Notes under the pieces: model-generated
What the model was told of the DNA's origin: nothing
The model's database searches: none
What the model saw: only the letters and a program-made list of their open reading frames with translations
Made by a program: the position numbers and the translations under genes
Shown here: positions 1 to 64,000 of the stretch, piece by piece
How the letters are laid out: every line of letters begins with the position of its first letter
Position numbering within the stretch: the first letter of the stretch is position 1
Assembly: GCA_022750455.1 (NCBI GenBank)
Contig: JAKIVR010000002.1
Location: 1,270 to 65,269, forward strand
Length of the DNA stretch: 64,000 nucleotides
Reading direction: 5' to 3'
DNA from: Thermoplasmata archaeon
Lineage (GTDB): Archaea > Thermoplasmatota > Thermoplasmata > Lutacidiplasmatales > UBA184

Positions 1-843
1 GGGACCGGTATCCGCGCCAACCGAAGAGCTTCCACCGACGGCGCCCCTTGGAGGAGTGGATCCACATCCCGGTTCCGGCCCTCGTCTCGGCGGAGATGCA
101 AGCGAGGGCTCTGGCGGAATTCCGGAAGCACCGATGGACCTTCGGTCGACGTCCCCGGTATCCGTACCTGTTGCGCCGGCTCGTGACCTGCGGGGAGTGC
201 GGGCTGAGGATGAACGCGACACTCCAGTTGCCTCGGCGGGGACCTCATCCTCGCGGAGGACGGGAATTCTACCTGTACTACACGTGCAAGGGTACGCACA
301 CGTCCCCGGAGGACACGGGTCGGGCTCAGCGATGCCGGGCCAAGCGGGTTCGGGCGGACCGGCTCGATGAAGTGGTATGGGCCTCTCTCTCCGAGTTCCT
401 CCAGAAGCCCGAAGTTCTGCGCCGAGAACTTGCCACACATCTGGAGGACCGGCAGAGCTCCGCCAAGCGAGGAAGCCGAGAGGCGATCCACCTCACCGAG
501 AGGAGACGCCAGATCGAGAGGCAGCGCCAACGCTTGGTCGACGCCTACCAGGCGGGGGCGCTCGACGTGCAAGAGCTACGGCTCCGCAGCGAGCGGATCG
601 AAGCAGAGCGAGCCGAGATCGACCGACAACTGGGGGAACTACGGGCGCTGGGGGAGCAGACGGCCCGCCGAGAAGAGGTTTATCATGGGGTGGCCCGGTT
701 CTGCTCCGAGGTACGGAAGGGTCTGGACCGCCTCACCTTCGAGGAGAAAGTGAAGCTGGTTCGACTCTTGGTCGACCGCGTGGTGACGAAGAAGGGCGAG
801 GTCACCATCGAGCACGTCATCCCACTGACGGGCCGGTTTGTGG
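1..843 (+). pseudogene. Large serine recombinase, C-terminal portion (zinc beta-ribbon + coiled coil). The 5' end is outside the window. The frame runs on without a natural stop and degenerates after ~aa 265.
   Basis: Frame is open from the window edge. Zn-ribbon recombinase motif LVTCGECGLRMNA...LYYTCKG is followed by a long Arg/Glu/Gln-rich coiled coil. Downstream in-frame sequence is low-complexity, while a transposase-like block continues in another frame. Confidence 0.5.
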
Positions 844-1266
844 GAAAGTGTACAGACGAGCGAGCTGGTGTTCAAGGAACTCAAGTCGCACTACGCCCTC
901 GACCAGTTCCGGACGACGAACGCGCAGGTGGTAGAGGCGCTGATCTGGTCAGCGCTGCTCACGTTGGTGGTCAGCCGCCGACTCCATACGCTGGTGCGGA
1001 GGCGGGCTCCCGAGGAGATCCGACCGCGCTACACGCAGCTGCGGTTCGCGGTGAACTTCCGTCGAGGAGCGCGGCATATCCTGAGCGCGATAACTCTACG
1101 ACCTCGGGCTCTCGAAGGAGAAGGGGAATCACTTCGCCCTGAACATGTATCTCGTCGAGGCATCCCTCGATCCGCACGTCAAGCGGCACCGATTCCGAGA
1201 GGAGTGGTCGACGTGAGCGTCGTTAACTTATGCCGGATGGAAGCGCATCATCGAAGAAGCCTCTAA
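838..1266 (+). pseudogene. IS4/IS5-like (DDE_Tnp_1) transposase C-terminal remnant
   Basis: SELVFKELKSHYALDQFRTTNAQVVEALIWSALLTLVV matches the conserved C-terminal block of IS4-family transposases. No catalytic DDE region is present. Confidence 0.4.
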
Positions 1267-1291
1267 GAATCAATAGGACCCTCCGCGCGGC

Positions 1292-1681
1292 GTGTCCGCC
1301 AAGCAGCCGCTGAAAGTCGACCCGAAGCTCCGCCTAATCATCCTAACCGGGGGCTCGGGCGCGGGAAAGACACAGGTAGCGAACAGGCTAATCGGCCGTC
1401 TGGAGAAGCAGTGGCGCCTTGTGCAGCTCGACGGCTACGTTCCGTGGGGTTGGAAGGATCCGGCGGTTCATTCCGCCGGGAAGACTCTTCGATATTTCGT
1501 CCACGACGAGGGGCTCCCGGTACTGTTCGATGGAGCGATTGCGGCAGGTCACCTCGCCACTCTCTGCTCGGGATCGGGGCTGTCGTGGCCCTCAACTATT
1601 CTCCTTTTAGCTGAAAGTGTAACGCCTCTCCCTCGAGTCAGTCCAGCTCAGGTACCTCAGCTTTCGTCAGGAGAATCTTGA
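1292..1681 (+). CDS. P-loop NTPase/kinase-like protein (short, possibly truncated)
   Basis: Walker A LIILTGGSGAGKT. At 129 aa it is shorter than typical P-loop kinases, and the C-terminus is low complexity. Confidence 0.4.
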   Translation: MSAKQPLKVDPKLRLIILTGGSGAGKTQVANRLIGRLEKQWRLVQLDGYVPWGWKDPAVHSAGKTLRYFVHDEGLPVLFDGAIAAGHLATLCSGSGLSWPSTILLLAESVTPLPRVSPAQVPQLSSGES

Positions 1682-1931
1682 GCGTCCGGGGCTTCCCTGG
1701 CGTTCGAGATAGGCAACCACTCGCTTCGAGGCGCAAAATCATCTGATGGACCGAGGGGCCGTAAACTCCCAGGAAGGCGGCGATCTCGTTCTCGGCCGGT
1801 GGGATGCGATGCACCTTCGTGTAGTAGTACACGTAGGCGACGAGTTGGCCCTGCTTTCGGGTCAACCGCCGTATCCCCCCCACGGTGCGCCCCTTCACCT
1901 GGGGAGAGGGATCTCGGCGTGCTGGACACAC
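1638..1931 (-). CDS. LexA-like winged-helix DNA-binding domain protein. The N-terminus has no canonical start and is likely truncated by the adjacent IS.
   Basis: IPPAENEIAAFLGVYGPSVHQMILRLEASGCLSR resembles the LexA N-terminal wHTH. It overlaps the IS630 transposase 3' end by 36 nt. Confidence 0.3.
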   Translation of the reverse strand: MCPARRDPSPQVKGRTVGGIRRLTRKQGQLVAYVYYYTKVHRIPPAENEIAAFLGVYGPSVHQMILRLEASGCLSRTPGKPRTLKILLTKAEVPELD

Positions 1932-3010
1932 CTCGCGAGGAAGTCAGGGTGGCCCTGGAGCCATCGGAGTTCTCGCTCCACGCCCTCTCGGATCTCCTCC
2001 TCACTCTTCGGACAGAAGTTGGGAAGACGTTGGTACTTCAGTGCGTTCCAGACCATCTCGTCCGGATTAAGTTCCGGGGCGTAGGCGGGGAACCGACGGG
2101 TCTTCAGCCGCTTCCGCATCTCCCACAGGAACGCCTTCACGTCCTTTCGACGGTGGATGGTCCCGTTGTCCCACAGGAGCAGGACCCTCCCGCGCACCTC
2201 CTTCAGAAGGTAACGCAGGAACTCGATGACACCACCCCCGTCGAAGTTCTTGTCCGTCTCGCTGAGACGGAAGTAGAGCTGCCCCCTCACTCCCACCGCA
2301 GAGATGAGGGAGATCTTCATCCGCTTCCCCTGACGGGTCTGGATCTCTGGGCGTTCCCCCTCGATCCACCATGTCCGACGGACGTTCGGCTCGGACTGGG
2401 CGGAGCTCTCGTCGAGGAAGAGGAGAGTGGCCCGGGTTCGACGGGCCTCCGTCACGATCCGGGGCCATTCGATCCTCCTCCAGTGCCGGATGTACTTCTC
2501 GTCCCGTTCGAAGGCGCGGGGGACGGGGACCTGGGCCGAGAGCCCCAAGTCCCGGAGGACATGCCACACCCCGGACTCGGTGTACTGCTCTCCGAACTCC
2601 GTCGCGATGACCTCCGCCACGCGCTTGAGGGTCCAGAGGTCGGTGGGGTAGCCGTGGGCCAAAGCCCCCTCGAGCAGGATCTCTCGTAGGCGCTTCCGTT
2701 GCTTCTCGTCGATCTTCCGCGGCCCGCCGGGGTGGTTCGCCTCTCTCCATGAACGGGGCCCCTGGGTGCGCTGGCGTTTCTCCCAAGCCCAGACCGTCTT
2801 GTACGCCACCTCCAAACGCCGAGCGATCTCGGCTTTGGGAACCCCGCGGCGGAGCCACCGGTAGGCGAGACGACGGCGCTCCTCTCGGGCAGAAACCGGG
2901 GACACGGGTCTTCGGTGGGAGCGGGGACGACGCCCCCGATGACCCCTTCGGTGAGCCATACCCACCGATAGCCTCAGCTAGATATTACTCTTATCATTCA
3001 AAGAGCAGTA
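1850..3010. mobile_element. IS630-family insertion sequence (boundaries approximate, TIRs not resolved)
   Basis: Intact transposase 1895..2965. An AT-rich flank at 2990-3060 contrasts with the ~68% GC background. Confidence 0.5.
1895..2965 (-). CDS. IS630-family (Tc1/mariner-like) transposase
   Basis: N-terminal HTH, DDE_3 core with LFLDESS, LLLWDNGTIHRRKD and the signature AYAPELNPDEMVWNALK. Confidence 0.85.
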   Translation of the reverse strand: MGMAHRRGHRGRRPRSHRRPVSPVSAREERRRLAYRWLRRGVPKAEIARRLEVAYKTVWAWEKRQRTQGPRSWREANHPGGPRKIDEKQRKRLREILLEGALAHGYPTDLWTLKRVAEVIATEFGEQYTESGVWHVLRDLGLSAQVPVPRAFERDEKYIRHWRRIEWPRIVTEARRTRATLLFLDESSAQSEPNVRRTWWIEGERPEIQTRQGKRMKISLISAVGVRGQLYFRLSETDKNFDGGGVIEFLRYLLKEVRGRVLLLWDNGTIHRRKDVKAFLWEMRKRLKTRRFPAYAPELNPDEMVWNALKYQRLPNFCPKSEEEIREGVERELRWLQGHPDFLARCVQHAEIPLPR

Positions 3011-3063
3011 AGGTCAGAGTGATCCAGCTCTTGCGAGCGGCGTCGACAGCCCGAGAACGGAGG

Positions 3064-3273
3064 ATGACTGATCCGACTCTTTGGTCGGGATGGGATGAGG
3101 ACCGGAAGGAGAACGCAATTGCCCAACTCGAAAAACAGGTGCCCGGGACGATTGAAGGAGCCGCAATGATCGATACGGATCCACTCACCGAATCCCAGGT
3201 CTTCGAGGCCGTTCTTGCGGCGGTTCTTTCGACCGGACCTCCTCGTTTCCCGTCGAAGAACGCCACCGATTGA
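3064..3273 (+). CDS. hypothetical small protein
   Basis: ATG-initiated 69-aa ORF after an AT-rich promoter-like stretch. No recognisable domain. Confidence 0.25.
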   Translation: MTDPTLWSGWDEDRKENAIAQLEKQVPGTIEGAAMIDTDPLTESQVFEAVLAAVLSTGPPRFPSKNATD

Positions 3274-3451
3274 GGCGGCCGACCAAACCACCCCCTCGAC
3301 GAAGCCACGAAGTGTTACACACGGTTTTTGGGCGTCAGCGAGCCGCGAGAACGTTACAGTTCCGCTGAAAGCGAACGCTTAAGTATCGATTTCCGAGATG
3401 GCACGTCAGCGTATGACGCTCGTCTGACAAACGCAACTAGAGGCAACAACA

Positions 3452-4591
3452 ATGAAGTCCATCATCCAGGAAGCCATCGCGAAGCACGCCGAAAACCAAG
3501 CGCTGGTCGACGACAAGAAGCCGGACGGGCAGAATCCGGCGTACACCAGCGTCGACGATGCCGAGCTGGCGAAGTTGGCGGAGACGCTGAAGGTCAACAT
3601 CCGGATCGTCGGATGCGGCGGCGGCGGCTCCAACACGGTCAACCGGTGCGTCGACGAGGGGATCCAGGGCGCCGAGATGTGCGCCATCAACACCGACGCG
3701 AAGCACCTCCTGACCATCCACGCGCCCCGCAAGATCCTGATCGGTCGCCGGGCCACGAAGGGCCTAGGCGCCGGCGCTCGCCCCGAGGTCGGGGAGGAGG
3801 CCGCCCGCGAGAACGAAGAGGAGCTGCGCCAATTCGTTCAGGGCGCTCACATCGTCTTCATCACAGCGGGCATGGGCGGCGGAACCGGTACCGGCTCCGC
3901 GCACCTGGTCGCTCGTCTCGCCAAGGAAGCGGGCGCCCTCACGATGGGCGTCGTCACCATCCCGTTCTCCGCGGAAGGTGCCGTGCGCATGGAGCAGGCC
4001 CGGGACGGGCTCGAGCGCCTGCGCCGCGTCTGCGACACGACGATCGTCATCCAGAACGACAAGCTGTTGGAGCTCGTTCCCCGGATGCCGCTCGACGCCG
4101 CCTTCAAACTGGCCGACGCCGTCCTGATGACGGCGATCAAGGGCATCATCGAGATCGTGACGCGCCCGGGGCTCGTGAACTTGGACTACGCCGACATCCT
4201 GACCGTCATGAAGGACGGCGGGGTCGCCCTGATCGGGCTTGGCGAGAGCGAGAGCGCGACGGACCGCGTGACCGAAGCGGTCACCGAAGGTCTGACGTCC
4301 CCTCTGCTCGGCAACGTCGAGCTGAAGGACGCGACCGGCGCCTTGGTCCGCGTGATCGGCGGTCCGACAATGACCGTCTCGGAGGCCGAGAAGGCCGCCG
4401 CGCTCGTCGGGGCGAAGATCTCCAAGCGGGCCCGCATCATCTGGGGCTGCTCCGTCGAGAACTCTCCGGAGATGGAGAACACCATCAAGGTGCTCCTCAT
4501 CATCACGGGCGTGCGCGCGACCAGCCTCCTCGGTTCCAAGGGAGGCTACGCAGCCGGTGAGTCCGAGGAAGTCATCGACCTCGTCCGGTAG
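3452..4591 (+). CDS. ftsZ: cell division GTPase FtsZ (tubulin/FtsZ family)
   Basis: GCGGGGSNTVNRC and GMGGGTGTGSA tubulin-signature motifs. A gaggcaacaacaATG start context. 379 aa. Confidence 0.9.
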   Translation: MKSIIQEAIAKHAENQALVDDKKPDGQNPAYTSVDDAELAKLAETLKVNIRIVGCGGGGSNTVNRCVDEGIQGAEMCAINTDAKHLLTIHAPRKILIGRRATKGLGAGARPEVGEEAARENEEELRQFVQGAHIVFITAGMGGGTGTGSAHLVARLAKEAGALTMGVVTIPFSAEGAVRMEQARDGLERLRRVCDTTIVIQNDKLLELVPRMPLDAAFKLADAVLMTAIKGIIEIVTRPGLVNLDYADILTVMKDGGVALIGLGESESATDRVTEAVTEGLTSPLLGNVELKDATGALVRVIGGPTMTVSEAEKAAALVGAKISKRARIIWGCSVENSPEMENTIKVLLIITGVRATSLLGSKGGYAAGESEEVIDLVR

Positions 4592-4983
4592 AACTCGTTC
4601 CCGCCCCCGCTACCTCGGCGTCGAGGTGGCGGGGGAACTGATCCCCTCGGGTCGGCTGGAGAGCGGACTCGCCCAACAGCTCGGTCCTGAGCGGCGAGGC
4701 CCACCTCCCCGCATGATCCGGCGGGAAGGGTCGCGGGCGATCCTGCGGATTGGCCACGAGGATCTCGGGCTCGCCCGGAACCGATGGAACGGGCCGACGA
4801 CGCTCGACGGGCGCGCGGTGATCCTCCGGACGACTCGTACCTGGGGAACGCTCCTGAAAGGGAAGCGCTGGATCGGTCCCTCGTCCTCGAATCCTCGCCT
4901 CCGGGCACCCCCGCCCGAGGCAGTGGGTTAAATACACCGTCCCGGCGTAGTTACACGAGCCTGGCCTGAGGAGACTCTCTCCG

Positions 4984-6567
4984 GTGAAGCGACTCCGTAC
5001 CATCCGTCAACGGCCGAATCGCGCCACCGCGGCGCAGGTCAGCGCTGTCGCCACGATCCTCGGCCTCCTGCTGTTGTCGAGCTTTCTGGGAAATTTCTTC
5101 AACACGACCCTTCCCGCCGAGGAGGAGGAGCTGGAGTTCCAGCACGGCGTTCTGATCCAGAACCAGATGGCCGAGCTCCAGGCGACGATCTACAAGGAGG
5201 CGTCGAGCCCGCTGCCGTACAACCTCCCCACCCCGATCTCCCTCGGATCCGAGCCATACCCGCCGTTCGGTCTCTCGTCCCCCGGCAGCATCGCTCCCGC
5301 GGGCCCGGGGACCTCGGTCAATAGCACCTACACTCTCGTCTCCATCGACGGGAACTCCCCGGACTGGAACTTCGGGTCCCACTGCCTCTCGCCCGCCGGC
5401 AGCGGCACCTGTATCACCCCCGGCGTGACCAACAGCTGGAACTCGACCGCCAACGGCACCCGCTTCAACGTGATCATCGCTGCCTCCGCGTCGACGAACG
5501 GCCTCTACTACAACATCACCGGCCAGAACGACTCCCTGAACGTGACCTGGCTCGGCGCCACCGCGGGGCGCGTGGAGGTCGTGATCTACGGCTCGAACGA
5601 CACCGTCAACTTCACCATGAGCGGGCTTGACGCGAACTCCCCGATCCTTCAGTTCCTCTTCTACGGGCAGAACGACACCATCAACAGTTACATCACGACG
5701 GTCCACATCGGCGTCGGCGGCACGTCCGACCTCGTCCAGTTCGTCGGAGTTCACGAGCCGCTCTGTCCGCAGCTCAATCTCTCCGGGACCGATCGTCTCG
5801 GACACACGAACGTCACCGGACTGAACAGCAATGTGAAGTTCACCGTCTCGTGGTGGAACGCCATCGGACGCACCACCGCCCCCAACACGCTCCCGCTGGC
5901 GGGCGGAGGCAGCTCAGTGACGTTCCTCAACAACACCGGATTCATCGCGTGCGCCTTCACCAAGGCGTACCCGGAGAAGTACCTGATCCAGTACGAGTCC
6001 GGGATCCTGGTCCACCTCAACAACCGGTACGACCCGCCGACGGACATCGCCTACGATGACGGGGCCGTCATCCTCGCCCACCCCGGCCTCGGCTCGATCC
6101 TCCTTGACCAACCGAACTTGTTCGTGCGTCCGATCAATTCGCAGGCGGCCATGATCGTGAACGGGGCCGGTGGCCCGGTCTCGGTGTCCGGGTTCGACGC
6201 GAACTTCACCCTCGTCAGCCTCTTCGGGAACTACTCGCAAGAGGTCGGCGTCGGGACGGCCTCGGTGCTCACTCGGGTCATCGACTCCCACACGTACTCG
6301 GTCATCAACCTCCCGCCGAAGAACATCTACCTCGCTTCGTTCTGGCTCAACGTCACCACCCCGTACCCGAGCGCCTGGTCCTCGCTCTTCAGCACCTGGC
6401 CGGGCGCCGCGATCCCCGGGGGCTTCCACTGCACGACGACCGTCGTGATCGCGGCCCCGTACACCTGCCTCTTGCCGCCCCCGGGAGATTCGGTGACGCT
6501 GTCGGGGGAGATGCTCATCTCGGAGCTGAATCTGCAGACCGTCACGGTCGCCGTCTCCATCGCCTGA
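4984..6567 (+). CDS. cell-surface glycoprotein with N-terminal signal/TM anchor (S-layer or adhesin candidate)
   Basis: GTG start. Hydrophobic N-terminus AVATILGLLLLSSFLGNFF. More than 20 N-glycosylation sequons (NTT, NST, NGT, NIT, NVT, NFT, NDT...). Ser/Thr/Gly/Asn-rich beta-rich composition. Confidence 0.7.
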   Translation: MKRLRTIRQRPNRATAAQVSAVATILGLLLLSSFLGNFFNTTLPAEEEELEFQHGVLIQNQMAELQATIYKEASSPLPYNLPTPISLGSEPYPPFGLSSPGSIAPAGPGTSVNSTYTLVSIDGNSPDWNFGSHCLSPAGSGTCITPGVTNSWNSTANGTRFNVIIAASASTNGLYYNITGQNDSLNVTWLGATAGRVEVVIYGSNDTVNFTMSGLDANSPILQFLFYGQNDTINSYITTVHIGVGGTSDLVQFVGVHEPLCPQLNLSGTDRLGHTNVTGLNSNVKFTVSWWNAIGRTTAPNTLPLAGGGSSVTFLNNTGFIACAFTKAYPEKYLIQYESGILVHLNNRYDPPTDIAYDDGAVILAHPGLGSILLDQPNLFVRPINSQAAMIVNGAGGPVSVSGFDANFTLVSLFGNYSQEVGVGTASVLTRVIDSHTYSVINLPPKNIYLASFWLNVTTPYPSAWSSLFSTWPGAAIPGGFHCTTTVVIAAPYTCLLPPPGDSVTLSGEMLISELNLQTVTVAVSIA

Positions 6568-6601
6568 GTGCTTTACGACAGCATTATCTTTCGACCTGCC
6601 T

Positions 6602-6613
6602 CCCTGTACAGGG
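6602..6613. promoter_or_regulatory. perfect 12-bp palindrome CCCTGTACAGGG in the glycoprotein/purH intergenic region
   Basis: Read directly from sequence. It lies ~10 nt upstream of the purH GTG and 35 nt downstream of the glycoprotein stop. Confidence 0.25.
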
Positions 6614-6622
6614 TAACGGCGA

Positions 6623-8185
6623 GTGCCGGTCAACGCAGGGGAACGGATCCGGTTGCGTCGGGCCCTCCTGTCGGTCGACTCCAAGGAGGGGCTGCTGCCG
6701 TTCGCCCAAGCTCTCCATCGCCACGGCGTGGAATTGTGGGCGACCCGGGGAACCGCCAAGGTGCTCGAGGCGGGGGGGGTTCCGGTCCGACCCGCGGAGG
6801 ACCTCACAGGGATCGGTTCGTGGTTCGACGGTCGGTTGAAGACCCTGCACCCCGGCATCTTGGGCGGGATCCTCGCCCCCCCGGGGGAGCCGGCCGACCA
6901 GGAGCTCGCGCGCCGGGAGCTGCGCCGGTTCGATCTCGTGGTCGTCAACTTCTACCCGTTCGATCACCTCCCCCCGGACGATCCGGCCGCGGCCGACCGG
7001 ATCGATCTGATCGACATCGGGGGCCTCACCCTCGCTCGATCGGCGGCGAAGAACCACGCGGCGGTCACCGTCGTGAGCGACCCGTCGGAGTACCCGGGGA
7101 TCCTCGAGGAGCTCGAGGCCCCCCCGGGCACGATTGGCCCCGCCACGCGACGGCGCCTCGCCGGCGCGGCGTTCGCCCGGGTCGCCGCGTACGACGACGC
7201 GATCGCCCGCGCCTTCGCCCGCGAGGCGGCAAGCGGCGAAGGGTTCCCGGACGAGATCGGTTTCCGCCCGAGCCCCGGAGAGCTCCGGTACGGGGAGAAC
7301 CCTCACCAGTCGGCCCGGACGTACGTCGCCCAGGCGCCGGGCCCGCTCTCCCCCTGGTCGATGAGCCTGAAGCTCGGGGAGGCGCTCTCGTACAACAATC
7401 TGCTCGACCTCGACGCCTCGCTCTCCATCGTCGCGGAGTTCCCGACCCCGACGGCCGCCGTGGTCAAGCACGGCAACCCCTCGGGCGTCGCCTCCGGCGA
7501 GACGATCCGCGAGGCGCTCGAGCGCGCGCTGGCGTCCGACCGGGTCGCCCGGTACGGCTGTGCCATCGCGGTCAACCGCGAACTCGACGGCGACGACCTC
7601 GAAGCCCTGGGGGGCGTCTTCGTCGACCTGCTCGCCGCGCCCGGAATCAACGAGTCAACCCTGGTACGCGCCCGGAAGCGGGCGAAGTTGAAGCTCGTCG
7701 TCGCCTCGGCCCCCGCTCCCGATACCCCGCGGTGGGAGGCCCGGACCGCCGCCGGCCACCTGCTCCTTCAGCAGGTCGATCGCCGCCAGCTGGCGCCGGA
7801 GGACTTCCGGCTGGTGACGACCGCGAAGGCGACCCCGCACGAATCATGCTCCCTCGATTTCGCCTGGAGGGTCGTCCGACACGCAAAATCGAACGCCATC
7901 GTCCTCGCCTCCGGACCCGTGACGGTAGGGATCGGGTCAGGCCAGCCGACCCGCGTGAAGGCGGTGGAGCTGGCGGTCGAGGTCGCTGGGGAACGGGCGA
8001 AAGGCTCCGTGCTCGCCTCTGACGCGTTCTTTCCGTTCGCGGACGGGGTCGAGGTGGCGGCGCGAGCTGGAATCCGGGCGATCATCCAGCCGGGAGGTAG
8101 CGTGCGGGACGCCGAGGTGATCGCGGCGGCCGAGAAAGCCGGGATTGCGATGTACCTGACCGGCTGGCGTGTGTTCCGGCACTGA
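6623..8185 (+). CDS. purH: bifunctional AICAR transformylase / IMP cyclohydrolase
   Basis: RALLSVDSKEG...LWATRGTAKVL MGS-like N-terminus and full-length AICARFT similarity. GTG start; a downstream TTG is an alternative. Confidence 0.9.
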   Translation: MPVNAGERIRLRRALLSVDSKEGLLPFAQALHRHGVELWATRGTAKVLEAGGVPVRPAEDLTGIGSWFDGRLKTLHPGILGGILAPPGEPADQELARRELRRFDLVVVNFYPFDHLPPDDPAAADRIDLIDIGGLTLARSAAKNHAAVTVVSDPSEYPGILEELEAPPGTIGPATRRRLAGAAFARVAAYDDAIARAFAREAASGEGFPDEIGFRPSPGELRYGENPHQSARTYVAQAPGPLSPWSMSLKLGEALSYNNLLDLDASLSIVAEFPTPTAAVVKHGNPSGVASGETIREALERALASDRVARYGCAIAVNRELDGDDLEALGGVFVDLLAAPGINESTLVRARKRAKLKLVVASAPAPDTPRWEARTAAGHLLLQQVDRRQLAPEDFRLVTTAKATPHESCSLDFAWRVVRHAKSNAIVLASGPVTVGIGSGQPTRVKAVELAVEVAGERAKGSVLASDAFFPFADGVEVAARAGIRAIIQPGGSVRDAEVIAAAEKAGIAMYLTGWRVFRH

Positions 8186-8227
8186 GAGTTCGACCCGGAG
8201 CCGGGGGCTCTCCGAAGCGAGGGGAGT

Positions 8228-8566
8228 TCACTTGAAGTCGAAATAGCGCAGCAGCACCGAGCGGAACTCGGTGGGGGCGGTGATGCCGAGCTCCCGACCC
8301 TTCTCCCGGCCCTGGTCGACGAACAGGTACGTGGGGATGGAGTGGATCCCGAACGACTGGGAGACCTGGTTCGACTCGTCGACGTTCACCTTGGTGAACT
8401 TGACCCGGCCGAGGAACTTCTTGGAGAGGTCGAGCAGGATCGGTTCCGCGACCCGGCACGGGGCGCACCAGTCCGCGTAGAAGTCCACCACCACCGGGAG
8501 CTGGGAGTGGATCACCTCCGCTTCGAAGGTGCTGTCCGTCACATGGATCAGCGTGTCATCTGGCAT
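8228..8566 (-). CDS. trxA: thioredoxin
   Basis: WCAPC active site. ~112 aa from the internal ATG (MPDDTLIHVTDSTFEAEV). The ORF-track N-terminal extension was rejected. Confidence 0.85.
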   Translation of the reverse strand: MPDDTLIHVTDSTFEAEVIHSQLPVVVDFYADWCAPCRVAEPILLDLSKKFLGRVKFTKVNVDESNQVSQSFGIHSIPTYLFVDQGREKGRELGITAPTEFRSVLLRYFDFK

Positions 8567-8628
8567 GAAGAGGCCTGACGATTCGAGCGGGCGCCACCCT
8601 TTAACACTAGCCATCGTCGGGCACTCGG

Positions 8629-9729
8629 ATGGCGGAGAACCGCCGGCGCGTCTCCGAGGCCCGCCGGTTCGACGCCTCGAACGCTCTCCTCCATTGGTTC
8701 GAATCCCACCGTCGGGAGCTCCCGTGGAGGGAGAGCCGCGACCCGTACCGGGTCTGGATCGCCGAAGTTCTCCTGCAACAGACCCGCGTCGCCACCGCGG
8801 TCCGGTACTATGATCGGTTCCTCCGGCAGTTCCCCACGGTCCAGGCGCTCGCCCGGGCCTCCGAGGGGCAGGTGCTCAAGGCCTGGGAGGGCGCCGGATA
8901 CTATGGACGGGCCCGGAACCTCCGCCGGGCGGCCCAGGAGATCGTGCGCCGGCACGGAGGAAAGCTTCCCCAGGACGTGGAGGCACTCGAAGAACTACCG
9001 GGGTTCGGCCCGTATACCGCCGCGGCGGTCGGGAGTTTGGCGTTCGGCTTGCCGGTAGCCGCCCTCGAGGCGAACGGGATGCGAGTCCTCTCCCGGTACT
9101 TTGGCATCCGGGGGGACGTCACCCTCGCCCCGAACCAACGCCGGCTCCGGTCGGCCTTGCAAGGATGGGTCCACCAGGGTCCGAGCGGGCCAATGAACGA
9201 GGCGGTGATGGAGCTCGGCGAGACCGTCTGCGCCCCTCAGAGCCCCCGCTGCCCGGAGTGCCCCCTCGAGCGGGGATGCGTCCTGCGGAGGGAACGCTGG
9301 GACCCCCGGAGCGTGCCAGGCCGCCCACGAAAGCCGCCGGTCCCCCGCGTGTCGGCCTCGATCGCGATCATCGACCGCAACGGTCGCTGGTACGTGCAGC
9401 GCCGACCGGGGGAGGGTCTGCTCGGCGGCCTCTGGGAGTTCCCGGGGGGGAAGATCCAGCCGGACGAGAGCCCGATCGAAGCCTGCCGTCGGGAGGTCCG
9501 GGAGGAGACGGGGTGGACGCCGACACGGCTTCGCCTCCTCGGTACCGTCCAGCACGACTACACCCACCTCCACGTCACGTTGCATGTGTTTGGATCGCGC
9601 TGCGCCGCCTCCGCGCCCGGTCCCCGGACCGGTACGGGGCGCCGGTGGGTCGATCCGGCCACGTTCGCCCGACTTCCGATCCCCCGGGCCACGCAAAAAG
9701 CCTCCCAACTGATGTCGCACCATTTGTGA
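8629..9729 (+). CDS. mutY: A/G-specific adenine DNA glycosylase MutY (HhH-GPD + 4Fe-4S + NUDIX-like C-terminus)
   Basis: HhH-GPD block LPGFGPYTAAAV. CxxxxxxC...C..C cluster (CAPQSPRCPECPLERGC). NUDIX-like GGLWEFPGGK...REVREETG. Confidence 0.85.
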   Translation: MAENRRRVSEARRFDASNALLHWFESHRRELPWRESRDPYRVWIAEVLLQQTRVATAVRYYDRFLRQFPTVQALARASEGQVLKAWEGAGYYGRARNLRRAAQEIVRRHGGKLPQDVEALEELPGFGPYTAAAVGSLAFGLPVAALEANGMRVLSRYFGIRGDVTLAPNQRRLRSALQGWVHQGPSGPMNEAVMELGETVCAPQSPRCPECPLERGCVLRRERWDPRSVPGRPRKPPVPRVSASIAIIDRNGRWYVQRRPGEGLLGGLWEFPGGKIQPDESPIEACRREVREETGWTPTRLRLLGTVQHDYTHLHVTLHVFGSRCAASAPGPRTGTGRRWVDPATFARLPIPRATQKASQLMSHHL

Positions 9730-9973
9730 CAAGATCGGCCCCGGATCCGGAGCTACTACGAGGGGAAAGTCGCGGAGAAATCGTGTTTCGACCGTTGGAA
9801 CACCGTTCAGGGTCGTCTGCAAAACTATATAGTCGCCCATGCCATGTCTATAATTGGCCTCGGGCTCCGGCGAAACGAAAGGGGCGGCACCGTCCAAAGG
9901 CCCCGATCGTGTCGCCGGCGCCTTCCCTTACCCAATTTTTCGAGCGATACCGGTCGGTCGGTTCACCGTCCAT

Positions 9974-11506
9974 TCAGTTCGCAGGGCACTCTCGCTCGAC
10001 CCGCCGAACGAGCGATCCGGATCGGATCTCCGTCGCCACCCGATCGATCTCCCCGACCATCGCCCGATCCTCCCCGACCGGTGGCACGAGGGCCCGCAAC
10101 CCCTGGAGCGCCGCCTCGGAGCCGCGACCACCGGATCGGGGTCGGCGGAGCTCGAGGGCCTGGCCGGCGATCATCCACTCGATCGCGACCACCCGGGCGG
10201 CGTTCGCTTCGATTCGACGGAGCTTCGCCCCCGCCCACGCCCCTTGGCTGTTGAAATCCTCCTGGTTCGCCGAGGTCGGCAGGCTCATGGCGCTGGCCGG
10301 ATGCGCGAGGGTGGAGTTCTCCACGACCAACGCCGCCGCGACATAGGGTGGGATCATCCAACCCGACGTCAGCCCCGGCCGGGAGGCGAGGAACGGCGGG
10401 AGGCCCCGGTTCGTCGCCGGGTCGACGAGGCGGGCGCTCTGCCGCTCACTGAACGCGGCGAGGTGCTGGATCGCGAGAGCAAGGGTGTCGAGCGCGAGGG
10501 CCAGGGGCTGGCCGTGGAAGTTCCCCCCACTCAGAAACTCGTGTCCGTCGACGATGATCGGGTTGTCGCTGACGGCGTTCAGCTCCGCCTCCAAGATCTC
10601 GCCCGCGAAGTCGAGGGCGAGTTCTGTCGAGCCGTGGACCTGGGGGGCACACCGAAGAGTGTACGGGTCCTGGGATCGAGGGGACTGGGCAGGGGCGCAC
10701 AGGGTGCTGCCTTGGAGCCATCGGCGGAGGCGTTGGGCGGAGTGTCGCTGTCCTTCGGCGCCGCGGAGAGCTCCGATCCGGTCGTCCAACGGCTCCAACC
10801 CGCCTTCCAAGGCGTCCCACGCCATGGCGGTCCCGACCTCCGCGGAGGCGAGGAGGCACCGACCGTCCGCGACGCCGAGTGCGAGGTAGGCGGTCATCAG
10901 CGGCGTCCCGTTGAGCAGGGAGACCCCTTCCTTCTCTGCCAGCTGGAGCGCGGGGAGCTTCGCCGCCGCCAGCACCGCCGCCGCCGGGCGCGGGCTCCCG
11001 CCCTCGGGGTCCAGGAACGATCCTTCCCCGAGGAGCGCGAGGGCGAGGTGGGCCATCGGTACGAGGTCGCCCGACGCCCCCACCGAGCCCTGTTCGGGGA
11101 CCCAGGGGGTGATCTGGCGGTTGAGCATCTCCAGGAGTGCGTCGGCGACGGCTTCCCGGACGCCCGAGTGCCCCCGGGCGAACGTGTTCAGGCGGAGCAG
11201 CATCATCCCGCGCACGACCTCCTCCGGGAGGGCGGCGCCGGTCCCGCAGGCGTGGCTGCGGACGAGATTCAGCTGCAGGGCGCGGGCCTCTTCGGCCGGG
11301 ATCTTCCGGTCGGCGAGCGCTCCGAAGCCGGTGGTGACGCCGTAGATGGTGCGGCCTTCGCGGACCGCGCGGTCGATCGCCTCCCGCGCGCGGCGGATCG
11401 CTTCCCGCGCCGGCGGCGTCAGTTGGACGGCGCATCCGTGCCGTACGACGGCGAGGAACTGCTCCAGCGTGAGCGAGGTGCCGTCGATCGGCAGGCTCTC
11501 GGTCAC
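9974..11506 (-). CDS. hutH: histidine ammonia-lyase
   Basis: MIO-forming GASGDLVPMAHL motif. 510 aa with HAL/PAL family architecture. Confidence 0.9.
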   Translation of the reverse strand: MTESLPIDGTSLTLEQFLAVVRHGCAVQLTPPAREAIRRAREAIDRAVREGRTIYGVTTGFGALADRKIPAEEARALQLNLVRSHACGTGAALPEEVVRGMMLLRLNTFARGHSGVREAVADALLEMLNRQITPWVPEQGSVGASGDLVPMAHLALALLGEGSFLDPEGGSPRPAAAVLAAAKLPALQLAEKEGVSLLNGTPLMTAYLALGVADGRCLLASAEVGTAMAWDALEGGLEPLDDRIGALRGAEGQRHSAQRLRRWLQGSTLCAPAQSPRSQDPYTLRCAPQVHGSTELALDFAGEILEAELNAVSDNPIIVDGHEFLSGGNFHGQPLALALDTLALAIQHLAAFSERQSARLVDPATNRGLPPFLASRPGLTSGWMIPPYVAAALVVENSTLAHPASAMSLPTSANQEDFNSQGAWAGAKLRRIEANAARVVAIEWMIAGQALELRRPRSGGRGSEAALQGLRALVPPVGEDRAMVGEIDRVATEIRSGSLVRRVERECPAN

Positions 11507-11593
11507 GCCATCGTCCTTCGGGTCACGCGGGGGAGCGGAGCGTCGTTCGCGCCGCTCCCCCGCACCGAGCGACCCTCCCGTGCCGTGGACGGT

Positions 11594-12124
11594 TCAGGCG
11601 GTCGGTACGACGAGCTCTCCGCCGGCCTTGCTTCGGGACGGGACCTTCTGGGTCTTCACGTCCTTCGAGGTCCAGAACAGCTCGGCGACGTGGCCGACCT
11701 GGGTGAGCAGCTCCTGCGCGTCGGCGACGGCGGTTCCCTGGCGCGCCTTGGAGGCGGCCTTGAGCGCCTTGAAGAACGTCTCGTGCACCTGGGGGAACTT
11801 CGTCGCGAGCTCCGCGGTGAAGTAGTCGGCCCAGAGGATGCGCATCTCCTGCTTGCACCGCTCGGCGTGGAGCTCCTTGACCGAGGTGTACCGGGAGATC
11901 TGGGCGCTGTACTTCTCCCAGACGTCGGGGGTCGAGGCCGCTGCCGGTTTGGGCAGCTCGGCGATCAACTGGTCCATCCGCAGCACGGTGAGCGCCGAGA
12001 TCTGGGCCTCGTGAGGGTCATAAATCCCGCAGGGGATATCGCAGTGGGCATACACGGGGAGGGGAGGCCGAATCCCGTCACGTATCCGTCGGAAGACGCC
12101 GAGCGGCGAGCGCGCATCGAACAT
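11594..12124 (-). CDS. sodN: nickel superoxide dismutase precursor (Ni-hook HCDIPCGIYDP preceded by a 26-aa propeptide)
   Basis: N-terminal MFDARSPLGVFRRIRDGIRPPLPVYA then HCDIPCGIYDP, the NiSOD Ni-hook. ~150-aa mature four-helix protein. Confidence 0.85.
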   Translation of the reverse strand: MFDARSPLGVFRRIRDGIRPPLPVYAHCDIPCGIYDPHEAQISALTVLRMDQLIAELPKPAAASTPDVWEKYSAQISRYTSVKELHAERCKQEMRILWADYFTAELATKFPQVHETFFKALKAASKARQGTAVADAQELLTQVGHVAELFWTSKDVKTQKVPSRSKAGGELVVPTA

Positions 12125-12154
12125 GACCGCGCATACCGTGGGAGCGGCTTAAAG

Positions 12155-12610
12155 ATGCCGGCATCGGCGACCGTCGTCCCGCCGGGCGGGGCGAGCGACG
12201 GCGGCCGGCTCGCCCGATGGCTGCGTCGGCTTCGGAGCCGGCGCGTCGAGGTCGTCGAACGCAGCATGGAGCCGACGTTGTTCCCAGGCGATCGGTTGCT
12301 GGTGGAGCGCCACCCGTACCGGAACGAGCCTCTCGCCCGGGACCACATCGTGGTCGTGGAGGACCCCGAGCGCGCCCGGAGGTACCTCGTCAAACGGGTC
12401 GTCGCGCTCGAAGGGGAGATCCCTCCAGATGCGACCGCGCGGGTCCCGCCGGGACACGTCTGGCTCGCCGGGGATTGGCAGACCGTGAGCCGGGATAGTC
12501 GCAACTTCGGCGCCGTATCGACGGAGCGGATCTGGGGGCGGGTCTGGTACCGCTACTATCCCGCCGAGAACGCCGGTCCGATCGGCGGAGTCGCGTTCGT
12601 CCCGTCCTAG
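12155..12610 (+). CDS. sodX: SodX-like S26-family peptidase (NiSOD propeptide maturation protease)
   Basis: Divergent from sodN with 30 bp between start codons. S26 catalytic Ser motif RSMEPTLFPGD. C-terminal GDWQTVSRDSRNFG signal-peptidase box. The six-frame ORF is much longer; only the ATG-initiated 151-aa portion is credible. Confidence 0.7.
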   Translation: MPASATVVPPGGASDGGRLARWLRRLRSRRVEVVERSMEPTLFPGDRLLVERHPYRNEPLARDHIVVVEDPERARRYLVKRVVALEGEIPPDATARVPPGHVWLAGDWQTVSRDSRNFGAVSTERIWGRVWYRYYPAENAGPIGGVAFVPS

Positions 12611-13632
12611 GCACGCGGCGACCCGCCCGAGGGTCCGTCGGCCGTGAAGTCGACCCAGGTGCCCCGTCCGGCCGCCACGGCCCGGGTGAAGATGTACCTC
12701 GCCGCCGCGAGGTCCTCGACGGCGATCCCGACGGACTTGAACAGCGTCACCTCGTCGGGTTGAGTTCGCCCCTCGACCCGTCCGAGCAGCAACTCTCCGA
12801 GCTCGCCCCGGATGTGGCTGGAGGTGATGCTCCCTTCCTGGAGCGGGATCCGGTAGTCGTCGGCCTCGGCTTCGGCCGACGTGCGACGGTCCACGTAGAG
12901 GCGACTCCGGGCGACGAGGACGGAGTCCAGCTCCCGGCGTCCCGGGACCGCGGCCCCGACCGCATTGATGTGGGTCCCGGGTCGGACCGAGGCTCCGTGC
13001 AAGATCGGTGTGGGGGCGCCCGTCGTCGTGCAGATGATGTCGGCCTCTCGCACTGCATCCTCGACGGTAGGAACCGCTCGGATCGCCCCCGCGCCGAGCC
13101 CCCGCGCCGTCGCCTCTTGGACCAGCGCGGCGGAGCGCTCGGGCCGTCGATCCCAGATGCGGACCTCCGAGATCGATCGCACGAGCGGGATCGCGGCGAG
13201 GTGGGCGGCCGCCTGGGTCCCGGCGCCGAGGATCCCCAGCCGGTGGGCATCCGACCGGGCGAGGAGTCGGGTGGCGAGCGCGCTCACCGCCGCCGTTCGG
13301 ATCTCCGTGATGGAGGACGCCTCCAGAACGGCGAGAGCCGCCCCGCTCTCGCCGTCGAAGAGAAGCACGGCGCCGGGATGCGTCGGGGAGTCGCTTCCCG
13401 GTGCGTGCGGGAAGAGGGTGAACGCCTTCAGACCGATCGACGGCGGATGCGTCAAGAACGACGGCATCACGCAGAGCACCCCGCGATCGCCCGGAGCCGC
13501 CAGCACTGAGCGCAGCGGGAGCACCGCGCTTCCCTCCGCCAACGCCCGGAGCGCGCCCGCCATCACCTCGACGGCTTCGTCGGGGGGAAGGAGCTCCCGC
13601 ACCTCGCGCTCCCCCAAGACCAGGATCCGCAC
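12607..13632 (-). CDS. ornithine cyclodeaminase / mu-crystallin family protein
   Basis: Rossmann GAGTQAAAHL and an OCD-family fold over 341 aa. Stop overlaps the sodX stop by 4 nt (convergent). Confidence 0.8.
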   Translation of the reverse strand: MRILVLGEREVRELLPPDEAVEVMAGALRALAEGSAVLPLRSVLAAPGDRGVLCVMPSFLTHPPSIGLKAFTLFPHAPGSDSPTHPGAVLLFDGESGAALAVLEASSITEIRTAAVSALATRLLARSDAHRLGILGAGTQAAAHLAAIPLVRSISEVRIWDRRPERSAALVQEATARGLGAGAIRAVPTVEDAVREADIICTTTGAPTPILHGASVRPGTHINAVGAAVPGRRELDSVLVARSRLYVDRRTSAEAEADDYRIPLQEGSITSSHIRGELGELLLGRVEGRTQPDEVTLFKSVGIAVEDLAAARYIFTRAVAAGRGTWVDFTADGPSGGSPRA

Positions 13633-13707
13633 GGCCGCCTCCGGGTCCCGAAGACCTCGGTCCGTTTCTCCTCTCCGCTGCGCCGGTCGCCCCGGAACCA
13701 GCCGGGT

Positions 13708-14832
13708 TCAGAGGGCGTGGCGCACGGCCGTCGCCACGCGCCGGACCGTCGCAAGCGAGATCCCATTGCCCGACGGGAGGCTCAGTCCCTGGTTCCCGAG
13801 CCGGTCGGAGATCGGGAACGCCTTCGAGCGGCGCGTCGAGGCCGGGGCGAACGGTTGCCGGTGCATCGGCCAGAAGGCGACCCGAGATCCGATGCCCTGC
13901 TTCGCGAGCGCCTCCTGGACCAGTTGGCGCCGGGCCGGCCCCGCGTCGATCAGGATCGTGTTCACCCAGTAGGCGCTCCGGGCCCACGGGGCCTCTCCCT
14001 GGAGCGTAACTCCATCGATCCCCCCCAGCACCTCCTCGTACACTTTTCGACACTCGCGGCGGTGGCGGACGAACTGCTTCATCTTGCCGAGCTGGGCCAA
14101 TCCGACCGCGCACTGGAGGTCCGTGAGCCGGTAGTTGAAACCGACCTCCGTGTGGTGGTAGTTCCGGGAGGCGGAGGCGTACGCGAGCTCTCGGAGGGTT
14201 CCCATCCGCTCGGCGAGATCGGTCCGCCGCGTCACGACCATGCCGCCTTCCCCGGTCGTCAGGATCTTGTTCGCGTAGAAGCTGAAACAGCCCATGTCGC
14301 CCATCGCGCCGACACGGTGGCCGCGGAACTCGCTCCCGTGCGCCTCGGCGGCGTCCTCGACGATGCCGATGCGGTACTGGCGGCCGAGGCGGGCGAAGCG
14401 GTCCATCTCGGCCGGATGGCCGTAGATGTCGACCGGCATGACGGCGCGGGTCCGCGACGTGATCGCCGCTTCCGTCAGATCCGGATCGAGGGCCCAATGG
14501 CTCGGGTCGACGTCGACGAAGACCGGCGTCGCGCCGGTGTACAGCACCGCATCCAGGCAGGCGACCATCGTGGCATCGGGGAGGATCACTTCGTCCCCGG
14601 GTCCGACGCGGAGCGCGGCGAGCGCGAGGTGCAACGCCGCCGTCCCATTGGTGGTCGCGATGCCGTACTTTCCTCCGGCGTACCGACTGAACTTGGTCTC
14701 GAACTCGTCGACGAACGGCCCGTCGGACGTGATCCACCCGCCCCGCACGGCGCGGGCGACCAGCCGGCCTTCCTCGGGGCCGAAGCTCGGCGTGTACACC
14801 GGGATTCGGCGTGGGGGAACCCGAGAAGGCAT
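13708..14832 (-). CDS. DegT/DnrJ/EryC1/StrS-family PLP-dependent (sugar) aminotransferase
   Basis: Family blocks GWITSDGPFVDEFE, DEVILPDATMVA, IVEDAAEAHGS. Start chosen at the internal ATG (MPSRVPP). Confidence 0.8.
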   Translation of the reverse strand: MPSRVPPRRIPVYTPSFGPEEGRLVARAVRGGWITSDGPFVDEFETKFSRYAGGKYGIATTNGTAALHLALAALRVGPGDEVILPDATMVACLDAVLYTGATPVFVDVDPSHWALDPDLTEAAITSRTRAVMPVDIYGHPAEMDRFARLGRQYRIGIVEDAAEAHGSEFRGHRVGAMGDMGCFSFYANKILTTGEGGMVVTRRTDLAERMGTLRELAYASASRNYHHTEVGFNYRLTDLQCAVGLAQLGKMKQFVRHRRECRKVYEEVLGGIDGVTLQGEAPWARSAYWVNTILIDAGPARRQLVQEALAKQGIGSRVAFWPMHRQPFAPASTRRSKAFPISDRLGNQGLSLPSGNGISLATVRRVATAVRHAL

Positions 14833-14838
14833 GCGCGG

Positions 14839-14869
14839 CCGACCGAGTTCCCGTATTAAACTCGGTCGG
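14839..14869. promoter_or_regulatory. perfect 11-bp inverted repeat CCGACCGAGTT-n9-AACTCGGTCGG with AT-rich loop (GTATTAAA) in the degT / hpaB-like divergent promoter
   Basis: Read from sequence. It is 7 nt from the degT start codon and ~85 nt upstream of the hpaB-like start. Confidence 0.35.
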
Positions 14870-14954
14870 GGAATTTCCTCCGACACGCAAATGGGAGCGG
14901 CGGGGGAACCCGCCGCGGTCCGCCGGAGACGACGCGCGTTCCGGTTGGGAGAGG

Positions 14955-16385
14955 ATGATATGGGAGCGCCCGTTGCTCTCCGCCATGCGTAGTCGAGAGC
15001 AGTTCCTGGCGTCCCTGAACGACGGACGAGAGGCGTACTACCGGGGTCAGCGGGTCGATTCCATCGCTGAGCATCCGGTCCTGCGGATCGCGGCCGAGCA
15101 CGCCGCGAAATTGTACGACGTACCGAGGGAGCTCCGGGACCCGGCGCTCGGCCAGGACGTCAGCGGATACTTCGTTCTCCCCCGGAGCCCGGCCGAACTT
15201 CTGGCCCGCCACCGGCTCGTCTACGCGACTACGATGGCCTGTCACGGCGTGTTCAACATCTCCCAGGCGATCGGCAGCGACGCCCTCGCGGCGATGTCGG
15301 TCATCGCTCCGAAGATCGACCGAAAGCACGCCACGCCGTACGCCGCTCGCGTCGAGGCGTACCGCCGACGGGTGGCGACCGAGGACCTCACCCTCGCCCT
15401 CGCCCAGACCGACATGAAGGGGGACCGCCGTCGCCGTCCCCACGAGCAGCCGGACCCGGACATGTACGTCCACGTCACGGACGTTCGGCCCGAGGGGATC
15501 GTCGTCTCGGGCGCGAAGGCGCACACGACCCAGGCGGCCGTCTCCGACGAGATCGTCGTGATCCCGACGCGCGCCATGTCCGAGAAGGACGCCGACTTCG
15601 CGGTAGCGTTCGCAGTCCCGGCGGCGACGAAGGGGCTCACGTTCATCGTCCGACCGATCGAGGAGCTCGAGGGGAACGACCAGGCGATCCTCGCCCGGAG
15701 CGACTACGAATTCGAGACGATCACCATCTTCGACCAGGTGTTCGTCCCGTGGGAGCGCGTCTTCCTCTGTCGGGAGCATGAGTTCGCGGGGGCGGTCGCG
15801 ATCGGATTCGCGACGTACCATCGCTTCACCGCCGTCTCGTACCGGGCGGCGACCGCCAACCTCTACCTCGGAACGGCGAGCCTGGTCGCCCGCACGAACG
15901 GGATCTCCGAGGCGTCCCATGTGCGGGACAAGATGCTCCGTCTCGTGCTGTACAAGGAGGTGATGCGGATGAGCGCCCTCACGGCGGCCCAGTTCCCGTT
16001 GATGGACGAGGGTCAGGCGATCCCGAATCCGCTCTACACGAACATCGGCAAGTTGTACTCGAACCAGAACTTCTCGGGCGTCCTCGAGGCGCTCGTCGAT
16101 CTCTCCGGGGGGATCCTCGCCACCCTCCCCGCCCGATCGGACTTCGAGAATCCGGTCGAGGGGCCGTACCTCGCGAAGTACCTGGCGGCCGCCGAGGACG
16201 GACCGCGTCGGACGGAGGTGCTCCGTCTCGCGAAGGAGCTCGGCGTGAGCAGCTTTGCCGGCTATATGATGGCCCTGATGATCCACGCGGAGGGGTCCGT
16301 GGAGGCGAGCAAGATGGCGATCTTGCGCGACTATGATCTCACCGAGGCCGAGACGCTGGTCGAGGGGCTCCTGACCCCGAAGTGA
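14955..16385 (+). CDS. HpaB / 4-hydroxybutyryl-CoA dehydratase-family protein (flavin-dependent monooxygenase-like)
   Basis: Family-typical N-terminus REQFLASLNDGREAYYRGQRVDSIAEHPVLR. Only two Cys residues, so not an Fe-S 4-HB-CoA dehydratase. Start at ATG 14955 with gagaggatgatATG context. Confidence 0.7.
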   Translation: MIWERPLLSAMRSREQFLASLNDGREAYYRGQRVDSIAEHPVLRIAAEHAAKLYDVPRELRDPALGQDVSGYFVLPRSPAELLARHRLVYATTMACHGVFNISQAIGSDALAAMSVIAPKIDRKHATPYAARVEAYRRRVATEDLTLALAQTDMKGDRRRRPHEQPDPDMYVHVTDVRPEGIVVSGAKAHTTQAAVSDEIVVIPTRAMSEKDADFAVAFAVPAATKGLTFIVRPIEELEGNDQAILARSDYEFETITIFDQVFVPWERVFLCREHEFAGAVAIGFATYHRFTAVSYRAATANLYLGTASLVARTNGISEASHVRDKMLRLVLYKEVMRMSALTAAQFPLMDEGQAIPNPLYTNIGKLYSNQNFSGVLEALVDLSGGILATLPARSDFENPVEGPYLAKYLAAAEDGPRRTEVLRLAKELGVSSFAGYMMALMIHAEGSVEASKMAILRDYDLTEAETLVEGLLTPK

Positions 16386-16410
16386 TCCCGACGCCGGGCG
16401 GCGGCGGAGC

Positions 16411-17232
16411 TCACTTGGGGGGAGCGACCGGATCCTTGATCTGGGCGAGGAGCCGGTCCCACCCCGCGTACGCGCTCCACCCGCCGTCCACGGTGAGGTT
16501 CTCGCCGGTGACGTAGGCGGAGTCGGCCGAGGCGAGGAACAGCGCCACCTTGGCGATCTCTTCGCTCGTCCCGTACCGGCCCATCGGGGTCCGCCCGACG
16601 ATGTCGGACTCCGCGTAGTCGCCGACGGCCGCATCGTGGACGTCCATGTCGGTCTGGATGTACCCGGGCGAGAGGGTGTTCACGCGGATCCCGTACTGCG
16701 CCCACTCGGACGCCAACACCTTGGTGAGCCCCAAGAGGCCGTGCTTGGAGGCACAGTAGGCGGCTCGCTTCGGCAATCCCCCGAGCCCCAGAATCGAGGC
16801 GATGTTGAGGATCGATCCGCCGCCTCGCGTCACCATCGACCGGGCGGCGAGCTGCGACATGTAGAACGGGCCGGAGAGGTCGATCCCGAGGGTGCGCTCC
16901 CACTCTTTCGGAGTGAGCTCGAGGCTCGGCGCGACCATCGAGATCCCGGCGTTGTTCACGAGGATGTCGACGCCCTGGAACAGATCGATCGAGCGGCCGA
17001 CGATGCGTTCGCAGTCAGCATACGACCCGACGTCCCCGGGGGCGCCTCCGACCTGTCCGGTCTTCGCGTCGGTGCCGAGGCGTTCGACCGTCGCCTCCAC
17101 CTCCGCCGGTTTTCGCGAGTTGATCACGACCCGGGCCCCGTGCGCCAAGAAGATCCGGGCGATCTCGTATCCGATCCCCTTGGTGGACCCAGTGACGATC
17201 GCGACACGCCCTTCCAGCCTCGGCTCGGTCAC
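16411..17232 (-). CDS. short-chain dehydrogenase/reductase (SDR)
   Basis: TGSTKGIG, NNAG and YCASK motifs. GTG start overlaps the upstream stop (GTGA). Confidence 0.8.
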   Translation of the reverse strand: MTEPRLEGRVAIVTGSTKGIGYEIARIFLAHGARVVINSRKPAEVEATVERLGTDAKTGQVGGAPGDVGSYADCERIVGRSIDLFQGVDILVNNAGISMVAPSLELTPKEWERTLGIDLSGPFYMSQLAARSMVTRGGGSILNIASILGLGGLPKRAAYCASKHGLLGLTKVLASEWAQYGIRVNTLSPGYIQTDMDVHDAAVGDYAESDIVGRTPMGRYGTSEEIAKVALFLASADSAYVTGENLTVDGGWSAYAGWDRLLAQIKDPVAPPK

Positions 17233-18329
17233 CGAAACTCTCCCCGCGTCCGGAGCGCCTTCGCCTTGGCGACCTCCGCGATGCGGGTCTCGGCGAGCCG
17301 ATCGGCGGCGCGGAACGACGGGATATGTTCCTTCTCGGCGAGATCGAAGACGCGCTGGGTCGTCTCCGAGATGCGGTGGACCTTCGCCAGCGCGCGCTCG
17401 TGGAGGTGGGACCCTCCGAACAGACGATCCGAATCGTACACCGCGCCCCCGGCGTTGATGATGTAATCGGGGGCGTACACGATCCCCCGCTTCTCGATCG
17501 CTGCGCCGTCGTCCTCGGTCCGAAGCTGATTGTTCGCCGACCCGGCCACCACCTTGCACTGAAGAGCGGGGATCGTCGTCGCGTTGAGGATCCCGCCGAG
17601 GGCGCACGGCGAGAAGACGTCCATCGGCGTCTGATAGATGTCCTCGGGAGCGACGACCTTCACCGACCGACCGACCTGGACTGCCGCGACCCGGCTCGCA
17701 TCCGCGTCGCAGACCACCAGCTTGGCGCCGAGCGTCTCCAACTGCGGCACGATCTCCGAGCCGACAGCGCCCAGGCCCTGGACGCCGACGGTGAGGCCGT
17801 TCAGCGAATCGGAGCCGGTCGCGCGGCGCACTGCGACGCGCATGCCGTGGATGACGCCGGTCGCCGTCACCCCGCCGATGGGGCCCGCCCCTCCGAGGTA
17901 CTGGGGAAGGGTGATCATGAACCGGGTCTCCTTGTGCATATCCTCCATGTCGCGGAGCGTCGTGCCCACATCCTCCCCGGAGTAGTACATCCCGCCGAGC
18001 CTCTCGATGAACCGGCCGAGCGACCGGAACAGCGCCTCAGACTTGTCCTTCTTGGGATCCCCGATGATGACGACCTTTCCGCCGCCGAGGTCGACGTTCG
18101 CCGCGGCGTACTTGTACGTCATCCCCCGGGCGAGGCGCATCGCATCTTCGGCAGCCTCCCACTCGGAGGCATAGGTCCACATCCGGCAGCCGCCACCGGC
18201 CGGGCCTAACGTCGTGTCGTGGATCGCGATGATCGCGCGCAATCCGGTCGACGTGTCATTGCAGAAGACGAGGTTCTCGTAGTCGTAGTGGCGAAGGTAG
18301 TCCAGGATCGGGTACGTGGTCGTCGCCAT
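17229..18329 (-). CDS. Glu/Leu/Phe/Val dehydrogenase family (leucine-dehydrogenase-sized, 367 aa)
   Basis: MATTTYPILDYL... GGGKVVIIGDP and a C-terminal Rossmann GLGAVGSE. The ORF-track 150-aa N-terminal extension was rejected. Confidence 0.8.
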   Translation of the reverse strand: MATTTYPILDYLRHYDYENLVFCNDTSTGLRAIIAIHDTTLGPAGGGCRMWTYASEWEAAEDAMRLARGMTYKYAAANVDLGGGKVVIIGDPKKDKSEALFRSLGRFIERLGGMYYSGEDVGTTLRDMEDMHKETRFMITLPQYLGGAGPIGGVTATGVIHGMRVAVRRATGSDSLNGLTVGVQGLGAVGSEIVPQLETLGAKLVVCDADASRVAAVQVGRSVKVVAPEDIYQTPMDVFSPCALGGILNATTIPALQCKVVAGSANNQLRTEDDGAAIEKRGIVYAPDYIINAGGAVYDSDRLFGGSHLHERALAKVHRISETTQRVFDLAEKEHIPSFRAADRLAETRIAEVAKAKALRTRGEFR

Positions 18330-18504
18330 TGCATTCCTAGGCGATTCGTAACGGGGACTTGACTTACTGTTTTCGCGCGACCGACCGGGCCGGGTGAGGG
18401 GACTCAGGCGAGAGTCCAGGGAGCACCGACCGGTCGCCGGCCGACCAGCGCCCCCAAGAACTCCCCGGACACGGTTATGGCGCGAGCGCTCCATCGCTCC
18501 GCCG

Positions 18505-18921
18505 ATGGGGGGGTACTCCGGCACGCCGCTGGCGAAAAAGCTGGGCTTTCGAGCTGGCGCCCGCGTCGTCCTCCTCGGCGTGCCGCAAGAGGTGAAGGAC
18601 GAGCTGGCCAACGAATTGGCCCACTGCCGGCGCGTGGAGCGAACGGGGGATGCGATCGATCTCGCCATGATCTTCGCCCCGAGGGCCGCGAGCCTCAACG
18701 CCCCATTCGCCCGGTGTTCCCAGCGGCTCGCTCCGGCGGGCATGCTCTGGATCTGTTGGTTGAAGAGGCGCTCCGGCAAGACGACCGACCTGGACGAGGC
18801 GACAGTTCGAGCTTACGGATCGAACGCGGGGCTGGTCGACGTCAAGGTCTGCGCGGTGAGCGAGACCTGGTCGGGCTTGAAGTTCGTCGTTCGGCTCCGA
18901 GACCGCCCGAATCGGAGGTGA
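18505..18921 (+). CDS. DUF3052-like hypothetical protein
   Basis: MGGYSGTPLAKKLGF N-terminus typical of DUF3052, as recalled from memory. Confidence 0.45.
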   Translation: MGGYSGTPLAKKLGFRAGARVVLLGVPQEVKDELANELAHCRRVERTGDAIDLAMIFAPRAASLNAPFARCSQRLAPAGMLWICWLKRRSGKTTDLDEATVRAYGSNAGLVDVKVCAVSETWSGLKFVVRLRDRPNRR

Positions 18922-18927
18922 GGGATC

Positions 18928-19785
18928 ATGTCACGAACGTGGACGATCGGTCTAGCGACGATGTCGGCCCTCGCGGATCTGCATCCCGACGACCTCCCGT
19001 TGGTCCCGGCGTTCCGCGATATCGGGATCGAGGCTCGTCCAGTGATCTGGAACGGCCCCCCGGGCTCCTGGGACGGACTCGACGTTTGCTTGATCCGGTC
19101 GACCTGGGACTACTTTCAGCATCTGCCGGAGTTCCTGGGCTGGCTGCGACAGCTCGCCGCGGCCGGGACCCGGGTGTGGAATCCGATCCCGCTGGTCGAA
19201 TGGAACAGCGACAAGTCGTACCTGAAGGATCTCGAACGCCAAGGGATCCCGATCGTCCCTACCGTGCTCCCAGGACCGGGCGAATCCCTCGAACAGATCC
19301 TCGATCGAGAGGGTTGGGACCGCGCGGTGTTCAAGCCGTCGGTCTCGGGAGGATCGTGGCGGACCCACGCCGTCGAACGTCGCTCCCTCCCGACGATGGA
19401 GACGATCTTCCGCGAGCTCCGTGACGAGCGGACGGTCCTCGTCCAACCGTACATGGCGCAGGTGGAGACGACGGGCGAGCGCTCGCTCATCTTTCTCGGC
19501 GGGGAGTTCTCTCACGCCGTGCTGCGAGCGGCCTCGCTGGCCCCCGAGGTACCCATCGCCGAGGGCGCGCCGTTCGCTCCTTCCGATGCCGAGCAAGCGT
19601 TCGGACGGCGCGTGCTCTCGCTCTTGGAGAGCCCGCCGCTGTACGCCCGCGTCGACTACGTCGCCGATGCGGAGGGAGTCCCTCGGCTCATGGAGCTCGA
19701 GCTCATCGAGCCGCGGTTGTTCTTCCCGTCCCACCCGGCAAGCGCCAACCGTCTCGCGGAACTAGTCTGGGGCGAGCTGAGGTAG
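18928..19785 (+). CDS. ATP-grasp domain protein (RimK / glutathione-synthetase-like ligase)
   Basis: ATP-grasp-like central and C-terminal blocks (VFKPSVSGGS, LVQPYM, ELELIEPRLF). ggaggtgagggatcATG start context. Confidence 0.6.
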   Translation: MSRTWTIGLATMSALADLHPDDLPLVPAFRDIGIEARPVIWNGPPGSWDGLDVCLIRSTWDYFQHLPEFLGWLRQLAAAGTRVWNPIPLVEWNSDKSYLKDLERQGIPIVPTVLPGPGESLEQILDREGWDRAVFKPSVSGGSWRTHAVERRSLPTMETIFRELRDERTVLVQPYMAQVETTGERSLIFLGGEFSHAVLRAASLAPEVPIAEGAPFAPSDAEQAFGRRVLSLLESPPLYARVDYVADAEGVPRLMELELIEPRLFFPSHPASANRLAELVWGELR

Positions 19786-19821
19786 GCGGCGCCCCCGGGG
19801 GGTGCGGACCCCGTCGCGAAC

Positions 19822-20805
19822 CTACTCGCGGATCCCGTCCGGGGTGACCGAGAAGACGGCTTCGCCTTCCGGCAGGTTCGGCGAGTCGATCAGCCGGGCG
19901 ATGCGCCGTGGAGGCTTCGACTTGCGCAGGTAGATCCGGTAGGTGGAGGCGTGGGCGACGATGTTGCCGCCAATCGGGCGCGTCGGGTCGCCGAACATGA
20001 TGTCCGGGCGCGCCGAGACCTGGTTCGTCACGATCACCGAGGCGTTGTACATGTCGGCGAAGCGGAGCAGCTCGTGGAGATGCTTGTTCAGGTGCTGCTG
20101 CCGCGGAGCGAGCTCGGCCCGGCCCGCGTACTCCGACCGAAAGTGGGCCGTCAGCGAGTCGACGACGATCACGCGGATCGGCTTCACCCGTGCGAGCTCC
20201 TGGGCCTTCGCCACGAGGAGCATCTGGTGGCTGGAGTTGAACGCCCGGGCGACGTGGATGTGGCCGAGGGCGACGTCCGGGTCGAGACCCACAGCGGTCG
20301 CCATGGAGACGATCCGCTCGGGGCGGAACGTCGACTCGGTATCGATGTAGACGGTCTCACCGGAGAGGCCTCCTTGGTCGACCGGGAGCTGGACGGAGAC
20401 GGCGAGCTGGTGGGCGATCTGCGTCTTGCCGCTGCCGAACTCGCCCGCGAACTCGGTGATCGCCTGGGTCTCGACGCCGCCGCCGAGCAGCTCGTCGAGA
20501 GATTTCGCGTAGGTCGTGATGCGGCCGAGCTTCTTCCGGCGCTCGAGCACGGTGACGCCGCTCTCAAAGCTCCCGACGTCGGCCTCGCGCCGAGCGGAGG
20601 CGATGATGTGCTGGGCGATCTGCGTGCCGATCTCGGCCGCCTCGGCGACGTCCCCAGGCGAGGCGACGGCGAGCTCCATCAGATCGGTGAAGCCGGCGTC
20701 CCGGAGCTTCTGCGCGGTCGTCGGTCCGACGCCATCGAGGTCCTCGAGGGCGATCTCCTTCTTCGGTTCCGGTTCTGCCGGTCGAGTGGCGGCTTTGGCG
20801 GGCAC
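19822..20805 (-). CDS. radA: DNA repair and recombination protein RadA
   Basis: N-terminal HhH ([20 protein letters not shown]). Walker [10 protein letters not shown]. RecA/Rad51 core. GTG start 58 nt downstream of the purC stop; the upstream Arg-rich extension was rejected. Confidence 0.9.
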
Positions 20806-20863
20806 GGTCGACCGAGCCGAGGGGGCGGTATAAGGGTGCGGCCGCGGACGGTAGGTGAAACGC

Positions 20864-21823
20864 CTACGTCGAGGAGTGATGCGACAGGAACCGCTCGCCG
20901 GTGAGGCGCTGGTACACCGTGGTGTACAACCGGCTGACCTCATCGACCAACAGCGGCGGGAGCGGCGGGATCGGCGGCTCCTGGGCGCCGGTGGCCCGCG
21001 CCTTGGTCAACTGGTCGAAGTACCCGGTGCTGCGATAGTGTTGCCGGACGAACTCCTTGGAGAACTCCACGTACCGGCCCCGCTCGAACGCCCCCTTGTC
21101 CCAGAACCGGTCCTCGTCGGCCGTCCCGAACGTGTCGACGACCATGGGCTGCCCCGCCTCATCGATGGCGAACTCCTTCTTGCCGTCGACGTGGATGAGC
21201 CCGCGCGGCTCGATCGCGGTCGCCATGGCGGCGTCGATGGCGAGGATCATCCCCTTGATCTGGTCGATCTGGGACTGGTCGAGGCAGGCGAGGGCGAGCG
21301 CCTCGGGCCACTCGAGCGGACGGTCGATCGCCTCGAGCTTGGTGGTGACCTCGAAGTACGGGGCGGGAAGGAGGGCGCCGTACTCGGTCGTGTGTCCGGC
21401 CGGGAATCCGATCTGTTCGCTCGTCACGGTCCCGTCCTTGATCCGGTCCCAGAGGGAGCCGGCGACGTAGTAGCGGACGATGAACTCGAGCGGGACGAGG
21501 TACCCCTTCGGCTTCGGGCCGAGCGTCGCCGGCTTCGGTACGACCTTGACGCGCTTCACCCGCATGGAGGTCGGGCCAGAGAGGCCGAGGTAGTGGCTGC
21601 GGATCCCGAGCTTGCCGCAGACATCGAACCAGTGGGCCGCGGTCCGGGTCAGCGTCTCCCCCTTGAACGGGATCTCGGTCGGGATGTGCTTGTCGAAGAC
21701 GGAGATGTCGTTCGTGAATCGGAACTCGAGCTCGGTCGGAGAGACCTCCCAGACCTCCTTCACCTTGCCCCGGCGGAGGTACTTGAGCCCCTGACTACCG
21801 GCGGCCGGCACGTTCGCTGGCAT
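20864..21823 (-). CDS. purC: phosphoribosylaminoimidazole-succinocarboxamide (SAICAR) synthase
   Basis: Long-form SAICAR synthetase family similarity over 319 aa ([13 protein letters not shown]...). Confidence 0.9.
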
Positions 21824-21912
21824 GGAAGGTCCGACCGCGCCTTCCTTAGTTAAGGTTCGCCGTTCGGCCGTGAGGTCGACGCACCGGCCCGTCCGTACGT
21901 CTCCGGAGCGGC

Positions 21913-22446
21913 CTAGACGCCGCGGGCGTGATGGGCCGTGATCGGCCGGAAGCCGCGCTTGGCGTAGAAGCGCACGGCGATCGCGTTGGAGGTCGGAAAC
22001 TCCGCCGTCACGATCCCGGCGCCCCGTTCCTTCAGGAGCCGGGTCGTCTCGGCGAGAAGGTACTCCCCGACGCCGTGGCGCCGGTAGAGCGGCAGGAGAT
22101 AGATGTCGAGGATGACGCCCTCGTGCTCGGGGACGTAGAACGGACGCTCGCGGACCGTCGCACGGACGACGCCGACGATCTTCCCCCGATCGGAGCCGCT
22201 CCCCTCGGCCGCCAAGACCACGCTCTGCGGGTTCGCGAGGTCGGCAGCGAGCAACGAGCGTGCGCTCGCGTCCACGTCCGCGCGGACCTTCAGGAGCGGA
22301 TCGAACTCCTCGTTGAGCCGTTTGAGCCGGACCAACAGCGGGACCAGCTGGTCGAGGTCGGCGGACGTCGCGGCCCGGAGCTGGATCGGCGGGGGCGGCG
22401 GCGAGGCCGGGTTCGCGGCGCTTGCAGGGGACGGAGTATCGCTCAT
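21913..22446 (-). CDS. GNAT-family N-acetyltransferase
   Basis: Acetyl-CoA binding block RRHGVGEYLLAETTRLLKERGAG. ATG overlaps the malic-enzyme stop (ATGA). Confidence 0.75.
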   Translation of the reverse strand: MSDTPSPASAANPASPPPPPIQLRAATSADLDQLVPLLVRLKRLNEEFDPLLKVRADVDASARSLLAADLANPQSVVLAAEGSGSDRGKIVGVVRATVRERPFYVPEHEGVILDIYLLPLYRRHGVGEYLLAETTRLLKERGAGIVTAEFPTSNAIAVRFYAKRGFRPITAHHARGV

Positions 22447-23879
22447 GGACGGTGAGTGGAGGCCGGGGGTTCGTCCGGCATCGGGGGGATGAGGCCGGCG
22501 TCCCGCAAAGCGGTCGCCAGCTGGCCGGCGCGGTGCATCCGTTCCCGGGCGCGGTTCAGGAACTCGTCGTGGCTCAACCGGTGGCGGGCGACGCCGATCG
22601 AGACCGCGGTGTCGGCCACGGCGGCGGCGACGTACGGGAAGATCTCCCGGTCGTCCATCGTCGGGAGGATCCGCTCCGGCCCGAACCCCGGGCCCTGCGC
22701 GTGGCGGGCGAGCTCCTTCGCCGCCGCGAGGACGATCTCGTCGGTGATCGTCCGCGCCCGGGAGTCGAGGACGCCGCGGAAGACGGCCGGGAAGATCAGG
22801 GAGTTGTTGACCTGGTTCGGGAAATCGCCCCGGCCGGTGGCGACGATCGCGGCACCGGCCTCGCGGGCCGCGGTCGGCCAGATCTCCGGGACCGGATTCG
22901 CGAGGGCGAAGACGATCGGCTCCTTCGCCATCGTGCGGATCCAATCCGGGTGGATCGTGTTCGGATCCGGGGTCGAGGCGGCGATGATCACGTCGGCCTC
23001 CTCCATCGCATCGGCGAGGGTGCCGCGCCGGCCGCCGCCGTTGGTCTTGAGCGCGAGGCGGTACTTCCACGGATTGCGGACCATCATCTCGTCGAGGTCC
23101 TCGCGCTCCCCATCGAGGATCCCCTTGTGGTCGACGACGGTCAACGAGCTCGGCGAGTGGCCGAGGGCCATCAGGAGGCGCGCGGTGACGACGTTCGCCG
23201 CGCCCGCGCCCAAGAGGACGGTCCGGGACTCCGACATCGAGCGGCGCGTGATCGTGAGGGCGTTGAGGAGTCCGGCGATCGTGGCCGCGGCCGTGCCGAG
23301 CTGGTCATCGTGCCAGACCGGCACCTCGAGCCTCTCCTGGAGCTCCTCGAGGATCTGGAAGCACTTCGGGGAGGCGATGTCCTCGAGGTTGACCCCCCCG
23401 ATGCCGGGGGCGAGCCGTCGGACCGTCTCGATGATCTCGGCCGGGTCCTGCGTGGCGATCGGGAGCGGGATCGCGTCGACCCCGCCGAGGTACTTGAACA
23501 ACAGCGCCTTCCCTTCCATGACGGGCAGGGCGGCGTGGGGTCCGACGTTGCCGAGCCCGAGCACGCGGCTTCCGTCGGTGACGATCGCGACCGTGTTCCA
23601 CCGGCCGGTCAGGTCGAAGGAGCGCTCGGCGTCCGCCTGGATCGCCTTCGAGACCGCGGCGATGCCGGGCGTGTACCACACGGAGAAGTCCGCGAGGGAG
23701 CGGACCGGGACCTTGGGGACCGTCTCGATCTTTCCTTGATAGAACGCCGCGAGCTCCACGGCCCGCTTTCCGAGGTGCGCCGTCTGCTCCGGCTCATCCT
23801 CGGAGACGGGAGGAATCTTCTTCGCCCCCGCCTGAGGCGGCAGCGGATCGTCCGTGGGAGGAGGTTCGGCCTGTACCAT
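22443..23879 (-). CDS. NAD(P)-dependent malic enzyme (small type)
   Basis: Malic_M and NAD-binding blocks (VLLGAGAANVVTARLL, VFALANP). Confidence 0.9.
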   Translation of the reverse strand: MVQAEPPPTDDPLPPQAGAKKIPPVSEDEPEQTAHLGKRAVELAAFYQGKIETVPKVPVRSLADFSVWYTPGIAAVSKAIQADAERSFDLTGRWNTVAIVTDGSRVLGLGNVGPHAALPVMEGKALLFKYLGGVDAIPLPIATQDPAEIIETVRRLAPGIGGVNLEDIASPKCFQILEELQERLEVPVWHDDQLGTAAATIAGLLNALTITRRSMSESRTVLLGAGAANVVTARLLMALGHSPSSLTVVDHKGILDGEREDLDEMMVRNPWKYRLALKTNGGGRRGTLADAMEEADVIIAASTPDPNTIHPDWIRTMAKEPIVFALANPVPEIWPTAAREAGAAIVATGRGDFPNQVNNSLIFPAVFRGVLDSRARTITDEIVLAAAKELARHAQGPGFGPERILPTMDDREIFPYVAAAVADTAVSIGVARHRLSHDEFLNRARERMHRAGQLATALRDAGLIPPMPDEPPASTHRP

Positions 23880-24153
23880 GCGGTCCTCTCCACCGAGAAC
23901 GAGCCGTCGTATCTCAACCTTACATATCGGGTCGGGTCGGACGACAGTTGACGATACTCGACGACGGACACGATCGCCTGGGTGTCGGGCGGGACCGGGG
24001 CACCGGGGATTCTAAGGGTCCCGCGTTCCCCGACCGAAGGATCGAGCCGTTCGTCCCGATACGGGGCGCAGCCGAGGTGCATACTGTCACGGGACGCCCG
24101 CAAGAAACGTACGTATGCGCATGTTTTAATCCCCCACCCCTATCTCCCTCCGA

Positions 24154-25338
24154 ATGACACCACCGCTTCGATTCTCCCTCTCCGGGGATGAATCAGCCCG
24201 CCTCCACGCCTGGTCGACCGACCCGGCGAACTCCCCGCGGAGCCGCACCCGCGCCCGCATCGTCCTCTTGGCGGCGCACGGCCACAGTGCGGCGAAGATC
24301 GCCCGCACGTTGGGGATACGCACCGAGACCGCCACCCTCTGGATCGCGCGTTTCTCGATGCATCGGATCGACGGGTTGACGAAGGAGGCCCCCCGACCCC
24401 GCGGAAGCCAGGCGGCCGACGCGACGATCCGCGAGCGCATCCTTCGGACGACGCACGAGACGCGACCGCCGGACCCGCGCGGCTGGACCACCCGCTCCCT
24501 CGCCCGGTACCTTGGCGTCAGCCACATGCGCGTCCATCGCGTCTGGGCGACCCACGGCGTCGGCGAGATCCCTCCCGCCCCACCGGTCGGAATGCCGGGG
24601 GCCGGGTACGTCCCGTTCGTCGACGTCGCCGGACTGTTCCTCGAACCGCCGCACCGGGCCGCGGTGTTCGCCGTCGGGGTGCGATGGGACTCGTCGGTCT
24701 CCGCAACCCCCGTCCTCGCGCCGTCGTTGCCCGCGGCCCGCTCCGGCGCGTTCTGGACCCGACCGAGCTCCGTCGGCCCGGAGGCGCTCCTCCGGGCCCT
24801 CGAGTCTCCGGCCGACGCCCCTCGCGGAATGCCCGGACGTTCCAGCTCAGATCTCCTGATCTTTCTCCGACGGCTCGAGGAGCAGAGCCCTCCGTCGGTC
24901 CAGCTCCACGTCGTCGTCGAGGCGTTGGGCCCGACAGGCGCCCGGGCCCTTCGGAACTGGGCGGAGCGCAAAGTGCGGTTCCACCTGACGGAGGTCGCCT
25001 CCGGCGAGACGCTCGCCGGCCAGTGCCGCACGTTCCTGCAACCGTGGCAAACGACCCGTCTCCATCGGGGGAGCTTTGCCCACGCGGTCCGAGCGCTCGA
25101 AGTGGTCGGGGGACGGCCCGGAGCCTCGGGACCAAGCTCTCGGGCATTCCTCTGGATGCCGCTCACCGAGCCGTTGCTGCCGATGGACCGGTACGCGATG
25201 ACCCCCGCCCCGACCGAGCCCGCTCTCCCCGAGCCGTGGCTCCACCCGCCCCTCCCCGGGGCGTTCCGGAGCGGCGCCGCGCCCACCGACCCGACCCGAA
25301 GGCCTCCCCACCCCACGGCCGGTCCGCGTCCGGACTAA
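24154..25338 (+). CDS. IS630-like transposase-related protein with degenerate catalytic triad (possibly inactive or domesticated)
   Basis: N-terminal paired HTH typical of IS630 (RIVLLAAHGHSAAKIARTLG...SLARYLGVSHMRVHRVW). The core aligns to DDE_3 but carries FLEPP and VVVEALGP where D residues are expected. Confidence 0.45.
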   Translation: MTPPLRFSLSGDESARLHAWSTDPANSPRSRTRARIVLLAAHGHSAAKIARTLGIRTETATLWIARFSMHRIDGLTKEAPRPRGSQAADATIRERILRTTHETRPPDPRGWTTRSLARYLGVSHMRVHRVWATHGVGEIPPAPPVGMPGAGYVPFVDVAGLFLEPPHRAAVFAVGVRWDSSVSATPVLAPSLPAARSGAFWTRPSSVGPEALLRALESPADAPRGMPGRSSSDLLIFLRRLEEQSPPSVQLHVVVEALGPTGARALRNWAERKVRFHLTEVASGETLAGQCRTFLQPWQTTRLHRGSFAHAVRALEVVGGRPGASGPSSRAFLWMPLTEPLLPMDRYAMTPAPTEPALPEPWLHPPLPGAFRSGAAPTDPTRRPPHPTAGPRPD

Positions 25339-25427
25339 GGCGCTCCCTCGTCCCGGACGGTCCCGGCCCCGTGGAGAAATACGCGTTACGGAAACGAGCA
25401 TTTTAATACCGGACCTCAATCGAAGAG

Positions 25428-25443
25428 GTGCCCGAACGGGCAC
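25428..25443. promoter_or_regulatory. inverted repeat GTGCCCG-AA-CGGGCAC between the TATA-like TTTTAATA (25401-25408) and the start of the TasA-like gene
   Basis: Read from sequence. Positioned to act as an operator around the predicted TSS. Confidence 0.3.
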
Positions 25444-25462
25444 ACTTGAGCGTGAAATCAGA

Positions 25463-25981
25463 ATGGTAGCGAAGGCATTGTGGGTCTCTATGTTGGTCTT
25501 GGGAGTCTTGGCCGTGTCGGGTCTCGGCTTCGCGGCGTTCACCGCGCAGTCGAACGTCACGATCACCGGCACCGGCGGAACTCTCTCTCTCGCGGTCACG
25601 AACTGGAGCACGGAGACCAGCCAGTCGTACGTCGGCTGCTGGGGCTGGACCTCCGGCTCGAACCTCTCGATCGAGGCGGCCCCTCTCGCACCGGGCGACT
25701 GGTGCGAGGTGTTCGCCAACATCACCAACGCCGGGAACGTCCCGGCCACGGTCACCGCGTGGACCTCCCTCGCGCCGGGCTCGTGCTTTGACTGGGTCGT
25801 GATCTCGCCCTCGGAGAGCGGCTCCTCGACGGTCGCGCCGGGCGCCTCGATCCAGTTCCAGGGCGCGCTCGGCCTCAGCTCGGAGGCCGGCAACTCCTGC
25901 CAGGGCGCGGTCGGTAACCTGGTCGTGAACTTCGACGCGAGCGCCTCGACGAGCGACGCTGGGGCGCCCGCGGGCCTCTAG
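25463..25981 (+). CDS. TasA/camelysin-like secreted protein with SipW-cognate-type signal peptide; glycosylated pilin/fibre subunit candidate
   Basis: N-terminus MVAKALWVSMLVLGVLAVSGLGFAAFTAQS resembles the SipW-cognate signal class. N-glycosylation sequons NVT, NWS, NLS, NIT. Beta-rich Ser/Thr/Gly composition. Confidence 0.55.
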   Translation: MVAKALWVSMLVLGVLAVSGLGFAAFTAQSNVTITGTGGTLSLAVTNWSTETSQSYVGCWGWTSGSNLSIEAAPLAPGDWCEVFANITNAGNVPATVTAWTSLAPGSCFDWVVISPSESGSSTVAPGASIQFQGALGLSSEAGNSCQGAVGNLVVNFDASASTSDAGAPAGL

Positions 25982-26129
25982 ACCGGAGGCGACGCCCCCC
26001 CCCACGCCAACCTTTTCCTCCTCTTTCTTCCACTCCTTCGAGGATCATGTCGGTCGTCCGATCGCTCCGGCCGGTCCCGGCGGCGGGCGGTCACGAACGC
26101 GTGTCGCGCGCCGGGACCGGTAGGCGTTC

Positions 26130-27551
26130 GTGATCGACGTTCCGGGGATCTTCGCCCTCGTCGCGGGGATCGCCGCGCTCGGCATGCTACCGTGGCTCGT
26201 CCGCGGATGGCGGTGGGTCTGGTCGGCGGGGATCATGGCGGTCCTGCTCGCGTGGCTGTATGACGGAGTCAGCCCGGACGCGGTCGGCTGGTGGTTCCCG
26301 CTCGCCTTCGGGCTGTTCGCCGCGGCGCCCCTCGGCGTGTACTATCTCTGGGTCCGATACGGGGAGCGCTCCGAACCGGCCCGGTTCGGATTCTGGATCC
26401 CGGAGGACCGGGCCGCCGGGCTGCTCGCCCTCTCGGCGGCGTTCGTCGGGATCTTCCTGGTGCTCACCCTCGAGCCCGGGTTCCTGCTCGGGTTCAGCCT
26501 TCCCCCACTCCCGGACCCGTACGACTTCGGGCTGTACCTCCTGATCCTCCCGGTCCTCGCGCTCGGCCAAGAGGCGATCTTCCGGGGCTACGTGCTCATC
26601 CGGCTCGCGGACACCGTCTCCTTCCGCGCCGGCCTGTTCGCGTCGGCGATCCTGTTCGGCCTGACACAGTTCAACCCGTTCGTGATCCAGGAGATCTCGA
26701 GGTCGCAGCTCATCGCCGTGATCTTCGGCGGATTCATCACGAGCGTCGCCCTCGGCCTCTTCCTCGGCTTTTACTGCTACAAGTCGAGCTGGAGCCTGCT
26801 CGGCACGTGGAGCTTCCGCACCGGGATCCTCTGGTTCACCTTCCTCACGCCGGTCGTCATCGCGAACCTCGCGTGGGAGTACTCGTTCATCTTCGCGCTG
26901 ATCGCCATCGTCGGCATGCTGATCGTGGCGTACGCGGGGCTGCGCGAACCGCGGTACCAGGCACGCCACTACCTCGAGGAGCCGCTCAACCCCCGTCGGG
27001 GGACGCTCGCCGCGGCCGCCCGCACCCGACAGCAGATCTACGTGAGCGCGGCGCTCGTCGCCGCGGTCCTCGTGGTGCTCGCCTTCGCGGCCCCGATCGC
27101 GGCCGAGACGGAGCGGGCGCCCGTGCGGGTCCTCGCGATCGCCTCCGGCAGCATGGTGCCGACGTTGAACCGGGGCGACCTCGTGTTCCTGACCCGGGTC
27201 ACGTCGCCGGACCAGCTCCAGGTCGGCGACATCGCGGCGTACAATGCGCCGTACCTCAGTACCGAAGGTCCGGTCGTCCATCGGATCATCGCGATCCACT
27301 ACAACGGGAGCACGCCGATCTACACGTTCAAGGGGGACCACAATCCGAGCCCCGATCCGAGGCCCGTGCAGTTTTACCAAATCGAGGGTAAGTTCGTCGG
27401 GAGCGTTCCGCTGGTGGGTTACCTCGTGCTGAGCCCGGCGCTGGCGATCGCGCTCATCCTGGTCCTCGCGCTCGTCTCCTTGTACCGTTCGACGTCCGAG
27501 CCGGGGCGTCGCCCGCGACCGCGGCTACCGCTGCGGGAGAACCCGATATGA
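26130..27551 (+). CDS. fusion protein: CPBP (CAAX) intramembrane protease domain + type I signal peptidase (SipW/archaeal Ser-His type) domain
   Basis: N-terminal ~290 aa polytopic with QEAIFRGYV and FGLTQ CPBP-like motifs. C-terminal ASGSMVPTLNRGDLVFL (catalytic Ser) ... VVHRIIAI (His) ... C-terminal TM, typical of SipW/Sec11-type peptidases. Confidence 0.7.
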   Translation: MIDVPGIFALVAGIAALGMLPWLVRGWRWVWSAGIMAVLLAWLYDGVSPDAVGWWFPLAFGLFAAAPLGVYYLWVRYGERSEPARFGFWIPEDRAAGLLALSAAFVGIFLVLTLEPGFLLGFSLPPLPDPYDFGLYLLILPVLALGQEAIFRGYVLIRLADTVSFRAGLFASAILFGLTQFNPFVIQEISRSQLIAVIFGGFITSVALGLFLGFYCYKSSWSLLGTWSFRTGILWFTFLTPVVIANLAWEYSFIFALIAIVGMLIVAYAGLREPRYQARHYLEEPLNPRRGTLAAAARTRQQIYVSAALVAAVLVVLAFAAPIAAETERAPVRVLAIASGSMVPTLNRGDLVFLTRVTSPDQLQVGDIAAYNAPYLSTEGPVVHRIIAIHYNGSTPIYTFKGDHNPSPDPRPVQFYQIEGKFVGSVPLVGYLVLSPALAIALILVLALVSLYRSTSEPGRRPRPRLPLRENPI

Positions 27552-28612
27552 GGTTGACCACCGTCGTCTTGGTGGCGCTCGTGCTCGGAGCGATCGTGGC
27601 CGGGTACGCCCTCGTCTCGGCCGAGACCGCCGCTCCGCCGGGCAGCTCCACGCACGACGTCGTCAGCTACCAGGGGTCGGCGGCGTTCAACTACGAAGCG
27701 ACGATCCGCCCGAACGCGCTGCAACCGAACGGCTCCGTGCTCGGTCCGGGCGAAGGTCCGCTGTTCGCGACCGAGATGACGAACGTGAACCTCTCCGTCT
27801 CCTACACGATGCAGGCGGCGCCGTCCGCCACCGTCGAGCTCTCCGGAGGGTTCGACCTCATCGCCAGCGGCGGTGGGGTATGGAACTACACGCTCAACGA
27901 CTCGTTCCCCCACGTCCGTCCCGTATCGGAGGAGGGCTCCGCGACGTTGAACGAGAGCACCGAGGTCAACGTCGCGAAGGTGCTGGCGTTCTTCGTCCAG
28001 GTCCAGAACCAGACGAACTACGAGCCGGTCAACGAGACGCTCCAGTTCGTGCCCGTGGTGTTCGCGACGATCGTCGGCGGGGGTCTCTCGACCGAGATCG
28101 TTCCGAAGTCGGTGTTGACGTTCAGTCTGGAGAGCGGGCAGTGGGTCCCAACCTCGAACGTCGGCGCCTCGTCCGGGGCCTTGACGACCACGAGCCCGAG
28201 CTCGGGCCCGAACAACGGCGAGGACGTAGAGATCGCGCTCGGAGCCCTGCTCCTCGTGCTCGCCGCGATTGGGGTCGTCGGCTACCTCGAATTCCGCGCC
28301 GTCCAACGCTCGCGGCGAGAGATCGATGTCGCCCGGCAGCTGAGGCAGTTCACCACCCCGTACAAGGACGCGATCGCCGACACGGCGACCCCTCCAAGGA
28401 ACGAGAACGTCGTGTCGATGTACGACTGGGAGGACCTGGTGCACGTTGCGGACATGCTGGGGAAGCCGATCCTGCAGTTCCGCTACCACCGCCCGGACGA
28501 CACCCGCCACTTCTTCTACGTCCTCGATGGCAGCGTCCAGTACGTCTACCTGGTGCCGGTGGACGGTCGTTCGGAGGAAGGCAAAGCCCCGTACGATACG
28601 CGCCCCACGTAG
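27548..28612 (+). CDS. membrane-anchored glycoprotein (signal peptide, N-glycosylated ectodomain, C-terminal TM + cytoplasmic tail)
   Basis: ATG overlaps the upstream stop (ATGA). Signal MRLTTVVLVALVLGAIVAGYALVSA. Sequons NGS, NVN, NLS, NYT, NDS, NES, NQT, NET. TM ALGALLLVLAAIGVVGYL. Confidence 0.6.
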   Translation: MRLTTVVLVALVLGAIVAGYALVSAETAAPPGSSTHDVVSYQGSAAFNYEATIRPNALQPNGSVLGPGEGPLFATEMTNVNLSVSYTMQAAPSATVELSGGFDLIASGGGVWNYTLNDSFPHVRPVSEEGSATLNESTEVNVAKVLAFFVQVQNQTNYEPVNETLQFVPVVFATIVGGGLSTEIVPKSVLTFSLESGQWVPTSNVGASSGALTTTSPSSGPNNGEDVEIALGALLLVLAAIGVVGYLEFRAVQRSRREIDVARQLRQFTTPYKDAIADTATPPRNENVVSMYDWEDLVHVADMLGKPILQFRYHRPDDTRHFFYVLDGSVQYVYLVPVDGRSEEGKAPYDTRPT

Positions 28613-28655
28613 CCGGCTGGGACGTGGCCGCCGTCCGAACGATCGGGGGCTCGAC

Positions 28656-29114
28656 TTACGAAGGGGGGGACATCGGCAGGGACTGGAGATCCTCCGCGAA
28701 CCGACGTATCAGCCGGGCCAGGTCGCGTCGATCGCGCGCACTCCAGCGCGCGAACAGCACGGTCGCCATTCGATCCCGGGCGGCGTCGAGCGCGTCGGTC
28801 ATCCTCCGGCCCTTGGCGGTGATCTCGACCTCACGCACTCGGCGGTCCGTCGTCGAGGGATGTCGGCCGATCAGGCCGAGCTCCCCGAGCTTGGAGATCT
28901 GTCGGCTGACCGTGGTATGGTCCCGACCGACGAGATTCGCCAGTTCGACGACGGCGAGCGGGCCGTTCCGTTCGACCGCGATCAGCACCGGGAACAGGGC
29001 CCGATCGAGGTCCACGCCGGCCTCGCGAAGCAGCGCCCGGTCCCGCTGCGGCCGGTTCAGGACGGCCATCAGGTCGACCAGGGCGTGGTGCAGCGGGCGA
29101 ACGTCCCGGCTCAT
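28656..29114 (-). CDS. MarR-family transcriptional regulator
   Basis: wHTH block LAVVELANLVGRDHTTVSRQISKLGELGLI...DRRVREVEITAKG. Confidence 0.8.
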   Translation of the reverse strand: MSRDVRPLHHALVDLMAVLNRPQRDRALLREAGVDLDRALFPVLIAVERNGPLAVVELANLVGRDHTTVSRQISKLGELGLIGRHPSTTDRRVREVEITAKGRRMTDALDAARDRMATVLFARWSARDRRDLARLIRRFAEDLQSLPMSPPS

Positions 29115-29149
29115 GACGGCATGTCCCTAGACAGCAGGGAATTATATGC

Positions 29150-29162
29150 GTGTATAATACAC
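29150..29162. promoter_or_regulatory. palindrome GTGTAT-A-ATACAC (candidate MarR operator) in the AT-rich marR/qor-like divergent promoter
   Basis: Read from sequence. Embedded in ATTATATGCGTGTATAATACACATAACG between the two start codons. Confidence 0.4.
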
Positions 29163-29185
29163 ATAACGATGAACAGGGATCCGAC

Positions 29186-30145
29186 ATGAAGGCGGCCCTC
29201 GTCGTGGCGGCGGGCAAGACACCGATCTATGGAGATTTTCCCGATCCGGTGCCGGCCCCGGGGGACGTCTCGGTCACCGTCCGCGCCGCCGCGCTCAGTA
29301 ACCTGGTCCGAAGCCGGGCCTCGGGGACGCACTACAGCTCGTCCGGTCAGCTCCCGTTCGTAGCGGGGGTCGATGGAGTGGGCCGCCTCGACGATGGTCG
29401 GCGGGTGTACTTCCTCCTCCCGCGAGCTCCGTTCGGAAGCATGTCGGAAAGGACGGTGGTTCCCCCCTCCCACTGCCTCCCGCTCCCGGACGACCTGGAT
29501 GATGTCACTGCTGCGGCGATCGGCAATCCCGGCATGTCGGCGTGGGCGGCGTTCACGGAGCGAGCCCATCTCCAGGTCGGCGAAGCCGTCCTGGTGAACG
29601 GGGCGACCGGGACCGCCGGCCGACTCGCCGTTCAGATCGCCAAGTCCCTCGGCGCCCGAAAGGTGGTGGCGACCGGCCGAAATGTCGAGGCCCTGCAGTC
29701 GCTGAGGGGCTGGGGGGCGGATGTGACCATCCCGCTCGGAGAGACCGGCCACGCGTTCGAAGAGGCCGTACAGGATCAGTTCCGCGACGGGGGGATCGAC
29801 GTCGTGATCGATTACCTCTGGGGTCCGAGCGCCGAACGGATCATCGCGGCGGGGGCCCAGGCCGGCCCCGAGTCGGTCCCGATCCGGTTCGTGCAGGTCG
29901 GTGCGATGAGCGCGCCGACCCGGGTGCTTCCCAGTGCGGCCCTTCGTTCCTCCGCCCTCACTCTCCTGGGGAGCGGGATCAGCAGCATTCCAATGGATCG
30001 CCTCGTGAGGTCGATCGGCGACATGTTGCACGCCGCCGTCCCCGGCCATTTCCAGATCGCGACGAAGACGTTCCCGCTCTCCGCGGTGGAACACGTGTGG
30101 GCGACCGAGGGGAATCAGCCGCGCACCGTCTTTCTGATCCCCTGA
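29186..30145 (+). CDS. quinone oxidoreductase / Zn-independent medium-chain dehydrogenase-reductase (MDR) family
   Basis: MKAALVV start. NAD(P)-binding GATGTAGRLAVQIAKSLGA. A GTG at 29150 is an alternative start. Confidence 0.8.
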   Translation: MKAALVVAAGKTPIYGDFPDPVPAPGDVSVTVRAAALSNLVRSRASGTHYSSSGQLPFVAGVDGVGRLDDGRRVYFLLPRAPFGSMSERTVVPPSHCLPLPDDLDDVTAAAIGNPGMSAWAAFTERAHLQVGEAVLVNGATGTAGRLAVQIAKSLGARKVVATGRNVEALQSLRGWGADVTIPLGETGHAFEEAVQDQFRDGGIDVVIDYLWGPSAERIIAAGAQAGPESVPIRFVQVGAMSAPTRVLPSAALRSSALTLLGSGISSIPMDRLVRSIGDMLHAAVPGHFQIATKTFPLSAVEHVWATEGNQPRTVFLIP

Positions 30146-30299
30146 GCCCACCGCCGGGCGAACTCGCGTCGGCCGGGGGGGCGGCACGCCCTCGGGGTCC
30201 CTCCCCGGGCGACACCCGCCCGCTCCCACCGTCGAAACCATCGAGGGGACCGAATGTCGTTGGGACCGACCCGGCTCACCCTCTAAGTACTCGGGCTGA

Positions 30300-30773
30300 G
30301 TGGACCGCGCCGTGCCCGACCCGACCCCCAAGTGGCCCCTCCGGGCCCTCCGCCTCCTCCTGCCGATCCTCGGCCTCGCGCTCGCAGCCCAGTACCTTGC
30401 CGGATTGTGGACGAGCGCGTACGCGCCGGCGGCGGGGTTCACGAGTTCGAGTGCGATGTCGTTCCAGCCGCTGCAAGTGCACTACGCCCTCGGCGTCCTT
30501 CTCGGCCTCGGCACCCTCGCGCTCGTCGTGGTCGCGGCGTTCACGCGCCGCATCCCCTACCTCATCCTCTCCATCGTCGCGCTCCTCGGGGTCGGGGCGG
30601 CCGGGATCTTCGGAGAGCTGTTCGTCCGTTCCACCCCGAACGACCCCGCCTACTCCGTGCTGATGGGGATTGCATTCCTGGTGGCGTTCTGGGCGCTCAT
30701 GCTGCTCGCCATCCTCACGATCATGGGCCGCCGGATGGTCCCGTTGCTGCCGGCCGCCACCCCCGCGGCTTGA
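30300..30773 (+). CDS. hypothetical integral membrane protein (4 TM)
   Basis: Four hydrophobic helices. No recognisable motif. Confidence 0.5.
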   Translation: MDRAVPDPTPKWPLRALRLLLPILGLALAAQYLAGLWTSAYAPAAGFTSSSAMSFQPLQVHYALGVLLGLGTLALVVVAAFTRRIPYLILSIVALLGVGAAGIFGELFVRSTPNDPAYSVLMGIAFLVAFWALMLLAILTIMGRRMVPLLPAATPAA

Positions 30774-30873
30774 TCCCCCGCGTCGTGCGCCATCGGCGCC
30801 GAACGAACCAATGTGGGAGCCGTTCCGGCGCCTGTCGCCGGCTACATAGGGCGTCCGCCGTATTGACTCCGCG

Positions 30874-31953
30874 ATGGCCACGGCGCCGCCCCCTCACCCG
30901 TACCTGCACACGCCCACCCCCGAGAGCGTGCCGGCGATCTCTCCGGCGGAGCTGGTCGTCGCGCGCGAGGGCCCGGCCCCGCCGGTCGTCGTCGACCTCC
31001 GCGCCGCGCGGGAACGGCGCCTCGCCCGCCTCCCCGGGGACCTCTCGATCCCGCTGTCGGAGCTTCCGTCCCGATGGGCCGAGGTACCGGCGGACCGCCC
31101 CGTGGTCGTCTACTGCCAGTTCGGCGGGACCGCGCGCCGGGGGGCCCAGTTCCTCCGGGAGCACGGCCTCGCTCACGTCGCCCTGCTCGAAGGCGGCCTC
31201 GACGAGTACTCCCGGATCGTGGACCCGACGATCGCCCGGTACTCTCCCGGCGGCGAGACGGACGGCTGGGTGCTCCAGCAGTTCCCGCGACCGGAGACGG
31301 GCTGCCTCGCGTACCTCGTCGGGGATCTCGCGTCGGGGGAGGCCGCGGTCCTCGATCCCGGGATCGACCCGGCCCCGTACCTCGCGGCGGTCGAATCCCT
31401 CGGCCTGAAGCTCCGCTCCATCGTCGAAACGCACACCCACGCGGACCACCTCGCCGGCCACGCGGCGTTGCACGAACGGACCGGGGCCGCGATCGTGGTC
31501 AGCCACCGCTCCCCCGCCCAGTACCCTCACCGCCTCCTGACGGAGGGCGACAGCGTCGAGGTCGGGAACCAGGCGCTCATGGCGTGGGAGACCCCGGGCC
31601 ACACGAGCGACCACCTGACGCTTCGCCTCCACGACAAGGCGTTCACCGGCGACACGCTGCTCATCGGCTCGTGTGGCCGGACGGATCTCGGCGACGGCTC
31701 CCCACGGCAGCTCTGGGAGAGCCTCACCACCAAGCTCCTGACTCTCCCGGACGACACCGAGATCTTCCCCGCCCACTACGGCTCCCGGCACTCCCTGCCG
31801 GACCGGTACGTGTCGACCGTCGGTTTCGAACGGGCCACGAACGAAGCGCTCCGCCAGCCCGACTGGCCGTCGTTCGAGAAGTATATGACCGAAGGCTGGC
31901 CTCCCAAACCGTCGTCGTTCGACGAGATCGTGCGGCGGAATCTGAGCGCGTAG
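30874..31953 (+). CDS. rhodanese domain + metallo-beta-lactamase fold (persulfide dioxygenase-like) fusion protein
   Basis: Rhodanese active-site loop VVYCQFGGTARRG. MBL motif ETHTHADH and downstream His/Asp ligands. Confidence 0.75.
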   Translation: MATAPPPHPYLHTPTPESVPAISPAELVVAREGPAPPVVVDLRAARERRLARLPGDLSIPLSELPSRWAEVPADRPVVVYCQFGGTARRGAQFLREHGLAHVALLEGGLDEYSRIVDPTIARYSPGGETDGWVLQQFPRPETGCLAYLVGDLASGEAAVLDPGIDPAPYLAAVESLGLKLRSIVETHTHADHLAGHAALHERTGAAIVVSHRSPAQYPHRLLTEGDSVEVGNQALMAWETPGHTSDHLTLRLHDKAFTGDTLLIGSCGRTDLGDGSPRQLWESLTTKLLTLPDDTEIFPAHYGSRHSLPDRYVSTVGFERATNEALRQPDWPSFEKYMTEGWPPKPSSFDEIVRRNLSA

Positions 31954-32047
31954 GCCGCCCGGCCGCCGATTGTCCCCCACGCAAGGGGATTTCGTCGGGA
32001 GTCGTCAGCGACATGGTTAAGGCCCGAACCTTGGTCGATGCTCCCCC

Positions 32048-33028
32048 ATGGACGTGGCGACGCAACTGACCGGATCCTTCCCCCGACCGGAGTCGGTGGT
32101 CACGGCGACCCGCGACCTCGACCGCGGCCGCACGACCCCCGAAGCGACCGACGCCGCGTTCCGCAAGGCCGAGTGGGAGGTCGCCGCCATCGAGCAGATG
32201 CTCGGGCTCGAACCGCGCACCGGAGGCTACCTCACCTGGGCCGACATCTTCCGGCCGATCTCCGCCGGCTGGGGAGGCTTCTCCGTCGGACCGATCACCC
32301 GCTGGTTCGCCACGAACACGTTCTTCCGGCAGCCGGTGCTGCACCATCCGCCCGAGCGGAAGCCGGGCGCCATCGCGGCCGTCCTACCCGCCGCCCGGGG
32401 CACGGCTCCGGCCTCCCAGGCGAAGGTGATCCTGCCCGGTCCGTACACGCTCGCCTGCCTGTTGGACAACAAATCCGGCGAGACGCTCGAAGCGCTCGCC
32501 TACCGGCTCGGCCGGCTCCTCGCGGACGAGGTGAAGGATCTCCACGGCCTCGGATACCGGACGTTCCAGTTCCAAGAGCCGAACCTCGTCGTCCATCCGC
32601 CGGCCGGACCGCTCGCCGAGAGCGTCGTGACCGGGTACGAGGCGATCTCGAGCGCCTCGCACGGCTCCGCCGTGTGGATCTGGACGTTCTTTGCCGATGC
32701 CGGCCCGGCGTGGCCACTCCTCGCCCGATTGCCGGTGTCGGGCGTCGGGATCGATCTCGCGGAGACGGAGCCGAGCTCGTTCCGACCGTTGGGCGCGGGG
32801 CAGGCGCTCGGTCTTGGCTGCGTCGACCCGACGACGACACTCCCGGAGGACCCGGCCGAGGTCGTCCGGCTCGTGCTGGAGGCCGAGAAGCGGGTGCACC
32901 CGACCCACGTGATGCTCGGACCCGGCGGCCCGCTCGACCTGCTCCCCTGGGAGCCGGCGCAGCGAAAGCTCGAGGTGCTCCCCGCCGCGCGCAAGCTGCT
33001 CGCCTCGCATCCGGAGCGGAAGGCATGA
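32048..33028 (+). CDS. MetE N-terminal-like (cobalamin-independent methionine synthase family) paralog lacking Zn ligands
   Basis: UroD/MetE-like barrel similarity. No H-x-C / C Zn site. Stop overlaps the downstream ATG (ATGA). Confidence 0.6.
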   Translation: MDVATQLTGSFPRPESVVTATRDLDRGRTTPEATDAAFRKAEWEVAAIEQMLGLEPRTGGYLTWADIFRPISAGWGGFSVGPITRWFATNTFFRQPVLHHPPERKPGAIAAVLPAARGTAPASQAKVILPGPYTLACLLDNKSGETLEALAYRLGRLLADEVKDLHGLGYRTFQFQEPNLVVHPPAGPLAESVVTGYEAISSASHGSAVWIWTFFADAGPAWPLLARLPVSGVGIDLAETEPSSFRPLGAGQALGLGCVDPTTTLPEDPAEVVRLVLEAEKRVHPTHVMLGPGGPLDLLPWEPAQRKLEVLPAARKLLASHPERKA

Positions 33029-34164
33029 CGAAGAAGCTGTTCCCAACGCAGGAGATCGGCTCCATCGCCCGGCCGCTCTGGCAGCTGCAGGTCCAGCAGT
33101 CCCGCCCGCTCAACGAGCGCGCGGTAAAGGAGTTCAACACGTGGAACGAGCGGCTCCACTTCGCCCCGAAGGACGATCCGACCACCCTCATCCTCTCCAA
33201 GGGAGGCGGCCCCGACGCCGGCCGGGTCCGCGACCTCTCGTGTCTGTTCGGGTTGCGCTACTTCGAATCCGCCGGGCTCGACCGGGTGTACGACGGCGAG
33301 GCGCGCCGCGTCGAGATGTACGAGCACGCGATCCGCCAGATGCAGGGGTTCGAGTTCCTCGGACATGTTCGATCGTTCGACAACAAGTACTACCGCAAGG
33401 CGGCCGGGACCGGCCCGGTCGGTCTCGACCATCCGTACGATGTCGACGAGTTCGAGTTCGTGAAGACGCACGCCGTCGGGGAGCCGAAGGTCCCGATCAC
33501 CGGGCCGTACACCCTCGCGGACTGGTCGTACAACCAGCACTACCTGGGCAAACGCTCCGGCTGGAAGAGCCGCGCCGTCCGGCGCGACGCCCAGCGGGAG
33601 TTCGTCGTCGAGATCGCGCGCCAGGCGCTCCGCCCGACGCTGAAGGCGCTCATCGACAAAGGCTGTCGCGTCCTCCAGATCGACGAGCCCGCTGCCGGCA
33701 CCCATCCGGACGAGGCGGACCTCGTCGCCGAAGGGTTCAACGCGGCGACCGAGGGGCTCGACGCGGAGTTCACCATGCACATCTGCTTCTCGGAGTACCG
33801 GGACCTCTTCCCGGCCATCCTCGAGGCGAAGCGCTGCCGGCAATGGACGTGGGAGTTCGCGAACCGGGACACCCCCGAGCGGGACGGCTACGCGATCCTC
33901 GACGTCTTCCGGGAGTACGGAGACACCCGGGACATCGGTCTCGGGGTCCTCGACGTCCACGTGGACACGATCGAGACGCCCGAGCAGGTCGCCGACCGGA
34001 TCCAGCGGGCGGCAAAGCGGCTCGGCGACCCGGATCGGATCTGGGTCAATCCGGACTGCGGGCTGCGGACCCGAAGCCTCGACGTGGCGTACGCGAAGCT
34101 CACGAACATGGTCCAGGGTGCGGAGATCGCCCGAGGGATGTTCGACGGATCCTCGCGCCGCTAG
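33025..34164 (+). CDS. metE: methionine synthase II, cobalamin-independent, archaeal short form
   Basis: Zn ligands MHICFSEY and NPDCGL. Similarity throughout to archaeal MetE. Confidence 0.8.
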   Translation: MTKKLFPTQEIGSIARPLWQLQVQQSRPLNERAVKEFNTWNERLHFAPKDDPTTLILSKGGGPDAGRVRDLSCLFGLRYFESAGLDRVYDGEARRVEMYEHAIRQMQGFEFLGHVRSFDNKYYRKAAGTGPVGLDHPYDVDEFEFVKTHAVGEPKVPITGPYTLADWSYNQHYLGKRSGWKSRAVRRDAQREFVVEIARQALRPTLKALIDKGCRVLQIDEPAAGTHPDEADLVAEGFNAATEGLDAEFTMHICFSEYRDLFPAILEAKRCRQWTWEFANRDTPERDGYAILDVFREYGDTRDIGLGVLDVHVDTIETPEQVADRIQRAAKRLGDPDRIWVNPDCGLRTRSLDVAYAKLTNMVQGAEIARGMFDGSSRR

Positions 34165-34202
34165 TCGGGACGGCGACGAACCGACCGGCCGTTTCTGTCG
34201 GA

Positions 34203-35825
34203 CTACTTCGGGTTTGGCGAGCTGGGCACGACCGAGGCGGGGATCGTCGGGGCGGCATCGGTCCGCGGAGCGGCGCCGCCCTCGACGCGCGTGCCATCGG
34301 GAAGGTACCGGTAGTTCTTCACGAACAGCGCGAGGAGCACCGTCACGAGTCCCATGGCGGCCGTCGCGAGGAAGACGTACTCGTACGCGGCCACCGTAGG
34401 GAATGCGACGACGATCGGTTGCGGCAGCGGGTTCCCCGGCACGGTTCCGCTGCCCACGACCACGAGCGCCGTGAAGCTGGACAGCAACGTCGAGGCGAGG
34501 ACCGGCCCGATCGCCGCGCCGACGTTCCGGAACGTCTGGTTCATCCCGGTCTGGATGCCCCGCTCCTGCGGGCGCGAGCTCAGCACCACGACATTGACCA
34601 TCGCGATGAAGATGGCGATGATCCCGAGGAACGTCGGGATCGACGCGAGGATCAATCCCACGAGCGACGCGTGCACGATCGCCATCGTGGTCCCGCCAAT
34701 GAACGTCAAGGCGCCTCCCAGGATCAGCGCGGGGCGCGGGCCCGCCGTGCCCACGAGCTTGCCGATCATCGGTCCGAAGACGAGGACGGAGAGCGACGCC
34801 GGAACGGAGGCGAGCCCGGCGTCGAGGACGTCGAGCCCGAGCCCCCCGGCGACGACGGGGGTCTGCAGGAACTCCTCGATCCCGACGAAGAAGCAAAACA
34901 TCGCGATCCCCGACGCGAGGGCGGCCCCGTTCGCCAGCACGATGTTCCTCTCCTTCAGCTTCGAGAAATCGACCATCGGGCTCGCGACCCGCGGCTCCCA
35001 GAGCAGGAAGCCGACGAACAGGATCAGCGCGAGCACGAACAGGACAGGGGTCCCGATCGGCACGCCACCGATCGTGGCGCCGTTGACCGTCGCCCACCCC
35101 CAGGTCGGTCCCTCCGAGACCGCGATCAGGAACGCCGCGAGGGCGCCTCCGAGCAGTCCGGCCCCGACGAAGTCAACCGGGTTCCGACGTCCGACGGTGG
35201 ATTCGTTCAGCACGTAGTAGGTGATGAACGGGGCCGCGATGGCCAGGGGGATGATCGTGTGGTAGGTGAACTGCCAGCCATGCGTCTGCGTGATCCACGC
35301 CCCACCGGCCAGGCCGAGCGCGGCGCCCACGGCGAACATCGCCGAGACGGTCCCTTGGGCCGCCCCGAGCTTCTCCGGCGGGAACTCCTCGCCGATGAGG
35401 GCGAAGGCGAGGGGGAACATCCCGATGCCGATCCCTTGCACCGCACGGACCGCGATGAGCACGAAGATGGCGTTCGACCGCGAGATCCCGACGGCGGCCG
35501 CGATCTCCGGGGTGAATCCGGCGACGGTGACGGCGACCGCGTAGATCGACATCACGACAAGCATGACCCGCTTCTTGCCGAAGTCGTCGCCGAGCTTGGA
35601 GACGATCGGCGTCACCGCGACGCCGACGAGGAGGTACGCCGTGAGGATCCACGCCACCGTCGAGATCGGGGCCCCGTCGAAGAAGACGACGAAGTGCGGG
35701 ATCGCCGGGACGATCATCGTCTCGACGTACGTGACCATGAGGGCGAACACGGCGAGCGTGATCAGCACCGCCCGCTGTCGGGAGGTCATCCCCGCGGGGG
35801 CGGGGGGAGTCGTCGTACCGGCCAT
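34203..35825 (-). CDS. MFS transporter (14-TMS drug:H+ antiporter-like)
   Basis: Polytopic 540-aa protein with MFS signature loops (GKLGDDFGKKRV). Confidence 0.85.
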   Translation of the reverse strand: MAGTTTPPAPAGMTSRQRAVLITLAVFALMVTYVETMIVPAIPHFVVFFDGAPISTVAWILTAYLLVGVAVTPIVSKLGDDFGKKRVMLVVMSIYAVAVTVAGFTPEIAAAVGISRSNAIFVLIAVRAVQGIGIGMFPLAFALIGEEFPPEKLGAAQGTVSAMFAVGAALGLAGGAWITQTHGWQFTYHTIIPLAIAAPFITYYVLNESTVGRRNPVDFVGAGLLGGALAAFLIAVSEGPTWGWATVNGATIGGVPIGTPVLFVLALILFVGFLLWEPRVASPMVDFSKLKERNIVLANGAALASGIAMFCFFVGIEEFLQTPVVAGGLGLDVLDAGLASVPASLSVLVFGPMIGKLVGTAGPRPALILGGALTFIGGTTMAIVHASLVGLILASIPTFLGIIAIFIAMVNVVVLSSRPQERGIQTGMNQTFRNVGAAIGPVLASTLLSSFTALVVVGSGTVPGNPLPQPIVVAFPTVAAYEYVFLATAAMGLVTVLLALFVKNYRYLPDGTRVEGGAAPRTDAAPTIPASVVPSSPNPK

Positions 35826-35887
35826 GGCGGGGCCGGGTCCGACCCCCCATTAAGGACTTCGGCCGAGGGGGTGCCCTCGGGGAGGAG

Positions 35888-36757
35888 TTACCCCAGGGTA
35901 AGCAGTTCGGCTCCGCCGCTCTGCACGAGCACCGTGTGCTCGGCTTGCGCGACGAGGCCGCCGCCGGATTCGACAAAGACCGGGTACGTCTGCAACATGC
36001 GCCGGGCCGCCTTGAGGCGCGCGCCTTCGTCCGGGGAGACCCACCGGGCCGTGAACGGAAGGGTGCGAAACCGGGCGAAGCTGGCAGCGAGCGGGGAGTC
36101 GGGTCCCGGGTCCTGCCGGAACCGCACGATGTTCCCGAACGCACCGTCCTCGATCGCTCCGGCGCCGTTCGTCGCGAACGGTTCGATCGCCACATACTCC
36201 CCCGCCTCCAGGGTCTCCCCGCTGCCCCCCGACACGTTCGGGATCGCCTTTCCCGCGTGGAGCAGGTACGGTCGGATCGTGTGGCCCGTGAGGTTCCGGA
36301 CCGGCTTCAACCCCTGACGATGGATCGCGTCCTCGATCGCGCGGCTGATCGTGTCGACACGGACCCCGTCGCGTACCGCGGCGACCCCGGCGGCGAGTGC
36401 GTCGTCGACGGCGCGGCGCAGCCGGTCGTGCCGGTGCCCGCCGCCGACCTCGACCGTGATGGCCGTGTCCGCGATCGCGCCTTCGATGTGGGCGCCAACA
36501 TCGACCTTCAGGAGGTCCCCGGGCTCGAGGAGCGCGTCATCGTCGACGGACGGCGTGTAATGCGCGGCCTCCACGTTCCGGGAGAGGTTCGCAGGGAACG
36601 CCGGCTGCGCACCCTGCTCCCGGATGAACCCCTCGATCCGATCGGCGAGCTCCCTTCGGCGCATGCCGGGCACCGCGAGTCGAGCCCCGAGATCGCGCGC
36701 CTGGGCGGCGATCCGGGCCGCCCGGCGCCACGATTCGACGTCGTCCGCCGTGGCCAT
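35888..36757 (-). CDS. map: methionine aminopeptidase, type 2 (archaeal)
   Basis: Pita-bread fold blocks (DVGAHIEGAIADTA, EPFATNGAG). Internal ATG. The 164-aa Arg-rich ORF-track extension was rejected. Confidence 0.85.
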   Translation of the reverse strand: MATADDVESWRRAARIAAQARDLGARLAVPGMRRRELADRIEGFIREQGAQPAFPANLSRNVEAAHYTPSVDDDALLEPGDLLKVDVGAHIEGAIADTAITVEVGGGHRHDRLRRAVDDALAAGVAAVRDGVRVDTISRAIEDAIHRQGLKPVRNLTGHTIRPYLLHAGKAIPNVSGGSGETLEAGEYVAIEPFATNGAGAIEDGAFGNIVRFRQDPGPDSPLAASFARFRTLPFTARWVSPDEGARLKAARRMLQTYPVFVESGGGLVAQAEHTVLVQSGGAELLTLG

Positions 36758-37341
36758 CACGGGCTCCGGGGCACGAGGCGGGGGGCCGAACCGGTAAGAT
36801 CCACGAGAGTGGAAGGGACGCCCCCGGGCACGGGGCCCTCGATCACGTACTCGGCGACGGAGCGCGCGAGCTCCCCTTTCGCCGATCGAACGTCGGCCGT
36901 CGCCGGGGCGCCGTGGAGGTTCGCCGAGGTGCACGTGATCGGGCCCACCTGGCGCGCGAGCTCCCGGGCCACGGGATGGCCGGGGATCCGCAGTCCCAGA
37001 GTTCGCGCCGCACCGATCGGAGCGGCGATCGTCGAACGGGCGAACGCCGAGGGACGGACCAATACGGTGTACGCTCCGGGCAGCTTCGATCGGACGAACG
37101 CGCGGCCGGAGTCGGAGAGCTCCGCCAGCCGCTCGAGCTCCGCGATCGAGCTCACGGCGAGGGCGACCGGGGTCGTCTCGGGGCGGCGCTTGGCTCGGAA
37201 CACCCGGCGGAGAGCGGTCGAACGATCCGCTCGCGCTCCCAGGCCCCACAACGTGTCGGTCGGATAGACCACGAGACGCCCGGCTCGCAACGATCGGACC
37301 GCCGCCTCGAGGGAGGCGGACCCTCTAGACGAGCGAGGCAT
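36757..37341 (-). CDS. tsaC: L-threonylcarbamoyladenylate synthase (YrdC/Sua5 family)
   Basis: VVYPTDTLWGLG signature. Confidence 0.8.
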   Translation of the reverse strand: MPRSSRGSASLEAAVRSLRAGRLVVYPTDTLWGLGARADRSTALRRVFRAKRRPETTPVALAVSSIAELERLAELSDSGRAFVRSKLPGAYTVLVRPSAFARSTIAAPIGAARTLGLRIPGHPVARELARQVGPITCTSANLHGAPATADVRSAKGELARSVAEYVIEGPVPGGVPSTLVDLTGSAPRLVPRSP

Positions 37342-37783
37342 CGGTCCGCGACACGGCGACGTACTCCTCCGGCCGGAAGTAGAGCGCGAGCTCCCGCGCC
37401 GCCGACGCGGGGGCGTCGGAGGCGTGGATCAGGTTCGCGGTGATCGCCAGGGCGAGGTCGCCCCGGATCGTGCCGGGGGCCGCGGTCTGGGGATTGGTGG
37501 CCCCGACGAGAAGTCGGATGACCGCGATCGCCGAGCGCCCTTCCCAGGCCATCGCGAGCACCGGACCCGAGGTGATGTGTTCGACCAGGCCGGGGTAGAA
37601 CGGCTTGCCCTTGTGCTCGCCATAATGTTCGGCGGCGAGCGCCGGGCTCACGCTCAGCAGCTTCGCCGCCGCGAGCGTCAGCCCCTTCGCCTCGAGCCGC
37701 TGGATGATCTGTCCCACGAGCGCGCGCCGGACGCCATCGGGCTTCACCAAGACCAAGCTCCGCTCGACGCCCCCTTCGTTCAT
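37325..37783 (-). CDS. ndk: nucleoside diphosphate kinase
   Basis: NLIHASDA active-site His. 152 aa. Confidence 0.9.
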   Translation of the reverse strand: MNEGGVERSLVLVKPDGVRRALVGQIIQRLEAKGLTLAAAKLLSVSPALAAEHYGEHKGKPFYPGLVEHITSGPVLAMAWEGRSAIAVIRLLVGATNPQTAAPGTIRGDLALAITANLIHASDAPASAARELALYFRPEEYVAVSRTDASLV

Positions 37784-37863
37784 GGTGGACCGAGAAACGC
37801 CGGCGTCAAAACAGTTGGGTGGGGGGCGAGAGGTGAATAGGGGCGCCCTCGTCGCGACCGATC

Positions 37864-38244
37864 GTGCACCGGGGAATCGAACTGGACCTTCACCTGACCC
37901 CGGGTCTCCACAACGAGAGCTTCATCGCCGTCGCCCTCGGGAACCTGCTCGCCTTCCGCCTCCAGAAGGAGCGCGGGGAGCGGCTGGCGTGGCAGATCCT
38001 GCAGATCGAAGGCGGGAGCGACCATCACTATCGTCTCGTGCTCCGACACCCGGAGCGCGTGCTGGACGTCGGATTGCAGCACGACCTGCACCGCGATCTG
38101 GAGGAGCTGCGCCAGCGGACTTCGGAGCAGCTCCACCAGGAGCTCGAGGCGGCGAAGAGCGCCGGACTCGTTCCCGTGGGGCTCCGACACGTCACCGAAC
38201 TACCGGACCTCTGGAAGGACGATTTCTGGAACTGGATCGGCTGA
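37864..38244 (+). CDS. hypothetical protein
   Basis: ORF only. His/Glu/Leu-rich. No motif recognised. Confidence 0.2.
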   Translation: MHRGIELDLHLTPGLHNESFIAVALGNLLAFRLQKERGERLAWQILQIEGGSDHHYRLVLRHPERVLDVGLQHDLHRDLEELRQRTSEQLHQELEAAKSAGLVPVGLRHVTELPDLWKDDFWNWIG

Positions 38245-38280
38245 GCGTCGTTCCCCGCAGAGGGGGAGCCCCGCCGGGGA

Positions 38281-38799
38281 TCACACCGCCCTCGCATCGC
38301 ATTCGGTCCGCCACCGGCACCGGGCGCACTTCCCTGTCGAAGGGGTCGCCCGACCGTCGTACGGGCGCGCGACCTCCCGCCGGATCTCCGTCACCGCGGC
38401 GCGGGCGCCGGCGTCCCAGGCAACGAAGAACTCCCCTCCGTCCCCGTACCGCACGATCCCGTACGGGGGCGATCGCCCGGTCGTCTCCTCCACCAACAGA
38501 CAGTACGCGGCGACCTGGATCTGATGCGAGCGCCACGGTCCGCCGCGGGGGGTCGAGCGGCTCTTCCACTCCACCGGGATCCAGCTTCCGTCGGGAAGAC
38601 GTCGGATCTCGTCCGGTCGGCCCACGAGCCGCCACCGTTCGGAGACGAGCCGGGTCCCGGCGCGGCCGGGGAGGTCGACGTCCACGAGGTGCCCGTGCCG
38701 ACGGTCGGGGATCCAAGAGATCCAGAGCGCGAGCGCCCCGAGAAGGACGACGCCCGCGATCCCCGCGACGGCGAGAGCGATCTCGCCGACCGGGCTCAT
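38281..38799 (-). CDS. Cas4-like PD-(D/E)xK nuclease, C-terminal module (N-terminal TM helix; D, ExK, QxxxY motifs; CxxCx5C Fe-S cysteines)
   Basis: TM IALAVAGIAGVVLLGALALWISWI; VEWKSRS (ExK); HQIQVAAY (QxxxY); GKCARCRWRTEC. Confidence 0.55.
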   Translation of the reverse strand: MSPVGEIALAVAGIAGVVLLGALALWISWIPDRRHGHLVDVDLPGRAGTRLVSERWRLVGRPDEIRRLPDGSWIPVEWKSRSTPRGGPWRSHQIQVAAYCLLVEETTGRSPPYGIVRYGDGGEFFVAWDAGARAAVTEIRREVARPYDGRATPSTGKCARCRWRTECDARAV

Positions 38800-39077
38800 G
38801 CCCCGAGCGCAACGGCGAGCGCCCCGGCCATCACCAAGGCCGCGACCGCGATCGCCACGGCCACCCAGCGAGAGCTGGCCTCGGTGCGAAGCGCGGCGGT
38901 GAGGTGCTGGTGGTGCGCCATCGTGCCGTAGTCCTGGCGCGCGACGGATTCCGGATCCGGGTCGGAGGCGTGCCGGCCGGTGCGGTAGGCATAGGCGCGA
39001 GGACAGTACGCATACTCGGCGAGGTTCCCGACGGTCTGCCACCGGGGAGAAAGGGAGGATTGCGCGCGCGCTGCCAT
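38796..39077 (-). CDS. Cas4-like nuclease, N-terminal module (YCPR first-cysteine motif) ending in a TM helix
   Basis: LAEYAYCPRAYAY matches the Cas4/DUF83 N-terminal CPR(K)xW motif. C-terminal hydrophobic helix WVAVAIAVAALVMAGALAVAL. Stop overlaps the downstream ATG (ATGA). Confidence 0.5.
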   Translation of the reverse strand: MAARAQSSLSPRWQTVGNLAEYAYCPRAYAYRTGRHASDPDPESVARQDYGTMAHHQHLTAALRTEASSRWVAVAIAVAALVMAGALAVALGA

Positions 39078-39132
39078 GAGGGATTTGGACGGGTATCGGC
39101 GTTAAAGGCTTCCGCTTGGAGTGGAAGATGCT

Positions 39133-39537
39133 CTACGCGGTCGGGGGCGATGATGGCGCGGTCCCGGCGTCGGCGGCCGGCTTCGAACCCCCGCCCCGGG
39201 GCTTCTTCGGGGGCTTGGGAGCGGCGGGCGCCGGGGCGGCCGGGGTCTCCGCGACGCGCTCGGGTTTCGGTGCCGGGGCCGCCGGCGCCGGCTTCGGGGC
39301 CGGAGCGGCGCCGGGCGCCGCGGCCGCGCGCGCGGCGTTCGACGCCGTCTGGGCCCGGCGGAGGGCGTGCGCCCGGGTCCACTTCATTCGGTGGCCCACG
39401 CGTCCGAGCACGAGCTGCTGCTTGCGGCACGAGCTGGAGCAGAAGTGGAAGACGCTGCCGTCCTTCTTGACGAACATGAGCCCGGTGCCGGGCTCGATCT
39501 CGTCGGCGCAGAACGAACACTGGCGCTTGATCACCAT
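39133..39537 (-). CDS. rpl24e: 50S ribosomal protein L24e with ~70-aa Ala/Pro-rich C-terminal extension
   Basis: MVIKRQCSFCADEIEPGTGLMFVKKDGSVFHFCSSSCRK zinc-ribbon core, then AAAPGAAPAPKPAPAAPAPKP... Confidence 0.85.
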   Translation of the reverse strand: MVIKRQCSFCADEIEPGTGLMFVKKDGSVFHFCSSSCRKQQLVLGRVGHRMKWTRAHALRRAQTASNAARAAAAPGAAPAPKPAPAAPAPKPERVAETPAAPAPAAPKPPKKPRGGGSKPAADAGTAPSSPPTA

Positions 39538-39544
39538 GCGAACT

Positions 39545-39757
39545 TCACCGTACCGACAGTTTCCGCGCCTCGCGCGCGGTCTCGCGCAGAACCAGGACGT
39601 CGCCGATCCGTATCGGACCGGTGACGTTCCGGGTGATGATCTTGCCGCGGTCGCGTCCGGCCAGGATCCGTACCTTCACCTGCGTGGCCTCGCCGGCCAT
39701 CCCGGTCCGACCGATCAGCTCCACGACCTCCGCCGGGGAGCCCTTCTCTTCGGCCAT
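39545..39757 (-). CDS. rps28e: 30S ribosomal protein S28e
   Basis: 70 aa, full-length S28e similarity ([22 protein letters not shown]). Confidence 0.9.
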
Positions 39758-39782
39758 CGTTCCTTCCGAGAACCTATCCGGC

Positions 39783-40154
39783 CTACTTCTTCAGGGTCTG
39801 GAACGCCAGGGCGAGTTCGTCGAGCAGCGCCTTCGCCTCGCCGGGTTCGACGATGGCGACGCTCGCCGCGGACTTGGAGAGTCCGACCGCCGCGCCGAGC
39901 CGCTGCTTCTTCCCGACATACAGGTACGGGATGCGCTTTTCTTCGCAGAGCATCGGAATGTGCACCAGGATCTCGACCGGGTCGACGTCCTCGGCCATGA
40001 CGACGAGCTTCGCCTCGGCGCGCTCGCTGGATTTCGTCACTTCATTGGTGCCGACGCGCACGCGGCCGGTCTCCCGGGCCACTTGCACGAGCTGGAGCGC
40101 CTTATCAGCGATATCGGCGGGGGTCTCGAACCGTACGTAAATCGGTCGCGCCAT
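39783..40154 (-). CDS. rpl7ae: 50S ribosomal protein L7Ae
   Basis: 123 aa, L7Ae/L30e fold ([25 protein letters not shown]). Confidence 0.9.
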
Positions 40155-40179
40155 CGTTGCCTCTCGTCACCGGAGCCTT

Positions 40180-40213
40180 GTAGGGCCCCTCAGGTCACGG
40201 GAATGGGGCCTAC
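40180..40213. promoter_or_regulatory. imperfect inverted repeat GTAGGGCCCC-n15-GGGGCCTAC just upstream of rpl7ae, next to the TTAAATA TATA box (40222-40229, minus strand)
   Basis: Read from sequence. Overlaps the predicted TSS/5' leader of the rpl7ae-rps28e-rpl24e-ndk operon. Confidence 0.35.
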
Positions 40214-40293
40214 TTTCGGCGATATTTAAGCTGGCGGAGGAATTGGTTCCGCCGATTCGAAGGGTATAACGTCAGGCCGGGGCATCGCCCGCC

Positions 40294-40761
40294 GTGGAGC
40301 CAGCCACGGAAAGCCGCGGCTCGAAGGGCTCTCGAAGAAGGCGCACCGCCGCGCTCGCCGGCGCGCTGGCCCTCGTCGCCGTGGTGGCGACGTTCACGCT
40401 CCCGGCGGTCTCCGCGACCCAGGCGTATGCGTTGCCCACATGCGACAACGCGCCGCCGCGGGGAGGGCTCGATTTCCCGGGCCAACCCGCCCTCCAGAGC
40501 TGCTCCGGCTGGAGCTTCCAGTTCGAGTCGGCGTGGAACTCGATCGTGACCGTGGCGTGGACGTCCGCTCCCCAACCGACGTCGGGGTCGAACCCGCCGT
40601 CGATGCCTTGCACCCTCCCCAACGGTCAGCTGATGGATCCGGTAGGAAACTCGGCCAGCTTTACCTTCACATCCACCGGGGGTTCGACCCAATGCACGTT
40701 CTACAACTTGGAGTGGGAGCCGGCTTCGGTCAACGTGACCATCGTGAGCCCGGTAGCGTGA
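40294..40761 (+). CDS. small secreted Cys-containing protein with twin-arginine-like signal
   Basis: SRRRRTAALAGALALVAVVA signal. Six Cys residues. Thr/Ser-rich. Confidence 0.45.
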   Translation: MEPATESRGSKGSRRRRTAALAGALALVAVVATFTLPAVSATQAYALPTCDNAPPRGGLDFPGQPALQSCSGWSFQFESAWNSIVTVAWTSAPQPTSGSNPPSMPCTLPNGQLMDPVGNSASFTFTSTGGSTQCTFYNLEWEPASVNVTIVSPVA

Positions 40762-40831
40762 GGGCTTCTGCGGAGTTCGCCACGACTCGGGTCCGCCCGA
40801 CGGAGAGCCTTGCGTCCGTGGGCGGACAGCC

Positions 40832-41884
40832 CTAGGCCGGTACGTCCATCGCCCGGAGCGCTTCGGGGTAGGCCTCGAAGTACGCTCGAGCCGGCGCCAT
40901 GATCCGGTCCAGGCTCGCGGTCACCGAGGCCTTCAGGTCCATCGGATGGATCCCGCCGTCCTTGTACGTCTGCTCGAACACGGCTGCGTCCGTGAAGGCG
41001 AGAGTCCCACCGTACTTCGCCGGCCGCTCGATCGATATCGTGCCCTCCCACGGAAGAACGACGTGCCGCGCGAGTTCGATGATCGGATTCGCTTCGACCT
41101 CCTTCGGCGGGCAGAACGCCCCGCGGATCCTTTCGGCGATCTCGTCGCGCGTGGACGGGATCAAGATGGCGGACGTCGGGTCCGACTTCGACATCTTCCC
41201 ATCGGCCCCGTCGGCGGCCGGGTCCATCCGGGCGCCTCCCTTGAGGGACGAGATGAGTGGCGTGTGAAGCGCGACGGGGACCGGCCACCCCTCGGCATGG
41301 GCGGTCTCCCTCGCCAGGATATGGGCGCGCCGCTGGTCTCGCCCCGCGTAGGCGATCTCCACGGGGAGCTCGAAGATGTCGGCGACCTGCATCGATGGGT
41401 AGAACAGCTTCGCGGTGTCGAGGTCGGCCTCCGCCTCTCCCCGCCCGAGGATCGTCATCGCGCGGCGAGTCCGGGCGAGGGACGTACCCTTCGCGACCTG
41501 GATCACCCGGCTCCAGTACGCCGAGTTCCCTGTGAGCTCGTTCGCCCACCGCCATCGCGCGGAGGCGTCGTCGACCCCGAGGGCGACGAAGGCGCGGTGC
41601 ATGTACTCGCCCGCCGCTTGGATGCGCGGGAGCGAACCTCCTAGCTTCCCATTGATCCAGGCGTGCCAGTCGGCGAGGAACACGGTTAGCTCGCACCCGG
41701 CCTCCTGCAGGTCGCGCATCTTGCGGGCGCAGACAAGGTGGCCGACGGTGAGGCGACCGGACGGTTCGAAGCCGATGTACACCCGGGGGCGCGCGTTCGC
41801 CTCGAACGCGGCGGTGAGCTCCGCCTCGGTGATCAGCTCGTCCGTGTGACGGCGGACGAGGGCGATACGGTCCGCAAGGTCCAC
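40832..41884 (-). CDS. tyrS: tyrosine--tRNA ligase, archaeal type
   Basis: HIGH-type GFEPSGRLTVGHL and KMSKS motifs. 350 aa. Confidence 0.9.
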   Translation of the reverse strand: MDLADRIALVRRHTDELITEAELTAAFEANARPRVYIGFEPSGRLTVGHLVCARKMRDLQEAGCELTVFLADWHAWINGKLGGSLPRIQAAGEYMHRAFVALGVDDASARWRWANELTGNSAYWSRVIQVAKGTSLARTRRAMTILGRGEAEADLDTAKLFYPSMQVADIFELPVEIAYAGRDQRRAHILARETAHAEGWPVPVALHTPLISSLKGGARMDPAADGADGKMSKSDPTSAILIPSTRDEIAERIRGAFCPPKEVEANPIIELARHVVLPWEGTISIERPAKYGGTLAFTDAAVFEQTYKDGGIHPMDLKASVTASLDRIMAPARAYFEAYPEALRAMDVPA

Positions 41885-41994
41885 GGCCGCGCACCTCGGA
41901 CCTGCTTATATAGCCCCCGACCGCGCGGCGCCCTAGGGCCCCTGCGGGAGCGACCGACGCCTTAAACGGGGGTTCCCGCTATTCTACACGGCAC

Positions 41995-44181
41995 ATGGCA
42001 GAACCGGCCGAGGCGACGGCCGATCTCACGAACGGCGAGGCCATCGTTCGGTCGTTCGGAATCGAGGCAGAGCGGGCCCGCTCCTTGGCCCAGGCCGGCC
42101 TCGGCACGCCCGAGGCGGTCCGCTCCACATCCGACGAACGGCTGAAGGAGTTCGGGCTCACCCCGGACGAGATCCGCCGGGTCCGGGCCGAGCCGATCGT
42201 TCCGGAGGAGGCGGCGCCGGCCGCCGTCGAGCGATGGACGAGGGCTGTCCGCACGAGCCCGAGCGGCCGCCCCAAGCGCCGGACCTTGGCCGGGTCCCCG
42301 TCGGGTTCGAAGGACGTCGTCCGGCGATGGGTCGACGGTGACGACCGGGCGCTCGAGAGCTGGCTCTCCAGCCCCGAGGCGGAGAGCTCCGCCACGCCGC
42401 TCCCCACGCCGGAGCCGGCCGCCGCCCCGGCGGACGATGTCTCCTCGAGCCCGTCCCGCCCTTCGATCCCCGCGAAGCTGATCCAGCGGGAGGAGACCGT
42501 CATCCATTGGCTCACCGAGCTCCTCGACCGGAGCAAGAACGACCAGTTCGACCCGCGATCCCTGCTCACCGAGTTCCAGGAGACCCAGCGCGAACTGTTC
42601 GATGAGAAGGAGCGCCGCCGCCAGGTCCAGGAGGAGCTGGAGCACGTCAAGCGGGGCTCGGTCGCCGTCATCAAGTACGTACGGACACGCGAGGCGAGGG
42701 AGCGCGACCAGCTCGCCGCCCAGAAGGACGCCGAGATCAACGATCTGAAGCAACGCTTGGCGTCCTCGGGCGGGCCGTCGGCGACGTCCCCCGAGCTCGC
42801 GGTCGACGACGGGACGATCTCGCCGGCGCGGGAGTCGGCGATCCAGGCGGAGATCCAGCGTCGGGAGCAGGATTACTCCACCCGGGAAGCGGAGCTGCGC
42901 CGCCGGGTCGTCCAGCTCGAAGGCGATCTCCGGTCGGCCCAGGCCGGCATCCTTCCGACCGAATCCGACGCCGCGGTCCCGGAGGGCGACGACGCCTCGC
43001 CGCGCCGGAACCTGGTCGACGACCGGGAGCGCGACCTGATCCGGCGGGACAACGAGGTCCGGGCGATGTTCGAGGAGGTCCGCATCCGGACCGAGGACGT
43101 CGAGCGCAAGCGGGCCGCCACGATCGCCAAGGAACGCGAGCTCTCCGCGGTCCAGCAGGATTACGCGAGCAAGATCGAGGAGCTGAACAACCGCCAGCGC
43201 GAGTTGAACCTCGAGGCCCGCAAGCTCGACGACAGGATGAAGGTCGAGACGGCGATCCCGGCCGATATCGAGACCGAACGCACCCGGCTCGCCAGCCTCG
43301 AGGAGTCGCTCCGCAAGGAAGAAGAGAAGCTGAAGCTGCGCGAGGCGGCCGCGAACCAGAAGCTGCGCGAGGCGGCGGAGATGGCGTCGCGCGCCCCAGG
43401 GGACGACAGCGAGCCGTCGCTCGAGGCGATGAAGGCCGCCGCCTCGCCCGAGGCGAAGCTCAAGACCGGCGTCCGCCGGCTTGACGAGCTGATGTTCGGG
43501 GGCATCCCGAAGACGGCCCAGATCCTCCTGAACGGCCCGGCCCACGCGGGCAAGGACGTCATGGCCCGGATGTTCATCGGCGAGGGGCTGAAGGGCGGCT
43601 ACGGCGCGCTCTGGGTCGTCACCGACCGAACGTACCTCAGCGTCCGCGACGACATGAACGCCATCATCCCCGGCTATGCGGAGTACGAGCGCCGCGGGCT
43701 AGTCCGGTACGTCGACGCCTACGCCCGCAGCGTCGGCGTCACCAACGTCGAGAAGGGCGTGCGGCTCCTGAGCCCGAACGAAAAGGGGTTCCTGGAGCAG
43801 CTCACGAGCGCGGTGAACCAGGCCGCCGCCGAGCTGAAGGAGAAGGCGCCGGCGTACCGCCTCGTCTTCGAGAGCATCTCCACGGTGACGGCGTACCTCG
43901 ACACCTCCCAGACGTTCCGCTTCCTCCAGCCGTTCGTGGGCCGACGCCAGCGTGACGGCGCCGCCTCGTACTACGAGATCGAGACGGGGATGCACGCCGA
44001 CGCCGATCTCCAGACGCTGGAGCACATGATGGACGGCAGCATCCACCTGAAGTTCGACCAGTTGAAGACGTTCCTCTCGGTCCGCGGGATCGGGGAATCC
44101 CAATCCCGGGCCTGGATCGGGTACACGTTCACCAAGCGCTCGTTCAACATGGGATCGTTCTCGCTCGACCACATCCGCTGA
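41995..44181 (+). CDS. HhH + long coiled-coil + KaiC/RadA-like RecA-superfamily ATPase domain protein (deviant Walker A GKD)
   Basis: N-terminal tandem HhH (IEAERARSLAQAGLGTPEAV, LKEFGLTPDEIRRV). ~350-aa Glu/Arg/Leu coiled coil. C-terminal LDELMFGGIPKTAQILLNGPAHAGKDVMA...LWVVTD KaiC/RadA-like core. Confidence 0.65.
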   Translation: MAEPAEATADLTNGEAIVRSFGIEAERARSLAQAGLGTPEAVRSTSDERLKEFGLTPDEIRRVRAEPIVPEEAAPAAVERWTRAVRTSPSGRPKRRTLAGSPSGSKDVVRRWVDGDDRALESWLSSPEAESSATPLPTPEPAAAPADDVSSSPSRPSIPAKLIQREETVIHWLTELLDRSKNDQFDPRSLLTEFQETQRELFDEKERRRQVQEELEHVKRGSVAVIKYVRTREARERDQLAAQKDAEINDLKQRLASSGGPSATSPELAVDDGTISPARESAIQAEIQRREQDYSTREAELRRRVVQLEGDLRSAQAGILPTESDAAVPEGDDASPRRNLVDDRERDLIRRDNEVRAMFEEVRIRTEDVERKRAATIAKERELSAVQQDYASKIEELNNRQRELNLEARKLDDRMKVETAIPADIETERTRLASLEESLRKEEEKLKLREAAANQKLREAAEMASRAPGDDSEPSLEAMKAAASPEAKLKTGVRRLDELMFGGIPKTAQILLNGPAHAGKDVMARMFIGEGLKGGYGALWVVTDRTYLSVRDDMNAIIPGYAEYERRGLVRYVDAYARSVGVTNVEKGVRLLSPNEKGFLEQLTSAVNQAAAELKEKAPAYRLVFESISTVTAYLDTSQTFRFLQPFVGRRQRDGAASYYEIETGMHADADLQTLEHMMDGSIHLKFDQLKTFLSVRGIGESQSRAWIGYTFTKRSFNMGSFSLDHIR

Positions 44182-44238
44182 ACGGCGCCTGGGCGTCGGG
44201 TCGACCGACCGGTCCAGCTCTCGCCCGGTACGACGAGT

Positions 44239-45372
44239 TCAGCTCCCGATCGACGGAGCCGGCGGGACCACGGGTCCGGCGTCCCGACGCGCGCTGGGTC
44301 GGGGGAAGGCTCGACGTTCCAGGTCCCGGTCGAGCCAGAAGAGGAAGTAGATCACCGCGACGTCGGCGAGGACCACGAACTCGAGCGGGAACTCGAACAG
44401 CAGACCGAGGAGGATGCCGAGCGCGAAGAGTCCGGCCGCGAAGACCACGAGGTGACGTTCGTTCGCTTCGGTCCCGATGTGCCGAAGGAACCACAGACCG
44501 GCCAGGGCGAGCTCTCCCACGATCGCCGCGAAGACGACGACCGGTGGCAGATGGCTACCGGCGCCAACGATGGTCAGCAGGACCGCGCCGGGGTAGACAA
44601 AGCATCCGAGCAGGAAGAAGCCCCCGCGGGATCCGGTGGGAGGACCGGGTCGACGGAGGGGAAGCTCGGTGGGGAGCCGGCGCCCCAGTACGCAGAGTCC
44701 GACGATGCTGCCGATCGCGACCGCCAGGAGAGGGTACCCGTACCAATAGTGGACCGAGGCGGAGACCAAGAGCGTCAAGAACGCGGTGTCCGCCGCGATC
44801 AACGCCACGACCCACGCCACCTGCCGGTCCGTCAGGAAGCTCTTCCCACGGGTTTCGGGGAGTGCGTAGCTGAGCAGGAGCAACGGGATGGCGATGCTCA
44901 TCAGAATGTGGATCAGAAATACCTGTGGCAGCCAGAGCCAGTTGACCCCGAGAAGATGGCCGTAGACTCCGGCCGGACCGAGCGGGGAGGTGTGGGGGTT
45001 GAAGATGGTCTGGTCCGCGATGCCCTCCTCCATGATCGCGTAGGCGGCCCCGAGGGCGATCGCCGTCGGCCACCCCTTCCTCCACCGGATCATCGCTTCC
45101 CGGATCAACAGCGCGCCGGAGGTGTACATCGCGGCGTTGATCCCCAGCGCGAGGAAGAACCAACCGGGGGAGAGGACGAGAAACACGAACGAGCTCGATC
45201 CGGAGAGGTACTCCACCAGTCCGGGGGTCAACAGGAACAAGCACACGACGGGGTGGAGTCGGAGGAACGTGGTCAGCCGCGTGAGGAGGCCGCCCGTCGG
45301 TGCCACGGGGCCCGGGAGTACCGGGGTCGAGGCAGTCGACTCTGCGATGGGCCGATCTGCGCCCCAGCTCAT
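44239..45372 (-). CDS. hypothetical polytopic membrane protein (~9 TM)
   Basis: Hydropathy pattern only. Confidence 0.5.
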   Translation of the reverse strand: MSWGADRPIAESTASTPVLPGPVAPTGGLLTRLTTFLRLHPVVCLFLLTPGLVEYLSGSSSFVFLVLSPGWFFLALGINAAMYTSGALLIREAMIRWRKGWPTAIALGAAYAIMEEGIADQTIFNPHTSPLGPAGVYGHLLGVNWLWLPQVFLIHILMSIAIPLLLLSYALPETRGKSFLTDRQVAWVVALIAADTAFLTLLVSASVHYWYGYPLLAVAIGSIVGLCVLGRRLPTELPLRRPGPPTGSRGGFFLLGCFVYPGAVLLTIVGAGSHLPPVVVFAAIVGELALAGLWFLRHIGTEANERHLVVFAAGLFALGILLGLLFEFPLEFVVLADVAVIYFLFWLDRDLERRAFPRPSARRDAGPVVPPAPSIGS

Positions 45373-45406
45373 GCTGGTCTAGCTTTTGGCCCAATATTTG
45401 AAAGTC

Positions 45407-45805
45407 TCAGGAAGATTTGTCAGGTCTTTCGGGGGCCGATCTGGCAGTGCCCGCCTGGGACCTACGAACCGGGCTCGCCGTCCGTGGCGGGAGAGGCGTA
45501 CCACCGGCTCGAGGCGACCCGAGCAGTTCGATCAGCCGGTTTCGGAATCTCGTTCTTCCCACATTGCGCACGGAGTGCGCGTCCGGAGGATCCTTCCACA
45601 CGACATCTCCGGTTCGGAGGCACCGACGCTCTTCGTTCCCGTCCTCATCCGTCAGGAGGAGGGTCGCACCTTCGAGAACGACCGAAAGGTACGGGTAGCG
45701 GTGGCGGTGCAATGGATAGCTCCGTCCCGGCTCCACGACCATCTCCCAGATCCGGACGCGGCGATTCTTCTGGAGCAGCCTCTGCGCGGGGGGAACGGGC
45801 TTCAT
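45407..45805 (-). CDS. cupin-domain protein
   Basis: Cupin His motifs HRHRYPYLSVVLEG...DAHSVRNVG. Confidence 0.55.
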   Translation of the reverse strand: MKPVPPAQRLLQKNRRVRIWEMVVEPGRSYPLHRHRYPYLSVVLEGATLLLTDEDGNEERRCLRTGDVVWKDPPDAHSVRNVGRTRFRNRLIELLGSPRAGGTPLPPRTASPVRRSQAGTARSAPERPDKSS

Positions 45806-45860
45806 GGCGGGCCCGGTAGGGCGTCGGTCCCCATGAATCCCGCCCGAGATCCGGGCCGGA

Positions 45861-46631
45861 TCATAGGGGAGCCTCCCACGGGTTCGCTTGCGCCCGGAAC
45901 CGGCGTCCGGAGAGAGCCCGCGGGTCCTGCTGCAGAAGCCACGACCAGAACGGAAGGGTGACCTCCGGCCGGGGGTTGTCCGAGTCGTCGTCGATCGGGC
46001 AGGCGATGGGATCCCACGCGTGGCTCAGTTCGCCCGGATCGACCGCGACCACCGAGATCTTCTCCGACTCGAGCTCCTGGGCGAGGACGAAACTGATCAC
46101 TTCGAGCGCCGCCTGGCTCGACCCGTAGCCCCCCCAGCCCGCACGGTCCGCCAGGCCTGCATCGGCCGAGATGTTGACGACCCGACCGCCGGCCTTTCGC
46201 AGGTACGGGGCCAGCGATTGGACGAGGGCGAGAGGCGCCAGGACGTTGACCTGAAACAGCCGCTCCAGCTCGTCGAGCGGATACTCCACGAGTCGAGGCA
46301 GCGGCGTCGGCCCGAGCTCGCTGGCATTGTTGACCAGCAGCTCCAAGGAGCCACGGGCGGCGACCACCTCCTCCAGGGTCTGGCGGAAGCCCGGGTCGGA
46401 GACGTCCCCGGCGAACGGCCAGACCTTCCCGCCGAATGCGTTCAACCGGTCCTCGGCGAGACGCAGATCGAACGAACCACGGGCCGTCACGATCAGATCG
46501 TACCCCTCCCCGGCGAGGTACCGCGCGAGGGTGAGACCCAGCCCCTGGCACGTTCCCGTGACGAGCGCCAACGGCGCGACTGGCGCCCCCTTCTCCGGGC
46601 GGGCGGCACTGCGCAACCAACCGAGTTTCAT
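45861..46631 (-). CDS. SDR-family oxidoreductase (catalytic YxxxK replaced by YGSSQ)
   Basis: LVTGTCQGLG, NNAS, YGSSQAAL. Confidence 0.7.
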   Translation of the reverse strand: MKLGWLRSAARPEKGAPVAPLALVTGTCQGLGLTLARYLAGEGYDLIVTARGSFDLRLAEDRLNAFGGKVWPFAGDVSDPGFRQTLEEVVAARGSLELLVNNASELGPTPLPRLVEYPLDELERLFQVNVLAPLALVQSLAPYLRKAGGRVVNISADAGLADRAGWGGYGSSQAALEVISFVLAQELESEKISVVAVDPGELSHAWDPIACPIDDDSDNPRPEVTLPFWSWLLQQDPRALSGRRFRAQANPWEAPL

Positions 46632-46984
46632 CGACGCTCCCCCGATTTCTCTCTAGGCCGTGATTGAATTTATAGTGTATTGGAACAAATATGGATGTAT
46701 GTCCAATGTATTGAACTGAACACGGACGTATAACAAATTCTTGTATAAATTATGAGACGAACGTTGCTGAAAGTACGAAGAGATCTCCGAACTCCACTCC
46801 GACGGCCCGGGATTCGGCCCGCCCCGGTCCTCGTTGTCCCTCGCCGGGCCGTCGCCGGACCGGATCGGTCGGCGCGGCGTGGTCGACCGGCCCTTCGAGC
46901 GGGGGAACGAGGCTCCTCCTGTTCCTGTTTCTCGGGACGTGCATATCGATTTAATGAAGCCCCGGTAGCGTCTCGGGAAGGTAG

Positions 46985-47473
46985 ATGACCCGGCTAACCA
47001 AGAGTGCGTTCAACGATGCACCACTCGGTGGCCCCGAGACGTGCGTCAACCCGGCCTTTCCCCCGAAGCGCTACCTCAAGGTCCGATTCGACCAGTGCCC
47101 GGTCGGCCTCTCCGTCGGCGTTCTCGGCCGGAAGTGGGCGCTGCTCATTCTTCGCGATATCGGGGCGTACGGGGTCGACCGGTTCAACCGCCTTCGGGCG
47201 TCGATCCCCGGGATCCCTCCCAAAGTTCTGAGCACCCGTCTGCGCGAACTCGAAATGTTGGGCCTCATTCAGAAGCTGGAGACCAGCCGGAGTCCAATCT
47301 TGGTCCGATGGGGGCTCACGGACCGAGGGAGGGACTTGGTACCGGTCATGATGATGATCACCGCCTTCCAGTCCAAGTACCACCCCGAATTGATCCACCC
47401 GGGCAAGCCTTCGATGAAGGTGCACGAGATGTACGACCGAGAGGCGATGCGCCTCCTCGAAGCGATGCTTTGA
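46985..47473 (+). CDS. HxlR-family transcriptional regulator
   Basis: CPVGLSVGVLGRKWALLILRDI. Confidence 0.75.
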   Translation: MTRLTKSAFNDAPLGGPETCVNPAFPPKRYLKVRFDQCPVGLSVGVLGRKWALLILRDIGAYGVDRFNRLRASIPGIPPKVLSTRLRELEMLGLIQKLETSRSPILVRWGLTDRGRDLVPVMMMITAFQSKYHPELIHPGKPSMKVHEMYDREAMRLLEAML

Positions 47474-47637
47474 CCCCCCTTCGACGAAGGGAGAGGGAGC
47501 TTTCCGAAGCGGGGGAGACGAGTGGTCCACCGGTCCCTCGACCCGAGGTCCCGCCTCCGGGATTTTCACCTCTTAAACGGTAGGGGAGCGAAAGGAGCGC
47601 TGCTACCTCTTCTACCGGATCGGCGTGAACCACCTCC

Positions 47638-48081
47638 ATGCCGATGATCGACGTCTACGCCGCTGCGAATCTCTTCCCGGCCGATGTGGACCGACAGCTG
47701 GGCCAGGAGCTCACGATGGCCGTTCTCCGCGCCGAGGGCGTGGCCGCCCCCGGTCCCTTCCACCTGAACAACACCGCGGCCTACATCCACCGAATGGAGC
47801 CGAAGGCGGTGCACACCGCGGCGACCGACTCCGCCCGTACGGTGCGCGTGCAGATCATCACGCCACCGGCGGCCTTGACTCGCGAAGGTCAGAAGCAGCT
47901 CGTGAAGGAAGTCACGGAGATCGTCACCCGGATCTCCGGCGACCCGACGCAGGCCGGCCGCACGTGGGTGCTGCTGACCGAGGCCGCCGAAGGGGGATGG
48001 GGTCTGTCGGGCACGGCGTTCGGTCGAGAGGAGTTCGCCGCTCTCGCCGCCAAGGCAGCCGCGGCGCGCGGCACGAAGTGA
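47638..48081 (+). CDS. tautomerase-family protein (Pro1)
   Basis: MPMIDVY N-terminus. 4-OT-like beta-alpha-beta repeat pattern. Tentative. Confidence 0.5.
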   Translation: MPMIDVYAAANLFPADVDRQLGQELTMAVLRAEGVAAPGPFHLNNTAAYIHRMEPKAVHTAATDSARTVRVQIITPPAALTREGQKQLVKEVTEIVTRISGDPTQAGRTWVLLTEAAEGGWGLSGTAFGREEFAALAAKAAAARGTK

Positions 48082-48204
48082 TTCGTCCGCGGGGGACCCG
48101 ATCTCTCGCCTCCAGAGCGAGGTGGATACCCCGAGGTTTACGACGGGCCCGCCGGTTCTAGGACCGGCGCGTCGTCTCGGACGAAGCTCGCCGGACGGGC
48201 AGGG

Positions 48205-48211
48205 ATAAATA
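48205..48211 (+). promoter_or_regulatory. TATA-like ATAAATA ~25 nt upstream of the candidate SRP RNA 5' end
   Basis: Read from sequence. Same TTAAATA-type element recurs upstream of rpl7ae and the 4984 glycoprotein. Confidence 0.35.
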
Positions 48212-48233
48212 CCGCCTCCCCGATGGAGCGCTT

Positions 48234-48550
48234 GCTAGGCTTGACCGGGGGGTTGGGCGTCCCCTTTTACACCGAAACCGTCCTCAGCGGGGGTGACAGG
48301 CAGGAGCGGCGTCCGAGAGAGAGTACCGTCTCGTTTGGTCTCGTCGAAGCTCTGTTCCATCGGGCCGCGGGTCTCGCGATGGACGCCCGGAGGGGCGTTC
48401 TAGCGGGTATTCATCACGGACATCGGGCGAGGTCCTGACGGGAGCAGCCTTACCGTGACCCGTCGACGCTGGTGGGGCGACGGGGCTGAGAGACTGGCGA
48501 GAACAACGGTGCCCTTCTTCGGCCGTCCACCCTGCTGGCCTAGCACGCCG
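48234..48550 (+). ncRNA. candidate signal recognition particle RNA (7S / SRP RNA), ~310 nt
   Basis: 5' GCUAGGC (48234-40) pairs with GCCUAGC (48538-44). Helix-6-like hairpin GACGCCC-GGAG-GGGCGUU. Helix-8-like GGUCCUGACGGGAGCAGCC resembling the conserved GGUCCGGAAGGAAGCAGCC. Lies in a 560-bp gene-free stretch. Confidence 0.5.
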
Positions 48551-48642
48551 AACCGGGGGTTATACACCCCCACCCCCTGGCTGCCAGTGGAGATTTTCGG
48601 GCCTGGGCGCCTGCCCATGCCCGTCCTACTCCTAGGGAGAGA

Positions 48643-49122
48643 TTACGGGCGCGGAGGGTCGACCCACCCTTCCGACTCGAGAGGAACGGCGTCCCTCTCG
48701 AACCGGGAACGGATCGTGGGCTCGATCGGTTTCTTGGACGCGTGGGCGTAGTCATACATCACGACAACCGTTCTTCCTCGAGCGTAGAGTCGTTTCGTAT
48801 CGTAGGCGTCTACGAAGCGATAGAGGAGAGAGAAGCTCGTGCGACCGAGGGGGCCCCCGGGGGTACACTCCCCGATCAACTCCGTCCCATACCCGGCCGG
48901 CGCGAGGTAGCGACAGGTCGCCTCGGCGACGATGATGTCGAGCTCCCTCGGGTCCTTCACCCCGAGGATCGGCATGTAGTAGTCGCAGCGCAACGTCTCC
49001 ATGTAGCGAAAGTAGACGGCGTGGTTGAGGTGGTTGAGGGCGTCCACGTCCGCGTACTGGACGACGAAGCGACGTTGCGCCGGCCAGGGACCCGGCGTTG
49101 GCGTCGAGGTGGAAACGGACAT
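48643..49122 (-). CDS. acyl-CoA thioesterase, hotdog fold (4HBT/YbgC family)
   Basis: DVDALNHLNHAVYFRYMETLR signature. 159 aa. Confidence 0.7.
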   Translation of the reverse strand: MSVSTSTPTPGPWPAQRRFVVQYADVDALNHLNHAVYFRYMETLRCDYYMPILGVKDPRELDIIVAEATCRYLAPAGYGTELIGECTPGGPLGRTSFSLLYRFVDAYDTKRLYARGRTVVVMYDYAHASKKPIEPTIRSRFERDAVPLESEGWVDPPRP

Positions 49123-49296
49123 TCCCGCCTCCGACCGGCGGCGGCTATAAGGGTCCGTCGGCTCCCCGGGTCGCTTGGACCGTTCCGGTCCCTTTCGGGG
49201 GCTCGCGGTCGGCCCAAGAACGTTCCACGCGCAACGGAGGGGTGGGGGGGGATGCCTGGAAGGACACATCGCGCGGGGTCGGCCCCGCCCGGAGAG

Positions 49297-50592
49297 ATGG
49301 CGACGAGTGTCGAGTCCGTCCGCGACGCGGTCCGGCGCCACTCGACCCGGTTCGAGGCCGCGATCCCGCTCATCGCGAGCGAGAATCTCCTGTCGCCGTA
49401 CGCGAAGGAGCTTCTCATCAGCGACTTCCACTCCCGGTACGCTGAAGGAGCGATCGGGGACCGGTACTACGAGGGGAACGAACAGGTCGATGAGGTCGAG
49501 ACGATCTGCGTCGACCTCGCCCGCCGTCTGTTCGGCTGTTCGTTCGCCGACGTCCGACCGATCTCGGGCACCGTCGCCAACCTCGCGGTGTTGAAGGCGC
49601 TCGCCAAGCCCGGGGAGAAGGTCGGTACGGCCCGGTTGAGCGACGGGGCACACATCTCCTCCGCGCCGTTCGGGGCGTTCGGGCTCCGCGGGGTCCAGCC
49701 AGTGACGTACCCCTGGGACGAGGAGCGCATGACGCTCGACGTCCCCGGTACCCGGGCCCTCCTGCTCCAGGAGCGTCCGAAGCTCTGTCTGTTCGGACTC
49801 TCCCTCTTCCTCTTCCCGCTCCCGATCGAGGAGCTCCGCCCGACGCTGGAGGAGATCGGGGCGATCGGCTGGTACGACGCGGCGCACGTCCTCGGGCTGA
49901 TCGCTGGAGGAACGTTCCAGGACCCGCTCCGGGAAGGCTGCCAGGTCCTCTCGGCCTCCACGCACAAGACGCTCCCGGGCCCCCAGCATGGACTCCTGCT
50001 CGGCGAAGGGGCGGATCCCGACGTGACCAAGCGGCTCGCCTCGGCCGCGTTCCCCGGGGTCACCAGCAATCACCACCTCCACGCCATGGCGGCGCTCGCG
50101 GTGTCGTTCGCCGAATCGCTCGCCTTCGGCCAAGAGTACGCTCGGCAGGTGATCGCCAATGCGCGGGCTCTCGCGCAAGCGCTCCACGAGCGCGGCTTCG
50201 ACGTGCTCGGCGAGCAGCTCGGCTTCACCGAAAGTCACACGATCGCCGTTCGCGTCACGAAGGAGGGAGGGGGCGCCGAGGTCTCGCGCCGCCTCGCCGC
50301 GGCCGGGATCATCACCAACAAGAACCTGATCCCCGGGGACACGAGCTCGAAGCATCCGGGCGGGATCCGTCTCGGCTCCCCGGAAGTGACCCGGGTCGGC
50401 ATGAAGGAGCGGGAGATGGTCCAGATCGCCGAACTGTTCGACAGCCTGTTGCATCAGGGCCGATCGGAGGCCGAGGTCGCCGCGGCGGCCGCGGCGCTCA
50501 AGCGCCCGTTCACCACCGTGCAATACTGTTTCGGCCGGGGGGAAGCGGCGTACCGGTACTACGACCTCGTCGGCCGACCGCCGTCCGGATAG
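49297..50592 (+). CDS. glyA: serine hydroxymethyltransferase (archaeal type)
   Basis: PLP-lysine region SASTHKTLPGPQHG and full-length SHMT similarity. ggagagATG start context. The upstream 185-aa ORF-track extension was rejected. Confidence 0.9.
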   Translation: MATSVESVRDAVRRHSTRFEAAIPLIASENLLSPYAKELLISDFHSRYAEGAIGDRYYEGNEQVDEVETICVDLARRLFGCSFADVRPISGTVANLAVLKALAKPGEKVGTARLSDGAHISSAPFGAFGLRGVQPVTYPWDEERMTLDVPGTRALLLQERPKLCLFGLSLFLFPLPIEELRPTLEEIGAIGWYDAAHVLGLIAGGTFQDPLREGCQVLSASTHKTLPGPQHGLLLGEGADPDVTKRLASAAFPGVTSNHHLHAMAALAVSFAESLAFGQEYARQVIANARALAQALHERGFDVLGEQLGFTESHTIAVRVTKEGGGAEVSRRLAAAGIITNKNLIPGDTSSKHPGGIRLGSPEVTRVGMKEREMVQIAELFDSLLHQGRSEAEVAAAAAALKRPFTTVQYCFGRGEAAYRYYDLVGRPPSG

Positions 50593-50794
50593 CGTCGTTC
50601 CGCGACGGCGCGATACCCCTCGGCCGGGCTAGACGGACGCGGACTCTCCCAGCTCCTGGAGCCGCTGACGGAGGCTTTCCCACGGCACCTCGGTCTTTCG
50701 CTTCCAGGTGATGCACCCTCGCGTCACGCCAAAACCCACCGTCTCGAGCCGCTTCCGGGATTAGGCCTGTCGTCCGGATCTCCGTCCGCGCCCG

Positions 50795-53560
50795 CTACGC
50801 GTCCCGGGAGTCCGTCCCATCGACGTCGGGCCGCCTCTCGAGGGCCTTCTCATCGAATTCGATGCGAGGTCTCTCATCGTGCCGGGCCGTGTACTCGAGC
50901 GGCCCGCCGGGAACCAGGCGGCTTTCAATCAGCCGCTCGGTGAGGAGCGAGGCGATCCACTCCCCCAGCTCGGAGCGGGTCGGACCGTCGGCGCCTCCGC
51001 CGAGGTGGAGCGCGTCGAGGGTGATCGGACCTTCCGCTCGGATCCGGTTCAGGAGTTGCTCCCTCCCTTCCGCGTACCGCCGGAGCTCCTCATCCGAGGC
51101 GAGGGTCGACGCCGTCGTTCCGGGCGATCGGCGGCGGACGAGCCAGACGGCCACGCCGGCGACGCCCGCGATCCCGAGGCCGCCCCACGCGAGCGGGTTC
51201 AACTCGGCGATCGCGCCACCTCCCACGGCCGGGACGAGGATCGTCGGCAGGAGCTGCACGCCCCAGGAGGTTCGGACCGTCACGATCCCGGAGTCCGGTG
51301 CCGGCGCGGAGTAGTTCACCCACGCGGTGGAGTCGTTCGGCCCGGGGACGATCGGTGTATCGAGGGTCCACGTCGACCCGTCGAACGATTCGGTGACCAC
51401 GACCTCGCCGCCCGAGACTGGGTTGCCGTACGGATCGGAGATCTTCCACAACGTGTGGTTGACCCGATCGCCGGGCAACGCCACGTCGGGGTCGAACAGG
51501 TGCACGTGGCGAAGATCCGGGCCGCAGCTCAACGAGATCACGTCCCCGGGTGCGAACGCGAGGGGTGGCGAGAGACCGACCGCCTCGATCTCGTACACCC
51601 CGGCTCGGTAGGCCGTCAGCGTGAGGTTCAGGTAGCCTCCGAGCCACGCTCCGACAGGGACGTTCACCGAGTCGTTGCTCGCGGGGAGCGTCGTCCCCAG
51701 CGACGACGTGTTGATCGTCAAGCCCGATCCCCCGGGGCCGGCGACGTCGAGCGACAGGGGTGCTGCGAACGACGTCACCCGCTGGCCGCCGGGGTCGGTC
51801 GCGAACCAGCTCCAGGAGGTCGGTGTCCCCGCGACGACGGAGTCGTTCCACGGCGACGCGTCGATCGCCGCCGCCGGGCCGGCGAGCACGGTGAACGTCG
51901 TGGAGCTCGCGACGCGCGAGCCGAGGGAATCGACGACCGTGAGCGTCACCGTCTCCGGACCCGGGAGGATCGGCACGTACGACCACGAGACCGTCCCATC
52001 CGCTCGGAGAGCCCCGGTGGCGGCGGTCCCTCCGGGCGCGGAGAGGTTCCACCAGAACGACGCGGGGAGCAATCCGCCCGTGTACGGGCTCGTCAGATCG
52101 ATCGAGGATCCGGCCTCCACCACGGAGGCGGCCGGGGCGACGGCCCCGAGCGACGGGGAGCTCGCGACGACCACGGGGAGCGTCGTCGAGACGTTCACCC
52201 CGGCGCTGTCCGAGAGCGTGGCCGTGGTCGAGTACTGGCCCGGCGCGCGGTACAGCAGATCGAACGACCAGGTCGGCCCGTCCCCGGCCGAGCAGTTCGT
52301 CCCGAAGCCGGTGCCGTTCAGGCACGCCGGACCGAACGGGGGGGTGCCTGTGCCCGGGGCCAGGGTGAGGATCACGGGGATCGGATGATCCAAGTACCCG
52401 ACCGCGGGGAGCGGGGCGATCGAGAGGTACGGGGCGTCGTTGATCGACACGGTGGGGAGGGACCACGTCGTCTGGGAGTATCCATTGGTGAGCGTGACCG
52501 TCGGCTCCGCCTCGCCCGCGACCGCATACGTCGTGTTTCCGTCGCAGGTGATCGCCGCCTCACCTCCCGGCCCCTCGGTCACTTGGCAGGGCAGTGGGAT
52601 CGAGGCCTCGGACAACCCCGGGTCGACCCACGCCGTGTACGGATACCCGGCCGCGCCCGTGCCATTGGCGGTGAAGCCGATCGTCTGGCCCACGTCCCCG
52701 CGCGTGGCGGAGGGGCTGGCCGCGGTCAACTCGGTCGGGAGCGCGTCCAGCGATACGTTCGTCCAGGCGGCGACGACCGTTCCGTTGTACGTCCCCTCGT
52801 CCTGGATCGCCAGCGTGGCGGGGCCGGCCCCCGGGGCCGCCACGACCATCGCGGAGTCCGGCCGACCCGACGCGGTCACGGCCCAGCCCGGGGTCGAGAG
52901 GGTCCAGTGGACCGTGGCGTTCACCGGCGTCGCGTTCCCGTTCGCCGCGAGCCCCGTCGCGACGAACGTCGTGGACGCGTCGACGCTCACGGTCAACGGA
53001 CCGGCCGGCACGACGTTCACGCTCTGGAGCGCCGCGACGTACTCAAGCGTCGCAGTCGGCCACGAGGCGTTCCAGGTGTAATAGTACCCGGGCGGGTCGG
53101 TCTGGTTAGGTTCGATGGTCGGTTGGGCATACGGCCCGGTGAACTCCGAGCAGGTCGAACCCGAACAGCTGTTCGCCGGCACGGGGACCGTGAAGTTGAA
53201 GGCGCCGCCGGCTCCCGTATCGAACGTCGAGTTCCCGATCACGCAGGTGGCGACCGGTGGCTGGCCCATCACGCCGACGATCGAGAGGTAGTCGAAGACA
53301 TACAGGAACGACTCCCCGGCGAGCGGCGGCGTGGGAACCGCGCTCCCGACCACTCGCAGAGTACCGTTCACGTCGGAGGGGAGCGCCGTGCCGTTGCAGT
53401 TGGAGAGGTTCGTGGTGGCGAGCGGTTCGAAGATCGAGGGGACGGCCGGACGATGGTCGGCGAGGGACGCCGTGGGAACGGTCGACAGGACGAGCCCCAC
53501 GAACAGGACGACGAGGACCCAGGGCACGGCGGGTGCGCGGAGCCGGCGAAGCCAGGACAT
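50795..53560 (-). CDS. large cell-surface glycoprotein (S-layer candidate): signal peptide, ~800-aa N-glycosylated ectodomain, C-terminal TM and ~120-aa cytoplasmic tail
   Basis: Signal MSWLRRLRAPAVPWVLVVLFVGLVLS. More than 25 sequons. TM LAWGGLGIAGVAGVAVWLV then RRRSPG. Confidence 0.7.
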   Translation of the reverse strand: MSWLRRLRAPAVPWVLVVLFVGLVLSTVPTASLADHRPAVPSIFEPLATTNLSNCNGTALPSDVNGTLRVVGSAVPTPPLAGESFLYVFDYLSIVGVMGQPPVATCVIGNSTFDTGAGGAFNFTVPVPANSCSGSTCSEFTGPYAQPTIEPNQTDPPGYYYTWNASWPTATLEYVAALQSVNVVPAGPLTVSVDASTTFVATGLAANGNATPVNATVHWTLSTPGWAVTASGRPDSAMVVAAPGAGPATLAIQDEGTYNGTVVAAWTNVSLDALPTELTAASPSATRGDVGQTIGFTANGTGAAGYPYTAWVDPGLSEASIPLPCQVTEGPGGEAAITCDGNTTYAVAGEAEPTVTLTNGYSQTTWSLPTVSINDAPYLSIAPLPAVGYLDHPIPVILTLAPGTGTPPFGPACLNGTGFGTNCSAGDGPTWSFDLLYRAPGQYSTTATLSDSAGVNVSTTLPVVVASSPSLGAVAPAASVVEAGSSIDLTSPYTGGLLPASFWWNLSAPGGTAATGALRADGTVSWSYVPILPGPETVTLTVVDSLGSRVASSTTFTVLAGPAAAIDASPWNDSVVAGTPTSWSWFATDPGGQRVTSFAAPLSLDVAGPGGSGLTINTSSLGTTLPASNDSVNVPVGAWLGGYLNLTLTAYRAGVYEIEAVGLSPPLAFAPGDVISLSCGPDLRHVHLFDPDVALPGDRVNHTLWKISDPYGNPVSGGEVVVTESFDGSTWTLDTPIVPGPNDSTAWVNYSAPAPDSGIVTVRTSWGVQLLPTILVPAVGGGAIAELNPLAWGGLGIAGVAGVAVWLVRRRSPGTTASTLASDEELRRYAEGREQLLNRIRAEGPITLDALHLGGGADGPTRSELGEWIASLLTERLIESRLVPGGPLEYTARHDERPRIEFDEKALERRPDVDGTDSRDA

Positions 53561-53594
53561 CCGTTCAGCTCCGAGGCGGACGTCCGAACTAGGC

Positions 53595-54188
53595 CTAAAA
53601 GCTACTCGATGAACCGGAGCGGTGGCTTGTCTCGACGTTCGAGGGGCCGTTTGCCCCTCTCCGCTCCGTCGCAGCTTCGCCCAGAGTCCACGATCGCCGG
53701 GGAAGGTGGACGGCCCCGGTTGCGCGCCACTGGCTCTCCCACAGGGTCACCACCTGCACCCGAGCTGCCCCGAAGACTCGATCGGTGTGGTCTCGAAGAA
53801 GTTGCCGGGCCCGCGTGGAGTCGCCGGGCGAGCGGACGCGGAACAGAGTGACGTGGGGGACGAGAGGTCGATCGTCGGACACGAACCCGGCGTCGCGAAG
53901 TCGTCCGTGCAGACGGCGGGCGATCGCGATCAACGGCTCCGACCCGGCGGCCGTACCGATCCACATCACGCGGGGCGAGGCGGTCGAGGGGAACGCCCCC
54001 ACCCCGCGGAACTCGACCGGGAAGGCGACGACTCCCTCGAGGGCGCTGCCCACCGCGAGCATCACCGCCTCTTCCCGCCCTGGATCGATCTCGCCCAGGA
54101 AGGCGAGCGTGAGGTGCTCCTCTGCGCGGGGGATGCCCGTGCCTCCGAGGTCGAGGACCGGCACCGGGACGCCGACGAACAGCCGCAA
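53595..54188 (-). CDS. thpR: RNA 2',3'-cyclic phosphodiesterase / 2'-5' RNA ligase (2H phosphoesterase, ThpR/LigT)
   Basis: Two H-x-T-x motifs (HLTLAFLG, HVTLFRV). Start uncertain, with TTG at 54188; the ORF-track 300-aa upstream extension was rejected. Confidence 0.65.
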   Translation of the reverse strand: MRLFVGVPVPVLDLGGTGIPRAEEHLTLAFLGEIDPGREEAVMLAVGSALEGVVAFPVEFRGVGAFPSTASPRVMWIGTAAGSEPLIAIARRLHGRLRDAGFVSDDRPLVPHVTLFRVRSPGDSTRARQLLRDHTDRVFGAARVQVVTLWESQWRATGAVHLPRRSWTLGEAATERRGANGPSNVETSHRSGSSSSF

Positions 54189-54211
54189 CGCCGTCGGCGT
54201 GCGCCGGCGGG

Positions 54212-56821
54212 TTATCCCGTCTGCGCGGGCCCTTCTTGGAACGCTCGACCGATCGCGGCGAGCGTCCAGACGCACGCGGAGCGGTAGTCCGCGCCCGCCG
54301 CGGCGAGCGAACGCCGCACTCTCCGGGCCCGGGTCCCGTCGGGCACCACGAAGACGACGAACGCGCCGGCCGACCGGCCCTTGGCGAACCCTCGTTCGAT
54401 CCGCTCCGGTCGGAGCGCCCCCGACACCTCGGCCTCCACGTGCACGTCCTGCCCGTGGAACGCCCGCCAGAGCCAGTGGGGTTGCCACCAGGCGATCCGA
54501 TCCGCGAGCGCCGCCGGGCTCACCCCCGCGAGCTCGTCGCGGAGGCGGAAGCGCGCGTCGGGTTGGCGGAAGGCGAACGATCCCTGCGGGAGGATCTCCA
54601 GGCGGATCCCGTGGCGGGCGAAGATCCGGAACGTGCCGAGCAGTAGCGCCCGGTGGAGCGCACTTTCGCGGACCGCCCCGGTCCGGGGATCGAGACCGAG
54701 CCAGTGGCGGCCGGGGTCGGTGAGTCGGAACCGCTCCGCGTCCACGAGCTCGATCCATCCGCGCTGGAGAAGGGCCTGGCGTTGCCCCGGGAGCTCGGCG
54801 GGGTCCCCCGGGAGAGCGGTGCCCGCCCACCGCAGGAGAGTCGAGACGGTGGCCGCTCGTCCCTGTTCCTCGAGGGCGAGAGTTCCCAGGAGGAACGACT
54901 CCGCCGTCGAGCCGTCGAACCCGTCGAGGGACTCCGGATCGTCCACGTGCGCTCGTCGGCTCGCCTCGGTCGCCGCCCGCCACGCTCCACGCTCCGCCGC
55001 CGGCGGCGCCGGCCAGTCGACGACCTGGCGCGCCGCCCCCGGCCCGTTCGGCAGGACGATCGATCGTCCGTCGGGGAGCGAGGCGATCGCGGTCGTGATC
55101 GTCTCTACGTCCTCCCCGATCCACGGCGCGATGGCCCGCGCCGCCGCCCGGGGCAACCGGAAGACGACGTGGGTCCCGACGGAGGAGCCGACGGCGCTGC
55201 GAGCCTCGGGCTGCAGCCGATCCGGATACTGCGTCGCCGCAAGCACGGAGAGTCCGAACTTCCGGCCCTCCGTGATCATCTCCGCGAGAAGTCCCGGGGC
55301 GATCCGATGGGCCTCATCGAGGAGCACGGTCACCCGCGGAGGCCGGTCGGAGGGCCACGGGCCGGCCCGGCAGGCGCCGAGGAAGACCCGCGTCGCCAGC
55401 AGCGTCACGACGTACTCCACGGCCTCGGGGCCGAGCTCCCCGATCGGGAGCCGCCAGAGCACGCTCGTGCCGCCCGCCAACAGTTGCTCGAGCGGCAGCG
55501 CCCGTCCTTCGGGGGCGACCAGGCGCCGGAGCCCCGGGTCGTTCGCCAGCGGCCCGAGGCGGGCCGAGGCCGGCCAGAGGAACTCGGGGTTCCGCCGCAC
55601 GACCGCGGGGAGGTCGTCGAGGAAGCGTGCGAGCTCGCCCGGGCCGAGGCGCATTCTCGCCGCCTCCCGGCGGCGCGCATCGGTCAACAGCTCGACGAGG
55701 TCGTTGAGGTCGCCGCCTTCCGCCTCGGTGATCCGCAGGAACGCGTCGAGCACGCGCTCGATCCGAAACCCCCAGAACGTCTCTCCGTCCCGGGTCCCGA
55801 CGCGGCGCAGCGCCGCGAGCAGCATCGACCGCTCGGCGCCGCCCCGGATCCCATCCTCCCCACCGAGGAGCTGGACGCCCGGCGCCGTTCCGTCGGTCGG
55901 ATCGATCGCGACGACCCGCGCCCGCTCGGCCGGGGAGAGCCGCGCGAGGATCGCCGGTGCGAGATCGCCGTGGACGTCCCAGCCGACGATCGCGCGCCGG
56001 TCCCGGATCGCGGTCGAGGCCCAGTGGACGAGGCACGCCGTCTTGCCGGCGCCGGAGGCGCCGACCACGAACGCATGCCGCCGCAGCGCCGGACCGAACG
56101 GGGCCGCGGCGAAACCCGCGACCGTCAGCCGGGCGACCGCGTCGGGCGGCGCGACGAACGCCCGATGGGATCGGAACCATCGCACCGCCCCCGAGCGCCA
56201 CTCCCTCCGCGCGGACCAGCGCGGCCGGTACGGGCGGAGCGAGCCGAGGGCGATCGAGGCGTGGACGAATCGCGGTCCGAGGGAGCGCGCCGTCGCCCCC
56301 AGGGCATCCGCCTCCCCGACCGGTGAGGTCGCAAGGCAGCGCACGGAGAAGTGGAGCTGACCGGTCCCCGTCGACCTCGCGTGACATTGGGCGGCGACCC
56401 AGGCCCCGGAGGCCGGTGGTCCGGTCGCCGGGACGAAGTCGATCGTCGGTGGAACTCCGGGCACGGGACGGGCCGCGCGGCCGCGTGCCTCCTCGCGGAG
56501 ATCTTCGCCCGGCGGCGGCTCGAGGACGGAGGCGAGGAGCCCGCCGCTCGCCCCTCCCGAACGCTCCGGTGCCGCCGGCGTACCCTCCACCTCCACGAGT
56601 CCCCGATGCCGATCGACGACCGACCGCGCGGCGGCCCCGGCCGCACCGGGAGCGATCAACGTCCAGTCGCCGGACCGGGGGACGAGCTGCTCCTCGATCA
56701 GCACGCCTTCCTCTCGAGGGAGATGGGCCAGGATCCGGAGGATCTCGGCCACGGCGTCGAAGACGAGGACCGGCGGGGCGTCGGGTCGGGGCTGGAAGGC
56801 GGCGGGTGACCGTTCACCCAT
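54212..56821 (-). CDS. HerA/FtsK/TraG-type P-loop ATPase with C-terminal winged-helix + nuclease-like extension (start uncertain)
   Basis: Walker A FVVGASGAGKT. WDVHGDL. Walker B VTVLLDEAHR. EGRKFGLSVLAATQ arginine-finger/sensor block. No TM. C-terminal ~260 aa with a wHTH-like segment and an acidic HVEAEVS block. Confidence 0.7.
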   Translation of the reverse strand: MGERSPAAFQPRPDAPPVLVFDAVAEILRILAHLPREEGVLIEEQLVPRSGDWTLIAPGAAGAAARSVVDRHRGLVEVEGTPAAPERSGGASGGLLASVLEPPPGEDLREEARGRAARPVPGVPPTIDFVPATGPPASGAWVAAQCHARSTGTGQLHFSVRCLATSPVGEADALGATARSLGPRFVHASIALGSLRPYRPRWSARREWRSGAVRWFRSHRAFVAPPDAVARLTVAGFAAAPFGPALRRHAFVVGASGAGKTACLVHWASTAIRDRRAIVGWDVHGDLAPAILARLSPAERARVVAIDPTDGTAPGVQLLGGEDGIRGGAERSMLLAALRRVGTRDGETFWGFRIERVLDAFLRITEAEGGDLNDLVELLTDARRREAARMRLGPGELARFLDDLPAVVRRNPEFLWPASARLGPLANDPGLRRLVAPEGRALPLEQLLAGGTSVLWRLPIGELGPEAVEYVVTLLATRVFLGACRAGPWPSDRPPRVTVLLDEAHRIAPGLLAEMITEGRKFGLSVLAATQYPDRLQPEARSAVGSSVGTHVVFRLPRAAARAIAPWIGEDVETITTAIASLPDGRSIVLPNGPGAARQVVDWPAPPAAERGAWRAATEASRRAHVDDPESLDGFDGSTAESFLLGTLALEEQGRAATVSTLLRWAGTALPGDPAELPGQRQALLQRGWIELVDAERFRLTDPGRHWLGLDPRTGAVRESALHRALLLGTFRIFARHGIRLEILPQGSFAFRQPDARFRLRDELAGVSPAALADRIAWWQPHWLWRAFHGQDVHVEAEVSGALRPERIERGFAKGRSAGAFVVFVVPDGTRARRVRRSLAAAGADYRSACVWTLAAIGRAFQEGPAQTG

Positions 56822-57152
56822 CGGCCTCTCCCGCGACGGCGGCGTGGACGAGTTCGTCGATCTCTCTCGCGAGGCCGGTCAATCCGCTCGCTCGGGCGTA
56901 GCCGCGGAGCGTGGCGGGCGACACGCACCGGCGCGCCACCCGCTCCACGTCCCACAGCCCGACGCAGAACACCAGCCGCCCGTCCGGGTACTGGTGCAGC
57001 GTGGCCCTCGGGCAAGCCGTGAGGGTGACCGGCACCCGGACCGATCCGACGGCCCGGACGCGGGTCGCTCCCGAGGGGGTTTCGTTCGTCGAGGTCTTGC
57101 TCCGAAGGGGTTCCTCTCGGCGGCCGGTCGGCCGCACTTTGGTGTCTCCCAC
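56814..57152 (-). CDS. hypothetical small protein overlapping the ATPase start by 8 nt
   Basis: ORF only. Confidence 0.2.
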   Translation of the reverse strand: MGDTKVRPTGRREEPLRSKTSTNETPSGATRVRAVGSVRVPVTLTACPRATLHQYPDGRLVFCVGLWDVERVARRCVSPATLRGYARASGLTGLAREIDELVHAAVAGEADG

Positions 57153-57725
57153 CGTTGGACTCCCGTCCGTCCCGCGGGTCCTCGGGGCGAACTCTGGCGG
57201 GTCGCGCGGCGAGATGTCCGGGCCCAGCCGATCGGGACCCCCTCCCGAGACCCCTGGTTCGGGAGGATTCGATCGGGCGGGAACCAGGGAGTCGAAGCGG
57301 TCCGTGAGGTCGGGGCCTCGTCGAGCGACCTCGAGCGTGTACGCTCAAGGGCGGCCGGGGAACGGGGACGGGACGTCTCCGCTGCGGCCGACGCGACGTG
57401 GCGAGAACGACCCTCTACGGTGCCACCGGGCCGGGACGACGTCGCGGCCGGTAGGGCGGTGTCGGGTGGTCCGTGGATCTGGGCACGCGGATCGATGGGA
57501 CGCTGAGGGGTAGACCGTCAGGGACCCGGGTCGATCAAGGTGTCAGATCGGACATCTCGTAGCGAACCCGAGAACGTGCGGCGGAGGTCGAAGGTTGCGG
57601 AGAGGTTGAACGATGAAGATTGTAGGCCCCCGCCGCACGCCGGAGACGCGGTGCCGTCTCCCTTGGCGATGTTGGCGGGGACCGTTGGGGGGGGTTGGGG
57701 ACTCAGTAGGAGCCCGGACGGTATT

Positions 57726-58289
57726 TCAACCGCCCCGAGGGGAGCGTGAAACGCCCTTCCGAGGGGCGTTCCGCACCGGCGAACGCCCCGCCGATACGAG
57801 GGAGCGTACGGGCGCGGTGGTACCCGCGAACGGCAACGCGGTCGAGGACGTGTACACCGGCGTGGAGAGCTCCGGCTCGATGACGCGGGAGCGGGTCGGC
57901 GTGGGCAGGGTCCGGTGGTGGCGCGGGACGACCCAGCGCTCGCCCCACGATCGGAGCTCCTTCGCGGCCGGTCCGAGATTGATCCCCATTTCGGTGAGCG
58001 AGTAGACGACGACGAACGGCCGGGTCGAGACGACGGTCCGCTGCACCACGCCGGAGCCCTCGAGGAACTTCAGCGTCGCGCTGAGCGTCTTCGCATTGAG
58101 CCGGGGGTTCGAGTGCAGGAGCTCGCTGAACCGTTGCGGCCCGTTCAAGAGGTGGTGGACGATGGCGAGGCGCCACTCCGTGCCGATCACGGAGATGGCG
58201 GCGAGGACCGGGCAGAGGCTGTTGCCCTCCTGGCAGAGCGCTTCTTCGGCAGGAGTAGGAGCACGCAAGGAGCTGGGAGTGGGCGACAT
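57726..58289 (-). CDS. HxlR-family transcriptional regulator (with Pro/Ser/Thr-rich C-terminal tail)
   Basis: CPVLAAISVIGTEWRLAIVHHLLNGPQRFSEL. Confidence 0.7.
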   Translation of the reverse strand: MSPTPSSLRAPTPAEEALCQEGNSLCPVLAAISVIGTEWRLAIVHHLLNGPQRFSELLHSNPRLNAKTLSATLKFLEGSGVVQRTVVSTRPFVVVYSLTEMGINLGPAAKELRSWGERWVVPRHHRTLPTPTRSRVIEPELSTPVYTSSTALPFAGTTAPVRSLVSAGRSPVRNAPRKGVSRSPRGG

Positions 58290-58404
58290 AGCTTTCCTGA
58301 CGCCTCTAGCTTCAGTTAATTAATAAGGTTACCGTAAGTAACTGACCCACGCCACCGCTGCTCACCCCTCGCCACGACCGTTCAGGAGCGCCGCAACACC
58401 CTTC

Positions 58405-59031
58405 TTGTCGTGCGGTTCACCGACCGGCATGGGGACGACGGAACCACCGATCGAGCTCACCGTCGAGCGGGAGATCCCCTCGAGCGATCCTTCGCGCCCG
58501 ACCCGGGTGCGTCTCACCGTCCGCCTGGAGCCGCCCCCGACGGGCGCGTTGCCACCGGGCGATCTCGCCGCGAGGATCGGCCAACTCTCCTCGCAGCTCG
58601 AGGACGCGCTGCGCGCGGCCGGCATCGCGCCGTCCGCCGGTCGGGCCGATCGCGACCTCCCCGAGCTGCTCGGCACGTACCGCCCCCGACAGCGCGAGCT
58701 GGTCGAGCTGTTGCACGATGAACGGGAGCTGACCGACGGAGAGTACCGTCGCCTTCTCGACCATCTCGGCCGCACGGTCCCGGAGCCGTCTGCGGCGCCT
58801 CCCCCGACCCAGCCGATCCTCGCCGCTCCGCTGGAGAGCCCGCCCACCTCGTCCGGATCCCGCCCGTTGCCGCCGGCTCGTCCGGTCCCGGAGCTCCTCG
58901 CCACGTTCCAGATCGATTCGCTGCGCCAGGCAGGCGCGGTCCGGGCCCGGCGGCAGATCTCGTTCGAAGAGTACATGGCCCTCAAGAAACACTTCTCCGC
59001 CCCCGAGGCGCCGGCGAGCCCGCCGGCGTGA
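58405..59031 (+). CDS. hypothetical protein
   Basis: ORF only. Pro-rich. Confidence 0.25.
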   Translation: MSCGSPTGMGTTEPPIELTVEREIPSSDPSRPTRVRLTVRLEPPPTGALPPGDLAARIGQLSSQLEDALRAAGIAPSAGRADRDLPELLGTYRPRQRELVELLHDERELTDGEYRRLLDHLGRTVPEPSAAPPPTQPILAAPLESPPTSSGSRPLPPARPVPELLATFQIDSLRQAGAVRARRQISFEEYMALKKHFSAPEAPASPPA

Positions 59032-59061
59032 TCTCCGGCGCGGGGAACGGCCGCCGCGCCG

Positions 59062-60411
59062 TTAGGTCCGGGCGGTTCGTTCGTTCGGTGCGAACAAGAT
59101 CGCCAGACTGCCGACGTCCGTGACTCCCTCGGGAGCGCCGAGTGGCCGTCCTTCGGGCGAGCCCGACGTGCCTTGACTGTCGCCCAGGACGAGCCACCCC
59201 GGACCGTTCGCATGCTCCGTCCCGCCGGACGTGGGCAGGAACGCCACGGCGATCTCTCGCCGATGCCGACGCTCCGCGATCGCCGCGAAGAACGCATCCC
59301 GCGCGTGGCGCTCCGACACCCCCTCGGGGAGGTCGAACGTCACTCCGGCCAGCACCGCGGCGCCGGCCCGGCCGTACTCGCCGGTGCGCGGAGCGCTCCC
59401 AAGCTCGGTGCGCGCCGCCTCGACGCGCTCCAACAACGCGGCGGCGAGCGCCGCCGGGGTATCCCGCATCGAGAGACCGCCCAGTCGGCACGTCCACCGG
59501 CGATCCGCCAACGCATCGGAGGCGCCGCGGAGGGCGTCGGCCGGGGCGGCGATGACGACCGGACGGTCGAGTCCAGGACGCGCCGACGGGCTCTCCGACG
59601 ACGTGCGATCGATCCGCTGCCGGAACGCGGGGGCGAGCCGCACCCAGGCCCCGCGCTCGACCAGGGCGGCCCGGACGGCGCGTCGTTCGGACTCCCGCAA
59701 GGGGAGTGTCGGGCCTCCGCCGACGAGCTCGCCCCCGTCGCCCCGGTCGACCACCAGCGTGGCGATGGAACCGGCGCGGGCGGCGGTGGCCAAGCCGCCT
59801 CCCACCAGCCCCGCCCCGGCCGAACGGAGCACGCGTGAGATCTCGGCGCCCGGAAGGTTCGCCTCCATCAGTTCGTGGACCAACGCGTCCAGCTCGGCGC
59901 CGTCCACACCGGCCGGCGCTCCGGTCAAGGCGCCGAGGGATCCCGCCGAGAGCAGTACGATCAACAGGTCCTCGGGGCCGAGCGCGGAGACGAGCTCGTC
60001 GATCGCCAGAACGGCCCGGCTGCTCTCGGGCGAGCCGAACCGTCCGGCCGGGACCGGGAAGGAGTGGAACGGGACGGTCTCCACTTCCTTGGGGCCGGCG
60101 AGCAGTCCCTGGGTGATCCGGGGGCCGAGCGAGTTCTCCACGGCCATCGCCATCGACCCGGCGGCCGCGCCGACCGCGACGAACGCGATCTCCCGGTACT
60201 TCCCGATGGGCGTGAACCGGTTCCCGATCCGCAGCGTCCCTTCCTCCACGCGCACCGCGCGCCGGACGGCGCCGTACGCATCGGCCTCGGTGAGCGCCAG
60301 CCGGTACGCGTGCTGCAGAGACGGAAAGATCGGATCGACCGGCGCCGGCTCCTTGGAGGGCACGACCGGTCGAACCCGGGACCGAGGAAAGGGTTTGGCG
60401 GTCAGCCGAAC
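59062..60411 (-). CDS. glycerate 2-kinase (MOFRL family)
   Basis: DUF4147/MOFRL-type blocks (REIAFVAVGAAAGSMA, LLSAGSLGALTG, IAAPADALRGA). Start uncertain (GTG ~60411). Confidence 0.65.
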   Translation of the reverse strand, partial: VRLTAKPFPRSRVRPVVPSKEPAPVDPIFPSLQHAYRLALTEADAYGAVRRAVRVEEGTLRIGNRFTPIGKYREIAFVAVGAAAGSMAMAVENSLGPRITQGLLAGPKEVETVPFHSFPVPAGRFGSPESSRAVLAIDELVSALGPEDLLIVLLSAGSLGALTGAPAGVDGAELDALVHELMEANLPGAEISRVLRSAGAGLVGGGLATAARAGSIATLVVDRGDGGELVGGGPTLPLRESERRAVRAALVERGAWVRLAPAFRQRIDRTSSESPSARPGLDRPVVIAAPADALRGASDALADRRWTCRLGGLSMRDTPAALAAALLERVEAARTELGSAPRTGEYGRAGAAVLAGVTFDLPEGVSERHARDAFFAAIAERRHRREIAVAFLPTSGGTEHANGPGWLVLGDSQGTSGSPEGRPLGAPEGVTDVGSLAILFAPNERTART

Positions 60412-61565
60412 GTGAGGCGCTCGGCGGGCGCCGGGAGCGTCGCTCCGAGGAACCGGGCCACGGAGAACTCGGCGGCGCTCTCGATCGGTTGCCCGAGCAC
60501 GAGACGGGCGACGCGGCGGGAGACCGCGGGCGCGAGCATGAACCCGTGGCCCCCGAGACCGTTCGCGTGGAAGAACCCGGGCAGCCTCGGATCCTCCCCG
60601 AGCATCGGGAGCCCGTCCGGCGTCTCGTCGTAGAATCCCGACCACGCCCGCAGGATGCCGAGCGAGGCCGTGGACGGCAGGAGGCCGGTGATCGCCCGGG
60701 CCATTCGCGTCAGGAACTCCATCGAGCTCGGCATCCCCGAACGCGTTCCCGGCGGATGATGGACCCCGAGGCCCCCGACGATCTCTCCGCGCATCGTCTG
60801 GCTGAAGTACAGCCCGTCCCGGAGCCGGATCACCATCGGGTCCAAGAACGGCTTCAGCGGTTCGGTCGCGAGGATCTCGTGGCGGCTGGCGACGTTCGGT
60901 ACGGGAACTCCGGCCATCCGGGCGACGTCGCCGGACCATCCGCCGGCGGCGTTCACCACGATCGACGCCGCGAGGGGGCCTCGGGAGGTCGCGAGCCCCG
61001 CGACGCGTCCGGCCGCCCGGCCGATCTCGGTGACGTTCGTTCCGTACGCCAGCTCGACCCCGGCCTGACGCGCGGCCTCGTACAGCCCCCACACGACCGG
61101 GAACGGGTACGCCGTCCCGTCGGAGTGGAGGAAGGCGGCGCCCCGCACGCCGGTCACGTTCAGCGCCGGGACGAGGTCGGAGATTTGCTCGGGAGCGAGG
61201 CGACGGACCGGCAGCCCCTCCGCGCGCACCGCCTGGCCGACGCGATCGAGCGACGCGATCTCGGCGTCGCTCTCCGCCAGGAACAGGTAGCCGCCCTGAC
61301 GGAACCAGATGTTGTAGCCGAACTCCCGGCCGAAGCCGCGGTACGCGGCGACGGACTCGCGCGCGAGCCGTACGGTGAGCGCCGTCTCCCACTGCTGGCG
61401 GATCCCGCCGCCGTTGCGGCCGGACGCTCCTCCGGAGGGGAATCCCCGGTCGACGACGACGATCGGTCCGGCCCCGGCCCTTGCGAGGTGGACCGCGGTC
61501 CAGAGCCCGATGACCCCGCCGCCGACGATGGCGATCCGGTACTCGGGCCGCGCGAACCCGGTCAC
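60402..61565 (-). CDS. FAD-dependent oxidoreductase, sarcosine oxidase beta / L-proline dehydrogenase beta-like
   Basis: GxGxxG IAIVGGGVIGLWTAVHLA. DAO-family blocks. GTG start overlaps the upstream stop (GTGA). Confidence 0.8.
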   Translation of the reverse strand: MTGFARPEYRIAIVGGGVIGLWTAVHLARAGAGPIVVVDRGFPSGGASGRNGGGIRQQWETALTVRLARESVAAYRGFGREFGYNIWFRQGGYLFLAESDAEIASLDRVGQAVRAEGLPVRRLAPEQISDLVPALNVTGVRGAAFLHSDGTAYPFPVVWGLYEAARQAGVELAYGTNVTEIGRAAGRVAGLATSRGPLAASIVVNAAGGWSGDVARMAGVPVPNVASRHEILATEPLKPFLDPMVIRLRDGLYFSQTMRGEIVGGLGVHHPPGTRSGMPSSMEFLTRMARAITGLLPSTASLGILRAWSGFYDETPDGLPMLGEDPRLPGFFHANGLGGHGFMLAPAVSRRVARLVLGQPIESAAEFSVARFLGATLPAPAERLTFG

Positions 61566-63214
61566 GTCCCCTCCTCCGAGAGGGAGGCCCACGCGGACAA
61601 CGGCGTCGGCTCCGACGGCGGTCGCTGGGTGATGAAGCCGACCTCGGGGATCGGACGCCCCTCGAGGATCGAGAGGTACGCGAGCGCCTCGGGGAGGCAG
61701 TACCTCCCCTGGCAGAGCCCGGTCCCGAGCCCGGTGTACCGCTTCACCACCTCGATCCCGGAGAAGCCCCGGTCGTGCGCGGTCCGGAGCTCCTCGACGG
61801 TCACGTCTTCGCAGGCGCAGGCGATCCACTTGCCTCCGGGTCGGGGACCGGCGAACAGCTCCCGGTAGTACCCTTCCATCTCGCCCGGGGACTGAGTTCC
61901 CACGCGAGGCGGCAACGCCGAGAGGTTCGCGGAGCGACCGAGGATGCGTTCCGCGACGGCCTCACCGCTCGCCTCGGAGCCGATCGGATCCGGAAATCCC
62001 GCGGCCTCCCCGCACGCCCACAGACCCGGGACGCTCGTGGCGAGATCCGGCTCCAGGGCGGGAAAGTACGCGCCGCCCTCCGAGCGCCACTCCATCCGCG
62101 CGCCGACCTGGAAGAAGAGAGGCACGTGGGGGATCCGTAGGTGCGCGAGGATCACCGCGTCTCCCTCGAGCGAGAACGGGGGGGAGGCGGCGCCGCGGGC
62201 CCGGCATCGGACCGACCGGGCGCGCCGCCGCCCCTCGACCCCGAGCAGGAGCGTACGGGGGAACATCGGCACGTCCAGCTCGTTCGCCCTCCGGACGACC
62301 TCCGGAGAGATCGGGCCGGGCGCGAGAATCCCCTCGATCCGGGGACCGAACCGGTCGAGCATCTCGGCGGCCCGAGCGCCCCCGCCGACCACGAGCGCTC
62401 GATGGAACGGGACCTCACCGCGGGCCGTGCGCAGGCTCAAGGCCCCCTCGGCCGTGACGACGCCCGGCCGGTCGCTGCCGGCGCACCAGAGCGACGCGTC
62501 GTAGCTACCGGGCGCGAGAACGACGGTCGAGGCGTTGAGATCGATGCCTCGGCCGCGGTCGCCGATCCCAGCCAGTCGGAACGGTCGTTCGGCCTCCTCC
62601 ACGGGCGGCGGGAGGAACGCCGCCGTCGCCCGGTCGATCACGAGCACGCCGGGCGGCGGGGCGATGACCGCGCGCCGATCGATCAGCGCGACCTGGCGCC
62701 CTTCGCGCGCCAGCGTCGAGGCGACGGCCCGACCGGCGGGGCCGGCGCCGACCACCAGGACGTCGGTGGTGTGTCGCAACGGAGGGGGCGCGGGGGTCGG
62801 AGCGGCGTTGGCGAGCTGACCGTACCCCGAGAGCCGTCGAACGACCCGGTGATACCACGGGCGAGCGAACGCCGGGCGTCGGAACCCGCGCACGGTGTCG
62901 ATCCCCCGGGGAAAGAGGAAGTCCAACGCGCCGAGAACGTCGGTCCGCACGCTCGGCCACGCGTTCTCCGTGTCGACGCGATCCCCGTCCGCGGGGACGT
63001 ACCGACACGAGCGAACGTTCGGCTGGCCGTTCACCCGGACGAGGCACTGGCTGCAGAACCCTTCCCCGCAGAAGACGCCCCGAGGACGGTGGTACCGTAT
63101 CGACCGGCTGACGATGGGGCCGCCCGCCTGGACGACGTCGGCCGCGAGCCCCGTGGGGCCCCGGGATTCCCGGGGGCGACCGCGGTACCAGTACCGGCGG
63201 GCGGAGTCGGCCAT
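61562..63214 (-). CDS. SoxA/HcnB-like FAD oxidoreductase subunit with N-terminal 2Fe-2S and C-terminal BFD-like [2Fe-2S] domains
   Basis: CGEGFCSQCLVRV...C. DVLVVGAGPAG. CACEDVTVEELR...GLCQGRYC. Confidence 0.75.
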   Translation of the reverse strand: MADSARRYWYRGRPRESRGPTGLAADVVQAGGPIVSRSIRYHRPRGVFCGEGFCSQCLVRVNGQPNVRSCRYVPADGDRVDTENAWPSVRTDVLGALDFLFPRGIDTVRGFRRPAFARPWYHRVVRRLSGYGQLANAAPTPAPPPLRHTTDVLVVGAGPAGRAVASTLAREGRQVALIDRRAVIAPPPGVLVIDRATAAFLPPPVEEAERPFRLAGIGDRGRGIDLNASTVVLAPGSYDASLWCAGSDRPGVVTAEGALSLRTARGEVPFHRALVVGGGARAAEMLDRFGPRIEGILAPGPISPEVVRRANELDVPMFPRTLLLGVEGRRRARSVRCRARGAASPPFSLEGDAVILAHLRIPHVPLFFQVGARMEWRSEGGAYFPALEPDLATSVPGLWACGEAAGFPDPIGSEASGEAVAERILGRSANLSALPPRVGTQSPGEMEGYYRELFAGPRPGGKWIACACEDVTVEELRTAHDRGFSGIEVVKRYTGLGTGLCQGRYCLPEALAYLSILEGRPIPEVGFITQRPPSEPTPLSAWASLSEEGT

Positions 63215-63270
63215 GAACGGAACGTGAGGACGGGCGGTCGGTATTTAGGCCGGGGCCACCGACCGCGGAG

Positions 63271-63786
63271 CTACCGGTCGGCGTAGTCGCGTTCCATCAC
63301 CCGAGCGAGCCGCTTCCACAGCGCCGCATCCTCCGTCCGGATGCGATCGGTCACCCGGCGCTCCTGGGGCGGCCCGAGGGGCGCTCCCTCCCAACGGATG
63401 TCGCGCCCCTCGAACCGAAGGACCGAGGCGGCCGGGCCGTCCGGCACGATCGAGTACCGGAACTGTGAGTGGAAGTTCGGTCCGGTCAGGTGGGTCCCGA
63501 CCCAGCTCCTAGAGCGGGGATAGACGTGGACGAGCTTGCGTTTCCGGATCCGGCGAGCTCCGGAGCCGGGGAACGAGTCGTCGAGGATCGCCGTCCGCGG
63601 CGTGAGCCAGTGGACGTGGCGCGCACCGTTTCCGCCGGCGAGCGTCCAATCCTCCGGCGCGAAATCGACACACCAACGGAACGCCCACGGCGCGGGGACG
63701 CGGAACCGCTGCTGGAAGGAGTACTCCGAGCAGGAGCTCGGAGGCGGGCGCGGGCGTGACGGCGGGCGGAAGCTCCGATCGGTCAT
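63271..63786 (-). CDS. hypothetical protein (possible SRPBCC-like fold)
   Basis: ORF from internal ATG. No firm motif. Confidence 0.3.
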   Translation of the reverse strand: MTDRSFRPPSRPRPPPSSCSEYSFQQRFRVPAPWAFRWCVDFAPEDWTLAGGNGARHVHWLTPRTAILDDSFPGSGARRIRKRKLVHVYPRSRSWVGTHLTGPNFHSQFRYSIVPDGPAASVLRFEGRDIRWEGAPLGPPQERRVTDRIRTEDAALWKRLARVMERDYADR

Positions 63787-64000
63787 GGGCGACGGGAACG
63801 GAGCCGGAATATGTAGGGCCGGCGCCCCCTCCGCGCTCCCCTGGATCGGTCGATCCGCCGAGGTCGGGACGACCGCTCCGAGGGGAAGTTCGAGGAGCCC
63901 GAACGCCATCTATATAGTGCTACGACGGTCCCCGTTCATCTCCATGAAGACCGTCTCCAACTTCCACGGGCGCCGCATCCAGAAAACGGGCGGGGCGACG

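Follow-up and report, generated by a model that had tools for sequence, protein, structure and literature searches.

In Streptomyces, nickel superoxide dismutase (NiSOD) is made with a leader of 14 amino acids, and the removal of this leader by a peptidase makes the histidine of the nickel hook N-terminal for nickel binding. In the enzymes of Streptomyces coelicolor and Streptomyces seoulensis (PDB 1T6U and 1Q0D), the hook, H-C-D-x-P-C-G-x-Y, comes first after the cleaved leader, the subunit is a four-helix bundle, and sodN adjoins the gene of an S26-type Ser/Lys peptidase, with small residues at positions -1 and -3 of the cleavage site. The gene is read from a bacterial promoter, and its control by Nur and an sRNA has been described (PMC3919588). 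NiSODs have also been reported from archaea. Sutherland and co-authors found them in 26 archaeal genomes in 2021 and proposed multiple bacterial-to-archaeal transfers, the archaeal clades nesting within clades dominated by Chloroflexota and Actinobacteriota (bioRxiv 10.1101/2021.01.12.426412), and a 2023 study examined the NiSOD of Marine Group II archaea in detail (PMC10783094). For the order Ca. Lutacidiplasmatales, a 2022 study gives Ni-SOD as a stress-resistance trait and describes metagenome-assembled genomes (MAGs) of 67-71% GC from acid soils (PMC9287336). NCBI in turn names homologues ‘superoxide dismutase, Ni [Thermoplasmata archaeon]’. An archaeal NiSOD, which the initial annotation of the present locus had set against the established occurrence in actinobacteria, cyanobacteria and marine bacteria, is thus already known, from the first two of these studies in general and from the third for the order.

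The locus described here lies in a 64-kb window, the whole stretch of 64,000 nucleotides that was analysed, and consists of sodN and a divergent gene for an S26 peptidase. The pair is an ordinary member of the known NiSOD system, and it very likely constitutes a working two-gene NiSOD module in a high-GC soil Thermoplasmata archaeon resembling Ca. Lutacidiplasmatales, of Chloroflexota-type origin and vertically inherited. By this account, sodN would be translated as an inactive precursor of 176 amino acids, which the neighbouring soluble peptidase, using a Ser37/Lys80 dyad, would cut after Ala26 (V-Y-A/H), leaving His27 as a free N-terminus. The Ni-hook would next form around Ni(II/III), held by the amine and the axial imidazole of His27, the amide and thiolate of Cys28 and the thiolate of Cys32, and cycling between Ni(II) and Ni(III) would dismutate superoxide inside the four-helix-bundle subunit, presumably in a hexamer as in Streptomyces. 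Acquisition of the pair would predate the divergence of the known members of the lineage, and inheritance since then would have been vertical, at one fixed chromosomal site.

The sodN gene occupies positions 11594..12124 of the minus strand, stop codon included, and the translation of its open reading frame starts with MFDARSPLGVFRRIRDGIRPPLPVYA, followed by HCDIPCGIYDPHEAQ. The product matches the Pfam family Sod_Ni (PF09055) with 133.9 bits (cut-off 25) and the NCBIfam equivalog TIGR02753 for sodN with 143.3 bits (cut-off 90). Residues 1-26 form the predicted propeptide (12047..12124, minus strand), which ends at the V-Y-A/H site; the precursor runs from M1 to PVYA26 and then reads H27-C-D-I-P-C-G-I-Y-D-P. 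The Ni-hook, residues 27-35 (HCDIPCGIY; 12020..12046, minus strand), contains the predicted ligands His1, Cys2 and Cys6 as well as Pro5 and Tyr9, and corresponds residue for residue to HCDLPCGVY, residues 1-9 of the solved NiSODs (1Q0D/1T6U). With both family models above their cut-offs and the hook placed on the first nine residues of the solved enzymes, the original identification of a NiSOD whose Ni-hook follows a propeptide holds.

Searching one genome for each GTDB species returned 219 relatives of this SodN, and the best 80 of them were examined. Across these 80 loci and the window, HCDIPCGIYDPHEA is unchanged. In most of the best 80 of 219, the distance from an upstream ATG to His1 is exactly 26 codons, and in a few it is 22-23 codons; the residue at position -1 to His1 is invariably Ala, that at -3 is usually Val or Ala, and leader residues D16, P20, P21 and V24 are nearly invariant. 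The leader is thus longer, at 26 amino acids, than that of Streptomyces, and the AlphaFold model predicts a helix for its residues 7-18.

The mature enzyme of 150 amino acids (11597..12046, minus strand) is predicted to be a right-handed four-helix-bundle subunit, in agreement with the fold of the Streptomyces enzyme. The AlphaFold model behind this prediction was built with 50 relatives, reaches a mean pLDDT of 83.5 and places helices at residues 38-56, 66-101, 113-129 and 133-153 and strands at 158-162 and 170-174. All of its top 16 PDB matches are NiSOD chains, with target-normalised TM-scores of 0.89-0.94, and no other family was found among its PDB matches at E <= 0.001. Confidence is low in the hook region, as expected because the metal is absent from the model. 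The alignment with solved Streptomyces NiSOD (E of about 5e-17) sets His27 on His1. The two proteins share only about 31% identity, and the archaeal protein has 13 residues inserted between helices 1 and 2 and ends in a beta-hairpin tail of 22 residues, both of which the Streptomyces enzyme lacks. Streptomyces residues Y9, W59, D61 and Y62 are identical in the alignment (Y35, W98, D100 and Y101). The positions of E17 and R47, hydrogen-bond partners of His1 in the Streptomyces enzyme, are occupied by S43 and H86, a difference that counts against the preferred reading. By analogy with the solved enzymes, nickel binding, superoxide dismutase activity and the oligomeric state may be presumed; the literature searched yielded no report of cleavage, nickel or activity for an archaeal NiSOD.

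The neighbouring gene (12155..12610, plus strand) encodes a SodX-like S26 Ser/Lys peptidase of 151 amino acids, predicted to be cytoplasmic. Ahead of the catalytic serine, the reading frame offers no start codon other than ATG 12155. That serine, Ser37 (12263..12265, plus strand), lies in an SMEPT box, Lys80 (12392..12394, plus strand) lies in a KR box, and the third catalytic box reads GDWQTVSRDSR; all align with the catalytic boxes of solved signal peptidases. SM.P, KR and RDSR.FG are kept in 75 orthologues, and K80, R81, D114, S115 and R116 are invariant in an alignment that includes membrane-bound signal peptidases. The protein scores 77.4 bits on Pfam Peptidase_S26 (cut-off 22.9), in line with the divergent, SMEPT-bearing S26-type peptidase initially described, and 86.3 bits on TIGR02227, the bacterial signal peptidase I model (cut-off 47). 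On TIGR02754, the model of the NiSOD maturation protease SodX, it reaches 43.3 bits, below the cut-off of 63.25, and is therefore not filed as a member; the archaeal orthologues that were tested score 36-54 bits and also fall below this cut-off. Bacterial type I signal peptidases (LepB/SipS, S26A) share the same boxes (SMxPT, KR, GDNxxxSxDSR), but the membrane-bound enzymes of that alignment have a long insertion between the KR and GD boxes that is absent here, and the archaeal peptidase lacks an anchor and has as its presumed substrate a single cytoplasmic protein. Its highest mean Kyte-Doolittle hydropathy over 19 residues is 0.29, and the maximum across orthologues is 1.33.

The start codons of the two genes are exactly 30 bp apart (spacer 12125..12154), as the initial annotation had stated. 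Spacer statistics, which cover the best 80 of the 219 relatives, show that this arrangement is widely kept: in 70 of the 80 genomes the start codon of the peptidase (ATG in 40, TTG in 18, GTG in 12) falls at positions -33..-31 of sodN. Besides this start codon, strong conservation in the spacer is confined to an A/T box at -28..-25, where T stands at -28 (94%) and -27 (96%), A at -26 (90%) and T again at -25 (81%), set in DNA of about 70% G+C, in which the flanking positions reach just 40-60%. In the window, this TATA-like box reads TTTAA (consensus YTTAT; 12149..12153, minus strand; -29..-25 of sodN) and is a candidate archaeal promoter element, in contrast to the bacterial promoter of Streptomyces; control of the Nur/sRNA kind is not expected. 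At 25-29 nt from the ATG, the box is placed as an archaeal TATA box would be for a leaderless transcript, which is probably how sodN is expressed. The box touches the start codon of the peptidase and therefore cannot serve a transcript containing that codon, and no second conserved A/T box was found at the distance suited to a leaderless peptidase mRNA in the best 80 of 219 genomes or in the window. A hairpin downstream of sodN was also considered as a conserved element and was rejected, being specific to the sequence of the 64-kb window.

The layout of the spacer admits a more elaborate view of the pair, which we consider rather unlikely. According to it, the archaeal peptidases would form a separate SodX branch, scoring below the threshold of the existing model, that has co-evolved with the longer, conserved and helical propeptide, and the rigid spacer would make the 5′ ends of the two transcripts overlap and couple their expression. 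Were this true, the single TATA-like box would abut the start of the protease gene, the promoter of the protease would lie inside the propeptide-coding region, and transcriptional interference or antisense pairing would tie the expression of the enzyme to that of its maturase, a control layout undescribed for NiSOD.

A different doubt concerns the protease itself, which might be a general or unrelated enzyme, with NiSOD matured otherwise or autocatalytically. The better score on the general signal peptidase I model than on the SodX model (86.3 versus 43.3 bits, the latter below the equivalog cut-off) speaks for this, as does the name that NCBI gives to the identical protein (P0121), just ‘S26 family signal peptidase [Thermoplasmata archaeon]’. 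Against it stand the genomic context and the sequence of the site: among the best 80 of 219 relatives, the S26 gene adjoins sodN divergently in 79 of 80 loci, the 80th beginning inside sodN and so being cut off before any peptidase, and the 30-bp spacing of start codons recurs in 70 of 80. The peptidase also lacks the membrane anchor of the true signal peptidases in the same alignment, and it gives no match at E <= 0.01 to TIGR02228, the model of the archaeal Sec11-type signal peptidase I. Moreover, the alanine at -1 before His1, usually accompanied by Val or Ala at -3, fits S26 specificity, and the bacterial relatives of this sodN too have an S26 gene beside them, whose product in one case passes the SodX model. 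An unrelated protease is consequently improbable. On context and motifs, the SodX-like peptidase very probably does the job of SodX, and cleavage of the SodN precursor directly before His1 is most likely its contribution. The name SodX given in the initial annotation is thus favoured by the S26 boxes, adjacency and solubility of the protein, but not by the dedicated model, whose cut-off it misses.

Less probable still is that the leader of 26 residues directs export and that the enzyme is secreted or displayed at the surface after processing by a signal peptidase. The membership of the protease in the signal peptidase family and the Ala-X-Ala-like cleavage pattern would suit export, but the leader contains charged residues, lacks a hydrophobic core and has an amphipathic helix as its predicted structure; this composition rules out a Sec signal peptide. 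The peptidase, for its part, has no transmembrane segment, which precludes action on the outer side of the membrane.

The distribution of the pair bears on how long it has been resident. The best 80 of the 219 relatives are 56-66% identical to the SodN of the window, which is a fairly distant member relative to these species representatives, and they come from soil and peat. Nearly all are labelled ‘Thermoplasmata archaeon’ and three are labelled otherwise, while archaeal synteny is common to all 80. Among them are six Ca. Lutacidiplasmatales MAGs named in the 2022 study (PMC9287336), AcS13-54, AcS1-3, AcS5-58, AcS4-93, AcS5-107 and SubAcS15-31, and the RadA of the window is 83% identical to that of AcS5-58. 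The loci share a backbone of malic enzyme-purC-radA, the divergent S26 and sodN genes, hutH, and mutY-trx-purH, carried on contigs of up to 1.8 Mb, the length of CAVTJV010000007 from this lineage. In the 80 related loci (best 80 of 219), hutH lies directly 3′ of sodN in 68, radA is present in 57, mutY in 54, trx and purC in 47 each and purH in 28. The host side of the window is equally archaeal, as the initial annotation had noted from radA, L7Ae/S28e/L24e and TyrRS, all of which are present: RadA (19822..20943) scores 490 bits, an archaeal signal recognition particle RNA (Archaea_SRP, 48233..48545) is found with 151.7 bits, and an L7Ae-S28e-L24e-NDK cluster, an archaeal-type TyrRS and FtsZ also occur in the 64 kb, with archaeal marker genes flanking the sodN/peptidase pair on both sides of one contiguous window. 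Codon use is native, both genes being indistinguishable from the rest of the window: on a CAI-like index, sodN reaches 0.730 and the peptidase gene 0.676 (window genes 0.721 +/- 0.058), and GC3 is 0.90 and 0.86 (window genes 0.88 +/- 0.035).

It is hardly credible that this genome gained the pair by recent horizontal transfer, or that assembly or binning wrongly joined bacterial DNA to an archaeal contig: the bacterial type of both genes, an IS630 transposase at 9 kb and a 7-kb block by the peptidase absent from relatives could be cited for it, but the same position in the backbone is held in 79 of the best 80 related genomes, on contigs as long as 1.8 Mb, neither codon use nor GC3 departs from the native pattern, sodN is preceded by a conserved TATA-like box of archaeal type, and archaeal markers stand on either side within one contiguous window. 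The earlier view of the pair as resident rather than a recent patch is therefore upheld by the recurrence of pair and flanking genes in 79 of the 80 best relatives and by codon use, and the reading of an early acquisition followed by vertical inheritance is retained.

As to where the pair came from, the nearest relatives outside the query’s own cluster were sought in a library clustered at 50% identity. One of them (P0148, 51% identity) is archaeal by shared synteny and has an adjacent, divergent S26 gene. Two others point to bacteria: P0149 (53%, locus L082) belongs to a genome with a bacterial L10-L7/L12 operon, whose ALAD is closest to named Chloroflexota/Dehalococcoidia proteins, and P0151 (48%, locus L084) is labelled Chloroflexota by NCBI. 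By sequence identity, the closest non-archaeal NiSODs are of this Chloroflexota type, a long form of the 172-amino-acid length class and 48-53% identity that comes with an adjacent S26 peptidase (P0149 in L082; P0151/P0315 in L084). The 13-residue insertion and the C-terminal tail are common to SodN, P0149 and P0151 and absent from Streptomyces NiSOD; the Chloroflexota-type proteins have the tail motif PS..GGE.V.P and a leader of 22-23 amino acids ending A/HCDIPCGIYDP, so that insertion, tail and hook are all as in the archaeal protein. An S26 gene is adjacent in both bacterial loci. It is divergent in L082, as here, but 184 bp upstream rather than 30 bp, and in L084 it follows sodN co-directionally and encodes a compact protein of 105 amino acids that passes TIGR02754 with 92.6 bits, which the archaeal peptidases tested do not.

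In a rough neighbour-joining tree, the archaeal sequences group first, then P0149 and P0151, with weak topology. Strict monophyly of 19 hand-picked archaeal SodN sequences has a bootstrap of about 0, because the unlabelled representatives P0148, P0150 and P0155 fall among the archaeal set. The tree being weak, we claim nearest relatives and no resolved topology. The relationships suggest that the pair came from bacteria of Chloroflexota type, a bacterial-to-archaeal direction of transfer that agrees with the earlier phylogenetic work (bioRxiv 10.1101/2021.01.12.426412).

Neither sodX nor a peptidase occurs in the main text of the two general studies of archaeal NiSOD (bioRxiv 10.1101/2021.01.12.426412 and PMC10783094) or is mentioned in the accessible part of the study of the order (PMC9287336), and a literature search found no paper combining NiSOD, Thermoplasmat- taxa and a protease. 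Those texts thus contain no description of the constant pairing or of the spacer layout, as far as the accessible part of the third goes; both may be undescribed, yet they follow as expected from a system that is already known. The pair confirms that a metalloenzyme of bacterial origin can enter archaea along with its dedicated protease and stay fixed for long. It also shows that the NCBI SodX model under-calls the archaeal protease, so that these genomes look NiSOD-positive without a maturase, and its conserved 30-bp spacer is a simple arrangement on which ideas about divergent archaeal promoters can be tried. For the acid-soil lineage, the enzyme supports the aerobic, nickel-requiring lifestyle that the literature already proposes.

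Some minor features of the surroundings may be added. The initial annotation had seen an oxidative-damage theme in the proximity of trxA and mutY. Both genes are indeed neighbours of sodN (trx at 8228..8614, mutY at 8629..9729), but they reflect just conserved synteny (mutY in 54 and trx in 47 of the 80 best loci), with no functional link shown. Among the open reading frames of the 64-kb window, neither a nickel transporter or nickel uptake gene nor a second superoxide dismutase was found; as far as the window goes, the lack of a nickel transporter weighs against the preferred reading. An IS630 transposase lies 9 kb from the sodN/peptidase pair, and a block of 7 kb beside the peptidase is missing from the relatives.

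The histidine ammonia-lyase gene hutH (9974..11506, minus strand; TIGR01225, 575.8 bits) begins 87 nt downstream of sodN, the nickel superoxide dismutase precursor gene, on the same strand. This linkage is stable: of 80 related genomes (the best 80 of 219 SodN relatives), 68 have hutH following sodN. The stretch from the stop codon of sodN to the start of hutH contains an inverted repeat with 16-nt arms that are 94% complementary (11527..11563), for which RNA folding gives -51.8 kcal/mol (z = -2.8). Because the equivalent regions of the relatives (best 80 of 219) lack such a structure, with a median z of -0.08, the repeat is specific to the window's genome.

On the other side of sodN, the 30-bp spacer that separates it from the divergent SodX-like S26 peptidase gene (12125..12154) and its counterparts in the 80 related loci contain a single conserved A/T box (12149..12153 in the window), which directly abuts the peptidase start codon. 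No second conserved box was found, in the window spacer or in those 80 loci, at the position that a leaderless peptidase mRNA would require. Together, the box lying flush with the start codon and the lack of a second one suggest that the peptidase promoter may reside within the propeptide-coding region of sodN.

Five genes occupy the interval between the peptidase and radA (12607..19785), encoding an ornithine cyclodeaminase/mu-crystallin family protein, a DegT/LegC-like aminotransferase, an HpaB-like flavin monooxygenase, a ScyB-like amino-acid dehydrogenase and a DcsG-like ATP-grasp enzyme. The 80 related loci (best 80 of 219 relatives) contain no match to any of the five, and in them radA and purC are found at most 5 kb from the peptidase. 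The block, whose codon use is native-like, looks like a 7-kb lineage-specific insertion and possibly constitutes a small biosynthetic cluster.

One of the related loci, L059 (DAIDCO010000016.1), carries the GenBank title 'bacterium isolate clean3188'. It displays the archaeal S26-sodN-hutH-mutY-trx synteny and is probably a mislabelled Thermoplasmata MAG.

Within SodN itself, the positions aligned with E17 and R47 of the Streptomyces enzyme, the hydrogen-bond partners of His1 there, are instead occupied by S43 and H86; of these two residues, H86 does not vary across the archaeal clade.

Elsewhere in the window, the lowest codon-adaptation value among the genes tested (0.589) belongs to an IS630-family transposase (1895..2965, minus strand; 186 bits). 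Four long ORFs (4984..6567, 26130..27551, 50795..53560 and 54212..56821) encode 473-921 aa with coding-like GC3, and at the thresholds applied none of them matches a Pfam family. The family model for the 134-aa ribosomal protein L24e (39133..39537, minus strand) spans residues 5-54 only, the remainder forming an Ala/Pro/Lys-rich tail.

Follow-up and report, generated by a model that had tools for sequence, protein, structure and literature searches.

Does a gene for a secreted protein, placed beside a signal peptidase that carries an additional membrane domain, specify an extracellular fibre, and is the additional domain itself a protease? The locus that raises this question lies within a 64,000-nt stretch of a Thermoplasmata archaeon contig (JAKIVR010000002.1), the whole of which is referred to here as the window, and it was originally predicted to be a candidate archaeal fibre locus containing a novel fusion. 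Three genes had been placed in the 25401-28612 region, and all three ORFs were found at the coordinates given, co-directional on the forward strand: 25463-25981, 26130-27551 and 27548-28612. Together with an upstream helix-turn-helix (HTH) gene, they make up a four-gene cluster of an HTH regulator, a subunit, a CPBP-like::signal peptidase I (SPase) fusion and a DUF5305 protein. We put the probability at roughly 0.7 that this cluster produces an N-glycosylated fibre outside the cell, built from a TasA-superfamily protein whose nearest relative is AbpX. The locus type has been known since early 2026, and the present example is a new version in which the peptidase is fused to an inactivated CAAX-protease-like domain.

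Organization of the gene cluster

Gene 1 (25463..25981, + strand) has an ATG start and encodes a 172-aa precursor of the putative AbpX-like fibre subunit. Gene 2 (26130-27551, + strand) encodes the 473-aa fusion from a GTG start, which is supported by its homologues, as these too begin with MI[DN]. Gene 3 (27548..28612, + strand) encodes a 354-aa DUF5305 protein and overlaps gene 2 in an ATGA. The motifs quoted in the original prediction were all recovered, VSGLGFAAFTAQS in gene 1 and QEAIFRGYV, FGLTQ, SGSMVPT and VVHRII in gene 2. The N-glycosylation sequons claimed for gene 1 were also present, four of them in its mature part; sequons across the cluster are confined to predicted extracellular segments, with a further seven in the gene 3 ectodomain (all at aa 61-162) and one in the peptidase domain. 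The order of subunit(s), fusion and DUF5305 is conserved in about 30 Thermoplasmata loci. Sister loci carry two to four paralogous subunits in tandem, an arrangement that is typical for major/minor pilin sets; the window has a single subunit gene and encodes no tip or anchor gene.

The putative fibre subunit

Residues 1-24 of gene 1 (25463-25534, + strand) form a predicted Sec signal peptide with cleavage between GFA and AFT, followed by a putative donor strand (about aa 25-40) and a beta-sandwich core (aa 43-161). Pfam and NCBIfam scans of gene 1 yielded no significant match (NCBIfam at E<=1), so that the SipW-cognate signal (TIGR04088) proposed for its N terminus comes down to a visual resemblance at the junction. 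The proposed relationship to Peptidase_M73 was likewise not significant in gene 1, and across 29 homologues this model gave weak matches in six (E>=0.09). A profile of the gene 1 family (29 homologues) significantly matched AbpX in the PDB (9sj2_C, E 6.8e-5; 9rhp_A, E 2.5e-4); this search gave nothing significant beyond these two entries, and no Tafi structure was matched. In hhalign comparisons, the family was related to AbpX-type subunits, represented by those adjoining polytopic SPases in Desulfurococcales, other Thermoproteota and Moorellaceae (probability 94.9%, E 4e-8), and to clade-II paralogues (97.4%, E 1e-11). As judged by these profiles, the nearest characterised relative of gene 1 is AbpX, not TasA or AbpA, and it is in this form that the TasA-superfamily reading of the locus holds.

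A TasA jelly-roll with a donor strand had been put forward as a structural test of gene 1. In the AF2 model of gene 1 (pLDDT 82) the all-beta core is confident as a beta-sandwich and most of aa 19-42 is disordered, the disordered segment lying directly after the signal peptide; fold searches returned only generic Ig-like or PapD-like sandwiches and singled out no TasA-type fold. Residues G20, G22, A24, A25, F26 and T27, the PGDWC motif and four Cys are invariant among the 29 homologues, as are the junction as a whole and a PGD...N.G motif. If cleavage occurs after Ala24, mature position 2 is aromatic in all 29 (Phe26), and none of the 29 has an acidic mature position 4, which is occupied by Ala, Ser or Val; canonical AbpX-type neighbours read MWSE or AWTE at the mature N terminus. 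The C-terminal QWN motif of AbpX/TasA is absent from gene 1. The mature protein contains 9 Asp+Glu in 148 residues (6%); with Lys, Arg and His all absent, its pI is nevertheless about 4. Since the family lacks the acidic mature position 4 that AbpX uses for calcium and has four invariant Cys, predicted to form two disulfides, assembly of the fibre may not be calcium-triggered.

The CPBP-like::signal peptidase fusion

The N-terminal part of gene 2 (aa 1-285; 26130..26984, + strand) is a polytopic membrane domain of the CPBP/Rce1 fold with the motifs QEAIFR, FGLTQ and FRTGIL. Its assignment to CPBP is corroborated by Pfam, as aa 134-225 match the Rce1-like family PF02517 with 25.4 bits against a gathering threshold of 22.4; the domain has the polytopic CPBP membrane fold, and its best structural match is SpdC. 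Among 66 homologues, the first Glu of motif 1 (EExxxR) is replaced by Gln in 59 and kept in four, the His of motif 2 (FxxxH) is present in none, and the His of motif 3 (HxxxN/D) is Arg in 62, with a hydrophobic residue at the +4 position. No conserved His was found anywhere in the membrane domain of these homologues. Because its catalytic motifs are degenerate, this member of the CPBP fold is a predicted pseudo-protease and not a competent protease, and the earlier guess of a non-catalytic membrane module can be extended to the whole family. Glu148 and Arg152 (63/66 each), Arg230 (62/66) and several other, invariant membrane-embedded residues are conserved, which indicates that selection acts on the former active-site region.

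The signal peptidase I module (27030..27488, + strand) comprises a TM anchor (about aa 301-325), a catalytic region (aa 326-429) and a C-terminal TM segment (about aa 430-453), after which a basic tail takes up the rest of the gene (to 27551). Residues 308-449 match TIGR02228, the archaeal signal peptidase I (S26B), with 84.4 bits (cut-off 51.85). The predicted catalytic residues are Ser341, His384 and Asp403/Asp409; the Ser and His are found in 66/66 homologues and both Asp in 65/66, in keeping with the Ser/His peptidase of archaeal/Sec11/SipW type that had been proposed. The SipW equivalog NF046067 was matched with 57.3 bits, under its cut-off of 190, and the peptidase is thus best assigned to the SipW type by predicted mechanism class, not as a SipW orthologue.

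The fusion is genuine, as had been claimed, and does not stem from misassembly: both domains are covered by 67 proteins (about 420-500 aa, 36-52% identity) that come from numerous independent contigs and sources. A split form is also found. In locus L089, a stand-alone CPBP-like gene that has its own stop codon lies between the end of a DUF5305 gene and a separate SPase gene, which begins 3 nt further on, and the short contigs L086 and L090 fit the same arrangement. A further candidate for a stand-alone CPBP-like protein (P0104) turned out to be a piece of a fusion cut off at a contig end.

The DUF5305 protein

Gene 3 matches PF17231 (DUF5305) with 45.7 bits, above the gathering threshold of 29. 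It had been described as a glycoprotein with a C-terminal TM segment; the sequons and TM segments are present, but the protein belongs to the DUF5305 accessory proteins and has two TM segments by hydropathy (in aa 1-29 and 223-253), followed by a tail of roughly 100 aa that is presumably cytoplasmic. This layout of TM, ectodomain, TM and cytoplasmic domain fits the published description of DUF5305. The gene is located directly 3' of the peptidase gene in all but one complete Thermoplasmata locus examined; most clade-I loci have a 4-nt overlap of the two at the peptidase stop codon, and in L055 and L064 SPase and DUF5305 form a single ORF. DUF5305/TafG has been assigned as an SPase partner (bioRxiv 10.64898/2026.01.04.697558; PMC12337348), and gene 3 is proposed to be an accessory subunit of the signal peptidase.

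Proposed mechanism

The subunit would be exported via Sec, as suggested by its invariant G-x-G-F-A|A-F-T junction, and would be cleaved after Ala24 by the dedicated peptidase, whose Ser/His active-site residues are in place. This cleavage site is deduced from the -3/-1 rule and from the similar cleavage junction of TasA (small-aromatic-Ala followed by Ala-Phe). Cleavage would release an N-terminal strand starting with Ala-Phe, and by homology to AbpX the freed strand would enter the open beta-sandwich of a neighbouring subunit (donor-strand complementation), leading to chaperone-free polymerisation. The peptidase would operate as a three-module membrane complex, with its TM anchor held by the fused, catalytically dead CPBP-fold domain and with DUF5305 translationally coupled; this is suggested by the CPBP-like::SPase fusions found here, the SPase::DUF5305 fusions found elsewhere and the three adjacent, separate genes of another lineage. 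By analogy with degenerate CPBP proteins of S. aureus that act similarly (SpbR with SpsB, SpdC with SagB), the CPBP-like module would most likely hold the active site in position, as a scaffold or gate, and control the choice or timing of cleavage at the cognate signal peptide.

Alternative explanations

Gene 1 might instead encode a beta-sandwich glycoprotein that stays monomeric once secreted or displayed at the surface, for example an adhesin or a component of the envelope, and needs a dedicated peptidase complex without forming a fibre. Such a protein would account for the generic Ig-like or PapD-like folds, for the missing calcium-binding acid and QWN motif of AbpX/TasA, and for the single subunit with no tip or anchor in the window. 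It is nevertheless unlikely in view of the significant profile similarity to AbpX and AbpX-type subunits, the tandem paralogues of the sister loci and the match of the accessory genes to those of AbpX and Tafi loci; in addition, the junction and the post-cleavage strand are invariant, and the strand is disordered in the monomer model, as expected of a donor strand. For gene 2, the CPBP-like domain could be an active intramembrane protease with a modified site built on Glu148, Arg152 and Arg230, given that these and other membrane-embedded residues are so well kept and that the first Glu is retained in a few homologues. Two of the three defining motifs are lost family-wide, however (motif 2 without its His, motif 3 without His or Asn/Asp), no His in the membrane domain is conserved, and the best structural match, SpdC, is reported to be non-catalytic. 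The S. aureus protein SpbR shows the same pattern (HELYMR, FIYLD, QIVAI) and has no catalytic requirement (PMC12260438). An active protease is therefore very unlikely, and the same applies to the second cut that it might make, e.g., to remove the cleaved signal peptide from the membrane or to trim the subunit.

The resemblance of the upstream gene to the N terminus of an IS630 transposase, and the existence of split CPBP-like and SPase genes in another lineage, could also suggest that the fusion is an artefact of two separate ORFs or that the cluster is cargo of an IS630 element. This explanation is effectively refuted: 66 full-length fused homologues from independent assemblies read through from one domain to the other with neither a stop nor a frameshift, no DDE domain is detectable in the HTH gene, which remains beside the subunit gene in divergent clade-I loci, unlike an active IS, and the cluster is flanked by ordinary housekeeping genes (malic enzyme, MarR, Zn-dehydrogenase).

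Comparison with known systems

Signal peptidases with ten TM helices accompany AbpX, together with DUF5305 and transcription factors, in Thermoproteota, Bacillota and Chloroflexota, the AbpX lineages listed in the January 2026 preprint on Pyrodictium abyssi AbpX by Sleutel et al., in which CPBP and CAAX are never mentioned (bioRxiv 10.64898/2026.01.04.697558). The present locus shares with these a subunit that is homologous by profile, with an acidic composition and an aromatic mature position 2, and the combination of subunit(s), DUF5305, a transcription factor and an SPase I of about ten TM helices. It differs in its Thermoplasmata lineage and in a subunit that has neither the acidic mature position 4 nor the C-terminal QWN, with 6% Asp/Glu versus about 15% and four invariant Cys versus two. 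The N-domain is recognisably CPBP here, whereas the polytopic SPases of Thermoproteota/Bacillota have no Pfam Rce1 match; by hhalign, their N-domains reach 20.6% against canonical CPBPs, and an intermediate match to the Thermoplasmata N-domain (79.5%) is their sole link to CPBP. In the "ten-TM" AbpX peptidases, the eight additional TM helices are probably of CPBP identity, which we do not claim as established.

No account of this fusion emerged from literature searches that paired CPBP or CAAX with signal peptidase and with TasA, pili or "fused". The original claim of an undescribed architecture stands in that the AbpX preprint does not name CPBP/CAAX, but ten-TM SPases with DUF5305 had already been reported there. 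Nor is the combination of a degenerate CPBP protein with signal peptidase I new, as such a complex is experimentally established in S. aureus, where the degenerate CAAX-like protein SpbR binds SpsB in a 1:1 complex via the peptidase TM helix and inhibits SpsB cleavage (PMC12260438). Unlike SpbR-SpsB (PMC12260438) and SpdC-SagB (PDB 6u0o), the modules here are covalently fused, or encoded by adjacent genes in the split form; also unlike SpbR-SpsB, the peptidase is of the archaeal/ER-type Ser-His class instead of bacterial Ser-Lys, and is tied to a fibre operon.

The Bacillus TasA-SipW-TapA system likewise has a secreted TasA-superfamily subunit beside the gene for a dedicated Sec11/SipW-type peptidase, and the PGD...N.G motif is common to TasA and gene 1. 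SipW has no CPBP-like domain, however, and the present locus has no TapA and no significant Peptidase_M73 match. Haloarchaeal Tafi loci encode the regulator TafB, the peptidase TafD, the DUF5305 protein TafG and the pilins TafE/A; the pilins mostly have Tat signals, and no CPBP domain or polytopic peptidase is mentioned for TafD (PMC12337348). The functional set is equal to that found here (regulator, signal peptidase, DUF5305, donor-strand pilins), but the subunits of the present locus match AbpX and no Tafi structure in PDB profile searches.

TasA/AbpX/Tafi-type fibres increasingly appear to be the chief protein scaffold in archaeal and Gram-positive biofilms, and the locus adds to these a soil/sediment Thermoplasmata branch with subunits that appear to lack a calcium switch. 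The fusion and fission evidence suggests that the peptidase acts together with the pseudo-CPBP module and DUF5305, and the sequence bridge to the "ten-TM" AbpX peptidases, through the probable identity of their extra helices, connects them to SpbR-SpsB regulation. A broader and quite tentative possibility is that a dead CPBP/CAAX-fold protein on the TM anchor of signal peptidase I is an ancient module of bacteria and archaea, separate in S. aureus (SpbR-SpsB), split between neighbouring genes in a single archaeal lineage, and joined into one protein in Thermoplasmata as well as, probably, in every "ten-TM" AbpX-type peptidase. With DUF5305, it would constitute a prokaryotic multi-subunit signal peptidase complex that gates one class of signal peptide and couples secretion to chaperone-free donor-strand assembly. 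The value of the locus lies in this testable hypothesis of substrate gating by pseudo-proteases and not in a new class of system.

The upstream HTH gene and non-coding elements

The upstream gene, HTH394 (24154..25338, + strand), has an IS630-like HTH_23/HTH_32 N terminus (Pfam E 1e-11 and 8e-9, respectively) and a degenerate, transposase-like C terminus in which Pfam detected no DDE domain; its match to the NCBIfam IS630 model is 56 bits, under the cut-off of 100. Homologues with identities of only 28-35% adjoin the subunit gene in other clade-I Thermoplasmata loci (L001/L002/L009, which are three entries for one contig, L006, L007, L008, L010, L012, L013 and L033); in L011 the homologue is downstream on the opposite strand. 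HTH394 was rejected as a mobile-element marker because of this synteny at low identity, and it is probably the transcription regulator of the locus. The original prediction did not include this conserved gene.

A candidate archaeal promoter of the subunit gene (25385..25408, + strand) can be read from the sequence as GTTAC at 25385-25389 and a TATA-like TTTTAATA box at 25401-25408. Most of 11 related loci likewise have GTTAC ... TTAATA ahead of the subunit gene. About 20 nt past the TATA-like box is the GC-rich inverted repeat GTGCCCGAACGGGCAC (25428..25443, + strand), a candidate for either a 5'-leader hairpin or an operator; of the 11 loci compared, 9 have a GCCC-loop-GGGC hairpin at the same relative location, with complementary differences in the flanking pairs. 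After the subunit stop codon, a pyrimidine/T-rich tract (26010..26040, + strand), identified by inspection of the sequence alone, may terminate transcription in part and thereby set the ratio of subunit to peptidase expression.

Gene content of the locus

The three open reading frames of the original prediction were found at exactly the coordinates proposed, all on the forward strand: gene 1 (25463–25981, 172 aa), gene 2 (26130–27551, 473 aa) and gene 3 (27548–28612, 354 aa), the last joined to gene 2 by an ATGA overlap. Gene 2 begins with GTG, a start supported by its homologues, which also begin with MI[DN]. The CPBP and signal peptidase domains predicted for its product both exceed curated HMM cut-offs (Pfam Rce1-like PF02517, 25.4 bits against 22.4, aa 134–225; NCBIfam archaeal signal peptidase I TIGR02228, 84.4 bits against 51.85, aa 308–449), and gene 3 matches Pfam DUF5305 (45.7 bits against 29). 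Gene 2 is identical to a database protein annotated as "MAG: signal peptidase I [Thermoplasmata archaeon]", and gene 1 to a "hypothetical protein" that the same contig encodes. With a probability of about 0.7, we read the locus as one for AbpX-like fibres, served by its own dedicated multi-module peptidase. The components are single-copy within the window, which has a GC content of 63–74%; malic enzyme, MarR and Zn-dehydrogenase housekeeping genes flank the cluster, and no tip or anchor gene was found within the window. Elsewhere in the window, a 527-aa ORF (4984–6567, + strand) has an N terminus containing RATAAQVSAVATILGLLLL and resembling an archaeal class III (type IV pilin-like) signal peptide, and a 921-aa ORF (50795–53560, − strand) has a hydrophobic, signal-peptide-like N terminus; neither of these, nor an 869-aa ORF (54212–56821, − strand), has a Pfam match.

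The putative fibre subunit

Gene 1 has 29 homologues, all unnamed or "hypothetical" and from Thermoplasmata wherever the source is named. A SipW-cognate signal had been proposed for gene 1, and the Pfam and NCBIfam scan, which included that model, returned no match. A profile of the 29 homologues has exactly two significant PDB matches, both AbpX of Pyrodictium abyssi (9sj2_C, E 6.8e-5; 9rhp_A, E 2.5e-4). In profile-profile comparisons the family also matched small secreted proteins encoded beside polytopic signal peptidases in Desulfurococcales, other Thermoproteota and Moorellaceae (94.9%, E 4e-8), and Thermoplasmata paralogues from the clade-II loci described below (97.4%, E 1e-11). The junction G20-L-G22-F-A24-A25-F26-T27 is an invariant feature of the 29 homologues, as are a PGDWC...N.G motif and four cysteines, and the −3/−1 rule places the predicted cleavage after Ala24 (G-F-A|A-F-T). 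Given this cleavage, mature gene 1 lacks Lys, Arg and His, has a pI of about 4 and carries four sequons. The family differs from canonical AbpX, with its mature N termini of x-W-x-[D/E] and C termini of FAQWNEV, in having no QWN motif and four conserved cysteines rather than two. All 29 homologues have Ala, Ser or Val at mature position 4, and Asp and Glu together make up only 6% of the mature protein. Because the position-4 acid of AbpX has been tied to calcium-mediated strand complementation (bioRxiv 10.64898/2026.01.04.697558), its absence suggests that fibre assembly here is not calcium-triggered.

A signal peptidase fused to a degenerate CPBP domain

The fusion of a CPBP-like domain to a signal peptidase is genuine and conserved. 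Among 5.8 billion proteins searched, 67 homologues of about 420–500 aa cover both domains (36–52% identity) and come from many independent assemblies; those with a named source are all Thermoplasmata MAGs, and when one genome per species was scanned, both-domain matches likewise appeared in Thermoplasmata MAGs only. The predicted peptidase catalytic residues hold on alignment of the 66 full-length homologues, Ser341 and His384 being present in 66/66 and Asp403 and Asp409 in 65/66. The membrane domain (the N-domain, aa 1–285) was suspected of having degenerate motifs, and the loss proved to be family-wide. The first Glu of the EExxxR motif is Gln in 59/66, with the second Glu and the Arg each retained in 63/66; none of the 66 has the His of FxxxH; and in HxxxN/D Arg replaces the His in 62/66, followed at +4 by a hydrophobic residue. 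No conserved His occurs in the N-domain membrane region of these 66 proteins, and the correspondence of motifs to residues was confirmed by profile-profile alignment to canonical CPBPs (99.7% probability, E 9e-26). By sequence, then, the CPBP catalytic positions are lost across the family, and the extra membrane domain is a dead CPBP fold.

An N-domain-only profile searched against 1.84 billion representatives gave 543 matches, ordered as fusions, then stand-alone degenerate proteins, then canonical CPBPs with all three motifs; all matches tested for PF02517 were positive. Three stand-alone proteins (P0111, P0112 and P0117, about 270–290 aa) are degenerate in the same manner as the fusion (TESIFRGY, no motif-2 His, FRAG) and end in an EP.Y..R.Y motif where the fusion's linker begins. 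In one fetched locus (L089:242–1368) the CPBP-like protein has a gene to itself, complete with stop codon; the 3' end of a DUF5305 gene lies upstream of it, and 3 nt downstream begins a separate signal peptidase gene encoding a TM anchor and AISGQSMNPT. The C terminus of a DUF5305 protein is also encoded upstream of the CPBP-like gene in L086, and just downstream in both L086 and L090 there begins a short ORF whose N terminus is basic and which in L090 runs into a hydrophobic stretch; both contigs end early and are compatible with the L089 arrangement. This split-form lineage is AT-richer, with contigs of 1.2–1.4 kb. One ORF in each of two Thermoproteota MAGs (L055:6887–8440 and L064:6887–8473) matches both the signal peptidase and DUF5305 HMMs, an independent line of support for DUF5305 as a partner of the peptidase; such an ORF has been noted for Anaerolinea (bioRxiv 10.64898/2026.01.04.697558). 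Since the CPBP-like, peptidase and DUF5305 modules are fused in two different combinations and encoded by neighbouring genes elsewhere, there is good evidence that they act together.

Synteny of the Thermoplasmata loci

Annotation of the window and 85 fetched loci with four protein HMMs built here revealed two syntenic types in Thermoplasmata. Clade I comprises the window and nine other distinct loci (L001/L002/L009, a single contig fetched three times, L005, L006, L007, L008, L010, L011, L012, L013 and the truncated L033), in the order HTH protein, one or two subunits, fusion and DUF5305; L005 has no HTH match, and the HTH gene of L011 is downstream on the opposite strand. The 4-nt overlap of fusion stop and DUF5305 start recurs in most clade-I loci. 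In clade II (L003, L004, L014–L032 and L037) the fusion and DUF5305 precede one to four subunit paralogues (two to four in most complete loci), and an HTH_45 gene lies upstream in both loci checked. Clade-II loci (L003:10055–10612, L004:10260–10745 and others) also encode a divergent Cys-rich subunit paralogue with 5–9 Cys per protein, whose N terminus in many loci includes a lipobox-like VAFA-C-GGGGG; this paralogue is a candidate for a membrane-anchoring or tip subunit.

Relation to known systems and proposed mechanism

The observation behind the original prediction was confirmed and its interpretation was largely right, but its claim of novelty has been overtaken by work of 2025–2026. No description of a CPBP::signal-peptidase fusion came up in literature searches, but the claim of "not a described architecture" holds only in part, as the ten-TM AbpX peptidase with DUF5305 and the SpbR-SpsB pair have been published. 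AbpX, a TasA superfamily clade in Thermoproteota, Bacillota and Chloroflexota, has solved fibrils that assemble by calcium-dependent, chaperone-free donor-strand complementation, and its loci encode a signal peptidase I "structurally distinct, possessing ten transmembrane helices", DUF5305 (a proposed peptidase accessory), minor or tip subunits and transcription factors (bioRxiv 10.64898/2026.01.04.697558, January 2026). That preprint makes no mention of CPBP, CAAX or Thermoplasmata. The Tafi system has the same roles, with TafD as peptidase, TafG as DUF5305 protein and TafB as regulator (PMC12337348). In S. aureus, the CAAX-protease-like SpbR, with degenerate motifs (HELYMR, FIYLD, QIVAI), contacts the TM helix and extracellular domain of signal peptidase SpsB in a stable 1:1 complex and modulates cleavage; SpdC is a further degenerate, non-catalytic homologue (PMC12260438, 2025 PNAS). 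Over 182 columns, the N-domains of the Thermoproteota and Bacillota ten-TM peptidases can be aligned with that of the Thermoplasmata proteins (hhalign 79.5%, E 1.5e-5), the E..R and FR motifs falling in register; Pfam Rce1 does not match them, nor do canonical CPBPs directly (20.6%). At the level of such profiles, these peptidases are probably also CPBP-derived. New here are a Thermoplasmata branch whose subunits are atypical, the explicit recognition of a dead CPBP fold in the extra membrane domain, the existence of a split-gene form, a connection to regulation of the SpbR type, and a conserved domesticated-transposase-like regulator and leader.

We propose that the subunit would be exported via Sec and cut after Ala24 by the fused peptidase, working in complex with its pseudo-CPBP module and DUF5305. 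The cut would release an Ala-Phe-Thr... donor strand, and subunits would polymerise without a chaperone into a fibre that is glycosylated and stabilised by disulfides. Judged by the analogous pairs SpbR-SpsB and SpdC-SagB, the pseudo-protease most likely acts as a clamp on the TM anchor of the peptidase, and its intramembrane surface could position or gate the cognate signal peptide, governing which precursors are cut and when. This specific gating role is considerably less secure than the reading of the locus as a whole.

Probable upstream regulator and leader

The gene upstream of the cluster (24154–25338, + strand) encodes an IS630-like HTH N terminus, so an insertion sequence was considered. 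No DDE domain is detectable by Pfam, the C terminus retaining mere remnants of a transposase layout (FVDxxG, LLIFLR, HPRFxLHxVPxG..W), and the gene adjoins the subunit gene in other clade-I loci at only 28–35% identity. Because its position is conserved at such low identity and DDE is absent, the insertion-sequence reading was rejected, and the gene is probably a regulator of the cluster that looks like a domesticated transposase. The subunit gene leader (25385–25443, + strand) is conserved across most of 11 loci. It begins with GTTAC, has a TATA-like TTAATA box roughly 12 nt further on and, after another 20 nt or so, a GC hairpin or palindrome, which in the window reads GTGCCCGAACGGGCAC; base pairs on either side of the hairpin core vary between loci in complementary fashion. 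Most relatives carry AACCGGGAAA and a AAGGAGTG Shine-Dalgarno-like box after the hairpin, both absent from the window. Directly 3' of the stop codon of the subunit gene lies a pyrimidine/T-rich tract (26010–26040, + strand), and gene 2 has no TATA-like box ahead of it; together these suggest partial termination, leaving more subunit than peptidase transcript.

Follow-up and report, generated by a model that had tools for sequence, protein, structure and literature searches.

Solo-Cas4 proteins are nearly universal in archaea. Those described so far in archaea (Hudaiberdiev et al. 2017, PMC5704561; M. mazei Solo-Cas4, PMC12501428) are encoded away from CRISPR-cas loci and are defined by this location and by a mostly vertical inheritance, with an order-consistent distribution (PMC5704561). 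A monophyletic solo-Cas4 group in many Chloroflexi has been noted as well (PMC5704561). Cas4 proteins of known structure, including SSO0001 (4IC1), Pcal_0546 (4R5Q), the type I-C Cas4 (8D3L), and Cas4–Cas1 (7MI4), are single soluble chains of ~170-220 aa that combine a RecB-like fold with motifs I, II, and III, a QhxxY motif, and one N-terminal plus three C-terminal cysteines (CX2CX5C), and the Fe–S cluster is dispensable for cleavage in two Cas4 enzymes (PMC4176176). The same Fe–S-stapled RecB nuclease fold is present in the iron-staple domains of AddB, AdnAB, Dna2, and EXO5, which are soluble and mostly fused to helicases. Neither membrane insertion nor a split is mentioned by Hudaiberdiev et al. 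2017 (PMC5704561), and a full-text search of the literature for split, membrane-associated, or transmembrane Cas4 returned no description. Thus, while the Cas4 fold and solo-Cas4 are already known, a membrane-bound, split branch of the Cas4 family appears to be new.

The locus considered here lies in a 64-kb window, the whole stretch of DNA that was analysed, and all of its features are on the minus strand. An earlier note on this DNA had pointed to two overlapping ORFs, and both are present, namely ORF1 (39077..38796; 93 aa), with a predicted cytoplasmic helical segment followed by a C-terminal transmembrane (TM) helix, and ORF2 (38799..38281; 172 aa), with an N-terminal TM helix, a RecB-like nuclease core, and three C-terminal Fe–S cysteines. 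They share an ATGA stop/start overlap at 38796..38799, which places ORF2 in the -1 frame relative to ORF1. Very probably, the two ORFs encode the N-terminal and C-terminal subunits of one membrane-tethered Cas4/"iron-staple" RecB-like nuclease without a CRISPR link. In searches with the Pfam model PDDEXK_1 (PF12705), ORF1 matches profile positions 4-43 (E 1.8e-3) and ORF2 positions 112-246 (E 2.9e-8), the latter passing the cut-off alone, and near-full coverage is reached only when both are joined (positions 4-246 of 247; E 1.4e-13; score 51.8 against a cut-off of 22). The TIGR00372 (cas4) and PADLOC Cas4 models are divided across ORF1 and ORF2 in the same manner. However, unlike Cas4 proteins of known structure, the concatenated pair scores under the curated Cas4 cut-offs (20.9 against 22.7 for PF01930 and 54.1 against 65 for TIGR00372). 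Homologues form more than 331 clusters for ORF2 and more than 335 for ORF1, nearly all with matching short lengths, so that the identity of the ORFs as Cas4 halves is not a matter of chance; for ORF1, a single-sequence search retrieved 2 relatives only and the larger number required a profile search. Moreover, assemblies from JGI, NCBI, ENA, and Logan alike have a gene of its own called for each half (>330 clusters per half).

The residues expected of a Cas4 nuclease are distributed over both polypeptides. ORF1 carries the N-terminal YCPR motif of Cas4 (Y24-C25-P26-R27), in which C25 (codon 39003..39005) is the predicted first Fe–S ligand. This cysteine does not vary among 29 concatenated pairs or among 37 ORF1 homologues, and its counterpart in Pcal_0546 is the N-terminal cysteine of the cluster, numbered Cys64 in PMC4176176. 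The earlier note had assigned only the YCPR motif to ORF1, which holds as far as it goes, but ORF1 also contains the RecB motif-I histidine, H55 (codon 38913..38915), a predicted active-site metal ligand within a G-x-x-x-H motif. The counterpart of H55 in the alignment with 4r5q is the histidine of GRILH, i.e., His94 of Pcal_0546, which has been equated with His62 of SSO0001 (PMC4176176). Across the 29 pairs, the invariant residues of ORF1 are C25, P26, R27, G51, and H55. ORF2, in turn, contains RecB motifs II and III (38563..38613), with D63 in G60-R61-P62-D63 and E77-x-K79, which are invariant in 37 homologues, align with the Cas4 structures, and are assigned roles according to PMC4176176. 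Inspection of its motifs also revealed S91-H92, and these are followed by the QhxxY motif (Q95...Y99; 38503..38517), invariant across the 29 pairs, directly after which comes C100 (38500-38502), a family-specific and nearly invariant cysteine. Finally, C158-x2-C161-x5-C167 (38299..38328) provides three invariant, predicted Fe–S ligands with the spacing of Cas4 (Cys200/203/209 in Pcal_0546). The motifs that had been read in ORF2 after its TM helix (D, ExK, QxxxY, and CxxCx5C) are thus all located and conserved. The set of motif I (His), motif II (Asp), motif III (ExK), and QhxxY is complete only when both chains are taken together, and the four cluster cysteines of the Cas4 type (one N-terminal and CX2CX5C) are likewise supplied by C25 of ORF1 and C158, C161, and C167 of ORF2. 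Since the motif-I histidine is in ORF1 and motifs II and III are in ORF2, the catalytic site would be built from both polypeptides. The cluster, being dispensable for cleavage in the two Cas4 enzymes mentioned above, may be only structural.

In contrast to the single soluble chain of known Cas4 proteins, both chains of the pair have a TM helix, and motifs I and II are separated by a hydrophobic insert of about 60 residues. TM helix 1 (ORF1 residues ~67-93; 38799..38879) is predicted to be N-in/C-out, with a Kyte–Doolittle mean of 2.67 over 19 residues; basic residues precede it, and its location is conserved while its sequence is not. TM helix 2 (ORF2 residues ~3-31; 38707..38793) is predicted to be N-out/C-in, with a mean of 2.64, and is followed by the basic stretch PDRRHGH; its hydrophobic segment is kept in all homologues. 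These topologies derive from hydropathy and the positive-inside rule, and the one helix per ORF seen by the first reading is confirmed and maintained among homologues. The AF2 model of the concatenated sequence, an artificial fusion, shows a Cas4 fold and, at residues 54-120, a helical hairpin (pLDDT 81.4, pTM 0.74), in which helix 54-90 includes TM helix 1 and helix 96-120 corresponds to TM helix 2. The pLDDT falls to only ~55-59 in the ORF1 region 31-60, including H55, because the alignment is shallow there. In the PDB, the best Foldseek match of the fusion model is Cas4 8d3l (E 1e-6, target-normalised TM-score 0.59, 275 columns), followed by the Cas4 structures 4ic1 and 7mi4, so that known Cas4 proteins are the best matches in both sequence and fold, and then by Dna2, AdnAB, ACE1, EXO5, and AddB. 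The iron-staple domains of AddB, AdnAB, Dna2, and EXO5 occupy ranks 6-19, and, in contrast to them, the pair lacks a helicase both in its own sequence and among its neighbouring genes. Homology and the artificial-fusion model suggest that the two chains assemble physically. The earlier proposal of a single Cas4-like nuclease, complete but broken up by a two-helix membrane hairpin and a stop/start overlap, is supported. When free N-halves and C-halves were aligned together, the N-halves were misplaced onto the AYCLL region of the C-halves, and the alignment was discarded; MAFFT kept the N/C register only with 12 C-halves or fewer, and even then ORF1 of the window parted from its homologues after C25-P26.

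The pair adjoins a ribosomal protein operon, as had been noticed, with the genes for L24e (39133-39537), S28e (39545-39757), and L7Ae (39783-40154) on one side and ndk (37325-37783) on the other, all on the minus strand. In all close relatives sampled, it lies between L24e and ndk, and the neighbourhood from the r-proteins to ndk/Sua5 is shared by 70 of 70 close loci, as far as the contigs reach those genes. An AT-rich box, TTTAA (39102..39106), is located 25-29 nt upstream of the ORF1 ATG, and related loci have a conserved box of the AATCGGTAAG or TTTGAA type at equal distance. The TTTAA box is a candidate for an archaeal TATA element, in which case the pair would have a promoter of its own and an mRNA with little or no leader. 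In other lineages, the neighbours include L15e; Trm1, TruD, and RpoL; TrmO and RNase H; TGT; and XPB–Bax1. Across the lineages examined, no consistent functional clue emerges from the gene neighbourhoods. Translation and RNA-modification genes do recur (r-proteins and Sua5 in the window and all of the above except XPB–Bax1), and the substrate could accordingly be RNA, with a role in translation or in tRNA/rRNA metabolism at the membrane rather than on DNA. However, the characterised iron-staple members, Cas4, Dna2, AddB, and EXO5, all act on DNA (PMC4176176; fold matches), archaeal housekeeping clusters are mosaics in which adjacency is weak evidence, and other lineages have a PLD-type nuclease adjoining (7/7 loci) or XPB–Bax1 nearby, which makes an RNA role very unlikely.

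A function in CRISPR adaptation would be a further reading, since CRISPR-associated Cas4 proteins are the nearest in sequence and fold and both halves are called Cas4 in source annotations; the pair could then act in trans with a Cas1–Cas2 module elsewhere in the genome, of which the window covers 64 kb. The absence of a CRISPR array from the window, as previously remarked, was upheld by Tandem Repeats Finder, and an Rfam scan of the window detected SRP RNA only. Neither cas genes nor arrays were found in the window or in ~90 related neighbourhoods, and PADLOC returned only Cas4 and DruK-type nuclease-domain matches with no defence-system context. Thus, unlike the Cas4 of CRISPR adaptation, the pair has no adjoining cas1, cas2, or array, here or in related loci, and is not a single soluble polypeptide. 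Moreover, its position in a housekeeping cluster is fixed across the whole clade, matching the vertically inherited solo-Cas4 of PMC5704561, and a membrane tether would seem to fit poorly with the Cas4–Cas1–Cas2 integrase complex, which acts on the chromosome. A true adaptation Cas4 working in trans is therefore highly improbable, and the pair corresponds instead to a solo-Cas4 as defined in PMC5704561, given its location outside CRISPR-cas loci, the 70 close loci with a shared neighbourhood, and the single clade that split Thermoplasmata forms make in a rough tree.

ORF2 might also be a self-sufficient membrane-anchored nuclease, with ORF1 as a separate small membrane protein (for example, a remnant or a regulator) that has no part in completing the fold. 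The PDDEXK_1 cut-off is passed by ORF2 on its own, its nearly invariant C100 could be imagined as a fourth ligand, and no N-half was found in three of the six Chloroflexota loci, although the upstream sequence is masked in one of these three. Nevertheless, the sole invariant residues of ORF1 are those of the Cas4 cluster motif C-P-R and of the motif-I G-x-x-x-H, and ORF1 adjoins ORF2 in 65 loci and is strongly constrained (17 synonymous against 1 nonsynonymous codon difference from a sibling contig). C100 is also present in single-chain relatives that retain the N-terminal cysteine, so it is not a replacement ligand. A nuclease made of ORF2 only is thus exceedingly improbable.

In a survey of 84 loci, 66 split calls were made and 65 were retained, the remaining one (L073) being a false N-half call. 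The 65 related loci have the two-gene layout with the same -1 frame relation, and the genes overlap by 1, 4, 13, 16, 19, 22, or 28 nt or are separated by short gaps, the overlap length varying among 62 unique junctions. Translationally coupled genes usually overlap by 1 or 4 nt. Both ORFs are under purifying selection. A sibling contig (L087) with 88% nucleotide identity differs at 96 of 797 nt with zero indels, and synonymous codon differences outnumber nonsynonymous ones by 17 to 1 in ORF1 and by 51 to 16 in ORF2; its junction and that of a further locus (L088) are identical to that of the window. GC contents at codon positions 1/2/3 are 0.72/0.59/0.85 in ORF1 and 0.72/0.59/0.88 in ORF2, with the high GC3 passing from the ORF1 frame to the ORF2 frame at 38800.

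If ribosomes were programmed to shift by -1 shortly before the ORF1 stop, a single chain with a TM hairpin would result, like that of the unsplit relatives; this is consistent with the -1 frame of ORF2 at every locus and with this frame staying open, in the window, ahead of the ORF2 start. However, across 62 unique loci, the last 60 nt of ORF1 contain no X XXY YYZ heptamer in the ORF1 frame, each ORF2 begins with an ATG, GTG, or TTG of its own that lies at the stop or close to it, a G-rich, Shine–Dalgarno-like box precedes ORF2 in 35 of the 62, and the constant frame relation is equally expected from common descent with in-frame indels; programmed frameshifting is thus extremely doubtful. The notion of a sequencing or assembly frameshift or of a recent pseudogene, i.e., one continuous or dead gene in the organism, fits the joint single domain of the two ORFs and the ORF2 frame being open upstream to 39042 but has a negligible probability, since 65 related loci are split likewise with differing overlaps, the halves are called separately in hundreds of assemblies of different origin, the changes from the sibling contig include no indel and are mostly synonymous in each frame, and GC3 tracks ORF1 and then ORF2, the upstream extension of the ORF2 frame being non-coding in pattern (0.89/0.73/0.57). 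Of the two alternatives left by the earlier note, the frameshift in a single gene is accordingly excluded and the real split gene is borne out.

The split form is standard in a large clade of soil Thermoplasmata and also occurs in some Chloroflexota, a phylum in which PMC5704561 described a solo-Cas4 group. Therefore, the view that a membrane-anchored, two-polypeptide Cas4 is unusual holds for the literature, where none was found, but not for nature, where it is common. In a rough neighbour-joining tree without support values, the split Thermoplasmata forms constitute one clade and those of Chloroflexota stand apart from it, which offers a hint, not relied on here, of two separate fissions. 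A translin-like assignment of the gene upstream of the Chloroflexota pairs was unsupported by Pfam.

The nearest relatives outside the split clade are unsplit, membrane-inserted proteins with 30-45% identity, such as those of Methanofollis formosanus (WP_220682637.1) and Methermicoccus shengliensis (WP_052353351.1) and Poseidoniia and Thermoplasmata proteins of ~330 and 516-596 aa, annotated simply as "CRISPR-associated protein Cas4" or "Dna2/Cas4 domain-containing protein". They share with the pair the position of the hydrophobic insert and the AYCLL and PPYG signatures, whereas they are single polypeptides in other neighbourhoods. These single-chain relatives (Methanofollis, Methermicoccus, Poseidoniia, and other Thermoplasmatota) have ~2, 4, or ~8-9 TM segments at the same insertion point, and thus the split looks like a fission inside a membrane hairpin. 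The 4-TM type is always found directly after a gene for a membrane-anchored protein with an LTD and two PLD domains (7/7 loci). We propose to group these proteins as "membrane-inserted Cas4-like nucleases", which is not a curated family, on the basis of a hydrophobic insert between motifs I and II that comprises at least one TM hairpin, AYCLL(V/L)E, and PP(Y/F)G; the pair in the window has all three and represents the split, two-helix version.

In the proposed mechanism, ORF1 would contribute the N-terminal helices, the first Fe–S cysteine (C25), and the motif-I histidine (H55), and ORF2 would provide D63 of motif II, E77-x-K79 of motif III, QhxxY, and the CxxCx5C cysteines. The N-in/C-out helix of ORF1 and the N-out/C-in helix of ORF2 would form a hairpin that leaves almost nothing outside the cell, with ORF1 ending at the outer face of the membrane, and the soluble parts of both chains would reassemble into one Cas4 fold on the cytoplasmic face, where the metal site and the putative Fe–S cluster would each be built from both chains. 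ORF2 is probably translated by coupling through the ATGA overlap, often with an upstream G-rich box among related loci, and the pair probably has its own promoter. Most likely, it originated when a single-chain ancestor with a TM hairpin between motifs I and II was split within its outer loop. The enzyme is likely to cut single-stranded DNA or DNA ends in a metal-dependent manner near the inner surface of the membrane, and, as for its role, DNA processing or surveillance at the membrane, or repair, can be guessed at.

On a broader and tentative view, which as a whole we consider rather unlikely, the pair would belong to a mostly vertically inherited, undescribed family of membrane-integrated Fe–S nucleases of Euryarchaeota, with offshoots in Chloroflexota, in which 2-8 helices hold the Cas4 fold to the inner face of the membrane and, in the split form, the cluster and the metal site bridge two polypeptides. 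Such a family could provide a cytoplasmic-side nuclease for DNA entry, uptake, or entry surveillance, and in one clade it would work together with a PLD-type nuclease that is anchored to the membrane on the outside of the cell and whose gene directly precedes it.

Current pipelines label the halves "Cas4", "PD-(D/E)XK nuclease", or "hypothetical protein", and, because of the "Cas4" labels, naive counts would credit such genomes with CRISPR adaptation genes. For solo-Cas4, a large branch bolted to the membrane narrows the possible sites of action. The split form would be a natural two-chain iron-staple nuclease, with its cluster and its active site both formed where the subunits meet, and therefore a useful test of cluster function. 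Moreover, a sister clade, in which a PLD-type nuclease of the cell surface recurs beside the gene, offers a testable lead to DNA handling across the archaeal envelope.

The minus-strand genes ORF1 (39077..38796, 93 aa) and ORF2 (38799..38281, 172 aa), in which the end of the first overlaps the start of the second as ATGA, are well supported as encoding a two-subunit membrane-tethered nuclease of the Cas4/iron-staple family. The earlier note had described a Cas4-like nuclease split into two such ORFs, with YCPR in one, the nuclease motifs and Fe–S cysteines in the other and a hydrophobic helix in each, and this description was borne out in every detail. ORF1 reads ...NLAEYAY-C25-P-R...G51-T-M-A-H55... 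and terminates in a 27-residue hydrophobic stretch (TM1; Kyte–Doolittle mean of 2.67 over 19 residues), and ORF2 begins with another (TM2; mean of 2.64), followed by PDRRHGH and then, in order, by G-R-P-D63, E77-W-K79, S-H92, Q95-x3-Y99, and C158-x2-C161-x5-C167. Pfam PDDEXK_1 matches ORF1 at profile positions 4–43, ORF2 at 112–246, and the concatenated sequence at 4–246 of 247 (E 1.4e-13), in line with the earlier expectation of one complete nuclease, and the NCBIfam cas4 and PADLOC Cas4 models show the same pattern. Source annotations name the halves as Cas4, PD-(D/E)XK nuclease, or hypothetical protein.

The Fe–S site and the active site seem to be shared between the two chains. The ORF1 residues that never vary among 29 concatenated pairs are C25, P26, R27, G51, and H55, and a profile search of PDB sequences gave as first matches the Cas4 proteins 4r5q (Pcal_0546), 4ic1 (SSO0001), and 8d3l (type I-C). 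The ORF1 part aligns with the N-terminal segment of Pcal_0546, with C25 on a cluster cysteine and H55 on the histidine of GRILH. In Pcal_0546, the cluster ligands are Cys64, Cys200, Cys203, and Cys209, and the metal site consists of Asp123 and Glu136, the conserved His94 being proposed as a further ligand; the SSO0001 equivalents of that site are His62, Asp99, and Glu113 (PMC4176176). Thus, of the cluster ligands and the active-site residues, ORF1 would hold one each, the remaining predicted ones are on ORF2, and we infer that both proteins are required. A fifth cysteine of ORF2, C100 (38500-38502, minus strand), lies right behind the tyrosine of the QhxxY motif (AYCLL); it is nearly invariant in both split and unsplit membrane forms and has no counterpart in the aligned segments of 4r5q and 4ic1.

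An AlphaFold2 model of the concatenation, an artificial fusion with a shallow alignment over ORF1, reached a mean pLDDT of 81.4 and a pTM of 0.74, with values above 90 in the core, 80–86 for residues 11–30, and low confidence for residues 31–60. Foldseek comparison of this model with the PDB retrieved the Cas4 structures 8d3l, 4ic1, and 7mi4 (Cas4–Cas1), then Dna2, AdnAB, ACE1, EXO5, and AddB, which for the predicted fold is exactly the iron-staple nuclease group. In the model, two long helices (54–90 and 96–120) form a hairpin, the motif-I helix continues directly into TM1, and the first strand begins only about 10 residues after TM2, an arrangement that would place the active site close to the membrane surface. 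Basic residues precede TM1 and come after TM2 in all homologues, and the end of ORF1 and the beginning of ORF2 lie few residues from the hydrophobic segments. The sequences are most simply read as a hairpin that leaves both soluble parts cytoplasmic and the termini just outside, which would hold the reassembled parts at the cytoplasmic membrane face.

The earlier note had left a choice between a sequencing frameshift in a single gene and a real split gene. Searching with the concatenated sequence found at least 331 clusters, the best 120 of which come from Thermoplasmata metagenome bins and are nearly all of 166–181 aa (exceptions: P0003, 194 aa, and P0099, 154 aa), and are therefore C-halves only; a profile of ORF1 homologues found at least 335 clusters of about 87 aa, and at least 586 loci with relatives turned up when species-representative genomes were scanned. 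Separate N-half and C-half ORFs occur in 65 of 84 parsed loci, with the C-half in the −1 frame every time and overlaps of 4 nt (32 loci), 19 nt (13), 16 nt (9), 22 nt (3), or 1 nt (2), the remaining few having 13- or 28-nt overlaps or short gaps. Since overlap length varies between species, a single repeated sequencing error cannot explain the split. The frameshift is also contradicted by third-position GC, which is high in the ORF1 frame up to about 38800 and in the ORF2 frame thereafter, and by a sibling contig (L087) with 88% identity across 797 nt, zero indels, and the same junction. Codon differences from this sibling are mostly synonymous (17 synonymous and 1 nonsynonymous in ORF1, 51 and 16 in ORF2), and a JGI metagenome contig (L088) shows identity to the window through the junction. 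The two-ORF split is thus real. Slippery heptamers are absent from all 62 unique junctions, 35 of which carry a G-rich box ahead of the start of ORF2. In one long-read bin (L062, about 3666-4350), the N-half and both TM helices share one frame that breaks after the second helix, probably through an indel error of that assembly and not as a third architecture.

Wherever the contig reaches, the pair has the same neighbourhood in 70 of 70 close loci, with L7Ae-S28e-L24e upstream and ndk-Sua5 downstream. A convergent class-I methyltransferase follows ORF2 in most close loci (60 related loci) and is absent across the whole window, where its position is occupied by a convergent plus-strand DUF2004 ORF (37864-38244, 126 aa; 30.7 bits vs. 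a cut-off of 27) with a clear coding GC pattern (0.78/0.35/0.85); the nearest sibling likewise has a 126-aa DUF2004 gene there. In a subclade (L001 2368-3768, L004 2365-3762, and 6 further loci), a gene between L24e and the N-half gene, coupled upstream of ORF1, encodes a membrane protein of 465 aa that has about 10 predicted TM segments and matches nothing in Pfam or PADLOC; the gene's 4-nt overlap with the N-half makes this protein a possible third membrane partner. L24e itself (39133-39537, minus strand, 134 aa) has a long Ala/Pro/Lys-rich C-terminal tail with an imperfect 27-nt tandem repeat at 39266-39320, and is also extended in relatives (131–158 aa). Further along the window lies an archaeal SRP RNA (48233-48545, plus strand; RF01857, 151.7 bits), the only Rfam family at the gathering threshold.

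An AT-rich box 25–33 nt upstream of ORF1 (TTTAA in the window, AATCGGTAAG or TTTGAA in relatives) suggests that the pair may have its own promoter and a leaderless mRNA. The intergenic TTCCACTCC, about 45–50 nt upstream of ORF1, is conserved in related loci too, and the upstream pattern of both elements (39102-39125, minus strand) probably reflects how promoters are built in this high-GC lineage.

In more distant relatives the protein is one chain, and the hydrophobic insert occupies the same position: about 2 TM segments in 243–300 aa (Methanofollis formosanus WP_220682637.1, Methermicoccus shengliensis WP_052353351.1, and Poseidoniia), about 4 in about 330 aa (other Thermoplasmata), and about 8–9 in 516–596 aa. 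Because canonical Cas4 is one chain, the parsimonious history is a fission within the outer loop of the two-helix insert of a single-chain ancestor. The split form also occurs in three Chloroflexota loci (L072, L077, and L079), with FCRR or YCNR replacing YCPR, which do not group with the Thermoplasmata split clade in a rough tree; thus, two separate splits or a transfer of the pair between domains may account for them.

By structure and motifs the pair belongs to the Cas4 family, but it falls below the curated Cas4 HMM cut-offs and, whereas canonical Cas4 is one soluble chain, it consists of two chains with TM helices. Moreover, unlike CRISPR-associated Cas4, it has no CRISPR association: neither cas genes nor CRISPR arrays were seen in the neighbourhoods examined or in the window, as the earlier note had stated for arrays, and context thus supports well that this nuclease is not tied to CRISPR adaptation. 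It can be classed as a solo-Cas4 in the sense of Hudaiberdiev et al. (PMC5704561), who do not mention membrane insertion or splitting, and a full-text literature search for split, membrane-associated, or transmembrane Cas4 found no paper describing it.

The single-chain forms have other neighbours: the gene follows RNase H in Methanofollis and L15e in the 9-TM form, precedes TGT in an Ardenticatenia bin, and lies beside NTPase_1, Trm1, RpoL, and TruD in Poseidoniia and near XPB and Bax1 in Methermicoccus. In 7 of 7 loci (L074 675-3404, L078 1573-3630, and 5 others), the 4-TM form stands immediately behind the gene for a large membrane-anchored protein with a Lamin-Tail Domain (LTD), two PLD domains, terminal hydrophobic anchors, and sometimes PKD, with a 4-nt overlap of the two genes in L074; this protein looks like a surface PLD-type nuclease. 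Translation and RNA-modification neighbours recur and give an RNA-related role a low probability. The favoured reading of the cellular role is that the ORF1–ORF2 nuclease would process single-stranded DNA or DNA ends on the inner side of the membrane, given that every characterised relative is a DNA nuclease and that the PLD-type nuclease is linked to one sister clade.
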